From NCBI GenBank assembly GCA_009103225.1, contig RHPI01002438.1, positions 1,184,755 through 1,248,754 on the forward strand: DNA of 64,000 bases, in the 5' to 3' direction. This stretch comes from Chlorokybus atmophyticus. Taxonomy: Eukaryota; Plantae; Mesostigma and Chlorokybus algae. The translations under genes and the position numbers were made by a program. Under the pieces are notes generated by a model. It was not told where the DNA came from, did not search any database, and saw nothing but the letters and a program-made list of their open reading frames with translations. This document shows positions 1-64,000 of the stretch, one piece after another. Within the stretch, counting starts at the first letter, position 1; each line of letters opens with the position of its first letter.

Positions 1-6
1 CCAACG

Positions 7-2045
7 GTGGTGAGTTATGCAAAGGAGACAACAAGGTATTTCAGGCTTCGAGCACACATTTGCGATGACCAACGACGATGGAGAGAGTGTAAGCTCACGA
101 TTGATAGCGGTGCCAGTAGCAACTTTATGAGTTTTGTTATTGCGCGGCGTTACGGTTGGCTTTCATCATTACGAGGAGGTGAAGTGAAGGTCGCTGATGG
201 AGAGCCACCCTCTGGAGGTAATGGCGCTGCGTTTATGACCAGAGAGTTGTGCGTTCGCATTGGGAAGATGAAGGAGAACATGCGATTTTACTGCATCACC
301 TTACGGAACGCGTTTGACGGGATTTTGGGACTACCGTGGCTATGGCAACATAATCCATCCTTTAATAGGAGGAAGCGCGTGCTCACCATCGAACGAATCG
401 GTGGAGAGTCCATTCAAGGCATGCGCGCATGCCCTGTTGAACAGGAAGATCGCTTTGTGGAAAGCAAGAGAGATTATGCCATAGCTGCGTCGGACGTCAT
501 CGCGGCACGGCACGCTCAATCAGGTGGTACGACAATTTCCCAGATCTCTTATGTGCAATTGAGGAAGTTATTGTCTCCACGGAAGGCAAAGGCTGCATGG
601 TTGTGCGTGGTGCGCGAAAACACTGCAAAGTCAGCACCGGAGCTGAGTGACGGTGTTAAGATGGCTACGATGAACCCCGAAGTGTGTAAACTTGTTAAAG
701 AATACCAAGATATCATGGTGGACGAACTTCCATCTGGTCTACCACCTCCACGGAGCGTAGACCACCGTGTGGAGCTGATTGAGGGCGTGCACAAGCCACC
801 GTATCGACCCGTATGCAAGTTGTCACCTTTGGAGCTAGAAGAGACCGAGAGGCATGTGGCGGATTTGCTGAAAAGAGGCTACATCAGGCCTAGTAAGTCC
901 CCTTATGGTGCACCTATTTTGCTTGTACGAAAGAAGAACAGGAGCTTGCGCATGTGTGTCGACTACCGAGCTCTCAACAACATCACGAAGAGGAATTGCT
1001 TTCCACTCCCACGCATCGACGAGTTGCTGGAGCAATTGCAAGGTGCGCAGTACTTCACAACACTTGATCTTGCTTGGAGGTTAGCACAAAATCCGCATCG
1101 CGCCCGACGACGTGGAGAGAACAGCTTTTGACACACGTTATGGGCACTACGAGTGATTGGTCATGTCCTTCGAACTTACGAACGCGCCGGCAACATTTCA
1201 AACGCTAATGAACAGCGTTTTCGCTGACTTGATTGGTAAGGGAGTCCTTGTGTAACTCGACAACATTTTGGTGTACACAAAGACAAAGGAGGAGCACGTG
1301 GCACTTCTACGGCGCGTGTTGCAGCGTTTGCGCGAACACGAGTTGTACGCCTAGCTGCAAAAGTGCAAATTCTTGCTTCGAGAGGTGGAGTACCTAGGCC
1401 ACATCGTGTCGCATGAAGGCATCAAGCCGGACCCCAACAAAGTGCAGGTGGTGCGCGAGTGGGCTGCCCCGACCAACGTAAAAGAGGTGATGTCTTTTTT
1501 AGGCCTTGCAGGGTATTATCGCACATAGCTGCTCCCTTGACTGCCCTACTCAAGAAGGGAAAGCCTTGGAGCTGGTCAGCAACAGAGGAACACGCATTTG
1601 CTGCGTTGAAGAAGGCGCTGACGGAGGCATCAGACCTGGCTCACCCCGACATGGAAAAGACATTTAATTTGGCTTGCGACACGTCCAACATAGCCGTAGG
1701 AGCTGTTTTAAAGCAAGACCATGGCAACGGCCTTCAACCGTTAGCATTTTTTAGCAAGAAGATGAGTGGTGCGGAGCTGAATTACCCCGTGCACGAGAAG
1801 GAACTTTTGGCGCAAGTAATGGCGCTACGACAATGGCGGTGTTTTTTGAAAGGCAAAAAGTTCGTGCTTAAGACGATTACTCTCCACTGAGGTACCTACA
1901 AAGACAACCTCATTCAAGTCGCAGACAAGCACGATGGCTGAAGTTCTTTCAACTTTTTGACTTCGATATCAAGTACAAGCCCCGTACGTCAAATGGTATT
2001 GCTGACGCGCTTAGCCGGCTTAATGCAATTGACGCACTCGCTCAA
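7..2045 (+). pseudogene. pol: Degenerate Ty3/gypsy pol fragment (aspartic protease - RT - RNase H), truncated before integrase
   Basis: Retropepsin LTIDSGASSNF; RT SKSPYGAPILLVRKK..LRMCVDYRALN..PLPRIDELL; RNase H ACDTSNIAVGAVLKQ..NYPVHEKELLA; ..ADALSRL near 2000-2020. Several stops and frameshifts; ends abruptly against element A. Confidence 0.93.
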
Positions 2046-2543
2046 GTACCATTATAGGTACCATCGTAGGTACCATCGTAGCTGAACCGTTCTGGCTTAG
2101 CTCGAACTGCATCGAGCTCCAACGGCTCTATTGCTTGAACTCACAACTAGTCGCTGCTCTAGGACTGCACAATTGTAAGTAGATGCAGCTGTACTATAAG
2201 TAGCAAACTTAGTGCCATTGTTACTTAGCAAAACTGTGAGTATGAAGCAAGGACTGAGCAACGCCCCAACCTCTGCAATACAAGGACTACACGTGAGCTT
2301 GGTGTGTTTGTGACTGTTGTGTGTTGTGTATGGATGCGGAGCACACACATACACATTGCATTTGCCGCACACACTAGCTGCGCGTGCTTGCATTGTGCAT
2401 ACATACGCATCAATCAGGATCTGCTATCACTCTTGATAGTAGCACTCGTAGCTCTTACTTAACATGGACACACACACACACGCACACATACGCGTGCATC
2501 TTGCTATCGTGGGAAGGCCCTGTGAGCAACGCACCTACGTAGG
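2046..2543 (+). repeat. Element A repeat A1 (5'-truncated copy of A2), with TATAAG at 2195-2200
   Basis: Direct repeat of ~5725-6225 (ataggtacc..gggaaggccctgtgagcaacgcacct.cgtagg); the first ~200 bp of A are missing. Confidence 0.92.
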
Positions 2544-2568
2544 TGGCTTGTTGACTTACAGCCTTGCT
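2544..2568 (+). promoter_or_regulatory. Element A: b microhomology plus putative self-priming PBS
   Basis: tggcttgttgac resembles the B start tggcttgctgcc. acttacagccttgct (2554-2568) is complementary to agcaagactgtgagt (5906-5920, 13/15; A1 copy 2227-2241), ~27 nt after the TATA box. Confidence 0.7.
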
Positions 2569-2637
2569 CCCTTCTACATTAATAGTAGATCACTCTTGCA
2601 CGCATAGTGCACCTCACATCTCACCGCACTTGCACGA

Positions 2638-4359
2638 GTGCGTACGAGTAGGGTTGGCATCATCATCCTGGAGAGAGCAGCAGCAGGGACAAGCTGGGAG
2701 AACGACGAGTACCTTCGCACTACACCTGCAGCTCCAGTCAAGGACGGTCGCAGCAGCTTCTGTAGCTGGGAAGACAACGAGCGCCTCTATACTACACCTG
2801 CACCCCCTGCCCAAGAGACGGTTGTCGCCTTCCCCAGCTTGTCGTCAACACTGTGCAACACATCCACCTCACACCTCCACCCGTCTCGCGTCTCCCTCGA
2901 CATGGCTATTGCCCTTACTGCGCCACCACCTCTTTCCTTCTCTGGTCGCCCCAACACGCTGCCTCTGGACGAGTTTGTCATCAAGTTGGATTCCGAGCTG
3001 CTCCTACACAAAGAACGCAGCCGTTGGTGGTCGGAGGAGTTGTCCTTCAAGATGGCAGTCATGTACCTCGACGAGGAAGCACACCATGTGTGGCGCTCAG
3101 TCGCGGCTCGCTACGGCATTGGCGGATACTGCACTCTACACTCCGAGGCAGCCTCCACGACACCGCCATTGTCCACGCTCAGCCCGGCAACTCCTGCACC
3201 AGCCTCTCGGCACACCAACACCGCCGCTGGCTCACTTGTGGGCGCACCAATCATCAACATTTCGGTGCAACACACTGAGTTTCCCATGAGAGACCTCTAC
3301 ACGGCCTTGCGTCGCACCTTTCCTCCATCCACTTGAGAGAAGGTAGCTGACCTTTGCCACTTTCAACGTCGAGACGATAAAGACGCGTTGCGGATGTATC
3401 ATCGGCTGATGTCTCTCCTCAAGGACACGGACTACCGCATCCTAAGCGACGAAGCCGCGGCCGTCATCTACGTGTCTCATAGGCCGAGCTGTCCAACATG
3501 GTGGACACTGCTCTCAGCAACACCCGACCACAAGGCTTCTCCTTACGCCAAGCCTTCGAAGTGACCTTGCACCTGCATCAGCGCCAAGTGTGGAGAAGCG
3601 CCATGCTTGAGATGCATCAGAGCCCTCGCCGAGCTGATCTCAACACCAACTCCTTCCCTCACGAGGACACTGACGCAGCAGCTGCGTCGTCACCGAGTTC
3701 TTCGCCATGGGCTGCTCACGCAGCATGAGGACATGCTCCGCACGTGTCTTCGGTGTGGCCTTGAAGACCACACAGCCAGGGAGTGCACCGAGAGGTGGGC
3801 TGCTCTATGCTGCGCCTACTGCGGCAAGAACGGCCATCTCGAGTCAGTGTGCTTCTCTCAGCGTCCTCATCTCCGCCAGCGACAACATGGTGGTGCTCTT
3901 GCGCCTGTGTGGACGAGGATGACCGCTACAGCGACAATGGCGAGCATGACGAGGATGACTCCTCCAGCAACGCTGATGACCATGAAGAGGACAACCCCTA
4001 CAGCGACGCTGATGACCGTCAAGGATGGCCCCTATGACGACGACGTCGTTGACGATGATGACGAAGAGTTGTCACCCGCGCCCGTGTCTGCTGGCACCCC
4101 ACGCGCAGCAACCGTAGCGCTCCAATGTGCTCGCGTGCTAGCCTCCCATGTTGATGATGACATCTTCGACGCCATCGCCGTGCTCACCGCCAAGGTAGCA
4201 CAGCTGGAAGCACTTGTGGATGCACGTCGCCACTCGTATCGTGCATGCTACACCGCCACACGCCAGTGCAGCTATGGGACCACGATTCCACGCACTTTCG
4301 AGGACAATGGTCGAGACACCACGCGCACCAACACTCACACGCCATCACCGTCGTCGTGA
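2638..4359 (+). pseudogene. gag: gag of element A (stop and frameshift) with two CCHC zinc knuckles
   Basis: FSGRPNTLPLDEFVIKLDS..MAVMYLDEEAHHVW..LRRTFPP aligns with gag of B and C. Knuckles CLRCGLEDHTARECT and CAYCGKNGHLESVC. Confidence 0.88.
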
Positions 4360-4679
4360 AGTGGACAGTTGCAGCAACAGCTGCAGGGCTGCATCACACG
4401 CAGCCTCGGCAACGACATCATCGCCGACACTGTCACCACGCACTTCCGAAGCACCAGCACCGTCACCAACTCTGTCCTTGCAGCCCGTCAACTCTGTCGG
4501 CGCTGTCCTCCCTTGCAGCCAGCCACTTGCTACACGCATCCACCACATCGGCGCCGTCTACGGCCGCGCCAAGCACCACGACGCAGCTACAGCTGCATCG
4601 TCACGACGACAACGCCGACACGCGCGTTGTTTCATCCTCCACAACGCTGCCAGCTCCAGAAGCACCGTCCCGTCGCCAC

Positions 4680-5170
4680 CGCTGACCGTGCGCATCCACG
4701 CGCACCAGCCTGGTGACCTCCTTGCTGATCATGCACATACACACGCATACCAGCCCCACAACGCTGCAGGCTTCACTTGCACCGTCCTCTCCGCTGCTGT
4801 GCACACACACGCACCAGCTCCTTGGCCTCGACGCTGACCGTACGCATCCACGCGCACCAGCTCCGGCCTCCTCGCTGACGTGCGCATCCACGCGCACCAG
4901 CCCTTCAAGCCATCACAGGCACACACACCTGTACCGGCCTCGCTGACGTGCGCAACCACGCGCACCAGCACTTCATCGCCGCAGGCACACACACCTGCGC
5001 CGGCCTCCTCGCTGCCGCATCCACGCGCGCCAGCTCTGCCCTTGCTGCAGGCACACACATGCAATGGCGTCCTTAATCCCATGCGCATCCGCGCGCATCA
5101 GCTCCTCGGCGCTGCAAGTACACACCCCTGCACCGACCTCGTCGCTGTGCATCCACGCACACCAGCTTCT
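4680..5170 (+). repeat. Dispersed ~30-nt repeats in the 3' region of element A
   Basis: cgctgac(c)gtgcgcatccacgcgcaccagc and variants near 4680, 4832, 4874, 4941, 5010, 5083 and 5143. Confidence 0.8.
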
Positions 5171-5353
5171 TCGGCGCGGCAGGCTCAACATCTGCATTGC
5201 CCTCTCCGTCTTCCGCGTCGCCGCAGTGGAAGCCATCACACCGACAACATCTGTCTGGGGGGTGACGTCCTCACCTCCGCTGCTCCGCGCATTCCCTTCG
5301 CTCCCGCGCATACACATGTGTTGAGCTTGTGCCAGAGGATCTAGCTACTATTC

Positions 5354-6391
5354 AAGGGGGGTGGCTTGCTGCCTACATAGCTTCCTCTACACTTAGATAT
5401 GCTGGGTGGGAGCTCTTCTCAGCTGCACGGATGTGTACAACAGCCCACGAGGCTGGCCTCTTTCCCCATCATGGCAATAGGGTTGGGAGCGACCTGGAGG
5501 GGCACACGACCCTGCCAGGCCCAACAGCTGTCATGCCAGCGGTCCAGGGGGGGTCAACTTCCTCGTCATGCCTACAGCCAGACATCGACCCGCGCTGTCA
5601 TGCTATTCGTCAACATCCGCAAAGTCTCATCGACCATGCCTATAGCCAGGCATCCGCGCCTGCTATTTGCATGAGGACGACGCGCCGCACGTCGTACGAC
5701 TGCCACGGCGGTTGTGAGTCGTGAGTCCCATCATAGGTACCGTCGTAGGTACCATCGTAGCTGTTCCGTTCTGGCTCAGCTCGATCTGCATCGAGTTCCA
5801 ACGGCTCTATCGCTTGAACTCACAACTAGTCGCTGCTCTAGGACTGCACAATTGTAAGTAGATGCGGCTGTACTATAAGTAGCAGACTTAGCCCCATTGT
5901 TACTTAGCAAGACTGTGAGTACGAAGCAAGGACTGAGCAACGCCCCAACCTCTGCAATACAAGGACTACACGTGAGCTTGGTGTGTTTGTGATTGTTGTG
6001 TGTTGTGTATGGATGCGGAGCACACACATACACATTGCATTTGCCGCACACACTAGCTGCGCGTGCTTGCATTGTTGTGCATACACACGCATCAGTCATG
6101 GTCTGCTATCACTCTTGATAGTAGCACTCATAGCTCTTACTGAACAGGGACACATACACACACGCACACACACGCGTGCATCTTGCTATCGTGGGAAGGC
6201 CCTGTGAGCAACGCACCTGCGTAGGTGGCTTGCTGCCTACATAACCCCTCTACACTTAGTTATGGTAGGTGGGAGCTCTTCTCAGCTGCACACGGATGTC
6301 TACAACAGCCCACGAGGCTGGCCTCTTTCCTCATCATGGCAATGCGGTTGGGAGCGATCTGGAGGGGCACACGACCCTGCTAGGCCCGACA
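5354..6391 (+). repeat. Element A 3' end: PPT (5354-5361), B1 (5362-5526), GC, A2 (5529-6225), B2 (6226-6391)
   Basis: AAGGGGGG|tggcttgctgcctaca..gcccaaca GC tgtcatgccagcgg..gtagg|tggcttgctgcctaca..gcccgaca. B1 and B2 are ~165-bp direct repeats flanking A2. Confidence 0.92.
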
Positions 6392-7166
6392 TGCCTGACG
6401 CGGTCACGCGCGCTTAGTCCTGCCACCTGTTGTCCATGTTGTAGGTAGACCATGGAGTGCTTGTCCAACCAGATGTCTTGACCTAGGTCTGCAGCCGGGA
6501 GTTGGGCATCATCTGGCGTGGTCTGTTTAGCTGGGTCGGTGTCGACGGGAGTGAGCGCTGGCATCTCCTCTGTTGCCGGCGTTGTCGGAGCCGCTCCTGT
6601 GATGGTGTCCCGTCCCGAGCGCAATGCAGCTACGGCAAACATGGTGACCTCTTGTGGTGGTGGTGCCACTGGACTTAGCTCATGTCGGGCACCGGTGGCG
6701 TCGTTAGTGGAAAGGTGGGGGTTGCGACTGAGGCCGTCTGCGTCCTGGTTGACCAGGCCCGCCCGGTGGGTGATCTCAAAGTCGTATTCCTGTAGCAGCA
6801 GGGCCCACCTGGCCAACTTGCCCGTAAGGTGCTGGTTGGTCATGAGCCAGCGCAGTGGTTGGTGGTTGGTGATCAGTAAGAACTGTCTTCCGAATAGAAA
6901 GGGTCTGAAGAAGGAAATGGCCCAAACTGCAGCAAGGCATTCACCTTCGTAAATGCTGTAGTTGGCCTCAGCGCTGTTGTTAATACGGCTGGCGTAGGAC
7001 ACCACCCGTTCCCTTTTATTGTCGTCGAGCTGAACCAATACCGCACCCATGCCGAGCTTGCTCAAGTCGGTGTGAAGAACAAAGGGTTTGGTGTAGTCTG
7101 GTCGCTGCAAAATGGGGGCTGAGGTGAGCCTCTGCTTCAGCTCTTCGAAAGCCCGTTGCTGGGCCT
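6392..7166 (-). pseudogene. pol: Element C RNase H and linker toward integrase
   Basis: QQRAFEELKQRLTSAPILQRPDYTKPFVLHTDLSKLGMGAVL..NYSIYEGECLA..QDADGLSR; nearly collinear with B pol. Confidence 0.92.
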
Positions 7167-8004
7167 TGTCATGCGCGAGCATGTAGTGTCATGTGCATGG
7201 TGCCCTCGGGGCTGGCGGCATGGATGGACATTGGGATTTCGGCTCTCGTAGCCATTTTACAGGGTTTATGTGTTGGGTTTTGGTTGGGAACTCATGTTTG
7301 GGTCCTCATGGACGTGAGGGAGGTGTGTTCGAGGCATATCTACAGATACCGAGCTGACAGCATATTTGAGTCATTATAGTATCCCGCGCAGCTGTTTTGG
7401 AGTTGTGACTTTGAGAAGCCATAACTTACAGTTGGAGTGGCGGTTTGGCCGTGGGTTGGCGTCAAAAGATGCGTCTTAAAGTGTACTTGAAGAGGATAGG
7501 CTTGGATAAGCCTTTCCTAACCGTCTACCGTTACTTATCAACGCCATCATGACTGTTACTATGCTGGTTCAGACTGACAGTTAGGGTAGTTGGAGAGTTG
7601 GTTGGGCTTGGGCTCAACGGTGGTATATAAGGCTTTGCTAGCTTGTTTCCTAGTTTGGTTGGATGCAAGTTGGCCTACTGGAGTGCAAGCAACACCTTTG
7701 GGAAGAGGTTCTTGGCTGAGCGGATGCTTGTGCACATGCTTGCATGTATGGTGTGTGTGCACGTGTTCGTTGCTGTGCATGAAGGGGTGTGTGTCACTGT
7801 TGCGACTTTGATGCACCGTATGGGCTGCCTTAGCATGTACATTGAGTGAGGATTGAGTTGGACTGCTCTACACGAGTGAACGGCTGATTGCAAGTCAAGT
7901 TGTGGTCATCTTGCCTACCTTTTGCAAGGGGACACGCATCTTTCCCTTGCATCCAACCCATCAGCTGAGTTTGCTCGAGGTAGAAGCAAGTTGCAGGCGA
8001 GTTC

Positions 8005-9665
8005 ATGCCCACCAGATCTGGAGAGGACTGGCAGTCACGCCCACCCAATCCGCCCTCGAAGAGAGGAGCGAAAGGAAGGATCACTCCGGTGGAGGAGGGC
8101 CTTGCCGAAGAGGTAGAGTTGTCGAGTGACGAAGAGTCCGACATCGAGGACGTGGGTGGAGAGATGCATGAGATTCAGCTGCAAGCATGGATAGCACACC
8201 GAAGTTCAGTGGGAGGCCTGGCACGGCGGACCTACGGGACTTCATGGACCGCTTCGACTTCGAGATGGTTAAATGGGAGTACCGGGACAAGTCGGGGTGG
8301 GACGAGCACAAAGCCTTCAAGATGTTGCCTCTATACCAAGGATGAAGCTCTTGGCACGTGGAGAGAGTTCAAGGAGCAGCTGGAGGTGAGGGAGAGGGCG
8401 TTGCGGCTCGGCGCACCGGCTGCGTTTGAAGCGGAGTGGAAGAAGGAGCAGCCCGTGACTGAGTTCAAGGCGCTCTTGAGGAAGACCTACCCACAATCAA
8501 CACCGCCAAGGTTTGTGAGCTGAGTTTCTTCAAGCGCAACGTCCGGGAGACGGCGAGGATGATGTATACGCGCATGCTCAAGCTCTTGACGGACACGGAC
8601 CACAAGGTGATGACGGATCAGACCGCGGCGGTTGTGTACCTTCAACTAGAGGCGGACTTGAGGCTGAAGGTGCAGACCATGTTGACCACTCAGTCCGAGT
8701 TCGGCACATACACGCTTGCGGATGTCTTCAAGGTGGCCGAGACGGCAGAAATTCAGCATGAGTACCTCAAGAACATTGACCGGCAGCGTCGAGGGTTGAA
8801 GTTGCTTGAGGTTTCAGAGGAGAAGAGCTTCCAAGCCCGCGGCGACATCGGCGGCAAGCAAGGCAACTGGTGGGAAGCCGAAGGAGTTCAAGCACGCCAA
8901 CAACGCGGTTGTGGAAGGTGTGTCGGATGCGAAATGCTGGTCGTGTGGCGAGGAAGGCCACATTGCAAGGGATTGTGGGAAAGGCAAAAAGGTGGTGTGC
9001 TCTCATTGCAAGAAGGGCGGGCATGTCGATGCCAAGTGTTGGAGTAAGCATCCGGAGCTGCGCCCACAACAAGGAGGAGCAGTTGGAGCTCACTCGAGTG
9101 TGAGAGTGGAGCCATCAATGTCGGAGGTGACAAAGGCATTGGCAGCAATGCAATTGGAGTATGCATCGTTGAAGAGCATGCTCGAGCGAGGAAAATGGCC
9201 CGAGAGAGGAGCGGAGGATAAGCCAAGCAGCTCTGGAGGGTACCTCGCATATAGTGGAACGAAGGCACTAAGGTGGCAGCGGTTGCGACGACGAGAGCGT
9301 CAGCACGCCAAAACGCTGCACCAGCTCCCCCGATTAGGATGGTTGAGGAAGAAGCCGCGCCCGTCCGCGAGGAGGGCGTGGATCATGATAGGATGCAGGC
9401 ACCAGCTGCACGCATGCCTATGTCATTCAAGTTGCTGCCAACAACCCCGTTGGAGCAAGAGAGTTCGCGCTCGGAGGGTGCGAAAGTGCAGCCGACCACT
9501 ACGGCAACGGCGCAACATGATGTCGGCGTCCGTGGCTGTGGTGAGCACAAGAGAGTGGAGGAGCTGCTACAAATGTGTGTAAAGCTTCTTGAGGGTGCCA
9601 AGATGCTTTCCCAACAGCCCGCAACTCAAGCCAATGAAGAAAACTTGGGGTTGACGGCGCCGTAA
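8005..9665 (+). pseudogene. gag: gag of element D, frameshifted, with two zinc knuckles
   Basis: LLRKTYPQ..FFKRNVRETARMMYTRMLKLLTDTDHKVMTDQTAAVVYL is homologous to B gag. Knuckles CWSCGEEGHIARDC and CSHCKKGGHVDAKC. Confidence 0.85.
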
Positions 9666-9707
9666 GAGAGCGTTGCGGCGGAGCTAGTCGGGCAGCCGCT
9701 TGTTCAC

Positions 9708-11760
9708 TTGAAGGACCTTGGAGTCAGCAAGGAACACGTGGTGGAGCTGTTGCAAAGTGCTCTAGACACTACAAGGACTGCCTCCACAAAGTCTCATGAT
9801 CATGTGAGCAAGTCTCATGAAGATATGGTGGCGCAAACAGGCCATATGGCTGCGCGCACGGAGCTGGCGGCGTCGGAGGGGTCGGCGTCGGCGTCGAGCT
9901 CTCTCACTCAGCTTGGAGACAAGCTAGAGGAAGGTGTGGGGAGTGTAGGAGGGATGTTGGCACAGCTTCCCGCCACTCGGCCGGCCTTGAGGGAAAAGGT
10001 ATCGCCAAATGTGGCGATGGTGGACAACCAAGGGGGGCACATCAGCCTAGATGGCTTCGTGCCGGATGTTGTCTTGGTGGATACGGGTGCCCAACCTGTC
10101 ATTTTGGGTGCTAGAGCTGTCAAAGGGATGGGACTCAGCCCCAAGGAGTGGGAGCCATGCCCGGTCATGATCAATACCTCGGCGGGAACCGTAGAGGCCG
10201 TGTGCGGCATAACGGTGCAGCCGGTGGACATATGCTTGACTGCGTTGGGAGGTGCTACCGCGACCTTCAAGGTTCGATGCCTCATCACGGATGCAAAGGG
10301 GTATGATGTGGTGCTCGGACAAGACTTCTTGTTCCCCGTCGGCGGCGGCGCTGACAATTCGATCGAACAAGGGTCCTTTCGGCCGCATTGGCGTGTGGGA
10401 GGAGGTGAGAAGGCCTACTTTCCGCTGAGCATCACGCAAGGGGGTGTTGAGAGGTCTCCAACATCCGCATCTGCTGTTTGGGCGTGCTTGAGTCGCTGTT
10501 CAGTCAAGGGATGGCTTGGTGACAGCACCGACATGTACTATGACCATGTGGAGGAGGGGGAGAGTGTCTCCACGCACATAGAGGAGGGGAGACCTCCGGA
10601 GCTGGTCTATATGGCTCAAACTCAGTCGCAAGAGCTGGAAATGGCTGCACAACACCGTGCTCAGCGGCAACAAGAGGCTCAAGACAAGGTTAGCCAAGCA
10701 TGGATGAAGGATGTGATGGCATTGGAGCCGCCGTTGCTGCCCGAGGGTGTGAGAGCTGTTCATCCGCCTATCAACTACAACACCATCGAGTGGAAGGTGC
10801 CCGAAAATGGTGTCGTGATGGTGGAGCTGTTTGATGGCATTGCAAGTGGGCTTGCGGCCGCGTTGAATGCTGGCATCAAGGTGCGGCGCTACATCTATGT
10901 GGACCCTTCGCCAATGGCACAACAAGGTGCACAACATCATGTGAGGATTTTGTTGAAGAAGTATCCAGATCTGCTACATGAGGGTGCGGTGAAGGGCTTT
11001 CAAAGCACATGGCCGCAAGACATTTGCTTGGTGGGGCCACATCATCTCGCGGCAATCGGCCATGTGGATTTGCTTGTAGCGGGGTGGGAATGCCAAGGGC
11101 ATTCACGGGCTGGTCATGGCAAGGGATTGATGGATACGCGCTCGTCATTGTTTTGGGAGTTGGTGCGCGTCATCAACATGATTCAGCAAGGCCAAGAGCA
11201 GCCCATGGCGTACATCATTGAGAACGTACCAGCTGAAGACGACAAGCGCAAGCGCAAGCGAGAGGACTATCAGCTGGTGAGACATGTGCTAGGTCATGAG
11301 CTGGTCATGGATGCCGCACGGCATGGTTCGCGCGCGCATCCGCTGCGTGTGAAGTGGACAAACCTCGCGCCGGTTGAGTTGCTTCGCACGGTGCAGCAAG
11401 AGTACTCTAGACCGCAAGGTTTGACAGTCAAGCAAGTGCTGGAGCATGGGCGCACAGCGCAACAGGTCAGCAAGGCTGATCGGCCGCCTCAGGAGGTGGT
11501 GAACCAGGTTGGCCACGACATGGCGGCGTTGCCGACATTGGTAACATACCCATGCTCTTATGCATTCCGCAAGGGAGGGCCAGGGCTGGTGTGGGACTCG
11601 CGAAACATCAGGTTGGAAGAGCCAACAGCTGGTGAGCGCGAGCGTGCGATGGGGTTCTTGTTCTTGGTGCAACAGCGGCGCCAGGACTGAGTGAACAACA
11701 GCGCCGAGTGCTATTAGGACAAGCCATGGACCAGAATAGCATGGTGGGGCTTATGGTTGT
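9708..11760 (+). pseudogene. Element D aspartic protease plus C5 cytosine DNA methyltransferase (frameshift near 11660)
   Basis: VLVDTGAQPVILG; MTase motif I VELFDGIASG, IV LLVAGWECQGHSRAG, VI YIIENV, VIII LRVKWTNL, IX EEPTAGERERAMGF; motif X LLGQAMDQN lies in the next frame. Confidence 0.9.
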
Positions 11761-14700
11761 CTGCATGGCGGCACAAGAGTTGGTGGCAAGCATCATGCCG
11801 ATGCGACAGCAAGCGCGTCGGGAGCCTGCGCCTCTGTCGAGGGGGCGGGAGCATGATGTACAGCATGAGGAGAGTAAGGGGGTGTCTTTTTCGCCTGTGA
11901 CAGCTGCAAGTGGCAAGAAAGCGGCTGTGGATGGTGCCTTGAAGCAGGAGAAGGGCACCGACCAGACCATGGAGTGGTGTATAGGCGAGCATGTGACACC
12001 ACATGAGCGTGAGTGGCTTGAGGCATTGATGGCGCGCAAGCGTGACTGCTTCGCCTACTCTACCAAAAAGTTGGGAGTCTGCAACTTCTACACAATGGAC
12101 ATTGAGTTGACCTCTCCTGAGCCCATCTTTCGTCGGCAGGATCGGCTGAGCAAGGTGGAGAAGGAGTTTGTGGCAGAGAAGTGTGCGGACTTGTTGGAGG
12201 CCGGACACATCGAGGAGTCAACCTCGGACTTCGCGGCGGCGACAGTGTTGCCGTTGAAGAAGGATGCACAGGGAAACTGGACCTCAAGGAGGATGTGTGG
12301 TGACTATAGGCCATTGAATGAGAAGACTCAGGCTGATCGGTACCCTATGCCTATCCCTGAGGCCATCTTTGATGACATCGGTGGTGCAAAGGTGTTTTCC
12401 ATCGTGGACTTGAGGCAGGGTTTCAACCAAATAGCCATCAAGCCAGAGAACCGTGGCAAGACAGCGTTTTGGGGAGTGGATCAGCTCTACCAATGGAAGG
12501 TTATGCCTTTCGGCTTGAAGAATGCACCTGTCAAGTTCCAGCGTGTGATGGACCGTGTGCTTCGTGGTCTACCCTTTGCACGGTGCTACATCGATGACAT
12601 ATTGGTGTTTAGCCACACGATGGATGAGCATCTTGTACACTCGGAGCGCGTGTTTGAGCGCGTGCGCGAGAGCGGCATGAGGTGTCATCTGGAGAAGTGC
12701 TTGTTCGGAGCTGATCACATCCCTTATCTCGGCCATGAGATAGTGCCAGATGGCGTCCGTGTGCAGCAAGCAAAGGTGGATGCCTTGGTGCAAGTGCCTG
12801 CACCGACAGACATTAGCCGACTACGGGCGTTTCTCGGCTTGGCGAACTACTATTGGAGGTACGTGGAGGGGTATAGCAAGGTTGCAAAGCCCTTGAATGT
12901 GAGTTGTTGAAGAAGGACAAGGCCTGGGGGAGGGGGGTGCTGGTTGGAGGAGTGCCAACGTGCCTTTTAGCTTCTCAAGGAGAAGCTATGCACCGCGCCG
13001 GTGTTGAGACGGGCGGACTACAACCGTCCCTTCATCCTACACACGGATTGGAGCCGGTTGGGCATTGGGGCCGTGTTGTGTCAACATGACGACAACGGGA
13101 AGGAGTACGTGGTCGCATACGGCAGCCGAAGGAACAACAACGCTGAGGCGAACTACAGCTCCTACGAGGGGGAGTGTTTGGCAATAGTTTGGGCCATCGT
13201 TCACTTCAGACCGTTCCTCTATGGCCGTCCCTTCACACTTATCACCGACCATTAGCCCTTGAAGTGGTTGATGATCAATGACAAGCTCACAGGGAAGCAT
13301 GCCAGGTGGGCGCTCATACTGCAGGAGTATGAGTTTGAGATTGAACACCGAGCTGGTGTTGACAACATGGACGCGGATGGGCTGAGTAGGAACCCAAACC
13401 CTTCATCGTTGGATGAGAGTGAGGCGAGGCATGACTATGGCATGCTCGTGGCTGGGTTTTTGGCCTACCGTGTGGCCTCTTTGCTGGTGTTGGCGGGTTC
13501 GGTGGAAGCATGCGCATCTACGCGCGCAAACGCAGCTGGAGAGAGCGACAACGATGGTGCGATGCCGCCTTTGGAGGCTGCACCAGCCCCAACGGTCAAT
13601 GACATTGAAGGGGAGGAAGCCGAGGCTTCAAAGGACATTGGGAGGGATGAGCAAATGCTTGCTCACCTCAAGACCGGGCTGTTTCAAGCTGGTTGCAGCA
13701 CGGCGACGCGAGATCGCGTGTGGCAACGCGCGCAACGCTATTGGTGAGAGGGAGACCACCTTGTGCGCTTGATGCCGGATGGTGGTGTGAGGATTGTGCC
13801 TCAACCACATGAGAGGAAGCCACTTGTGGAGCTGCTCCATGAGAAGATGGGCCACTTTGGTGTCAAGAGGACATTTGGGCTCGTGCAATTAGCATATTGG
13901 TGGGCTGGCATGCAGTCTACCGTGGCAGGAGTTGTTGCAAGTTGTGTGGAGTGCAACAGGGTGAAGGCAAGCTTCAATACCAAGCACCCACAACTGCACC
14001 CTCTGCCTATCCAAGGACTATTCTATCGGTGGAGCCTAGATCTGGCCGGAGATCCACCATTCAGCAAGAGAGGCAACCGCTATGTGCTCGTGATGATATA
14101 GCATTTTTCAAAGTGGGTCGAGGTCGTGGCGCTGCCATCGAAGGAGAGCAAGCTTGTAGCTGAAGCTTTCCTTGACCAAGTACTGAGCAGATTCGGTGCT
14201 TGTGCTGAGGTTCTCACTGACGAAGGCACCGAGTTTCGTGGCCAGTTTGACTTGTTCGCGCAAGCCGTCATCGACCATCGAAAGACTTCCCGTGACCATC
14301 CTCAAGCCGATGGGCTTGCTGAGAGAATGGTACAGGTGGTGAAGAAGGGGCTTCGCAAGTACTGTCTCAACCACAACAAGAGAGACTGGGACTTGGCGTT
14401 GCCATGGCTGGCAATGGGCTATCGCATGACGCGGCAGGCTGCGTTGAGCTCATACAGCCCTTATTTTTGTTGTATGGGAGAGAGCCTATACTGCCAACAT
14501 CAATCCGGAGACAGGCTGAACAGGAGCTTGACTTGGAGGATCCCACTGTGTGGGAGAAGGAGATGGCGAAGCGTGCGGAGCTGTTTCGGCGTGTGATGCC
14601 AATCGCACTTGACAACTTGCAAGTGGAGCAACACAGCGACACGTTGCGCTATGCCAGGGTGAGGAGTGGCTTCTACAAGCCAAGACTGCAGAAGTTTCAG

Positions 14701-15120
14701 CTAGGTGACTTTGTCTACCTGCAGAGAAAGACCGAGGACACGCTGGATACGAGTGCGAGTCGCACCATCCTTCGTGTGAAGAAGCTCCTCAACAACGGTG
14801 TGTTGTTATTGGAGGGAGCTGATGCCAGGACCACCAAGGATCACATGAAGAGCTGCGCTCCTTGCCATCTGCTAAACGTGGATGACAGTGTGGATCCGGC
14901 TCCGGCAATACCAGATGTGGGTCACCGTTGTGAACGGTGTGGCCGAGCAGAGGGCTGGGAAACCATGCTTCTATGCGACAGGTGTGTTGCCGGTTGGCAC
15001 ATGGAGTGCCTTCATCCACCACTTAAGGAGATCCCTGATGGAGCATGGTACTGTCCGGCGTGTACGAGAGAACTACGCGATGAGCGTGTGAGTCAGCTGA
15101 AGGCGCACGAGGGCGTTGGC
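11761..15120 (+). pseudogene. pol: Element D RT - RNase H - rve integrase - PHD finger (several stops and frameshifts)
   Basis: RMCGDYRPLN, MPFGLKNAP, CYIDDIL; LHTDWSRLGIGAVL; HEKMGHFG..CVECNR; WSLDLAG, LTDEGTEF, GLAERMV; PHD CERCG..MLLCDRC..WHMECLHPPLKEIPDGAWYCPAC. Confidence 0.92.
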
Positions 15121-15291
15121 GATCAGCTGCAGGGGGTGGTGACACGCATCATTCAATATGTGTGTCTACCATGTGATGAGAGGCAGTGCATGAGACAGCA
15201 TGACATGGTCTCATGGTGTACAGTAGCATGCGGACATGCATGACAAGGTGGTTTACGACGAGTTCGAGCCACGATGAGGGAAGGCATGACA

Positions 15292-16142
15292 GCCTCCTTC
15301 CACCTCCACTCTGTCTCCTTGAGAAGTTCGTTGAGGGGGCGCGCCACTTTGGCAAAGTCTTGTACGAACATCCTGTAGTAGTTGGCGAGGCCAAAGAAGG
15401 CACGCAGTCTAGTCAGGTTCGCCGGGGCTGGGGTAGATGCCAAAGCCTCCACCTCGGCCTGCTGAACGTACACGCCGTTGGGCATGACCATGTGGCCGAG
15501 GTAGGGGACCTTGTGGGTAAAGAAAGTGCACTTGTCGGGTTGCACAGTCATCCCTACTGTCTGAACTCTCTTTCGCACCTCCTCGATGTGGAGGAGATGC
15601 TCCTCCGCCATGTGACTGATGATTAGAATGTCGTCGATGTAGCACCGCACGAAGGAGCATCCCTTCAACGCCTTGTCCATCACGCGCTGGAACTTTGCTG
15701 GCGCGTGCTTCAGTCCGAAAGGCATGACCTTCCAGTGGTAGAGCTGTCGGTTGCTCTAGATTGCCGTCTTGTGCTTGTCTGCGAGCTTGATCTCGATCTG
15801 GTTGTACCCCTGCCTCATGTCCAAAATGCTGAACACGGTGCACGAGCCGACGTCGTCAAAGATGGCGTCCGCGGTTGGCATTAGGTACCGGTCCTGCTTG
15901 GTGTTGTTGTTGAGTGGGCGATAGTCCCCACACATACGCCATTTTGTCCAGTTGCCCTCCGAGTCCTTCTTAAGGGGTATGATTGTGGCGGCGGCAAAGT
16001 CTGACGTGAACTCCTTGATGAGTCCCGCCTCCAGCAATGCCTTGCATCGCTGCTCCACCAAATCTTCCTCCAACTTGGACAGCTTGTACTGCCTTCTAAA
16101 CACCGAATCTTTGTTGACGAGGTCGATGTCCATTTGGTACAC
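15292..16142 (-). pseudogene. pol: Element C reverse transcriptase
   Basis: WRMCGDYRPLNNNTKQDRY, ILDMRQGYNQI, MPFGLKHAP, CYIDDIL, FFGLANYYR; one internal stop. Confidence 0.93.
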
Positions 16143-17583
16143 TTAGCGCTTGACGAATCCCTTGATGTTGAAGCTGAGCTGAGCTCTCCACCTGTTGAGG
16201 AGAGCCTCCAACTGCTCCTTCACGGGCCTTGTAGCCAAGGGTCCCATGGCATGATCCCATGACGTGGCTGTCGCCTGCACCGGGATATCCTCCACTGTGA
16301 CTGCAGCCTGCTCTTCCATGTGAGCGATCTCCAGGGCGGTGTGGGCCACGACAGCATCGGAGCGATTGACCCACCCCCAGACAGGTGCTTGAGATCCTTG
16401 AGAGACACCTGTCGGTCTTGAATGGCAAAGCACATCTCCAGCATTCAAACCATACTGTTCTGGTCCATGGCGCGACCCAAGAGTTGCCTCTGTTGGTTGT
16501 CTGTCAGTGAGCACCCTGTTATGCTGCCTGTGATGAACCCCATAGCGCGTTCGCGCTCGCGTGCGTTGGGTTTGTCTAATTGGCCTGTGTTGTTGTCGAA
16601 GACCATGCTATCCCCGCCATCTCTGTAGGGATATGAGCCCGCGTATGAAACCAGCGTGGGGAGAGCTCGACGTGGTTCTCCTGGTTGGTTGCACTAGTAA
16701 AAATGGTTGTGGTTATGGAGAGACTGGCTGTGACGTCCTGCCAATGTCGTGGATGTCATCCAACAAGTTCAGGGGACGCAAAATAAGAAGGTGCTCAGCG
16801 GCGATCAACTCTTCCACAGCGGCGAGGTTTGTCCACTTGGCGCGGACGCGGTGTGCACGACACATGGCGTGCAGCGTTCATCCTGATCGGGTGGCCAAGG
16901 ATTGAGCACACGACCCGGTAGCTGTGCTGCACCAGGTGGCGGCGATCATCCTCGGAGTGGACATTCTTCATGATGTACGCCAGAGGGTGTTGAATCTGGT
17001 GGTGTTGCAGCAGGTGGATGACTCGCAGCAACTCCAAAAAGATTGTGGACCGTGGATTGTGTAGCCCATGTTCTGTGCCGGCCCGGGCACTCCCATCCAG
17101 CAACAGATCCACATTGCCCAAGACAATGAGAAGATCAGTCGAAATGAGGCGAACGTCTTGAGGCAACGCCTTAAGACTTCCGCGCAATGCAGATAATGGC
17201 AGAAGGTGTGGATAGCGCGAGTGCAACTGGCGCAGATGATGGCGAACAGCAGTGTGGGCACGCGGATCAGGGTCACATTAGTGATATTATGTTACCTTGA
17301 CACCGGTGTTGAGAAGGACTGCCAAGCCGCTGCCAATCCCGCCGAACAGCTCCAGCAAGGTGACTCCTTGTTGGCGCCGCGCCGCGCTGAAGTCCACGAC
17401 TCCAGTTGCCACGGTAAACCAGTCTGCAACCGGGACCTCTTCGTAGTAGTCTGGAAAGCGTGTGGGGAACGTCTGTTTGTTCAGCAACGCATGTGCGATC
17501 ACCCCTGCTCCCCAGCGACGCTTTGCCGGGTCCTGCAAGGCCACCTCCTTGGTTGTCGTGTTGTGCGTGTTGAAATTGGGCAT
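16143..17583 (-). pseudogene. Element C C5 cytosine methyltransferase, inactivated
   Basis: LLELFGGIGSGLAV. Motif IV is broken by small deletions (gga tgg gag tgc = GWEC survives out of frame) and ENV reads KNV. Several frameshifts. Confidence 0.85.
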
Positions 17584-17589
17584 GGGTGA

Positions 17590-18080
17590 CGGTTGTAAAG
17601 GTGGCCCCCATGAGTTGACGTGCTCGTGTGGACAGCACCGGGTCCAGGGTGATAAACTCGATGGTGAAACCGCTGCGCCAGCCGGGTCTGAACCATGCTT
17701 GTTTGGTCCAGTTGTCCATGCTGATGGCTACGGGGTAGCTGAAGTCCTGCCCAACCAGCAGGTCATAGCTGGTGGCGTTGGTGACCACACACCGCTGAGC
17801 CAGCTGCGTGTTGTGAGGTCCAACCCAATCAGGGTAATGGTGAGGACTTCCTTGGTGATGCCAGCGGGGCTTTCTCGTCCTCCCGTGACGGTGTCAATAT
17901 CGAAGGGGCAGCTGTCCAGCGACGCTGCTGTGAGACCCAAGGCCTTAGCCAAGTGTCGGCCGATGATACATGGTCATGCCCCTCCATCCAGCATGACGCG
18001 CTTGGGCGCACGTCCGTTGATCTGCACATGCTTGCCCTGGTTGGCAACCATAACGGCGTTGGCGTTGAGCCGTGCGCGAT
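17590..18080 (-). pseudogene. Element C aspartic protease
   Basis: RVMLDGGA*PCII..CPFDIDTVTGG..VTNATSYDLLVGQDF aligns with B protease RVMLDTGAQPVII. Confidence 0.8.
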
Positions 18081-18340
18081 TGTTGGGATGGCGAGGAACA
18101 GTATGTGCGGTGGGGGTGTTGCTCCAAAGTGCTAGTCCTCAAGGCTGCCATGGCTCCTCTTCCTGCCGCAGGAGCTGTACCCTGTCCTGGTGCACTCCCT
18201 TGTTTTGTTTCACCCCCCTGCCCTGGCCCCTGGCCAGGTGGTGCCGGCGCCGGCGGTGGATAGCGACGAGGGGTTGGGTCAGTACCAGGAGCTGGTGGTG
18301 GTGGTGGTGGTGGAGGAACGCGTTCCATTGCTGCCACTGT

Positions 18341-19300
18341 CTACATGTTGGTCCAATAGAGTGCATGAGCGGCCTCACGCACAAGTGTGCCCTCCCATGT
18401 GGCTGAGGGGTGATACCGCCAGTCGGCGAACTCCTCCAACTGAGGCATAGGCGTGAGGTAGACGGCGCGTACTAGCTGCCTTCTCAATGTGTCGTCAATG
18501 GTGGGTATCCCCATGATGCTCCGCATGTACATGTCCCACCGGCCTCTAGAAATCCCGACGTCAATCGCTGTCATGACCCGTCCTCTCAGGGTGTCGGGTG
18601 AGTCCTGCTGTCGACGCTGGTTGTCATAGGCCTGCGCGATGCGCCGGAGTTGCCGTGCTGCCTCGATGCCTGGTAAATGCATGAGGGCGATCACCATAGT
18701 GACCGTGTCACGAATGCCATAAAGACGCAACCGGTCCACCACTTGGTCGTATGCTTGCCGTATAGAGCGCATGAACGCACTCATCCAGTGCAGTCTCGAT
18801 AGCAACGCGAAAAGTGGAACTGCAGGGTGGTTGTTGATCAACTAGGTGAGTACTTGAGCCCGTTCTCTCGTGGTTTGCTGTAGTCACAGCATCCCTCTGA
18901 GCGTGGCGCCTTCCGAGCCTTGTTGTTGCAACGTCCCCTGGATGGCTTCCTGCAGCAGGTGTGTGCGCAACTGTTGCTCCCCGTGTGTTTGTTGATCATC
19001 AAGATGCGGGTGGGCTCCCCGTTGAAGATACCCCTTCCCTGGTTGACGCTGGTTTGCTAGCCAGGTGTTGGTCATGTTGACGATGAGGGTAGCGATTTCC
19101 CCCCTGAAATATCTGCTCAACGCCTCCGTTTCAACGCGTCTGATGCGCTCCCTGTCGTCGTCGGTGGGATGTTGCGGCCTGTTCACCCAGATGTTGCCAT
19201 ATGCTTCGGCACGGATGTCGTCGATGATGACGCCAGCTGGTGCTTCATCGATATCCCGCTGGACATTGTTAAAGTAGTCCCATTTGCAACAACGGACCAC
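18341..19300 (-). pseudogene. Element C conserved domain of unknown function between gag and protease
   Basis: GKGYL..GEQQLRTHLL, NNHPAVPLF..SAFMRSIRQAYD, GRW..GIPTI..LVRAVYLTPMPQ, ATWEGTLVREAAHA are collinear with B 41420-42095. Confidence 0.8.
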
Positions 19301-19699
19301 CTAATCTCGATGCTCACGAAACTGGGGAGCCTGATCTAGTGCGTAGAAGCGGCGGCATTGCTCATGCTATGAAAATTTGTCAAACTCACGGTCGTTGCCC
19401 AGCGGACGCGCAGCAAATGCCCGAAACGATTGAACCACCTGCAGGTCCAAGTTGTCGAAGTGGTCCAGGTTGGACGGCTCTTAGTTGGGTGGTTTCAGCA
19501 ATGCTAGATGCTCCGGTACCGACCGATGGCGGTTGTACACATCCCACAACATAGTGAGGGTTTTGTCGGTGATGCGCAGGGCGCGGAAGTTGTGGCCCAG
19601 CTCCTGACAATGGAGAGGGCCAGTGTCGACACATATAACAGGGCATTCTCGTCGATGCGCCACATGAAGTGGTCACCTCCAACGTGCGCCGGGGTGATT

Positions 19700-20972
19700 G
19701 GCATGTCAGCGGCTGTACATGTTGGTCGTTGTCCGAGTGGGAAATGCTGCCGGTACGTCAGCTACGCCGGCTGAGATTGCCTCCGCTGTCGCGAACGTGG
19801 AAAGTCCCGTCTCCGTGGCAGCAATGGTGGACGTTGATGGTCCGGTGATACCGAGCTGGGTGATAGTTGCAGTACTGGTTGGATGCGCAGTGGAGTCAAT
19901 AGCGGCGATGGTTGCTGCTGATGAGATGACTGCCATCGAATCGGCAGCAAGGACAGCTGAGGTTGCAACAATAGTTGCCGCAAGACTTTCACCAACGGCA
20001 GCGGTAGCGGCTGTCGTGGTTGGTGTTGCAGCAGTTGCAGTGGAATCTGCGAGGACTCTTGCAAATATAGACAATAACTCCGAGGCACTAGTGGCGTCGG
20101 CCGGCGAAGGCGTTGTGGTTGTTGCTGCTGTTGTTGCCTCTTGGCCAGCAGGACGAGCTGTTCCACATGTGGAGTATGGCCCAGCGTCCCCTTGGGTTCG
20201 CCGTGGTGGCTGTATGCGGGTAGGGGGGGTGGCTCCCTCATGCTTCACTCCCATTGCTGCCCATCGCGCCATGTAGCATGCGATATTCATCCTCCCTGTC
20301 TTTCAGTAACGCGTGAAGCTCGTCCGTCCGTGCTGTGAGGCAAGCAACCACCTCCGTGCTCTCCGCACCATGCGACCTGCGGGCAGCGTTGCCTGCTTTG
20401 GGTCCAACCTGATGGTTCTGTTTTGGTTTCGGCGGGTTGTTCTTCCCCCGATAGCCGTTGTTGGCTGGCTTCTTGCCCTTGTTGCCGTTGTGGCTGTTGT
20501 GCTTGTAACCGCTGCTGCCACTGTAGCTGTCTGAGGGTCTCAACTTAGGATGTTTGGCATAGCAAATTGCCTCCAAGTGTCCAGTCTTGTGACAGTGGTC
20601 GCACACCAGGTTTCCGTACTCCTCCGTGCAGTCCTTCTGATAGTGGCGACCACACCGATGGCAGACGACAGGAGCAGGTAGTGCAGTGTAAGCTGACTTC
20701 GCAGGAGACCGGGGTGTGTTGGTGGGATAAGACTCGCGGTCACGTCGGCTGGGGTCTAGAGCAGAGACAGAAGCACGTGAGGGACCAGAGTTTATACCTA
20801 GCACGGCTCTCATCCACACCTGGCGGTCATGAATTGCCAGGGCTGTTCCAAAGGCTTGAAGCAGCGAATACCCTTGTGGTCGGGTATTGTTAAGAGCGTT
20901 GTCTACCGTTTTGTTTAGTGGAGGCTCAAGTTGGCTGACGAGCATCACGGCGGCAACTTTGTCGCTGAGGAT
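19700..20972 (-). pseudogene. gag: Element C gag, C-terminal half (zinc knuckles and Ala/Thr-rich linker)
   Basis: LSDKVAAVMLV..RPQGYSLLQAF; CHRCGRHYQKDCT; CDHCHKTGHLEAIC. Confidence 0.88.
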
Positions 20973-20989
20973 CACACCGATTGACGTCA

Positions 20990-21500
20990 AAGGACCATGA
21001 ATGGTCCGTACCTCTAGACAGGGATTTTCCTGCTAAGTGGCTTTGGTGGACTATATATGGTCGGACTGTCAATGACAGTCGGACCATGCATGGTCCAAAC
21101 CTCACGTGAACAGTCCCATGTTTGTTGAGGGTCGCACCATGTATGGTGACCTGTTTGTATGAGTTTGCAAGGACCATGTATGGTGCAATGCCCCCTGGCG
21201 CAGAAGACCAGGCATGGTTTGTTACTTCCACATGTCTGGTGATTGACAATCGCATCATGCACGGTTCATGGATACGGACCGAAAGTCTTTGTTTAAACAG
21301 ACATATTTCGGACCATACATGGTCCACAAGCAGCACCATGTCTGGTCCTAACAGACAACGCACCACATGGTCTGATTGACAGTCGCACCATGCATGATCT
21401 GTCATGATGTCACAGCCATTGAATCCATGCATGGTCTTAGCACTGGTGCCTGCACCGTGCCCGGTGCATACAATCCGACACGCATGCAATTTGCAAAAAT
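20990..21500. repeat. Left subterminal repeats of the CACTA element (GGACCATG/CATGGTCC motifs)
   Basis: Many ggaccatg, catggtcc and atggtcc motifs in both orientations. Confidence 0.8.
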
Positions 21501-21628
21501 GCTGTAATGGACTGTCAAACAACAGCCCATCAGTGTCAAGCCAGTGATACTGTAGCTACAGTCTCCTACATGCACTTCAAGCTGCGGTTACAGGAGGTAA
21601 CAGGAGGTCACAGGAGCAGCTAACAACA

Positions 21629-24049
21629 TCAGTCTGTTGTGTTGCCAGCACCTTCACCTGGAAGCCAGACTTGTGCCCTCCCTGGTTGATTCAGCCCCAA
21701 TGTGAAGACACCCGCGACAGCCTTGCTCGACAGCATCTCTTGCAAACACTCATCGAGTGCTTGTTGAGCTCTGCGCGACAACTGTACTGTCATGTGCTTT
21801 GACAAACAGTAACTTGACCATAGCATAGGAAACCACCCATCTAAGAGGATGACGAGGGCTGTCGCGTCCACTGCCTCTTGGGTCGGAATGGCTTTCTCTT
21901 CTTTGCCTCGCTCAAAAGCCCTGCATTGTACCAAATCATCACTCTTGAAAACCAGCAAAGGACTGTCGTTAACTTGCTGCAGTGAAGTATGCATACCTAG
22001 TAGTTTGCGATTGGATCCCCACTCGCACCCGCCTTCAACATCTTTGTTGGTCACCAACCACTTTCTCCTGGCAGCAAAGTCGACAATGGCTCTCAAGATC
22101 AGCTCGTATGGCACACGCTTCATTCGGTTGGGGTCCTTGAATGCCAGTTGGTGACCATTGTGGAACAGCGTGTGCTCGATGTGGTGGTAGTACTCATACA
22201 TGTCCATCGCCTCCTCTCTGGTGGGGGCGTCGGGCTTGGTGTTGCACACAATCCCCGCTGCAATTCGCAACTCCATGGCGGCGGCTTCATCTTCACAGTC
22301 ATAGATGGCCCCAGCAACCTGCATAGGACCCAGAGTGGTCAGTGCAGTCCATTGGCGAGTGTCGATATCATTGACAGTCTGCAATGCGTTGATGACTGTC
22401 AAGAACTGCAACATGTAATGCAATTTGCGATTGTCAAGGCGTGATCAATGGCTGCATTGGCGACCGTTCATCATGTGACAGCAGCCTAACGACAGCTCTT
22501 ATTAACCTCTGTGTCTGTGCTGTGCCTGGCTGCGGGCGTAGGCAGCCGGTCCTTGATGCAACCCGGCACCGCAATGCGCTCATCGTTAGCGCATGCCTCA
22601 CAGGGGCAGATGCCTCCGCAGGCCAAGAACATCATGGGCCACTCCACCGTCCTGCCCTGCATGTTGTTGTGTTTAACACAAGAACTGCTCATGCACTACA
22701 CCATACAGTTACAGCAGGAGCATGTGCATATCTACAGCAAGCAATGTACCTCCAGAGTACGTCCACTATGGCAGCTGCTTGTCGGCGTGCCATAGAGAAA
22801 ATGCCTTTCTTTCACAGGTAGTTCAACGGCAAGGTTGACATCCTCATTGCTCATTGCCATCCAATGGTTAACAGAGACTAGATACGTGCGCATTGGTTGG
22901 TCTGGCTCGCATAGAGAACCGATGGTGGCGACGCCAACGACTACTGCGTTGTTGCAAATATTGAACACCTGATCTTCAGCATATCCGTCCGCACCCCTGT
23001 CGTGACACGCAGAGTAGCATTCAAAGTAGCAGGCACCATGTGTTAAGCCAATATGCATGGAGGCAGCAGCTCAGCAAAACAGTACAACAGGACCGACAGT
23101 TGACCGACAGCACCATAGTTGCTTAACTCTTTTTTAGCCAAGTGGCCCGGTATTCAGCGTTTGTGAGAGGAAGAGCGGTTAAAGGCGCAAGCATGACCAC
23201 GTGCTGGTTGGCCCTCATGTCCCTCCCAAGACAAAATGTCATGCCCCAGCCAGCTCCAGCTTGAGCAGCGCGGCTGCCTTGTGCAGCTTCCCTGTCGCTG
23301 GCACGCCTTTGCTTCTTGGCCTCATTGCGTTCTTGGACGCTCTTCCCGATACCACTACCGCGCTTCGCGCGAACGGAGTACTGCAGCACCAGTACATGCT
23401 GCTTGATTTGTGCCGCAACACAAGCAGATAAGAGTACAGCAACGTACCAACGGCAAGGACTGTCAACGGCAAGATAGCTCCACTACAGCATTTTCAGCTG
23501 TTGGAAGATGGCATCTAGCAGAAGACAGCCTTAAAGACAGCATATCGCAACCGGTCAATGAAGCAACAAGCACAAACACAGCAACCAAGGCAAGGACTGT
23601 CAACGGCAAGACAGCTAAGCAGACAGTGAGTGAACTAAAAGCTGGACGACATGCCTGAAAGCTCACTTCAACACAGCTGCATTCAAGTTTCTATTAAACA
23701 GCAGATTTCACCAAGAAAGCAGCTCACCTTTTGTCCACGTGAGCGTGTGGTTTGCGTCAAAGACCAGTGGAAGTGATTGCTGCAAGACCGCCTCGCATAC
23801 TTTGTCGAGCTCTTGCCGGTGCTCGGCATTCATCTTGAAGTCCTTGCCCTTCATACCTTGAGGTAGTGGCCACTTGCTTAACATCTCCTTTTTCAGCTTC
23901 TCCAGGTTGACCATCAGCGTTGTGCGCATATGCTTGTACTCCTCCTTCATCAAGAACTGCTGGCCTTTCACCTGGCCCAGCAAATGGTTGCCCTTGGCCC
24001 TAAAGCAATCAGTTGCAGCAGGCAGTTGGCTGCCCTCCTCAGTAGCCAT
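21629..24049 (-). CDS. Probable multi-exon cargo gene of unknown function in the CACTA element
   Basis: Protein-like ORFs at 21629-22423 (264 aa), 22732-23058, 23123-23389 and 23708-24049, separated by intron-like gacagt-rich spacers. No family recognised and the exon joins are not established. Confidence 0.45.
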
Positions 24050-24818
24050 AATGTCAGCTGAACAGCCTGAACAAGCAACCGAACTTAGTGCACAGACAGT
24101 GACTCAGCGCGCAATTAACAAGGCATGCAAGCTTCAAAGCAAAACAAACACCTTTCAGGTAAGCGCTGACAGCTCAAGCAGCAAACCACAAACGACTAGT
24201 GCAATTTTTCAAGCAACACACAACCAGGGCGCATGAAAACTCGCAAGCGAACTCACTACTCACTCACTAGGACTGTCAAGTCCTACCGTGTTCCATATGG
24301 ACAGTCGCACGAGCCGCACAAGCCGCAATTGTGCAGTGCCAAATGCAGTGCGACATAGTCCATGGAACTCACAAAGCTAGTGACACGGCTGTCAATCCCT
24401 AGACTTTCCTTATATATCTGGGGGTTGTCATATATTGGACGTCGAATCGACGCCAAACGCACTGCTAGCAACAGATTGCGTGGAAGATACAAGGCGGCTG
24501 TTAAGGGTTAGCAGTGTTAGGGCTAGGGACTCACCAATTTGGCGGCTGTCGTTGATGGGACATCATCGATTGGACGGAAGGTTGGCGGCGTATATAGCCG
24601 TTGCATGGTCTCGCTAGTATAGTTTGCTGTGGTTGTGGTTGTTGTGGTTGTGGTTGTGGGTGTAGCTCAGGGCGCAGGGTGAAGCGAAGAGAGGTGTGCG
24701 GAGCTGTGAGGAGTTGTACAAGACAGTCGCTAGGAGAAGGATTGCCAGGCAGTTGGACATCATGGAACGAAGGCGGGCGCCCATTGGGGCGCCGTTTATT
24801 TAAGGCTGCCCGTTCTGC

Positions 24819-25473
24819 ATGTGCAATGTGCAAGCTGGTCACCGTGATGCAAGGGTTCAACCAACGGGGGGAGAGACCAAGCCCACCAAAATCGGACAGC
24901 ACTTCAACACGCAGGTGTGCCGATGCGTGCGCATGATCAACAACCGGGGCGGTAGGGAGGACCAGGATGTGTGCAAGGCTATGGGGCTTCAATACCAGCA
25001 AGCCATCAAGGTAAGAACGTTCAACAATCAAGATTGTTTACGACATGCATGGGCTGTCAATGCTCTGTGCCATGGCGCATCGCGCATCGCATTGACAGTC
25101 GCTACTGAGATCCTGTGCATGTCACTTGCAATGCATGATGTTGTTTTGTTCTATCAGCCTAGGTATCAACTTACATTTGCGTGACATGTCCCATTGCACG
25201 AGAAACTCACCAGCAGCGTATTGCAGAAGGATCGATTCCCGGCCCACCCTCACCCACATGTCGCGGTGATGAAATACTATAAAATGGCAGAAGTCATGGC
25301 CATCCCAGGATGGGTGAGTTGATGCATTTGTACACTAATCATCGCGGCATTCTTACTTACCCAAGGTTACAGACGCAAGAACTGTGGGACGAAGCGGGAC
25401 GGCTGTCAAGACAGTATACCTTTTGGCCTCGCAATACGCAGTTGGAGGTAGAAGAGGAGCAAGCGGAGCAGGC

Positions 25474-25504
<31 letters not shown>

Positions 25505-25666
25505 CAACAGCAACAAGAGCCGGAAGGAAGCGAGGAGGCAGACTCGGAGGAGACTGCAGATGTCTCAACAAGTCCATCATTGCGTAAATCCTCCGCACAG
25601 CAACGCGGCAAAGGACCTGCGATGAATCCCAAAGAAGAGTTCCGTGCAGCTCTTCAAGAGATGTAG
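24819..25666 (+). CDS. Possible spliced plus-strand cargo ORF with poly-Q tract
   Basis: Exon-like segments ending at GT donors (aag|gtaaga near 25010, tgg|gtgag near 25313); (CAG/CAA)n at 25475-25516. Product unknown. Confidence 0.3.
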
Positions 25667-26479
25667 AGGTTTGAAGTAAAACGCTACAGTTCCACGAGCA
25701 CCACACAACCACCCAACCTGTCGAACGACAACTTGAGGGTAAGCATATGTCTTGAATACCCCCCCTCCCCCCTTGGCTTAGAGGACTGTCAAGCAAGACT
25801 GTCATCTGTGTGGCTCTCACAGCATTGCAACTGACCACTGCTTCAAACAGACTGACAATGAGATTCCCAACCTGAAGCTCATCCATCGTGGAGCTGGAGA
25901 CAAGCACCAGCTGTGGCGGCTAAACTATTTGAAGGATGTGAAAGCATCTACAAGCATTCTGGTCAAAGAGGAGTTCAAGTATCACCTGCACAACTGGGAG
26001 ATCAAGGACTCCACAATCATCGGCCGTGTTTGAGGCGACAACCCCTACCGATTTCCCCGCTGCATTGCAGTGGTTGCATACCCCTAAAGGCATGGACGCC
26101 GTGATAAGATACCGCCAGGCTTGTTTCAGGCGGTAAGGCGCAGGTCAATAAGGACTGAACCCACCATGTATACCTTAGCCCGCGCTAGGCAATTACATAG
26201 AACGATTGCCTTTGCATACTACCAGCGGATCCTGGGGTACATCTGAACCTTCTTGGTGTACATAATCTGTGTATAGTACAAGCGTGTTAATGCCTAAGAT
26301 AAACATCAGTGTTTTTATGCCTTCTTTCAGTAATGACCACTCACAACAAGCACAAATGAGCACATGAGCACAATTGACAGCCGCATGGACTGTAAGTGAC
26401 ACGTATTGCCTTGTTGCAGGCTGTCAACCACTCACAACATGAAACCACACATGAGCACAATTGACAGCCGCAACGACAG

Positions 26480-27278
26480 TCACCTTGACAGCCGCATGGA
26501 CTGTTGCCAAAAATTGTTATGCGTACCTGCCTCAGGCTCTCCTGCCTTATAGTACATGACATGTCTGTCATAGAACATGCGCACCACCTCAGTTGTTGGC
26601 TGCTCTTGCCATCTGCCTTGATAAACTTGCTGCCATTTCAGCTTTCTCTTGACCGTAATGGGTGACACCTTCTCGTTGCGACAGTCTTTATTGACCACCC
26701 ACCGCGCCAGGCCTTGGCGGGCACTCGCTGGTCGAGGAGCAGGCTTCAGGTAGTCAACCAACATGTTGCCTTCATCGTCAACTTGGGGCTGTCGAATAAC
26801 GACGAGCCATGGCGGAGGATCATCGGATGCAGGTACTGGTGGGTTAGTGGGCACGCGAAAGTCAAAGACCGACTTCTTCTCATCCTCATGTCTTACAAGC
26901 AGCACATCCTCGGGTTTTAGGCCATACGGGGAGAGGTGTATCAGCTGCTAGCAATCGCAGCTCTGGGTTGCTGAAGTCGTAAGCCAGCATGTAGGGGAGC
27001 AGCCTCGGTCTCTCCGTCAGCATCCACACTTTGCGCAGCAGCTGCTGCCCTCGAACAAGAATGTAGGGTTCCTCCAACGTGCGCACATGCAGTGCACCAG
27101 AGTCCGCGTCCATATATTGATTGCCAGCAGCATCTTTTCGCAGGCTGTACGTGTGGACGGCAATGTACACATTGCACTCTGTGTGGAAGAGCATGAAGAT
27201 TTTGCTGACAATGGCAGGCCTGCTTCCATCAAGCATCACAGCATCCTTGCGGTCGCGCATGTGTAAGAGTGCACACGT

Positions 27279-27351
<73 letters not shown>

Positions 27352-30105
27352 CAAACAGTGGTTGCTTTGACAGTCGTTGACGGTCTGCGATTGTCAATGC
27401 CAACATTGTCAGTCTGTGTGACTGCCAAAGTGATATGGACAGTCGAGACTGTGTAGTGGACAGCATAAAGTGGACATCTCTACGGATGTCAATGCCAGCA
27501 CGTACCTGTAAACCAGGCCGTCCCTCATGTAGGCTTTGTAGTCACGCAATGTCCGCCGCGACTTGGTGTGGATGGCAATGTTCTCTTGTGTGCAGATGCA
27601 TCCGAACAAGGCGTCGTTCCCTACGTGCTGAATGCTGCCTCGTCCAATCAATTTGCCTTTCTCTTTGATGTGCTGAGAGTGTGCCAAGGTGGGATATGCT
27701 TCCACAAGAGCCCATATCTCCTCTGCGTGTCTGATTGTAGCCACCTTATACCAGGTGGACCCGTTGAATTCTGTTTTACTGATTGCAGACAGTGCATTGA
27801 CGACACTGTGGTGGAGCAGCAGGCCTGACCTCTAATCATTACGCATGACGCAAAAGAGTCGCACAAACCATCTCGTGACAGATCGCTTCATGAAGCTGAT
27901 CGTATTACCTGTTGTTGGATGAGGTGTTGACATACAGCTTCACATGGCTTAAAGGCGTAGCACCAGAACACATCATGGTGGCCATGTCGACGGATGTTAT
28001 CAAGCAGGTGGCAAGTTCCCGCAATGTGCTCCAGACCCTTCTTGTTAGTGCCAAAGCAGATCTCACTGTTCACCTTCCAGTACCTGAGCAATGCATCAGC
28101 GAGCTTCAGATGGCCGGAATCCCAACCCATGCGGCGCGAGATGTCATGTCGGAGGCACATGACGAGGTCTCTCCTTTCTTCGCTTAGCAGCTTGTGAGAA
28201 CATGAGGCACAGCAAACTGCACAAAGAGCTGGTGCTGCTGCGCCTTCCACCATCCAAGGCGACGGCTGAGGCCATGTGGCCAGCGGTTACCATGCCTCAA
28301 CTCCCTAGACCGTGCGTTTCTCATCACAGTTAGCCGACTGTCAATCTCAGCCTTGCTAACATGCTCGTCGCCACCATCCATCAGAGTGCAGGCTGTCAAG
28401 CTCTTGGCCAGTCCTTCGGCTAGCGTGTGCATGGTATCAAAGACCATGTCCTGGCATGGGTTAAACTTGTACATCCGCCAAAGCCTCCACAAAGGCGACA
28501 GCCCGTTGACGCTATACTTCTTGGCTTTTTCTTTGTTGCGATAGGGATCTTCTGTGCTTTCAACTTCATCATACAGCTGGTATGTGGCCTCTGCAGTTCT
28601 TTTGGCAAATGGATGGCGACTGTGGTAGCGGTTGCTAGCGTAGTGGACATTGCTCCGAGTTTCTTCAACAACATCGTCGCCAGTGCTAGGATTTTGAGTG
28701 ACCTTTTTGGTAACAATCGAGTACCGGATATGAGTTGTCAGCAGGCAACAAGCCCTGCAACCGCATAAGCTGCCATTCTTGAATTGCCCCATCTCGCTTT
28801 GAGCGGGATAGTCACCGGCTATGTTCATAACAGAGGAAAACCTTTTCACCTGCAAAACCCGTTGCATCAGGACGCATTGCTTTGTGGGCAGCGCGTGTGA
28901 AGCTATGCGCAGGACACAATCGCGACTGTCAACACGGACTGTCCCGTACATTAGACAGCTGCACTGCAAAGATAGTCGCTTGTGACAGTCGCTGATGACA
29001 GTCTTCTCAACGCTCGATTGACTCATAAAAGGTGGCAACCAATGAAGTGCATAACTGTGACAGTCGTTTTTGATAGCCCTCAATGGACTGTGCTTACTCT
29101 GCTCGATTCATTACAATGGGTATTAAGTTGACAGGCGATGTCGATAGTCACATTCATAACACAGCATTGCGCACGAGGTCTTCTGAACAGATGTATCAAG
29201 CGTACCGGCCGATCGATGAGGGAGCTTGATGTCCACCTGGCTGGAGTTCAAACCGTAGAGCGTAGGGAAGCCCATGGCGTACAAATCCTCCAACTCATCC
29301 AGCATGGGCTTCATAAACGGGTTTAGACAGTCCTTGTCAGCGTCGAGTAGCTCGTCAACTGGGACAAACATCACGGGCATAATGGAAGAAGCCTGTGAGA
29401 TGACGCGCTTGCCTCCGTTGAGTACAACAACGTTGATGACAAGGCTGCTCCGCTTTGTAGTTGATGCGCAGCTAAAACCATCATTGTGCAGCATGAGCGC
29501 AATGTTGCGCGGGTCTCCAATACACTGCTGCGCAGCCTCTTCATTGTCATAGGAGCATTCGCAATGCCATTTCTGATAACCATCCCTGTGCTGGGACATG
29601 TTAATATCATTATTGTAGCGTCCACAATCGCATTATTGGCAGAGGAATGGTCTTCGTGCAGTCCCCAAAAGAATACAGCTTTCTCCACTTGCTGCCATGC
29701 CAATCTTCCCATTCAGGCACTGGGGGCTGGTTAGCTGACACGTCGAGCCAGGTGTCTTTGTCTCGCCAAGCAGCAAGGGGTTTTATGCAACAGAAGGTAC
29801 TTGCAGCCACGGACCGAGCCTTGGACCAATGGGTGTCACAGAAAGTCAATGCACTCCTTGCGCGTGCGCCCGCAGTGGCCTCCGCACGGCTGTTTCCACA
29901 AGCGCTTCACAAGCTTGTGGCGACTGTCATCTGCCTCGTAGCTGTCCTCACTGTCATCAAACCCGGATGGGTAAGCATTTGGAAAGAGATGACTGCATCT
30001 CGTGCATGCTGTATATCTCTGCGACTCTGGCATTTCGATGGAAGTCAGCAATGCATCGACAGCCGTGATGTCAGCTGGCTGGGAGGGGTTGCGCTGGCCG
30101 AGCAA
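26480..30105 (-). pseudogene. CACTA/EnSpm transposase (Tnp2/Transposase_21-like), intron-containing and degenerate
   Basis: DPRNIALMLHNDGF; LNPFMKPMLDELEDLYAMG; GDYPAQSEMGQFK..GCRAC; DMVFDTMHTLAEG; RWPHGL..WWKAQQHQLF; HLLDNIRRHG..FWCYAF. Confidence 0.88.
27277..27349. repeat. Compound (GT)n(GA)n microsatellite, probably intronic
   Basis: Directly visible. Confidence 0.95.
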
Positions 30106-30641
30106 GGCGTGGCCACCGGTAGATGGGTTTCGGCAAATCAGGTTGGATCCGCAACTTTGTAATGGACGAAACCGGACATTATTTGCGGATTTTGCAAAGT
30201 TTAAGACGGATCCGTATATATGTTGTAGCTGCAGCCGGAATCTAATTGCGACCTGTCACAAACGGCAATTCGCCGGTGACGATCGTAAGTACCGGATCCC
30301 CAACAATATTAAGGATTCGGTGTTTACGCAATCAAGGGTTCAGGCCGTGAGAAAGCCTTGTATAAGTCGCAATTACGGTTGTGACCAATTCGTTAACAGT
30401 GCGTCTTTACTCCCGAACGCAATTGAGGACTCGACGATAACATTATAATGCATTCAGGTTGCATGTTAAAGCTGTACACATCATCATTAAAATTGTGACC
30501 GGTTCCATCAACGATACGAGACTTCATACTTAACAACTCGGAACGCTAAGATCGATCCTTCCATTGTTACAAACTTTAATAATTTCCGACCACGACCACA
30601 TCATTGCCAAATTGCCGGTTCAACCCCGCGGCCTATTAATG

Positions 30642-30682
30642 GCTTGCCCCGCGGCCTGCTAGTAGCAGGCCGCGGGGCAAGC
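30642..30682. other. Perfect 20-bp inverted repeat with a 1-nt spacer
   Basis: gcttgccccgcggcctgcta G tagcaggccgcggggcaagc. Confidence 0.95.
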
Positions 30683-30934
30683 AAGTAGAAGGCTGCGACT
30701 TGCATGTATAATCATTGGTAAACCATGGTAGCACATGAGGTAAATATGTAAAGACTTAACCAGAACTCCGCAACCAACCTTGCGCCAGCAGGTGACGCAG
30801 GGCGCATAATGCAAACATTGCCGGTAATCTCGCGCTGTGATTTAACAAAACGGCCAGTCGAACAAAGTCTCCCTCCCTACGTCACCTTTATGGTGGTACA
30901 ATTCACCTTCACCTTTATCTTTTAAATACTAGTA

Positions 30935-31105
30935 GTATATAAATGTAAATACCGCGGTGTATATATGTATATATATATGAATATACAAGAAAATATTTAT
31001 ATGTACGACTTATACATGTATATAAATATACATATATATATATGTATCTGTATATATATACACATGTATATAAAAAAATATATATATATATGTATATATA
31101 CATAT
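30935..31105. repeat. AT-rich (TA/TATG) simple repeat
   Basis: Directly visible. Confidence 0.9.
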
Positions 31106-33294
31106 ACCGGTAGTGCCGTTGTACGCAGCTGTTGGTGCATGCGTGAGGCACGTGAGACAATTTAAGGCAGCGAGCATCGGATATATCCTTTACAAACGCG
31201 GTATGGGGTGTTTTGTGCCGTCGTCTAGCTGGTCAGTTGTTAGGTCGTGTGATGTTGCGTGCTAATCCACCACGTACTGCCGCGCAGGCTCAAATCTCGA
31301 CGATGGAGATGCGAAAACTTGTGTGCTGTGGCTCTATTGAATTTTCGCCGCGAACTGCGGCCATAACATATCTAGTTAGATTTCGCATTAAGATTAATCT
31401 CCTTAACACATGATCTAACCAAAAATTAGTTTATGATGTGGCTATTATGAAGTCCAAGAAAAGAAAGATACCGAATTTAATGCACACCAGCTAGTTGACG
31501 TTAATAGCAGCTCGATATCAGACAATGTTGTTGCTGCAGCCGCAAAGAGTGCAAAAATGGAAATATTGCTTGCATATGGGTCCCTAATTAAGTTATAACT
31601 TGATCTTCAATCATATTGTGGGCAAGGCCAAACTGTTGGGGGGCTTTTTCTACCGGTGGGAGGTCATTTCGCAGCTGACTGTGGTCATAAGTAGGATCCT
31701 TGGCAAGCTAAACGATTGAATCCTCAGCGCCGAAAACAATCTTCAGCACCTTATTGATCAATAATTGCTGGGCATAAGAGTCCTCTAAGTCTGTCAGCAG
31801 TGACATGAACTTATCCAGCATCTTTTGCGTAGGTGTCTCTGAGGTTTGTTGTTGGCAAGAAATGCGTGGTTGAGGGGTATCGCATTGTGCTGAAGGCATT
31901 CGCGGTGGGTGCATACTTTCTTGCGCCGCCGTGTCCAGTCGCATGTGGGCCATGGCAGTCTCCAAGTCAATCAACTGCCAAAGGAAACGGGCAGTCAGCA
32001 GCTGAAGTATGGTTCACAACGTTGTGCGCATAGCAGTGGGCGAATATGACAGTCGCATGGACAGCCTCAGTGCATGTCCAACAACCGTGCGCGCTATGAG
32101 TGAGCATGAGCAACATGATTAGTGCTCACCTTGTCATGGCACCTGAGGCAAGAGCAAATCCTCTGGGAGACTTCTTGCTGCTTGGGTTCTTCGACAGCCT
32201 CTTCGTCACTAATCAGCGAATGCAAGTTGTCAGTTAGCATGTCAACAGTCTCTTGCAGGTCTCATTGTTGCCATGGTTGCTGAGAGGGGGCAGCACTGCT
32301 GGTGCCAGCCATGTTGACAATCGGCTGTGAATCAGATTGTCAATTGAATTGCAGTGGAGCTGTTGTGGCCACGCTGGTGCTGGTAACATTGACAGCCGGC
32401 TGTTGCCTTGGGTGAAGTGTGGCTGCCACTCCACTGGTAGTGATGCCGGCCACATGGACAGTCGGCTATTGATTTGCGGGAGGCCTTCAGAAATCCAGCA
32501 GCTAGACCATATGCGCTGGCACCATTAACTGACAGCAATACACAGCAAGGCAGCTACTGCACGTGCAGTTCGTCGACAGTTTCTTAGCATGTGAAGGACA
32601 TATTACTCGTGAAGGCTGTCACAGCAACGATAGCAGGTGGCATGCACAGAAGACCGCATGACCATTGTAGAGAAACAAGTAAGGTCAGCAACTTAACTTA
32701 CTGCTCATGCTGCTGGTTGATCTCGCCATCCAGCTTGTCGTGCTTGGCCTCGACTTCATGGGCAGGCTGTGGGTTGTCAACATCGTGCTGCACATTAGCC
32801 GCCTGCTCCGGCATGGGTAGGGAACTCTATTGGCTGCGACGGCGGTGCCTACAACTGGTGTTCCTCTTATCGGCTGGTTGCAAGTTGATTCCCAGCTTGG
32901 TACTAATGTCCCTGGCAAACTTGACAGCTTTTTTGCTTGCCATTAATATTGCGCTAGCATTCCGCCACCAAGTACACCTCCAAGAGGCCGCCGCCGCCGC
33001 CACCAACAAGAGCGCCACCGCCTGCTCCCTCCGCCGGCGCCACCTCACTGAGCGGTAAAACCCTACTGCACAGACCACGGTACTCTGAGCCCATGCTTGT
33101 GAGTTGACAGTCGCACCATGCAAGGTGCTTGACTCTATGGAGTAACTGCACACCGTTCGATAAGCTTGGATCGACGGTTACTATAGGCTGCCATGAAGAC
33201 TTACTCTTGACAGTTACATCATGCACGGTGCGACTGTCATAGCTGAGCGTGCATCAGCAATGGTTCCAATCACTGTTTTGCAGACCAACCTATA

Positions 33295-34020
33295 ACCACG
33301 CATGGTCCGTACTCTCCCAAACCTTCGGACCAGGAAGAGCTTGGTTAAGTCAAGCACCAAGTAGGGTCTGCAATCATACAATACAATGTGGACCAATAGC
33401 TGCTTGCTTAGATAAGGACCATGAATCGTCCGTACTCTCCCAGACCTTCGGACCAGGAAGAGCTTGGTTAAGTCAAGGACCATATAGGGTCCGCAAGTAT
33501 ACGACAATTTCGACCAATAGCTGCTTGGTTAAATTAAGGACCATGAATGGTCCACAATTTGTTAGCATTTGGACCAGTAAGAGCTTGTTAAGGCGGCAGA
33601 CCATGTATGGTGCGTGCTGCTTGTCAAAATAACCGATAAGCTGAGCGTGCACCAGCAACGGTCCGCCCAATTAGTGTGGTTTGGACCAGTCCCATCGACT
33701 TCATTCACCGCAACACATATGATCCGGCATTGTTGTGGTCCAGACCACGCATGGTCCGTACACCCATTAACAGTCGCACTGGCAATATGCCTGGTCCGGC
33801 TGCAGACCGTGTATGGTCCAGTCTTTCGCGGCCAGTAGGACCGGTAATATGTCTGATCCAGCCACGCACCACATCTGGTGCGTGACTGCGCACCAGGATT
33901 TGGGACCCCGAACGGACCATGCATGGTCCTTCCCCCGCGGACCAGGCAGTCCTGGCCCGCGGGATATGGACCATGCATGGTCTTGGGGGTCCGTGAAAGG
34001 ACCATACCTGGTCCTTGAAC
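33295..34020. repeat. Right subterminal repeats of the CACTA element, including ~123-bp tandem units
   Basis: gtccgtactctccca.accttcggaccaggaagagcttggttaagtcaag occurs near 33305 and 33428, with a partial third unit; many GGACCATG motifs. Confidence 0.85.
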
Positions 34021-34031
34021 GTCAATCCGTG

Positions 34032-35071
34032 ATCTTGTAGTTGGTGTCCTTCAGTAGCTTGACCATATGGGTGTAAGTGCGCAGAGGATCCTCCCCTGCC
34101 TTGCGCCTGAAGTGACGCAACTCCTCCACCTTCTGACTAGTCTGTGGTGGGAATGTGCGCCGAAGTGCAAGATACAAGTCCTGCAAAGGTGACAACGTGC
34201 GGTCCACCCTGACGGTGAGAGCGGATTTCCGCATGTTGACCGAGCCTGAAGACAGTGTGCTGCCTGAAGCGGAGTCTCGGATTCCCTGAGTCCCTGTCCA
34301 GATTGGAGTATCAGGTATGGTGGCGCGCTGTCGTGCTTGTGCTTCCTTAAGCGCAGTTTGCTGTTCTGCCATTAGCCTGAACGCCAAGAATTGCACCTGG
34401 GACCGGCATGCTTGTTGCGCTGCTGGCAGCTCGCGGTCGACCAAGGCAGGATCAACATCTGGTATATCTACTTCAGCTGTCAACTGTGCTGCGGCCAAAG
34501 CTTGCGTAAGAGTAGGGCCTTGCAGTGGGCCAGCTGGAACAATGGGCGTGGCAGGGAAGCCAGGAGTTGACGCTTCCATGGGCAAGGCTCCGGTGCCGGC
34601 CAGAACTCCGTACCCTCCAATCTCATGTGCAGCAACTGACCTATACACCTCATGTGCCTCGTGGTCTAAGCAAGTTGCAGCCATGCGAAAAGACATTACA
34701 TCTGACCAGTTGGGAGTCTTGATCGCATGGTAGCTCATCCACGAGTCGAACTTGATGATCCATTCGTCCAGTGGTATTGTGCCAGGACGTCCAGAGAAGG
34801 TGAGACCATGAGTGGAGCCGGATGCCTCCATGTCGTCGCTGTTGAGCTGATCGATGAAGCTTTCAACTTGATGACGAGACTGAGTATGTCTTAAACGGGA
34901 TACTGGTGAAAATCGGGGGCTGTCGATGTTGTCGTCGCCCTCTTCTTCGCCATATCGTCCGTAGGATAGATTCGAGCCCAACCAACTGTCGAAGTCGTTG
35001 GTGGTCTCCTCGGCCACAGGGGAAAGCCCGTACCGATGAGTGGACTCTCTGACTGGTGTAAACTCACTCAT
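34032..35071 (-). pseudogene. gag: Element C gag, N-terminal half
   Basis: FSGRPGTIPLDEWIIKFDS..MAATCLDHEAHEVY..LRRTFPPQTSQKVEELRHFRRK..LLKDTNYK. Confidence 0.92.
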
Positions 35072-35267
35072 GCAAGTCGCACGGTGAGCGCAGGAGAGAG
35101 CAAGGCAGAGTGTGTGTGCTCTACTGGTGCTCCCCCAATGCTACCACTCAACATACTAGTGCTTGCAAGTGCACTATGTGCTGGCAATGATAACACAACA
35201 CTGTTGCAACCAACGCCGCTGAAAGACTGCAAGCCACGCTGATGTACGACACTCACTTGTACAAGGG

Positions 35268-35498
35268 GATGACACTGTAAGTCAACAAGCCGCTACGAGA
35301 GGTAGTGCTGCTTATACAGTTCCTTGAATGAGGTCAGGATAATTCCACTGTTAAGTGAGGTGTATGAGTGCGGCAACTCGTGGATACCACAATCTGATGC
35401 GGACTACACAACTTGCACCCACACAACCACAATCACATCAAGTGACAAGCAATGCACGTGTGCATACACTGCACTCTCTTACGTGTAGATGTGTGTTG
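35268..35498 (-). repeat. Element C: distal part of repeat A1, b (35281-35292) and self-priming PBS (35268-35282)
   Basis: The minus strand reads ..ctctcgtag-cggcttgttgac-ttacagtgtcatc, paralleling B 36140-36173. Confidence 0.85.
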
Positions 35499-36148
35499 TG
35501 TCATGCCATCTACCCTCGCATGCCAGTTCTTCTCAAGCATGCCTACACCCAGCCCCACGCCCGGGCTACCAGCATGAAGACCGCGCGAACCCCAGCCTAC
35601 TGCTAGCTACTGTATCACTCATGTAGCATGTAGCTAGGGCTACTTTATAGACCTGTCTGTAGGGACCGCGCGTAGCTGATCGGTTGCAAGTCTGTTAAGA
35701 ACACATGTGCTATATTGAGTCTTGGGAGATTTCCGAAATAGCATGAGGCCTCGATGTGACCATTGGCCTAGTGCCCGCGTGGCACTGCACGGTCATGATT
35801 TGACATGTATAAGTAGAAAGTCACGTCACCAGATTGGCTGGTGACACTGTAAGTGAGTACTAAGAGTACTAGGAGTACCAAGAAGTAAAGACTCTGTTTC
35901 TAAAGAGCTTGTGAAGCGACTTGAACTGGAAGCACGCTGCCCCGGTTGCCAAGAATTCCCTTACTGCGTGAGACACGGTGCATGCTCTTGTGCGCTGTGC
36001 CTGTCATTGCTGTGAGCTTGTCGGTGGTGTGTTGTTTCAGTAGTCAGGGTGTTGTATCCACGTGTTGCACACTCATTCACCTCACTTAACAGTGTATCAT
36101 TCTATCCGCTCATGCAAAGAACTGTGTCTACAGCACTACCTATCGTAG
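35499..36148 (+). repeat. Element B repeat A1, with TATAAG at 35808-35813
   Basis: Direct repeat of 47801-48450 with roughly a dozen substitutions. Confidence 0.95.
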
Positions 36149-36173
36149 TGGCTTGTTGACTTACAGTGTCACC
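36149..36173 (+). promoter_or_regulatory. Element B: b (36149-36160) and self-priming PBS (36159-36173)
   Basis: tggcttgttgac is identical to the first 12 nt of B1 and B2. acttacagtgtcacc is the exact complement of ggtgacactgtaagt at 35840-35854. Confidence 0.85.
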
Positions 36174-36362
36174 CTCTTTGCACAAGTGAGTGTGTTGCAA
36201 TCTGCATCAGATAGTGCAGTCTGCACCCAGGGATACATCGCTGGGCATTCGTTATCATTGTCATCACATAGTGCGCACAAGCACTAGTGTGTTGGGTGGT
36301 AACAGCATCAGGATAGACGGTAGAGCACAAGCACTCTACCCTTTCACCTCTGGACCAGCTGT

Positions 36363-39300
36363 ATGAGCAGGCCCACCCCGTTCTCCCCAATAGACGAGGG
36401 TGACCTCGGCAGTTGGAGCCCAACCACCAACCTCACCTACGAGCGGACCAGTGACGGAAGCATCGACCGCAGCAGCAGAGGCTCGCGCTCCATCTCCAGC
36501 TTCACCCCGCTCCACTCTACTCCTCGTCATCCAGCTTCTCCACTATCATCGGACAGCGACGACAACGAGATGGAATCTTCCAGTTCAACCACATCCCTGC
36601 GCTTCTCCGGACGTGCCGGCACCACCTCGCTGGATGAGTTCATCATCAAGTTCCACTCCAAGATGCGGCAGCAAGCACTGAAGAACAAAGACTGGTCAGA
36701 TGAGATCTCTTTCCACATTGCTGCTCAGTATCTTGATCATGAAGCACACGATGTCTGGAAGTCCGTTGCTGAACTGCATCGAGTAGACGGCTATGGCGAG
36801 CTTGCCAGCACCATAGCATCTGCATCCCTGCACCGTCCAGCAGGTGTCGTTCCACCTGCCACTTCAGTTGCAGTAACAGGCTTGACCATAGCTGCAGCTC
36901 TCAAGCAGGCAGAGGAGGAGGAACCAGAGTTGGTACTTGTCAACTTGACCCCTGCAGAAGTTGAGTCCAAGGAGGCCACACGTCGAGTCCGCATCCTTGA
37001 CCGTTCTGCCATCATCATTGAGGAACAAAGAGCTGTACAGCAAGCGGCAGCAGCAGAGTGGGGTACTCCTCTACCTCCAGCAACACCTGGCTCTCGTGCA
37101 GGAGGCAGCGCTTTCACCCTCGGGTCAGTAGCACTGCGCGCACCAGCCATCACCGTAGGTGCTGCCATCTCTGATTCTCCACTCAAGGACCTGCACGCTG
37201 CCCTGCGCCGTACCTTCCCTCCTCAGACCACCAGCAAGGTTGAGGAACTGAGACGCTTCCGACGCAAGCCCAATGAGGATCCCCTCCGCTTTTACTCCAG
37301 ACTGGAAGGTCTGCTGAAGGACACTGACTACAAGATTGTCAGTGAGGAGGCTGCTGCAGTGATATACGTCAATGAGTTGGATGCTGCTCTGAGCGAGTCG
37401 ACACGCCTGACTCTGAACTACAGTAGGCCCCTTGGCTACACCCTCAAAGAAGCCTTCGAGACTGCACAAGCCATCCACAAGCGCTTGGTGTATGAGAAGG
37501 CAGTGCTGGACACCAACCGCAGCGCCGTACGGCCTGTAGTCAGCACGACAACTGAGCCTCCTGGCCGCGACCGTGGCCGGGACGCTCCACCAGCACGCGA
37601 CAAAGGGAAACGGTCAGCTCATGCTGCACTTACTGCCCCGGTGCTGTGTCATCGCTGTGGACGGCATGGGCACTACAAAAAGGAGTGCACCGAAGAATAC
37701 TCAACTTTGGTTTGCGACCACTGTCACAAGACTGGTCATTTGGAGTCAGTCTGCTGGCTCAAGTTCCCAGAGTTGAGGCCCGCCAACAGCTACAACCACA
37801 ACTACCCCGGTGGCTACATCAGCAACAGCACTGGAGGCCACCCTGGCAACAACTTCAGTGGCTACAACAGCAACAACACTGGGGGCTGTTGACATACACA
37901 CGTGCAAGTGACACGCCAACAACATCAACACAGGAGCATGACTGCTACTGCCGCCATAGCATCCGCACACATGCTACATCGTGACCTCTTATCTTCATTG
38001 CAACAAGTCTGGGCTTTATACCCCGCCAGTCTCTACACACGTCTACATTGGCAAGCACCGCGTGCGCTATACTCAGCCGATTGCTGTTCTGTAAGCTACG
38101 CTGTCTAGCTCACAACCAGAGCTTTCCAACAAGCTAAGCCACGCCTGCTAAGCTTACGTATTCACGAAGCTACGCGATTTCTCCCAAGGCTCTACCAAGC
38201 AGCCTGGTCCGGAGTCCGTCACGACTCGACCGTCTTGCTAAGTCTGGAGCCCACGCGCTTCTTCCTGGTACCTTCGACCCTCGACTCCTGTATGAAGGGC
38301 AAGCTAACCGGATACAAGCATCACCCATGTAATACCTTCAACACTCCCACGCGGGCAGCTTGTCCTTCAACATCAGCTCCTCCATTACTCACGCACACCG
38401 CTTGCTCTCACGCAAGCCTTCACCTTTTTTCTTACGCCTCCATGCTTCTCATGGATGACCTTGAAGTGATTCACTTCCACAGCAACTCGAGCCTCATGGT
38501 TGACCACCAACCTTGCTCCTTGCTGTACATACATGTTGCCTTCATGCACCCGCTGCATCTGTCCTCGTTGATAGTGCCTCCGCCGCTGGTATCAGCCCAT
38601 GACTCCTCTAGTCAACTTGCTTTCCACCACTTGCAGCTCCCACGGGCTCCGCAATCGCAACCTACTTGTGCCTCCTTGTTACTCATGACCTTGTGGTATC
38701 TTGCAACTCCATCCTCAACCACCCTTGTCAATGCAGCAACCTTGCGCACACCATGGCCATCTTCATGTCCACGTCCACATGCTTCTGCGTATAGCCTCCA
38801 AGCTTCACTCCTCTAGGATGCTCCATGTCCAGCTTCCAAGTGATCACGCTTCCAGGATGCTCATCTCGCTTCCTCGCATGCACCTTCAGCCAAGCACTCC
38901 ACATGCTTCAACCAAAGTACCAAGCACTTTACCGTGCTTCACCAAGGACTGCCCTCGCTCCCCTTCTCGGAAGGTCCATCAAACACTCCACCGTGCTCGA
39001 CCTCAAGGGTTGCCATTTGCTCCCCTTCCTTCCACCAAGCACATCAACGTGCTTACCACGGGTTGCCTCTCGCATTCCTCAAAGCGCTTTACCACGCTCC
39101 ACCAAGTATTCCTCACACTCAGCAACACGAGCTGACATCTTCAGCTCCCACGTATCAAGAACGCCTCCTCTTCCAAGTACTTCACGTACTCTTCTTCAGT
39201 CACCAGGAGATCTCCATCATCTCCTCCTCTTGGTCCATGTACTTCCGCATCTCCTTGTGGGCCAGTAGTAGCTCCATCTTCACACTCCAAGTGTTGTAGT

Positions 39301-40871
39301 CGTCAACGTCCAGTAGTCCAATTGCAATCTTCAAGCTGTCCATGCTGGTGGCCTTGGTTGGTTGCCCTCTCTGCTCACAGACCTCACAACCCCACACTAC
39401 CACAAAGCAACTACAGCTACACATACAATTGTAACACACTCCATCAACCTACACAAGCATGTGTGGGCCCATAACCTGTTGACATACACACGTGCAAGTG
39501 ACACGCCAACAACATCAATACAGGAGCATGACTGCTACTGCCGCCATAGCATCCGCACACATGCTACATCGTGACCTCTTATCTTCATTGCAACAAGTCT
39601 GGGCTTTATACCCCGCCAGTCTCTACACACGTCTACATTGGCAAGCACCGCGTGCGCTATACTCAGCCGATTGCTGTTCTGTAAGCTACGCTGTCTAGCT
39701 CACAACCAGAGCTTTCCAACAAGCTAAGCCACGCCTGCTAAGCTTACGTATTCACAAAGCTACGCGATTTCTCCCAAGGCTCTACCAAGCAGCCTGGTCC
39801 GGAGTCCGTCATGACTCGACCGTCTTGCTAAGTCTGGAGCCCACGCGCTTCTTCCTGGTACCTTCGACCCTCGACTCTTGTATGAAGGGCAAGCTGACCG
39901 GATACAAGCATCACCCATGTAATACCTTCAACAGGGGCCACACTGGCAACCACTTCAGTGGCTACAATAGCAACAACACTGGAGCCCACAACAGCAACAA
40001 CCCTGGTGGCAGTAACAACAACAACAACGCCAGTGTTCGCAAGGAAGAGCAAGGCTACAGGGGGAAGAACAGACCTCCTCAGCGTAAGGGACCAGAGGCA
40101 CGTCCGCGCGCTGCTGCTGTTGCCGCCAAGGCTTCAGCCAACCCACCAGCTGATGACTATATGGCAGCCCTCATGGCGCGTATGGCGCGCTTGGAGGAAG
40201 ACAAGGAGCAGGACTACCGCGCCTGCTACGCTGCCCGATGGGCGCTGATGGCTGCAAAACGCGAGAGAGACAGGAACACTTCGTCTCGCGTGCAACCATC
40301 ACGACGAGCACGAGGGGAAGCTGCAACAACATCAGCAGGCACCTCCTCCGAAGCCACCAGTGGTGCTGCCTCCGCAGCAACAGCCACACCGGCTACAACG
40401 TCGACTCCACCAACATCAGCAGTACCCACTCCAGTTGCACCACAACCTGGTACACCGGTGGGCACCGTGACGCCGACGCTGGTGAGCACACTGGCAGCAG
40501 CCGCCATCTCTACCGAATCTGCACCAGTGGGCGGTGCACTTCCCACTGCAGCAGTGCCTCTGTCCGTAGGCGTTGAGACAACTCTCGCACCACCGACCGA
40601 TACCGTCGCAACTGCCACAATGGCCATCGTCGAGCCCGCTGTCTCTGCAGCGACGCGCGCAGCCACTCTGCGCGCTCTCGACGTCACTCAGGCTGTCCCA
40701 ACTGGTCAGCAAGCTGAGCGAGCATGGGAAACCATCCTGCGCGGAGCAGACCCCACTACCATCGCCTTCGGTCGGGGGGGGGGGAGCGCACCACGCGTGT
40801 CGCCCGCGATGATCGCGTCTTCCCGCTACCAGAGGTTCACATCCTTCCAGCACTCACTCAACACCAGTTAG
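36363..40871 (+). pseudogene. gag: gag of element B, interrupted by a mini-copia (37887-39933)
   Basis: The 509-aa ORF with knuckles CHRCGRHGHYKKECT and CDHCHKTGHLESVC continues in the same frame after the 2052-nt insertion. Confidence 0.92.
37887..39933 (-). mobile_element. Non-autonomous Ty1/copia-type LTR element (2047 bp, 457-bp LTRs, 5-bp TSD GGGGC)
   Basis: LTRs 37887-38343 and 39477-39933 (TGTTG..CAACA, about 5 transitions apart). PBS GGTTATGGGCCCA (39464-39476, minus) is the half-tRNAiMet type. Copia gag N-terminus LDVDDYNTWSVKMELLL. Confidence 0.93.
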
Positions 40872-42095
40872 AAGATGAGATCCTTGCTGGCACTGCACCT
40901 CCGATGCGTGACAGGGTGTTTTTGATCAGCTACAGCCCACCTGTAGTGTTGGAGTTGGCCCTGCAGCTGTTCTGGGCGTTGCACAACAACATGCAGACCG
41001 CCCCGCGCCAGCCTGCACGCATGCCGACCACCACCTTTGAACCCAGCCCGCTGAACACTTATCGGGAACGCCGAGACGCCGTCCAGCAGCGCATCGCAGA
41101 CGCAGCCGACCTGCCTTTGGGCACTGATGAAGCACTCGGACCTCCTACAACCGCTCGCCTTCATCAGCGCTACCACGCACTGAAACAAGCATATCATTGG
41201 CGACAGGATCAGGCTGTCGCCATTACTGCACGTGAACAAGCTCTTGAAGCTACACGTGCACCAATACCTCAGTCACCAACTGCTGGTCCATCCTCCAGCA
41301 CCACGCCGCTCTGCGTCGAGACCAACTCTAACCAAGCGAGGGCGTTGGCTCAACAAACCAGGGGGGTGATCGCCCCGTTGCTGCCTGCGCTGGTGGAGGA
41401 TCTACCTGAGGACCAAAGGGAGCCAGGGAGGGGCTACCTCACACCACAAGGGTGTACACAAAGAGATGGAGCAGGACTGGTTGGAGAGCAACAACTACGC
41501 ACTGCTCTGTTGCGACAAGCAACCATGCTGCATCGGCAAGAAGGCATCGGACTTCGGCAGATGCTTAGGATGCGAGACAATGGCAACGCGGCACGCGCAC
41601 GGTTAGTGACGTGGCTGGTCACCAACCATCCCGCAGTCCCGTTGTTCGCTTTCGGCGCCAGAATAGCGTGGGTGGACGCATTCCTTCGCTCCATACGGCA
41701 AGCCTATGATGAAGTGGCTTCCGCCGCCACTGACACTCTGGAGGGAGCTCTGGAGGCGATACTGAGTTTGCTAGGAGTGGAGGCAGGGCGTCAGCGCAAG
41801 CGCATCGCCGCTGCTTACGAGCAGCATGTCCAACAGCCAGAGACTCGCCTCACTGTACGCACACGAGCAATAACAGTGCTGGAAGTGGGAGTGGTCAACG
41901 GCAGATGGGTTGCTTACATGGCAGGGATCCTCAGGGTGCCCACCATCACCCACGACATGAGAGCGCGGCTCCTACGCGCAGTGTACCTGCAGCCCATGCC
42001 TCAGAACCATCGCTATATAGATGTGGACAACAATGCGACGGCTACATGGGAAGATACACTAGTCAGAGAGGCAGCCCATGCTGTGCGATGGACCT
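40724..42095 (+). CDS. Element B accessory region with a conserved domain of unknown function
   Basis: Long open frame. EPGRGYL..GEQQLRTALL..TNHPAVPLF..AFLRSIRQAYD..GRW..RVPTI..LLRAVYLQPMPQ..ATWEDTLVREAAHA is homologous to C 18341-19300. Confidence 0.75.
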
Positions 42096-42254
42096 ATAGC
42101 AGAGGAGCAGGCTGCACGAGAGGCAGTCCCGCAAACACCAGGTCCTCCAGGGTTCCCGCCACAGCCACTGGCCACTCCCCCTGGCATGACAACAGCTGCA
42201 CAGAGGGTCAACCCTCCTGCACCTCCACTTGGATAGGTTGCAGCAGCACCTCCA

Positions 42255-43079
42255 GTGCCTAGGCCACCGCGCGTGTACCAGCAACCGCGACAAGGACGGT
42301 TTGGACAAAGCCGAGGACAAGGAGGCCCACAAGATCCATCAGGCAGAGGAGCCCAGGCTACCCTACGGTCAGGCCCCGCAGATGAGAGTAAAGCAACAGT
42401 CTCTCCACGCAAGAGGTTCCGTCGCTTCAAGAGGCTGCGCATCAACGCCAATGCAGCCATGATCGCCAACCAAGGCAAGCACGTGACCGTCAATGGGCGG
42501 GCACCCAAACGCGTGATGCTGGACACTGGAGCACAGCCTGTCATCATTGGGCGCTACCTCGCACGAGATCTCGGCATCACCAGCGCTGAGCTGCTTCCCT
42601 GTCCCTATCAGCTGGACACCGCAACCGGCAACCGTGACAAGGTACTCGGCCTTACCAAGCAGGCTGTGAGCATCCGCCTCACCGGACTAAACCCTTCCCA
42701 CAGCACCGAGATTGTACAAAGGTGTGTGGTCACCGATGCCGGGTCCTTTGACCTACTGTTGGGACAGGACTGCAACTTCCCTGTCGGCATGGGGCTGGAC
42801 TGCTGGACTGAGCAGGCATGGTTTCGACCACATTGGGATGAGGATGATGGAGAGGAGCAGGGATTCCTACCTCTCGAACTGGTGGCCAAGGCCCGCTCGC
42901 AACGAAGATCGGCCGCAGCAGCCACCTACAGTTCTACAAAACGCTCACGTGTGCCTCGTGCCCGAACGCAGCCAAGGACAACTGCAACAAGCTCGAGCCC
43001 GAGCCTAAACGCTGAAGGGGACTCTCCTACACCGTACGATGAGTCTCAGGAAAATGTCACCAAAGAAGTGGCCTTTTAG
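42255..43079 (+). pseudogene. Element B aspartic protease (in frame with MTase and RT across premature stops)
   Basis: RVMLDTGAQPVIIG..VVTDAGSFDLLLGQD. ORFs starting at 42255, 43215 and 44472 share one frame, with stops at 43077, ~43190 and 44418. Confidence 0.88.
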
Positions 43080-43214
43080 GAGCCATCCGAGCGTCGCTGG
43101 AGCGCACAAGTAGCAGCACACATGCTACTGACCAGGCCTCAGCTCACTGCACACTTCCCTGTCTATAAAGACCAGGCTACAGTGCAGGAGTAGTACCACA
43201 TAGCTACGGGAGTT

Positions 43215-44420
43215 GTGGAGTTCCACATGTTCCGTCGACAACAAGGCATCACCGTGCTGGAGCTGTTCGGAGGCATAGGTAGTGGGCTTGCGGCTGTCCT
43301 CAACACAGGAACAACAGTCACCAAGTACCTCTACTGTGACCCTGACCCTCATGCACAGGAGGCTCTAAGCCATCATTTACGACAGCTGCACCAGCGTTAC
43401 CCGCAGCAGCTACCACTGTCGGCGCTGCAAGGGAGCCAGAAGGCTCTACCACAGGACATCCGCTGGATTACCAAGGATCACCTACAGGCAGTCGGCAACA
43501 TTGACCTGCTGATAGCAGGATGGGAGTGTCAAGGGCACTCCAGGGCAGGCAGAGGCCACGGGCTCTCTGATCCTCGCTCACAGCTGTTCTGGGAGCTAAT
43601 GAGAGTCATCAAACTCCTGCAGGCCAGTCAGATCGCTAGGCCCTTCGGGTACATCATCGAGAATGTGCACTCCGAGGATGACAAGCGGCTTCACGTCGCC
43701 AAGGCCTATCGGCAAGTATGCTCCTTGCTGGGGCATCCTCTCAAAATCAACGCCGCACGTCATGGCTCTCGTGCACACCGCGTCCGCGCCAAGTGGACCA
43801 ACCTGGCCATTGTGGAAGACCTGTTTTTGGCAGAGTACCTATACAGCAATCGGCCACGAAATCTCGTCGTCGATGACATCCTGGACCTTGGACGCACAGC
43901 GCAACCAGTCACACGCCTTGACCACCACCACTTCTATCAGTGCAACCAGCCTGGTCAGCCGCGCCGCGCACTACCCACGCTTGTATCCTACCCAGGCTCC
44001 TACGCGTTCCGCAATGGAGGCGACGGCATGGTGTTGGACTCCAACACTGGACAACTGGAAGAACCCAATGCCCGCGAGCGCGAGCGTGCTATGGGATTCT
44101 TTCCAGGCAGCATCACAGGCTCCACGCTGACAACCAGTCAACAGTGTCAGTTGTTAGGGCGCGCCATGGATCAGAACAGCATGGTGTGGTACTTGGAAAT
44201 GTGCTTTGCTCTCCAGGACCGCCATGTGTCTTTCCAGGAGCTCGAACACCTGGCTGGGGGGTGGATTGCCCGCTTTTCAGAGACCAAAGCAGCACACACC
44301 GCCCTCGAGACCGCCCACATGGAGGAGCAGGCAGCAGTCATCGTGGAAGACATTCCAGTGGTCGCCAACGCTACCTCATGGTCCCACGCCATTGGACCGC
44401 TGGCCACAGGCCAGACTTGA
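43215..44420 (+). CDS. Element B C5 cytosine DNA methyltransferase domain
   Basis: Motif I VLELFGGIGSG; IV LLIAGWECQGHSRAG; VI YIIENV; VIII RVRAKWTNL; IX EEPNARERERAMGF; X QLLGRAMDQN. Confidence 0.92.
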   Translation: MEFHMFRRQQGITVLELFGGIGSGLAAVLNTGTTVTKYLYCDPDPHAQEALSHHLRQLHQRYPQQLPLSALQGSQKALPQDIRWITKDHLQAVGNIDLLIAGWECQGHSRAGRGHGLSDPRSQLFWELMRVIKLLQASQIARPFGYIIENVHSEDDKRLHVAKAYRQVCSLLGHPLKINAARHGSRAHRVRAKWTNLAIVEDLFLAEYLYSNRPRNLVVDDILDLGRTAQPVTRLDHHHFYQCNQPGQPRRALPTLVSYPGSYAFRNGGDGMVLDSNTGQLEEPNARERERAMGFFPGSITGSTLTTSQQCQLLGRAMDQNSMVWYLEMCFALQDRHVSFQELEHLAGGWIARFSETKAAHTALETAHMEEQAAVIVEDIPVVANATSWSHAIGPLATGQT

Positions 44421-44471
44421 GAGCAACTCGAGGCTCTCCTCAACAGGTGGAGGAGCCAATTCAGCTTCAGT

Positions 44472-47400
44472 GTGAAGGAGCTGGGCATATGCTCGGCATA
44501 CCAGATGGACATTGAACTAGTGGATACCGAACCGGTGTTCAGAAGACAGTATCGCCTCTCCAAGCTAGAAGAAGACTTGGTGGAACAGAGGTGCAAGGCG
44601 CTGCTAGATGCAGGCCTGATCGAGGAGTCCACATCGGACTTTGCGGCCGCGACCGTCATGCCCCTGAAGAAAGATTCAGCAGGCAACTGGACAGACCGGC
44701 GCATGTGTGGCGACTATCGCCCCCTCAACAACAAGACCAAGCAGGACAGGTATCCAATGCCTACCGCAGAAGGCATCTTTGACGATGTAGGAGAATGCAC
44801 GGTCTTTAGTATTTTGGATATGCGCCAAGGGTACAACCAGATCGCCATCAAGGAGGAGGATAAGCACAAGACTTCCTTCTGGGGAAACCGGCAGCTGTAC
44901 CAGTGGAAGGTCATGCCCTTCGGACTGAAGAACGCTCTGGCCAAGTTCCAGCGCGTCATGGACAAAGCCCTCAAGGGGTTGGACTTCGCGCGCTGCTACA
45001 TCGACGACATCCTCATCTTCAGTCACAGCAATGAGGAGCATCTCCAGCACATCGAAGAGGTGCTACAGAGGCTGAAGGAAGTCGGGATGACGGTGCACCC
45101 TGACAAGTGCACCTTCTTCACCCGCAAGGTACCTTACCTAGGACACATGATTGTGCCCCATGGTGTGTACGTACAGCAGGCCAAAGTGGAGGCCCTGGTG
45201 GCTATCCCTGCCCCCACAGACCTCACGCGGCTGCGGGCCTTCCTCGGCCTTGCCAACTATTACCGCCGATTTGTCAAAGACTTTGCCAAGATCGCAAGGC
45301 CTCTCAACGAACTACTGAAGAAGGACACCGAGTTCTTGTGGAAGGAGGCACAACAGGAGGCCTTTCAGGAGCTGAAGCTCCGCCTCACCACAGCTCCCAT
45401 TCTGCAACGCCCTGACTACACCAGGTCGTTCATCCTGCACACAGACTGGAGCAAGCTCGGCATGGGGGCCGTGCTCGTACAGCACGACAACAACAAGAAG
45501 GAGCGCGTAGTGTCGTACGCCAGCCGCAGCAACAACAGTGCTGAGGCCAACTACAGCAGCTACGAAGGGGAGTGTCTCGCCGCAGTGTGGGCCATCTCCT
45601 TCTTCCGACCCTTCCTGTTTGGACGGCAGTTCCAACTGGTCACTGACCATCAACCCCTCAAGTGGCTAATGAACAACCAGCACTTGACAGGAAAGTTAGC
45701 ACGATGGGCGCTGCTGCTCCAGGAGTACGACTTCGAGGTGGAACACCGCGCAGGCCTTGCCAACCAGGATGCGGATGGCCTCAGCCGTAACCCCCACCTC
45801 AGCACCAACGACGCCACAGGCGCCCGACATGAGTTGGGTCCCACAGCTGCACCTTCAGGTGTGGCCACCATGTTTGCTGTCGCTGCGCTACGCTCGAGAC
45901 GCAGGACTCAGACCGCTGAGGCAGCAGCAGACGGGGACATGCCCGCTCTCGAGCCCGCCATCACCACCACCGATCCTTTATCAGAAGAAGCAATCGCTGC
46001 CGACCCTGAGGTGGATGATGAGGAGCTGGCACCCACCGACACACGACAAGACATCTGGCTGGACGAGCCATCGCTCGCACTGCTTCAGACTGGACAACTT
46101 CCAGCAGGCATGAGCGCACGCGAGAAGGACCGCGTCCGGCAACGCACTCAGCGTTACCGCTGGGCCAACGACAGGCTGTATCGACGGATACAAGATGCAG
46201 ATCAGGAGGTCCCCACACCAGCTGCACGTGAAGGCATCATCTCCTCCCTTCACACCGAGCTCGGGCACTTCGGTGTCAAGCGCACGGTCAGCCTGGTCAG
46301 GACCCAGTACTGGTGGTATGGGGTGCACAGACAGGTGCGGGAGTTCGTCAGCAACTGTCAGCAGTGTGACATGGTTCGCGCCAGCCTCAACACGCGCAAT
46401 GCCACCTTGCATCCCCTTCCCATTTCCGGGTTGTTCTACCGCTGGGGACTGGACATCCTCGGAGACCTAGCGCCCTCAGCGCGAGGCAACCGCTACATCC
46501 TCGTCATGATCGAGCACTTCTCCAAGTGGGTGGAGCTGGTGCCCCTGCCCGACAAGAGCAGTGAGGGAGTAGCCCAGGCTTTCCTCTCCCATGTACTCGG
46601 ACGCTTCGGCAGCTGCGCTGAAGTCATCACCGACCAGGGTACGGAGTTCAGAGGAGCCTTCGACAAGCTTATCGACAGATGCTTCATCGACCACCGTCGC
46701 ACCTCACGCGACCACCCGCAGGCCGACGGCCTCGCCGAGCGTACCGTGCAGACCATCAAGAAGGCACTGCGCAAGTACGTCCTCGCCTACGAGAAGAATA
46801 CCTGGGATGATCACCTCCCATGGGTAGCAATGGGCTACCGGCTGTCCAAGCAGGCAGCCCTGCGAGAGTACAGCCCATACTATCTACTGTTCGGAAGGCA
46901 GCCATTGCTCCCTTTCCGCGCACAGCAGGAGGTCGACAGAGTGGTGGACAATCTCGACAACCCCGACGAGATGTTGTATGATCTGACAGTGCGCAGTGCG
47001 CTGTTCGAACACACAGTCCCCATGGCCTTCAACAACCTGCGCATCGCGCAGCACCGCGACACGCTGCGTTACGAGCGTGTGCGCAGTGGTTTCTACAAGG
47101 AGCGGGAGCGCCGCTTCGAGTCAGGAGACTTCGTCTACCGTATGGCGTCTACACGCGACACCCTCGATACCTCCGTCGGGCGTGCTATCTACAAGGTATT
47201 GAAGGTGCACCCCACCGGGGTACTGGACCTGTTAGGACAACGAGGCGAGCGCATGAAGGACAACATGGTCAACTGTGCGCCCTGTTATCTCCCCTACATT
47301 GCTGGCTTCACCAAGATCCAGCACCCGCGTCCCCTGCGCAGCACCCGATGCGAGAAGTGTGGCAGCGCCGACGACGACCCATTGATGATGTTATGCGACG

Positions 47401-47513
47401 GCTGTAATCAAGGCATGCACTGCTACTGCCTTGACCCTCCACTGGACGCAGTACCCTTGTGGGAGTACTGGTGCGATGACTGCCGCATCAACGGACCCCC
47501 ACACAGTCGGTAG
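44472..47513 (+). CDS. pol: Element B RT - RNase H - rve integrase - PHD finger (uninterrupted 1013-aa frame)
   Basis: RMCGDYRPLN, CYIDDIL, LHTDWSK; HTELGHFG..CQQC; WGLDILG, ITDQGTEF, GLAERTV (D,D-35-E); PHD CEKC..MLCDGC..MHCYCLDPPL..WCDDC. Confidence 0.96.
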   Translation: MKELGICSAYQMDIELVDTEPVFRRQYRLSKLEEDLVEQRCKALLDAGLIEESTSDFAAATVMPLKKDSAGNWTDRRMCGDYRPLNNKTKQDRYPMPTAEGIFDDVGECTVFSILDMRQGYNQIAIKEEDKHKTSFWGNRQLYQWKVMPFGLKNALAKFQRVMDKALKGLDFARCYIDDILIFSHSNEEHLQHIEEVLQRLKEVGMTVHPDKCTFFTRKVPYLGHMIVPHGVYVQQAKVEALVAIPAPTDLTRLRAFLGLANYYRRFVKDFAKIARPLNELLKKDTEFLWKEAQQEAFQELKLRLTTAPILQRPDYTRSFILHTDWSKLGMGAVLVQHDNNKKERVVSYASRSNNSAEANYSSYEGECLAAVWAISFFRPFLFGRQFQLVTDHQPLKWLMNNQHLTGKLARWALLLQEYDFEVEHRAGLANQDADGLSRNPHLSTNDATGARHELGPTAAPSGVATMFAVAALRSRRRTQTAEAAADGDMPALEPAITTTDPLSEEAIAADPEVDDEELAPTDTRQDIWLDEPSLALLQTGQLPAGMSAREKDRVRQRTQRYRWANDRLYRRIQDADQEVPTPAAREGIISSLHTELGHFGVKRTVSLVRTQYWWYGVHRQVREFVSNCQQCDMVRASLNTRNATLHPLPISGLFYRWGLDILGDLAPSARGNRYILVMIEHFSKWVELVPLPDKSSEGVAQAFLSHVLGRFGSCAEVITDQGTEFRGAFDKLIDRCFIDHRRTSRDHPQADGLAERTVQTIKKALRKYVLAYEKNTWDDHLPWVAMGYRLSKQAALREYSPYYLLFGRQPLLPFRAQQEVDRVVDNLDNPDEMLYDLTVRSALFEHTVPMAFNNLRIAQHRDTLRYERVRSGFYKERERRFESGDFVYRMASTRDTLDTSVGRAIYKVLKVHPTGVLDLLGQRGERMKDNMVNCAPCYLPYIAGFTKIQHPRPLRSTRCEKCGSADDDPLMMLCDGCNQGMHCYCLDPPLDAVPLWEYWCDDCRINGPPHSR

Positions 47514-47551
47514 GAACTGAGTTCTGGAGCAGAGGGCTACCCCAGAATCTC

Positions 47552-48689
47552 AGGGGGGGTGGCTTGTTGACGGTGTGCACTACGACACAGTCTGTACACA
47601 AAGGTGGCGAGCGGCATCGGCTCGTCCACTGCACTAAACACCGCGTAGGCTCATCTTCAAGCCTATGCCCACGATTGGGGGGTTGTCTTTTGCTTGCATG
47701 ACTCCAATGCAATGCACGGCACTAGCATGCGTGCAGCACTAGCACTCCTCCGCAGCCTGTCCGAGACAAGGTTGCCCTCGACCATGACAGGCACGACAGC
47801 TGTCATGCCATCTACCCTCGCATGCCAGTTCTTCTCAAGCATGCCTACACCCAGCCCCACGCCCGGGCTACCAGCATGAAGACCGCGCGAGCCCCAGCCT
47901 ACTGCTAGCTACTGTATCACTCATGTAGCATGTAGCTAGGGCTACTTTATAGACCTGTCTGTAGGGACCGCGCGTAGCTGATCAGTTGTAAGTCTGTTAA
48001 GAACACATGTGCTATATCGAGTCTTAGGAGATTTCCGAAATAGCATGAGGCCTCGATGTGACCGTTGGCCTAGTGCCCGCGTGGCACTGCACGGTCATGA
48101 TTTGACATGTATAAGTAGAAAGTCACGTCACCAGACTGGCTGGTGACACTGTAAGTGAGTACTGTGAGTACTAGGAGTACCAAGAAGTAAAGACTCTGTT
48201 TCTAAAGAGCTTGTGAAGCGACTTGAACTGAAAGCACGCTGCCCCAGTTGCAAAGAATTCCCTTACTGCGTGAGACACGGTGCATGCTCTTGTGCGCTGT
48301 GCCTGTCATTGCTGTGAGCTTGTCGGCGGTGTGTTGTTTCAGTAGTCAGGGTGTTGTATCCACGTGTTGCACACTCATTCACCTCACTTAACAGTGTATC
48401 ATTCTATCCGCTCATGCAAAGAACTGTGTCTACAGCACTACCTATCGTAGTGGCTTGTTGACGGTGTGCACTACGACACAGTCTGTACACAAAGGTGGCG
48501 AGCGGCATCGGCTCGTCCACTGCACTAAACACCGCGTAGGCTCATCTTCAAGCCTATGCCCACGATTGGGGGGTTGTCTTTTGCTTGCATGACTCCAATG
48601 CAGTGCACGGCACTAGCATGCGTGCAGCACTAGCACTCCTCTGCAGCCTGTCCGAGACAAGGTTGCCCTCGACCATGGCAGGCACGACA
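47552..48689 (+). repeat. Element B 3' end: PPT (47552-47559), B1, GC (47799-47800), A2, B2
   Basis: AGGGGGGG|tggcttgttgacggtg..ggcacgaca GC tgtcatgcc..tatcgtag|tggcttgttgacggtg..ggcacgaca|gttg. Confidence 0.95.
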
Positions 48690-48693
48690 GTTG

Positions 48694-49137
48694 GCCGAGA
48701 CGGTGAGGTAATGCAGCCACATCAAGCCACAACCTTTAGAGAGCAAGTCCCGAGCACTCCAGAGATCATCATCCGTACTTCTCAGTTCAAAGTCTTTCAG
48801 TTCTCACTTACAGTGTCGTCAATGTACAGAGACTAAGTCCTAAGCTCTTATAGTCAAGTGACATCTGTTAAGTCCCAAGATAACGGCTAGTTTACGAAAT
48901 GACCTAAATCAAGCCTAAGTCAGAACTCGCAACAGATAATCTAGCACGGATTATATTAGGTACCTACGACGACTAATTGACATCTGCTTCGTGTCGCGTG
49001 GGGCTCATGCGGGTAGCCGGGGTCGATGTCTGGCTGTAGGCATGACTGATTCAGCTGTCGATGCTGGTAGCACGGGAACGACGCCTGGCTGTAGGCATCA
49101 ACGACAAAGTTGCCCCTCCTGGACCGCTGGCATGACA
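48694..49137 (-). repeat. Element C repeat A1, proximal part (5' terminus, TATA and self-priming donor)
   Basis: The minus strand starts TGTCATGCCAGCGGTCCAGG, like element A A2. TATAAG at 48847-48852; 48806-48820 is 14/15 complementary to the C PBS. Confidence 0.88.
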
Positions 49138-49329
49138 ACCTGTCAATATGGAGGTGTTGTGCTCAGATGTAGAGCAAGAGCACTTGGTGCGCGAACTCGG
49201 GCGTGAGCTTAACATGCTGCAAACTGAGCCTGTGGATCCCGAGTGTGATGAGCACTAGTGGCAACACGTTGTGCGTTCTACAACTCTAGATAGCGATCAC
49301 TTTGTAGCTGCTACACCTTGTCAGTGGCA

Positions 49330-50790
49330 AGCAGCGTGGTGCGAGTGGTGACCATTACTGGGCAAGATAACAAGCATCATGTGCTACGCTGGTTAAGCCA
49401 AGGATACAAGCTGGATTGGGGGGGCACGTAAGAACCCAGCTAAAGAAGAGGTGAAGCAGATGTTGCTGCAGGAAGATTGCATTCCTAATTATGTTGAGAC
49501 AGTAATGCAAAGGGAAGCTCCAACTTCAATTAGATTGCGCAACAGGCAATCAGCTACATAACAGCGAGCGTTTGTGCTTGACGAGTTGAATAATTTGATG
49601 CGCTCAGGTGCAATTTCTGCTGTACATCCTTCAGATGTGAAGGTGATTACAGGAATTGGAGTGGTTGAGAATGATAGCGGCAAGCTTCGCCTCATCATGG
49701 ACCTGAGATGCATTCATGCCATTCTGGCACATATCCCCTTCAGTTATCACCATTTGGAGGATGCGTTGTTGTACACACGCAAAGGCTATTATCAAGTGAC
49801 AGCGGACTTGAAATCAGGCTATCATCATGTGCCAATACATGCGGACAGCAAGCCCTACTCGGCAAAGGAATTTGAAGAAGTTGTATACCGCTGGAATGTG
49901 CCTGACAAGCTACAAAAGTTATTGAAGCTGATTCGCAAGTTGATAAACTCGGACGTGATGACCAAGCGCATGTTGGCAAAGGTGGCAGGAAAATTAGTCG
50001 CAATGAAATAAGCTTTGGCCCCCGCATACCTGTATGCCCGCTGGCTGCTACAGCTAACCACCGATCAGAGTGATGGGGATGAGAATTTTACACCACCACC
50101 GTTGTTGATGGACTTCTTGCTGTGGTTGCAGCGAAGCCTGCCGCAATATAATGGTTTCGCATGCTGGAAGCCGCCACTTGCACATGAGTTGCGTGTTGAT
50201 GCCTCCGGTACCGTGGGTTGGGGTGCTACAAACCTATGGGCGGCAATGGTGGGAAACTTTGCTCCTTAGCAACAAGGTCTGCCTTCCGCAGTGAAGGAGG
50301 CATTGGCGTATGTAGCTGCCTTTTTAGAGTTGACACGATAGTAACCAGTGTTGCATCATGCCACTGTGAGGATTGTTGGCGACTGTCAGCCCACCGTGGC
50401 CATGCTGATGAAGCTGACAGCATCGCATCGAGCTGTGCGATTGGCATTACACCGCTTGTGGCAAGTTCTGTGGGAACGAGACTTGGCCGTCTCCGTGGTG
50501 TTGGAGCCACGTGCGCTTAGTAGATGAAGATGCGCTCTTGAAGCTGCCAGACAAAGGGGATTGGGCTTTGGCAGGCACACCCACTATGTGCATCCAGTCT
50601 CTGTTGAGAAAACCTTGCCTGGATGTGTTTGCAGCGGACCGGAACGCCAAATCTGCTGCATTCATGTCAGATGTGCCGATGCCAGGAAGCGTGGGCAATG
50701 CACTGACCTCTGATTGGAGGCAAGCTTGGCTGGAGGCTGGCAAGGGGATATTATGGTTTCACCCTCCGTTCGCCCTCCTGCATTAAGCAT
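49330..50790 (+). pseudogene. DIRS RT (internally deleted) - RNase H - N6-adenine methyltransferase-like domain
   Basis: VLRWLSQGYKLDW; GIGVVENDSGKLRLIMDLR; TADLKSGYHHVPI; LRVDASGTVGWGA; CLDVFAADRNAK..ALTSDW..WFHPPFALL. Confidence 0.85.
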
Positions 50791-50966
50791 TTGCATTATT
50801 GCAGCATTATCGTCTACCATCTATTGTAATGTTGCCAGAATGGCACTTTTCTGTATGGTGGCCTGCTGTCATGGCATGGCCAAAGCGAGACATGCGTCAT
50901 ATGGGCAAACACATGGACTCGTTTGCAAAAGGCACCTGAGTGCCCGTCATAACCATTAACCCGGGA

Positions 50967-52855
50967 TCATACCCGTACATTGTGGCTTATGTCACAGGGG
51001 AACCAGAGGTACATACCTGATGTGTAAGTACAGATGCATACTTTGCGCGCCTTTCCACAAATCTGAGGTTGAATGTCTTCCAGGGACACACCCGTACGTA
51101 GCGCATGCTGCGCACCACCCCGACGGAATGAGTGTAGCCCAAGGTGAAGGCGATAAATTCCGCTTCTTAGAGAATGCTTGGTAAATGCGTGATATGCGCA
51201 ATCACTGCTAATACTGCGCTCTTCCCAGTGTTTTTTGTTGCGGGCTAGCGGGCGAAAGATGGGGCCTTTTGAAATGCTGAAGGGGCTCTCATTTACATGG
51301 CTCAAGTACCGCTCCAGCACCTTGCAGAACTGCACACCTTTGTCGCTTTTACGAACCTTGATGGCTGGTACCCGCCCTGTACTATAGTTCTTGAGATGAG
51401 TAGCCTGTGTACAGACTTCTGTGCCCTTCGTCAAGATGTGTTCCATTTCTACGCGGGCCCCTTCACTGCCTCTGTAACAGTCAAGGCCAAATTTCGTGAT
51501 TTTCATGGCCATTTTAGGCCTTATTTGTAAGGTACATGTTTTTCATGACATAAGCGGATATCGGCGAGTTATGAGTCTGCCGCGGATATCGACCGGGGCC
51601 CCAAGACCAGTCTGGAAGCCGCCAGAAAACGGAGGGCCAGTCGAGAAGGGCTCGACCAGATTTCCGGAAGGGCCTGGCGCCAAGTAGTATAACTTGACCA
51701 TATGAGCAGCAAATGAAGAGATCTTTGGTGCGTTGGAAAGGTCTAGAAGTGTACTACAAGATTCTGCAAGAATATCTTAGCTTCTAGTTCCGTTTAGCGC
51801 TAGGATCGTCTAGACAATAGCATGTGCAGACTGGTAGGTATAAAAGTGAAATTCTACAATTTGCAATACAACCTTTAACTCCCTAGTTTCTGGTGTGCAA
51901 GCTTGGTGGTGGTTAGCATAGGTTGCTAGCGTGTGGCCACTGGTGTGTGCTTGCTTGTGTGACGATCCAAGGCGCTACACGAGTCGGTGTGTAGCTTCGA
52001 GCGCATGTGCGTGCGTACGCGAGTGGCGGGGCGCGCGTGTGTGCTTGGCAGAGGGGGCAAGGTTCCGGTGTGAATACCGTGTCTTGGTGAGAGGGTTGTT
52101 GATTGGACTAACTTACAGGTGACAAGGCACGAGCACCGTTACAGCCTCTTTGCCATGTGCACCACAAGTACATGCATAATGTGTAGTCACCCCAAAGCAC
52201 TGCGCTTTCATAAGTAGCTCGCATTGGTCGAACACTCTGCACCTGCTGCTGCGAAAGTAGCATACTAGTATGCTCATGTCTTTTTGAGCCAAAGCAATGG
52301 AAGACACATGCTGCACGCCGGCCTGAGCTGTCACTTTGACGTAGCCAGCGCGATACTCGCGCACGTCCACAGACTCGCAAGGGTTGCCAGCTGGATGACT
52401 TGTGCTTCATGGACCAACTCGGCCATGCCATTTGAACCCAGCGCTTAAGTGCATGATGGTCACCTCAACAGTGCTGCTGGATATCATGACTGCACCATGC
52501 TTATCTTTGCTCCGGGCTCTGCTGATATGTACGTCATTCTAATGCCCAGCGAGATAAGTTGTCACCACGGTGGGAGTAACGTCTTCCACAGCAACATGTA
52601 GAGCTTGCAGGTAGTGGATGAAGTCCTGCCACACCAATCTCGGCGAGCGCGCGTTTGCTCATGAGTGGCGGCAGCATTGATGCGCTCTACATTGGCCAAG
52701 GCGAGCATGGCGCGTTGTTGCATGTTGCGTTGTAGTATGGACCCGTTGTTGATGTGCAATCGCTGTGTGCGCCGGGTCTTAGCATTTGCTTGCAGCGACC
52801 GTGCGAAGTCCATATCTGCGCATGTGACTCTCTTATGAATAGTTCGCTGCGCCAT
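50967..52855 (-). pseudogene. Tyrosine recombinase, antisense to RT; the putative N-terminal part lies at 52108-52855
   Basis: CYRGSEG (R), HLKN (K), HSFRRGG (HxxR), and WKGAQSMHLY (W..Y) in a shifted frame. The upstream GNPCESVDVREYRAGY segment is tentatively the core-binding part. Confidence 0.78.
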
Positions 52856-54202
52856 TGATACGCATGTCGCAATACTAATGGCGTTTTGTGAAAACTACAT
52901 GTCACTCTGAGCATCAATGCAATGTGTCCACCGATAGCTCGGGCATGTACAAATTCGACTGTTCTGTTTAAACAAGCAATGTTGTGTACTGATGTACATT
53001 GGAAGAGGGTAGTAGTCAATAAAAACGCAGACGATTGCTACACCTATTACCACTCCTGTCACTGCAGAGGACATATCGTAGTGTCATAGTACATGCCCGA
53101 CTTTGCACACTAGTGTAAGATTATAGTTAGCAACTATTGTAAAAAAAATTCTTGCATCGCGTGAGAGCTCATACACTGGCCGATACTTGACGGCCGACGT
53201 CACTGGCTGACAGCAAGTGACGTCGGCCGTCAGTAAATCCGCCACCACAGAGGATGCAGGCGAGCGCCGAACGCGCCCCTCAGCCTGCACCCTCTGCTAA
53301 TAACCATAATTGAGTTACGCAATCGGTAGCTTGTGAAGCTTACCTTTCAGGGCCATGTGAGCTTGCACGGCGTAGTTGTTGTCGTTGTTGTTCTACTTGA
53401 GCAGCAACGACGGCGGTGGCGCTGAGCTTGTTTTTGACCCTCCCGCCACACCCTGACTTACGATGTGTGCAATACAGTGTGATTGCGCTTACGCGTGTTG
53501 CGTTGTCTCGATTGCACGATTTTAGATGATCGCTACCGTTTAATCGCGTCTGATGCAAGTTGCGATCGCACAATGGTGAGAATTTGACTTTGATAGCGCT
53601 TCCAGCATACGATATGCCTAATCGCAAGCTTACGCGTGACGCGTTGTTTGCTTATAACGAGGTTGTTTTCGTGCCGTCGGTACGCCCTTCGCAGTCAATA
53701 CAAACGCAAACAATTGCTACACCTATTACCACTCCTGTCATTGCAGAGAACAGATCGTAGTGTCATCGTACATGCCCGACTTTGCACACCAGTGTAGGAT
53801 TATAGTTAGCAACTGTTCTAATCTAAATCTCGCATCGCGTGAGAGCTCATACACTAGGCAATACTCGTCGGCGCCAACTATTGACCGGCAAGTTGCTTAT
53901 AATAAACAGCTAACACGAGTGATTGATGTTAATAGTTAATATTAGGGTTTTAAGTAATACACGTGTCAAGCAGTGAATTTAGTTGCCGTCACCTCAACGA
54001 CGGCGTCGCTGGCGACGCCGATGTCGGTTAAAGGTTCGGTGAAAGTATGGGGAGTAAGGCACGATGCCGCCAAAGACATTCAAGAAGCGGCTTGAGGCTG
54101 CTGGCGGGTGACGCGGCCGGAAGAAGCGGCCGCTGGAGCTGTGGAGCCTGAGGAATTTGCTGATAGGCCGCTGGAGGTCCGGCCGATGAGGGGCAAAACA
54201 AC

Positions 54203-54967
54203 GTGGCCGACAAGAGGCGTGCTCTGAAGGCTAGGCTTACGCAGCCTGCCCCTATAGCTACGCAGCTGGTGCCGCCGCTGAAGTCACGTGCAAAGGCTGG
54301 CGCAGGGCGTGACGCTGTGACACAGGAGCAGGGCGTGACCTTGAAAAGCGCTACGCAGCCCTCTGAGCTCGTTGTGAAGCTGCCAAAGGTGCCACGCCGT
54401 CGCCGTAGCAGAGGGCAAGCATTGTCATCTGAAAAGGAAGAGGAGGTGATGAAGAAGAGGCACAAAAACAAGAAGAAAAAGAAGAAGGCTTTTATACACA
54501 AAAAGAAGCGCACATCCTCTACGTCATGGATTTCGTCATCGTCATCGTCATCATCCTCAGATAATGACAGCTCCGACTCTTCGGCCCAGCATACAACATG
54601 CTTCAAGAAGACTGGCTTCACCAAGCGCCTGTTGAGGAACACGAAGACGTATGCATTGTGGGAGGAGCATCGCTCACGCAAGCTCTCACCTGGCGTGCAA
54701 GCCTGCTTCAAGACAATCGGTTGCGCCCTTTTCACAGGTCCCCCAGTGTCACAGATGGTGGCATTTTTTTATCAGATGCTATTCACGCATGTGCACAATG
54801 GCCTGGACTTTGCGACAGCTTTTGCATCGGGGGTGCGTGGTACTATCAATGATGCCCGCATTATTCGCGACAAGGAAGACAAGATCATCCGCCGCCTCAC
54901 CAAGCTCGCCAACATCTTCCAAGGCAAAGCGGCTATGCAGAAGGCAAAGACATCCGCTCCCCTGTAA
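54203..54967 (+). CDS. Orphan 254-aa ORF (Lys/Ser-rich middle, helical C-terminal part), function unknown
   Basis: Open frame with protein-like composition followed by a GT donor-like site; no recognised motif. Confidence 0.35.
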   Translation: MADKRRALKARLTQPAPIATQLVPPLKSRAKAGAGRDAVTQEQGVTLKSATQPSELVVKLPKVPRRRRSRGQALSSEKEEEVMKKRHKNKKKKKKAFIHKKKRTSSTSWISSSSSSSSSDNDSSDSSAQHTTCFKKTGFTKRLLRNTKTYALWEEHRSRKLSPGVQACFKTIGCALFTGPPVSQMVAFFYQMLFTHVHNGLDFATAFASGVRGTINDARIIRDKEDKIIRRLTKLANIFQGKAAMQKAKTSAPL

Positions 54968-55667
54968 GTGTGCTTGTTGTTTGCAAGCTTATATTGTCAA
55001 CTTGGTCAATAACCACACTCGTTGCAAGTGTTGGCACTATTGTAAGTGCACAGCGAGCACCGCAATGCGCAGGTTCTATAGACTATGTGCAATGCACACA
55101 AGACACTGAAAGTGCACGATGTGCAATCATCAAGTCGCACAATGTGCGCATTATCTGTTTTCATATATGCACACAATGTGCATGCAGTCCCTTATTAGTC
55201 ATAAAGCCGCACAATGTGCGCATGCATCGCGCATAGCGATGCACATTGTGTGCAAGGTTGCACACAATGTGCATGCAACCCTTGGTTGGTTAAGCTACAA
55301 GGTACGCATGTACTGGTTACTGGTCATTGTTGGCAATGCTCAGCTTGTTGAGCATGACACAGGGCTTTTCACGCGGACCAGTTGGAGGCGGCGCGCAGAC
55401 CACGTCTGGTACGCGACGGCGTACCAGTGCCGCGGCTGGTCCGGCGTGACCGGACCACGGGTGATCCGGCCCCAGAGCCGGACGCCATGGTCCGATCAAC
55501 CGAACTAGGGCTGGTCGCGTGCCCCGCGGCCTGTGGACCGGCACAGCACTGGTATGGTATGCGATCCACACGGTAGGACCAGGGCTGATCGCGACTTACG
55601 AACCACAGCAGCACTGGTACATGTGATGTACAACAGGGGGACCAAGACTGGTGCAAGCTACACTGTA

Positions 55668-58208
55668 CAGTCTACCCCCGTTATAAGAATCACGTTTATC
55701 CCGGAGCTTTTCATGCCACTAACGGGGTTATTCTTTTGACGTTTAAGAGAATATATATTCTGTTAACGTTAAGAGAATATATATTCTTTTAGTGGGGGTC
55801 TCGCCAGAAAAGCGCATGAGCGTTTATAAGAATAAATATGCTATTAACGAAGTGTGTGCATTTCACATGTATATGATCAGTATGGTGAGTTTTACGTACA
55901 TCAAGCAAATGAACACACAATGTAACCTGGTGTTGTGTGACAGCATGCATGCTTGAAGTGTTATAATACAACAAGTGTTTGTGTGCATAAATGATGGCGC
56001 GCACGCATGCGTAAAATATGTAATGAATCTGCTTGAATGTGTACATGAGCATGTTGCTTTGCGTGTGTCTGCAAGAGCAAACAGCATGCATCTGCAAGGC
56101 CATCACCACCAATACAAACATTGCACACTGCACTCGTACATGCATGGTATGCACGCTACTCTAACTCGACTGGCTCATCGACTGTGCCACAAGTGCTACC
56201 AATGCTAGCATCATGTCCAAAAGCACCCGCAGTAAAAAAGTCCTGTATGGTGGTCTGACGGCCAGCGTCAAACAGCTGATGCTTTATGACCGCGTTGCGC
56301 AGCTGCCGTAAGGTGAGCTGATGATGCTCTGAGATGGGGCAGTCATTGGTGGCGATGAAGGCCTCCACACCATCTAAGAACCTCATGCACTCTGCCACCG
56401 TGATGCGTGGGGGTGATTCCTCCTCCTCCTCATCATCTACAACACAAGGCATTATAAGTGCCCACTCATGCACATCATATGATACACGCACATGTACTGC
56501 AATTAGATCCCTCACCGTCAGCCTCATCTGGCTCAGCGGTGGCCCCCTCAACGCCTCCGACGCTTTGAAGGATGTCATCATCGCTCTGCCCGGCTTCGGT
56601 TGGGAGGGTGTCATCGACATGAACGAACTCAGCTGGGGAGAGCATCTCCGCACGTGGAATGGGGAGACGCTGCATGATGTCCCCGATCTCCTGTACAACA
56701 GCCTGCTCGCGCGCGTCAGTGTTGGGAGTTGGCGCGTGCCAAGCAAAGGGGGTGATGCCGCTCTTCCTCCAGCAATTGGAGATGGTGATTGCGGTGAGCT
56801 CCGCGTACGCCTCGCGACACCATATGATTGCCTCCCTCAACTGCACCTTTACCGTGCGCAAGTCGGTTGTTGGGTCGGCATCATACTGCTGCAGCAAGTA
56901 CGCAACAAGCTTGCGCTTGTACCTGCCACGACCAAAGTGAGAAAGCATTACAAGCTCTGACGAACAAGGGGGGTCTGGTGATTTCACCGATTCACCCACC
57001 CGTGTGATGCATTGAAGTCCTCTATGTTCAACTTGCTAGCAAAGTCCTTGCCCTTCTCTATCAATATCGCGTCTGTGATGGTGGCATTGCGAGCCCGAGC
57101 TTGTACAAACCATGCATACAATGCATCCTCCAACTTGGGATGTGCTGCAAGCCGCATGCGCTTGGTACTTGCAGCGAAATTACCACCCTGAGCTAGCGTC
57201 TCAACTATCTTATCACGGCCAGTCAGCAACTTGGACAATGCACTTTGTTTGATATCCAATTTCAACTTAGATTTGACAATAGCAATGANTATCTGCATGA
57301 GACAACGTCTGGTCATACACACAAACTTACAATCACACATATGGACTTGCAGTTTGCACCAACAGACTTGCAAACTAGCAATAGTGTCAAACACCTTACC
57401 TCTGCATTCATCCAAGCCTTCTTGTTGGTCTCGTACTCCACACCGATGCGGATGGGAGTCCATGTGCTCCCAAAAGACCTAGGTCTTTTGGACGTACCAA
57501 TCAGCAAAAGGGGATACTTTGTCATGCCATCTACCCTCGCATGCCAGTTCTTCTCAAGCCTGCCTACACCCAGCCCCACGCCCGGGCTACCAGCAGGAAA
57601 ACCGCGCGAGCCCCAGCCTACTGCTAGCTACTGTATCACTCATGTAGCATGTAGCTAGGGCTACTTTATGGACCTGTCTGTAGGGACCGCGCGTAGCTGA
57701 TCAGTTGCAAGTCTGTTAAGAACACATGTGCTATATCAAGTCTTAGGAGATTTCCGAAATAGCATGAGGCCTCGATGTGACCGTTGGCCTAGTGCCCGCG
57801 TGGCACTGCACAGTCATGATTTGACATGTATAAGTAGGAAGTCACGTCACCANTACACCTTTGCCCCCGCCGCCGCCGACCCTCGCGCCGCCGCCGCCGC
57901 CGCCGCCAACGCCGCATGGGGATAACCAGTGCCTCTGCAACTGACGTGGCGGCTTAAGGCACAGAAGCACTTGCATGGGCACAAGGGCACAAGAGCAAGT
58001 GCTTGCTTGTGCCCTTGCGCACAGCACTGCTACCCCCGATAAGAGCATATTACCACTGGGATTTTCATGCGGTAACATTATTCTTATTACGTACAAGACT
58101 ATTCCACTAAGTGAAGATATTTACCTGTAAAACCATTGGTCTTTTCATAATCTATGATCTTAGCGGGGTTATTCCCTTACAGCGAATTCCTTTAACGGGG
58201 GTAGACTG
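55668..58208 (-). mobile_element. pogo/Tigger-like Tc1-mariner DNA transposon, TA TSD
   Basis: TA|CAGTCTACCCCCGTT..AACGGGGGTAGACTG|TA. CENP-B HTH (HPKLEDALYAWF..FNASHGW) and DDE_1 pieces (PLLLIGTSKRPR..NKKAWM; TISNCWRKSGI). Confidence 0.9.
57520..57852 (+). repeat. 5' end (repeat A) of another family-B gypsy inserted in the pogo transposase, cut by an N join
   Basis: Starts at TGTCATGCCATCTACCC, the same base as B A1, and is flanked by pogo sequence. Ends at the N at 57853. Confidence 0.9.
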
Positions 58209-58991
58209 TAGTACACTGATGTACGACCGTGTATACCATAGATGGTACGCATTGCACTAGATGCACGGTGCTGCACCAAGCATGGTGCCGTGGCTGTCTC
58301 AGCGTACGGACCGGTCCCGCCGCGACTTGCACACGTCAGCAAGTATGCTAAGATGAGTTCAAGCCGGCCAGATAACCGCAGGCATTGCCTTGCCGGCTGG
58401 AGTTATCCTAAGCGTTGGCAGCAGTGCTTGCTGCCGCAGCACTGCCACATTACCAGCAGCGGAGCCAGGCCGATGAGATTTATGGCGTTTTTACATTGTC
58501 ACTTAGCGTGTAGGACACGGTGAGCGCTGCTGTCCTGCAAACAACGCATGCTACATGTATGCTTCCACACCGCCCATGAGGAAGCATGCAAGTAAGCGGC
58601 TGGTGCAAGCTCACTGTAGTTTCTCACTGTTTCAATAGTTTCACTGTCATTCTGCTGCTTTATAGGTTGGGACTCCCCACAGCTTCCCCGCCGTTGCTTG
58701 TTGGTTGTTGTTGTTGCATGCCCAGTTGATGCTGTCGCTGCTGCAGCCTTCCATGGCTTGGCGTGATTTGTTTTGACCATGGTTTTGACATTGCCGTAAG
58801 CTTAGCTTGGCTTGCAGCTGTCATTCTTCAATGGTCATGCAGCATGCCGTGGCTGTATGCACAGCCGCTGCTTCAGCGGGAGCAGAGGTTGGTTGTTGGT
58901 TAGGGTTAGTTGATGATGTTAACTGTTTTCGTGCTGTTTTTGCTGTCTTCCTGCTGCTGTCGTGCTTTGAGACAAACACATGGACACACCC

Positions 58992-59060
58992 NNNNNNNNN
59001 NNNNNNNNNNNNNNNNNNNNNNNNNNNNNNNNNNNNNNNNNNNNNNNNNNNNNNNNNNNN
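58992..59060. other. Assembly gap (N run); single-N joins also at 57289 and 57853
   Basis: Directly visible. Confidence 0.99.
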
Positions 59061-59099
59061 AGCGCTGGGAGCAACGGCCGGTGAGACCACAACGAGCCC

Positions 59100-61400
59100 A
59101 CACATTTGGCAAGTAGCATATAACTTTGTTAAGCATACAAGGCAAGTACACACGCACAGCTGGCTTGCACGTGTATTTCAGTGGTACTGTAATGTACACC
59201 CGTGCATGCATGCGTCAAACTGCCCAACCAGCTTAGGGACGTGTTCGTTTACTCCCACAGCCACAAGTACTATGTACACATGCCTGCTTCACGCACTCAC
59301 CCACCCACTGCTGCACCCACTCACCTTCTTACGTACATGCTTGCAAGCGCACGCACAAGCGCACGGGCATGCGCGCACGGGCATGCGCGTTCACGCACGC
59401 ATGTGCTCTGTGTCACGCATACATATGCACTCAAACAAACAATTTTGAGGATCTGGCTATAGATCGGTAGCAACTGCTTCATAGGCACAGTCCAGTGCAG
59501 CTCATGAAGCAGTTGCTATCAGTGGGCTCATTGCGCTCAGATTATTGTGATTATGTGGCAATAATAATGTGGCAAAGTCCGTGTGGTTGAATAATGCGCA
59601 TGCATACCTTCCTTCTTATGCAGCCAGACCAAGTCGGCAAGTATTGCTGCTAGCTTGATCACTTAATAGCTGAGCTAATGCAACTGTGCATGTTGACTTC
59701 TCAGCTGCGTCACGCATGGTGCCTCCGCAGCTGTGCATTGGCTATGGGTTGTTCCAACGCCGGCGCTTTGCATGATTGCTATTGCAAGCTGACTTGCTGA
59801 GTCGTGCAGGTTGCCAATACAAAGTGCCAACCACGTGGATGGTGTCTTATTACCAAGCAGCTGCACAATGCCTACTTCACAGTCCCGTGGGAGTGAGCAC
59901 ATGTGTTTTTGTGCATAAGGTACACTCACACAATGCAGGCGGGCACGTGCGTGTGCATAGGCATGCATGTGTGTTGCATAGGTATGCATGTGTGCGCATG
60001 TATGTTTATGTGTGTGTGCGTGTGCATGTGCACGCAGGTGCGTGCGTCCGCTTGTGGTTAGGCGTGTGCATGACTGTTTGTGCGCAGGTCACCCTGGGCA
60101 TCATTGTCGGTGGGGGAAGCCCGATGCGGCTCTGCTCAGAGCGCAGGGTTGGGGGGGTGCTGCAACTAGGTGCACCCGCTGGACCTCAAGGGGAGCGGAG
60201 GGAAGGGGTAATGAAAGTATGTGCTTGCGCATGCATGTGCATTTGCATGCGCATGTATATGCGCGTGCATGTGACATGTGCTCGTTGTGACACACGCACA
60301 TACACACATTTGTTGAATGGGGCTCATAGACCGCACTGTTGCCATAGGCTGGCTCATAGGCTGCAGTGTCCGCACTGTCCAGTGCAGCCTATGAGCGTTT
60401 GCCATATGCGGGCTCATAGGCTGCACTGTCTAGTGCAGCGTATGAGGCGGTTGGTAAAGTAGGGCGCATAGGCACCGCACTGATTAGAGCCGCCTATGAG
60501 AGCGGTTTGACACTTTGTTGGTTTGCTATCAAGCAAGCAAGGGCACGAAGCAATGCAATGCAACACATACTTATACATGTGTGTGCAGGCTGTGTACAGT
60601 TGCACAACTGTTGTATGGAGGAGCATGTACCCCCTCCACACCATTGCAACGCCTCGCCAGGCGATAGCTGCAAGGAGCGTCTCAGGCATATGGTGCAGGT
60701 GCATGCGTGCGTAGTTGTGTTCATGCTTGCGTGTGAATCTGTCGGCAACTTTACATGTATACAAATACACGTATGCTCACTCACCTGTCCCCTAAACAAA
60801 ACATTGCCAGCCCACCACGCCCTGGACGCTGCGCAAGGCCAGCAGCGCGGTGGTGAACCGGGGTTGCAGGCCTTACCATTGGTGGGAAAAGCCTGATGCT
60901 ACTGCGCTTGTCAGGGCGCGCGAGGGGGCTGCTACACTGAGATTCAACTGCTGAAACGCAGGTGAGCGGAGGGGGAAGGGAAAGGGAAACGGAAGGGCGA
61001 GGGGGCTGCGCTCGCACGCGCAAGCGCACAGGCATGTGCGTGTGCAATTATGCATGTGCGTGCAAGTATGCATGTGCTTTTCATTACGCATGCATGCATT
61101 TACACACATGCACACATTTGTTACAATCGACTCATAGACTGCATTGAACAGTGCGGCCTACGAGCAAGTTGCTGTAGACTGGCTCGTAGACCGCACTTCA
61201 ATGCGGTCTATGAGGCAGTTTTGCATGTACAATATGCATGTGAACGGTGTGCCCCCCCTCCCCCCCCGCCCCCGCCCCCCGCTTCCTTATTCAAGAGATG
61301 CGCGCACGCACACACATGCAAGCACGCACGCATGCGCATGGACTCATGCACATGTTTGCGCTTGCGCGCAGGTATGTGAACACGTGCAGGTCAGCAAACA
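59100..61400. repeat. Low-complexity CA/TG/GCAT-rich region with short ggctcatagg repeats
   Basis: Alternating purine-pyrimidine runs; ggctcatag(g/a)c..cactgt repeated at 60320-60430. Confidence 0.7.
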
Positions 61401-61933
61401 GCAACCCAAGCTGGCAGTCAGCCCGCTGCTGACAAGAGAGAAGTTGTAGTGCACGGCGCTCAGCGGCTGCATATGCAAGCACTACGTTGCTCGAACTTCC
61501 CCCGTGCTCCCACTTCAACACCGGTAATTTTGGGACCCCCCGAGTCCTGATTTTTCACGCCATCTCGTCTGAATAATGATGACTTGATCCGTTTCACGCC
61601 TTTTGTCCGTGAATATCCAATGGTTATTGTACTTTCTGTCCCATTCCTGCCAAAAGGAACAGTGTTCTTCACCCGCAAGACGCATTCATATTCAACGTAC
61701 ATACCACTGAACCTCGTTTCAACCCGTACACTTTGCATTTCAAACTGAGTATTTCGTGCATATTCAAGGTCAGTCAAGTTGTACTTGATGCACGATATGG
61801 TACAATGAATTGTCAGTGCCCAAACAGCAGAATAATCACCCAGCGTGTGTGGTGCTGGCTACGACTTGCTGCGAAAACCCCGAGTCCTAAATACCATTGC
61901 ATAGTCACCGTCATATTCAGGGAACATTTAGCA

Positions 61934-62091
61934 TGAAATACACCAAGTCCCAAGTGCCATCGAACATTCAACACCACTTGACAAAACTGCCGATGTGAAA
62001 TTACACCAAGTGCCAAGTGCCATTGAAAGTTCAACACCACTTGGCAAAACTGCCGCTGTGAAATTACACTAAGTCCCAAGTGCCATTGAAA
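61934..62091. repeat. 63-bp tandem repeat, ~2.5 copies
   Basis: tgaaat(t)acaccaagt.ccaagtgccat.gaa..ttcaacaccacttg.caaaactgccg.tg starting at 61934, 61996 and 62059. Confidence 0.9.
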
Positions 62092-62374
62092 AGGCAAGCA
62101 TGCTAATGGCATGCATTCCAAATTCTATTCTATTAAGCACAAAGTTAGCTTGGGCTACTATTACACAGCTGGCCAATGAACCTGTGCTTTTGACTACAAT
62201 TTAGCTATGTACCAACCGCCTGCTACTTCACATCCGCCGTGACGTTTGCTGTGCTGGCATGCTGTCCATGAGTGTTCGCAGTCGTCTCCTTAAGCTGTCT
62301 GCCTCTTTTGGACGAAACCAATCCTTTTGCATCTGCGTTGCACACACCCACACCATCTGGTTGCTCAACACATG

Positions 62375-63838
62375 TCAACCTACACGACTTTGCACTAAGG
62401 CAGCTGCCATATGGAGTACATTCCAATGCATGAGCTGTACCTGCTGAAATATCGGGGCGTTTTGCTCAATTGGACCAGCTTGTATCCCATCTATAAACTT
62501 GTCAAGGTAAACCATGACAAACAGCCCGCACGCAACTCCATCCCTCTGCTGAGGGACCTGCACGAACACGCTATGTCAATGCGGGCGAACCAAACGTATG
62601 TGCATCTACATAGGGATTGTGCCGGGAGAGGGCGTGACCTCATCACCAGGCCAAAACAACATGTCCTCCCTGTGGATCAAGTAGCGGGACGTTTGCGGGA
62701 GAGAAGCGCTGTTGCGACTCACTTCCATGCTTCCTGCCCCACATATAGTTTAGATAAGCGCGCATTGGTCCGTCGACGTTGCGATGTAGACCAAGGGAGT
62801 CGAGATGGACGATCAAGGGCGGCGTGTTGCTTCCAAGTTCCCCTCCAGGATTGCACACCAGCAGCAGACTCCAGTGAGTCCTGTGGCATGCAGACTTCAA
62901 AGTGAGTCCATGCGAGCAAGTACAGCAGCACTGCAGTGCGAGAACTTGGCTTCACTCTCACCGGCTGTCTGGGTTGACAATTGCTGCCAGCAAGTTCTTG
63001 GAAAACGGATCGTTCTCCCACCTATCTATCCTGTGATTGCCACTGTGCCAGTTATGTTGTTCATGGCAGTGCACAATCTTGGTGTAGAAGTGCGGGTTGA
63101 ACAGCCTCACGTGAATGCCTTCAGCTCTGCCCACGACCTCCTCTTCCTTATATCTGCGCGTGCGTGACACATACATGACACAGCTGCACAACACCAACAA
63201 CGCAAGGCTCATACCTGCAAAAGAAGTGGAGCACGGTGTCGTTGAGCTCCTGTCTGCCGTCCAGCAACTTTCTGTCCGCTTCAAACACTGGCACCGCATC
63301 ACGTGCATTTGCACTAGGGTAAATGAACAGGGGCACAGGTGTTGACGCCTCAACTTCAGCACCCGGCCCGTCCAGCACCATGATGTCATCATCGCTGTCC
63401 ACGAGGTCCACAACTGCTGCAGCCGTCGTGGTTCCCTGACTTGGGTGCTGGCGACGTTCCCCGTTGGCATCCTCATCATCAAGTTCCATCGGGACTGGCT
63501 CTGCAGCGTAAAAAGGTAGGATTATGCAATAAGCGCCGCAACGCAAACCAAGAAGCGCCAGCACGTTGCTGCTTACCACTCATATCCTCATCCCCGCACT
63601 CTTGAACAAAGCTTTTACCCACGCTCTCAGTCGGTGGTTGTGAAACCCAACCGCTGCTGCCCGGCAGAGAACGACGCGCGAGGCTATCCCTTGGAAGCTG
63701 TGCCGGAGCCCCACCTTCTTCGTACGCAGCGCATTGCGAGCATGTGACCGAAAAGATGTTACCAACAGCATGACGTTGACAGAGGCTGTTTGGGCATGTC
63801 GCGCATACTTGTCGAGCTGGTTCATTGCATCTGTGCAC
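62375..63838 (-). CDS. Ulp1/SENP-family (Peptidase C48) SUMO protease, multi-exon, 5' end probably outside the window
   Basis: LFIYP..DAVPVFEADRKLL..ELNDTVLHFF; LFNPHFYTKI; THWSLLLVCNP (His); HLDSLG (Asp); VPQQRDGVACGLFV (Gln/Cys). Confidence 0.88.
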
Positions 63839-64000
63839 ATGGCACCTGCGTTCCAGTGATCATTTTAGAACTTGTCGACTTCAGACACCATGCATTCACT
63901 GGATACTGAAGCTTACTTGTGCCTTGGGCATTCCCAATGGTCATCTTCCACAGGTGGTACAGTGACGCAGCGTGCGTGGTAGCTCTTCCAGCAGCCTTCT

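Follow-up and report, generated by a model that had tools for sequence, protein, structure and literature searches.

Retroviruses and LTR elements are generally held to integrate linear cDNA through its ends. To our knowledge, integration through a circle junction has been demonstrated solely as a side route, one that has long been under debate for retroviruses, in which the 2-LTR junction has a 4-nt spacer. In IS3/IS911, the transposase builds a junction by abutting DNA ends with a short spacer between them, and this junction is then cut and inserted by a DDE enzyme. PAT, TOC1 and Ngaro elements are presumed to pass through a circular intermediate. HIV-1 integrase has been reported to cleave the palindrome at the 2-LTR junction, and integration can draw on 2-LTR circles (PMC1905944, PMC4372172); cleavage of the circle junction is also reported for foamy virus (PMC1180852). 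KnitGypsy-Dnmt3 of Klebsormidium nitens has repeats described as DIRS-like, in the order A-coding-B-A-B (de Mendoza et al. 2018, PMC5890265). In Chlamydomonas reinhardtii, Gypsy-7a_cRei made 86 new insertions in one laboratory strain, CC-4532, and the text available on its repeats remarks only that, compared with the right LTR, the left LTR is missing its final 8 bp (PMC9940879).

Our literature search, with subscription journals, Repbase reports, theses and book chapters outside its scope, returned PMC5890265 alone for the split layout in gypsy elements and no paper for a mechanism; the portion of PMC8226300 consulted contains nothing on repeat layout. The original prediction for the locus analyzed here had known of no such description in gypsy elements, but the layout is stated in the legend of Figure 4c of PMC5890265 and has thus been in print since 2018. 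New here are a self-priming signature, a length-variable joint between A2 and B2, and a clade-wide D-D(34)-E integrase.

The focal element lies within a 64-kb window of Chlorokybus atmophyticus DNA, the whole stretch that was analyzed. Direct reading of the sequence gives the order TSD-A1-b-PBS-gag-PR-DNMT-RT-RH-IN-PHD-PPT-B1-GC-A2-B2-TSD (Table 1). This confirms the predicted layout, including a PPT next to B, a 12-nt b at the left, and a near-palindromic internal junction with 9-bp arms around GC. Pfam searches identified an aspartic protease, RT, RNase H, the H2C2 and core domains of integrase, and a PHD finger, with zf-CCHC just below the threshold; the order PR-RT-RH-IN is that of Ty3/gypsy. 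The presence of a DDE integrase without a tyrosine recombinase was likewise borne out, with no recombinase match by Pfam in any of the 16 element ORFs of at least 150 aa. No chromodomain match was found by Pfam past the integrase, where the PHD finger is located, and no tRNA genes were detected in the window. A weak Phage_integrase match (50970-51542, E 0.006) adjoins the element.

Several features had escaped the original prediction, namely, the C5 DNMT domain (PF00145, E 1.7e-10) between PR and RT, the LTR element nested in gag together with in-frame stops in pol, and the insertion of the whole element into the A repeat of a related minus-strand element. Because of the nested 2,047-bp element and the pol stops, the focal copy is considered dead. 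The A1 and A2 blocks differ at 13 of 650 aligned positions and B1 and B2 at 3 of 239, indicating that the two pairs are of like age.

Table 1. Features of the focal element and of two related elements in the window (positions in the window)
Feature	Position	Strand	Basis or remark
TSD, left copy, GTTG	35495..35498	+	4 bp, direct reading
A1, left terminal block, 650 bp	35499..36148	+	starts with right arm of att palindrome
TATA-like box, predicted promoter	35808..35813	+	32 nt 5' of self-primer; putative function
Predicted RNA 5' end and self-primer	35840..35854	+	complementary to PBS at 15/15
b, 12 nt	36149..36160	+	matches B nucleotides 1-12; linear cDNA repeat predicted to end here on the right
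PBS, self-priming type	36159..36173	+	complement of predicted RNA 5' end
gag-like ORF with zinc knuckle	36324..37886	+	zf-CCHC Pfam score slightly below cut-off; interrupted by nested insertion
Nested unrelated LTR element, 2047 bp	37887..39933	.	457-bp LTRs, 5-bp TSD; breaks gag
Aspartic protease region	42237..43079	+	Pfam; terminates at a stop
C5 cytosine methyltransferase domain	43194..44420	+	frame shared with PR and RT; terminates at a stop
RT, RNase H, integrase (HHCC, D678-D738-E773 of P0121), PHD finger	44421..47513	+	Pfam and motif
PPT (A + 7 G)	47552..47559	+	adjoins B1
B1, 239 bp	47560..47798	+	ends in left arm of att palindrome
Internal att-like junction	47790..47809	+	9-bp arms flanking 2-nt GC spacer; core ACA-GC-TGT
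GC spacer	47799..47800	+	between B1 and A2
A2, 650 bp	47801..48450	+	repeat comparison
B2, 239 bp	48451..48689	+	A2/B2 boundary is predicted cDNA end-to-end joint
TSD, right copy, GTTG	48690..48693	+	direct reading
Element Y, one-repeat form A-b-PBS-gag-pol-PPT-B	7167..15291	+	4-bp TSD GCCT
Element Z, without pol, 5' truncated, A'-b-PBS...PPT-B1-GC-A2-B2	2045..6390	+	repeat comparison

The split-repeat layout is a family trait, not an oddity of one copy, and the focal copy is one dead member of a green-algal and liverwort retrotransposon family. Among 63 distinct metagenome copies, 31 end in B-NN-A-B and 24 in B alone; two read B-B-A-B, solely owing to an insertion that interrupts B1, and one copy (L080) is a TSD-flanked solo A-B. 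The PPT adjoins B in the metagenome copies, in element Z and in the curated Chlamydomonas families alike. None of the 17 complete copies fits the standard Ty3/gypsy plan of two identical LTRs with the PBS after the left one and the PPT before the right one, and none has B-GC before A1; neither this nor any other outcome that would contradict the original prediction at the sequence level was observed. The TSDs are 4 bp long and variable in sequence, next to CA/TG termini, and in 13 of 15 complete copies the two sides differ by at most one of the 4 bp (a mean of 2.1 copies in shuffles), again as predicted.

One could suspect a post-insertion rearrangement of a conventional A-B LTR element, or a misassembly, given that A2-B2 by itself resembles a normal TG...CA LTR and that the solo A-B copy exists, but this explanation is refuted by recurrence of the layout in independent genomes (the 31 of 63 metagenome copies, element Z and the curated Chlamydomonas families) and retains next to no credibility. 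Contigs from public sequencing runs indicate that the focal family is multi-copy. Misassembly of the focal layout itself appears unlikely because contigs of two studies carry PPT-B or B-GC-A, and the layout recurs in other genomes; the main B-GC-A contigs extend 29 nt beyond the spacer, with the bridging threshold set at 31 letters.

The internal junction is the most constant part of the repeats. Among the metagenome copies that have it, the spacer is 2 nt long in all 34 distinct cases and is GC or a transition thereof in 32, so that the att core and spacer are conserved while the remainder of A and B diverges. The same ACA-GC-TGT junction is found in element Z as well as in Chlamydomonas Gypsy-7a/b/c, Gypsy-22 and the entry preceding Gypsy-19. 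The length of B varies across families, from about 8-10 nt in Gypsy-7a through about 50 and about 175 nt to 239 nt, but its position is always PPT-B-att. The geometry originally proposed is supported, with priming sites that would give a B-GC-A-b repeat, an internal CA-NN-TG at which a staggered cut would yield ends of the processed type, and a TSD of 4 bp.

The PBS was initially considered to be of the tRNA type, given that b starts with TGG, and this assignment was dropped in favor of a 15-nt self-complement. A TATA box precedes the best PBS complement by 30-33 nt in the focal element (match of 15/15), in Y (13/13), in Z (12/15) and in 16 of 17 metagenome copies; the sequences involved differ from family to family. 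Self-complements of the PBS were also found by eye in two Chlamydomonas entries, Gypsy-22 and the one before Gypsy-19. In both the focal element and Y, the primer helix is the closing helix of the MFE fold; the centroid fold of the focal element lacks it, and whole-RNA folds are weakly better than shuffles (z of -2.2 and -1.3). Together with the predicted RNA start, these observations amount to a signature of Tf1-type self-priming, which would put the att site at a distance from both priming sites.

The length of the joint between A2 and B2 departs from the blunt form in 14 of 31 copies, compared to 0 of 17 for the boundary between A1 and the PBS (Fisher p = 0.0007; the statistics come from one metagenome family of old copies, with LTR divergence of about 10%). 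In three of the variant joints there are additional bases identical to those with which the PBS begins. A loss of 2 nt is the most frequent variant (6 of 14) and falls in a run of AT dinucleotides, where slippage may occur. Neither the joint classes nor the B-only form cluster on the copy tree, which is poorly resolved (strong support for 7 of 50 inner branches). The mean divergences of A1/A2 and B1/B2 are alike (0.118 and 0.102), with no correlation between A and B divergence per copy across 11 copies (rho 0.18, p 0.6). Such a variable joint is what end-joining would leave. The predicted need to join both cDNA ends is supported, but joining through the 12-nt b is not the rule: the overlap at the joint, 12 nt in the focal element, is shorter elsewhere, with about 7 nt in Z, about 1 nt in Gypsy-22_cRei and 0-2 nt among the metagenome copies.

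We therefore favor, with a probability of roughly 0.6, the reading that the element joins its cDNA ends and that the integrase cuts and inserts the internal CA-GC-TG palindrome rather than the cDNA ends. The core of this reading, an internal att site combined with end-joining, appears highly probable; that a circle is formed before integration is probable as well. The RNA would start within A, about 31 nt past the TATA box, and prime itself on the PBS. Judging from the positions of the PBS and PPT, the resulting linear cDNA would have B-GC-A at both ends, which would put the att site inside the repeat and leave the true ends without one. As the scars suggest, the right end (A) would then be joined to the left end (B), blunt or via a 1-12 nt overlap, anew in each round. 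A 2-nt staggered integrase cut at the att site of the left repeat, followed by transfer of both 3'-CA ends to the target, would produce the observed layout. A one-repeat circle cut at its lone att site would give the A-internal-B form, likely a dead end; the B-only form can also arise by recombination between B1 and B2 or by assembly collapse.

The extra block sits at the 3' side in all 12 complete three-block copies, and the mirror form A-B-GC-A-int-B is absent among them (p = 0.0005). The original model of a plain circle cut at either of two equal att sites accordingly fails. This bias is also a point against the circle model in general: the two att sites are identical in sequence, yet the same one was used each time. 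In what is the most speculative step of the proposed mechanism, the left att site might be chosen through its earlier double-strandedness after second strand transfer, when the plus strand would still have about 10 kb to copy.

The same product with the same variable scar would arise if the integrase cut the left internal att site of the linear cDNA and inserted the two resulting arms, a short one made of B and a long one made of A plus the internal region, with the chromosome break between the free A and B ends sealed by host end-joining. Although this route dispenses with extrachromosomal ligation, it entails a chromosomal break in every insertion, gives the integrase little grip on a short arm where B is only 8-10 nt (Gypsy-7a), and leaves the left-right bias equally unexplained; we regard it as unlikely. 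Less likely still, the RT itself could make the joint by a jump from the plus-strand right end onto the minus-strand left end across a 0-12 nt overlap, after which it would copy through B, with the integrase still cutting internal att sites. End-to-end clamping is known for the RTs of LTR elements, and such jumps would account for the directionality and for overlaps that measure 12 nt in the focal element, about 7 nt in Z and 0-2 nt elsewhere; runaway jumping, however, should yield tandem B-A-B-A-B, and there is none among the 63 distinct copies.

The D-D(34)-E integrase is clade-wide. The catalytic triad of P0121 is intact, with 34 residues between D and E, and among 218 proteins scanned, this spacing is 34 in 140 of the 153 with the motif matched and 35 in 11. 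The best solved relatives of this integrase are PFV integrase and Ty3 Gag-Pol. An intact integrase is conserved across 379 homologs, which is difficult to reconcile with replication in the manner of PAT and Ngaro, whereby a circle would be integrated through its B-A junction by a tyrosine recombinase supplied in trans, with only an incidental part for the DDE integrase. The A-B-A-B layout is alike and the weak Phage_integrase match lies nearby, but the absence of a recombinase match in the element ORFs, the variable-sequence 4-bp TSDs and the CA/TG termini make this scenario highly improbable.

In the RT tree (FastTree, midpoint root), which was built without the Chlamydomonas Gypsy-7a/b/c, Gypsy-22 and pre-Gypsy-19 entries, P0121 belongs to a clade of 95 rows with SH-like support of 100. 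K. nitens proteins fall inside, including the DNMT-bearing P0203, which is not sister to P0121; liverwort and further sequences are nearer. The observed TSDs do not fit the NCGN preference given for the REXdb clade Phygy. We consider it rather likely that a green-lineage-wide gypsy clade, characterized by D-D(34)-E, a PHD finger and often a DNMT, has shifted the att site off the cDNA ends, so that every insertion would proceed via end-joining and cleavage of the internal palindrome, with a circle junction as the normal substrate.

If true, this would be a natural, obligatory case of circle-junction integration and would reveal intasome assembly on an uncut palindrome. An element with the same junction, Gypsy-7a_cRei, is currently transposing in laboratory Chlamydomonas, and given its new insertions, the question is testable in a genetic model. 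These elements escape LTR-finding tools, as their TSD does not enclose a pair of equal LTRs, and the clade is therefore probably under-annotated in algae and bryophytes.

REM1, a gypsy element of Chlamydomonas, reportedly has a PHD finger. Among the closest counterparts of the focal element are the C. reinhardtii entries Gypsy-22_cRei, the one preceding Gypsy-19_cRei, and Gypsy-7a/b/c_cRei (Craig et al. 2023, PMC9940879), which share the PPT-B-GC-A-B 3' end with ACA-GC-TGT and the PHD finger; Gypsy-22 and Gypsy-7a also have 34 residues between D and E (translated by eye), and Gypsy-22 and the pre-Gypsy-19 entry have the self-complementary PBS. They differ in that B is merely about 8-55 nt long vs 239 in the focal element, and Gypsy-7a further differs in its tRNA-like PBS starting with TGG and in a PHD finger 5' of the integrase. 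KnitGypsy-Dnmt3 shares the Gypsy domains, the C5 methyltransferase within Pol, the A-coding-B-A-B repeats and the RT clade; the available passages of PMC5890265 are silent on termini, TSD, att site, mode of priming and mechanism.

In Tf1, Sushi and Tcn1 (Neumann et al. 2019, PMC6317226), the PBS likewise complements the predicted 5' end of the element itself rather than a tRNA, but the focal element has a PHD finger, split repeats and no chromodomain match. With PAT, TOC1 and Ngaro it shares the A...B-A-B split direct repeats (layout as given in PMC5890265); unlike these, it lacks a recombinase and has a DDE integrase, a PPT, a PBS and 4-bp TSDs. Unlike in IS3/IS911, the junction is already encoded in the element, and reverse transcription would supply the circle. 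Retroviral 2-LTR circles resemble the proposed intermediate in that the DDE integrase acts on a palindrome whose two att arms lie head to tail and cuts it, but there the palindrome is made by end ligation and the route is a side one, whereas in the focal element the palindrome is encoded within the repeat, the spacer is 2 nt, the ligated ends are not the att site, and the route would be obligatory.

The focal Ty3/gypsy element is a real feature, and the re-read sequence gave the layout of the original prediction: a GTTG TSD, A1, the short overlap b (identical to the start of B) and PPT-B1-GC-A2-B2 at the 3' end. The near-palindromic junction between B1 and A2 (att; core ACA-GC-TGT) is the predicted integrase site. 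Of 650 sites, 13 distinguish A1 from A2; B1 and B2 show 3 differences in 239. The coding domains are zinc knuckle, protease, C5 DNA methyltransferase, RT, RNase H, HHCC/D-D-E integrase and PHD finger; no tyrosine recombinase was found in any of the 16 ORFs of at least 150 aa. This copy is dead, because a 2047-bp LTR element lies within gag and pol carries in-frame stops. A related element on the minus strand, which starts at 49137, received the insertion in its A block.

Positions of the parts of the focal element and of neighboring features in the window
Feature	Positions	Remarks
TSD GTTG	both flanks of focal element	read from sequence
A1	35499-36148
b	36149-36160
PPT	47552-47559
B1	47560-47798	followed by GC spacer
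A2	47801-48450
B2	48451-48689	followed by GTTG
Small LTR element	37887-39933	inside focal gag; 457-bp LTRs 99% identical, 5-bp TSD; no Pfam match in its ORFs
Z	2045-6390	3' end PPT-B1-GC-A2-B2; sequence other than focal, ACA-GC-TGT core shared
Y	7167-15291	A-b-PBS-gag-pol-PPT-B, 4-bp TSD, without second A
C5 methyltransferase in Y	9666-11690	Pol-embedded
X	49137 down to about 6400	minus strand; related element broken by focal element, Y, Z and other insertions; self-complementary PBS; 3' end lost
DIRS/Ngaro-like stretch	about 49400-51542	decayed; RT-like text on plus strand (by eye); weak Phage_integrase match on minus strand, E 0.006
Apparent DNA transposon	about 55660-58210	terminal inverted repeats, pogo-like helix-turn-helix fragment (by eye)
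Piece of block A	57520-57852	333 bp, inside apparent DNA transposon; stops at an N
Gypsy-like fragment	1-2044	decayed protease-RT-RNase H of another element (by eye)

Besides the focal element, two relatives in the window, Y and Z, have readable ends, and the split-repeat layout is, judging from the sequences, a family trait. A metagenome scan with the focal integrase confirmed 578 stretches, of which the best 80 were kept (43-55% identical); nearly all of these 80 belong to one AT-rich family. Five are cut before the PPT, and the remaining 75 represent 63 distinct copies, with L055 and L062 possibly the same copy. Among the 63, the 3' end is B-NN-A-B in 31 and B alone in 24; in the rest, B-A is cut or interrupted (3), the contig end cuts the copy (1) or B is missing (4). 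The 15 copies with both ends intact show a 4-bp TSD that is perfect in seven, has one mismatch in six and does not match in two, that is, 13 of 15 within one mismatch, where shuffling predicts 2.1; two further copies with truncated A1 were excluded from this count. The att spacer is 2 nt long in all 34 junctions (GC 9, GT 12, AC 9, AT 2, other 2), variants that would fit decay of a methylated GC palindrome. Metagenome stretch L080 carries a solo A-B block (6131-6610) flanked by a perfect 4-bp TSD, such as recombination between A1 and A2 would produce.

All 15 positions of the focal PBS (36159-36173) are complementary to 35840-35854, a stretch that begins 32 nt downstream of a TATA box; the next-best complement in A pairs at 10 of 15 positions. 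Self-complementarity recurs, with sequences differing from the focal one, in Y (13/13, +33 from the TATA box) and Z (12/15, +31), and is located at +30 or +31 in 16 of 17 metagenome copies. Self-priming is on record for Tf1/Sushi/Tcn1 elements (text of PMC6317226). In both the focal element and Y, the MFE fold has the primer-PBS helix as its closing stem; overall fold stability is weakly above shuffles, and the focal centroid fold differs. In standard reverse transcription, a minus-strand start at the end of A/b and a plus-strand start at the start of B produce the repeat B-GC-A-b. Because of these priming positions, the att palindrome would lie within the repeats of the linear cDNA, and the cDNA ends would not be att sites. 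The locations of PBS and PPT thus support the starting point of the original prediction, reverse transcription into B-GC-A-b repeats.

Named homologues come from Haematococcus, Volvox, Tetraselmis, Klebsormidium, Closterium, Marchantia and Calypogeia. Of 218 collected proteins, 123 span the RT-RNase H domain and were placed in a tree (FastTree, midpoint root), in which one 95-row clade includes the window protein and rows from K. nitens, Closterium, Marchantia, Calypogeia and Tetraselmis, with seed-plant and animal gypsy proteins outside it. The second D and E of the integrase are separated by 34 residues in 140 of the 153 proteins with the motif matched; 11 have 35, and the nine of these on the tree all fall outside the clade.

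The original prediction knew of no description in gypsy elements, but the Fig. 4c legend of De Mendoza et al. 2018 (PMC5890265) states a DIRS-like repeat arrangement with gypsy domains for KnitGypsy-Dnmt3; the passages of that paper covered here give neither termini nor mechanism. With the layout already in print for a relative, the focal element counts as a gypsy variant rather than a new class. The Pol-embedded C5 methyltransferase (proteins P0140, P0142, P0154 and P0203) is also present in Y and in relatives from Closterium and Marchantia, and so is spread wider than the Klebsormidium case in PMC5890265. The Chlamydomonas element Gypsy-7a_cRei, with 86 new insertions in one strain, has a left LTR lacking the last 8 bp of the right one, according to the text of Craig et al. 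2023 (PMC9940879). In the repeat library of that paper, the internal parts of Gypsy-7a/b/c end in a PPT, then about 10 nt whose end resembles that of the right LTR, then GC; the LTR starts with TGT. As deposited, these families have the layout of the focal element with B at a minimum. In the deposited sequences of Gypsy-22_cRei and of the entry before Gypsy-19, the 3' end reads PPT-B(about 50 nt)-GC-A-B. Gypsy-7a_cRei shares the att junction and the 34-residue D-E spacing (supplement, part 282), but its PBS starts with TGG and its PHD precedes the integrase; the internal att may therefore be older than self-priming or independent of it. Searches of the open-access literature found no other account of this layout in gypsy, no mechanism, and nothing on the clade-wide evidence for att, self-priming and the joint.

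In the integrated form, the left B would have moved to the right end, so that the A2|B2 joint would be the sole junction not copied from a template. In the metagenome family, 17 of 31 copies show the blunt form of this joint, and the other 14 deviate from it in length (-2 nt in six, -1 in three, +1 in three, +2 in one, larger deletion in one), whereas the A1|PBS junction has a single length in 17 of 17 (p = 0.0007). Three of the longer joints contain bases matching the start of the PBS; slippage in an AT run could be the source of the -2 class. An RT jump in place of host ligation may have made the joint and would look alike in sequence. In a weak tree of 53 metagenome copies (without L067 and L055), clustering of the joint classes and of the B-only form did not exceed that of shuffled labels, except for one near-copy pair. 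Annealing via b, as originally proposed, is not the rule, because the overlap varies among families: the focal element has 12 nt, Z about 7, the metagenome family 0-2 and Gypsy-22 about 1.

A joined circle carries two att sites of the same sequence, and a cut at the one beside the PPT would yield A-B-GC-A-internal-B. In the 17 complete copies (the focal element, Y and 15 from the metagenome), A1 is never preceded by B, and the extra block is at the 3' end in all 12 three-block copies (p = 0.0005), a one-sidedness that the original circle model does not predict. We propose that timing would account for it: the left repeat would be completed at once upon the second strand transfer, the right one would stay single-stranded until the plus strand crosses the internal region, and the integrase would therefore meet the left att first. 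Integration of both arms followed by chromosome repair may be an alternative, alike in sequence to the circle-first route. Under the circle-first route, the B-only form would derive from one-repeat circles with a single att; the same form would also arise from B1 x B2 recombination or assembly collapse. With the upstream part of A missing from its 3' end, the B-only form would be unable to rebuild its promoter.

The circle-first route is comparable to the familiar case of IS3/IS911, and a foamy-virus study is reportedly a precedent beside HIV-1. According to PMC1905944 and PMC4372172, HIV-1 integrase, as a tetramer, cuts the palindromic 2-LTR junction, and linearisation and integration of 2-LTR circles are possible. 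Gypsy-7a_cRei, which is active in a laboratory strain and shares the att junction as deposited, makes the proposed mechanism testable.
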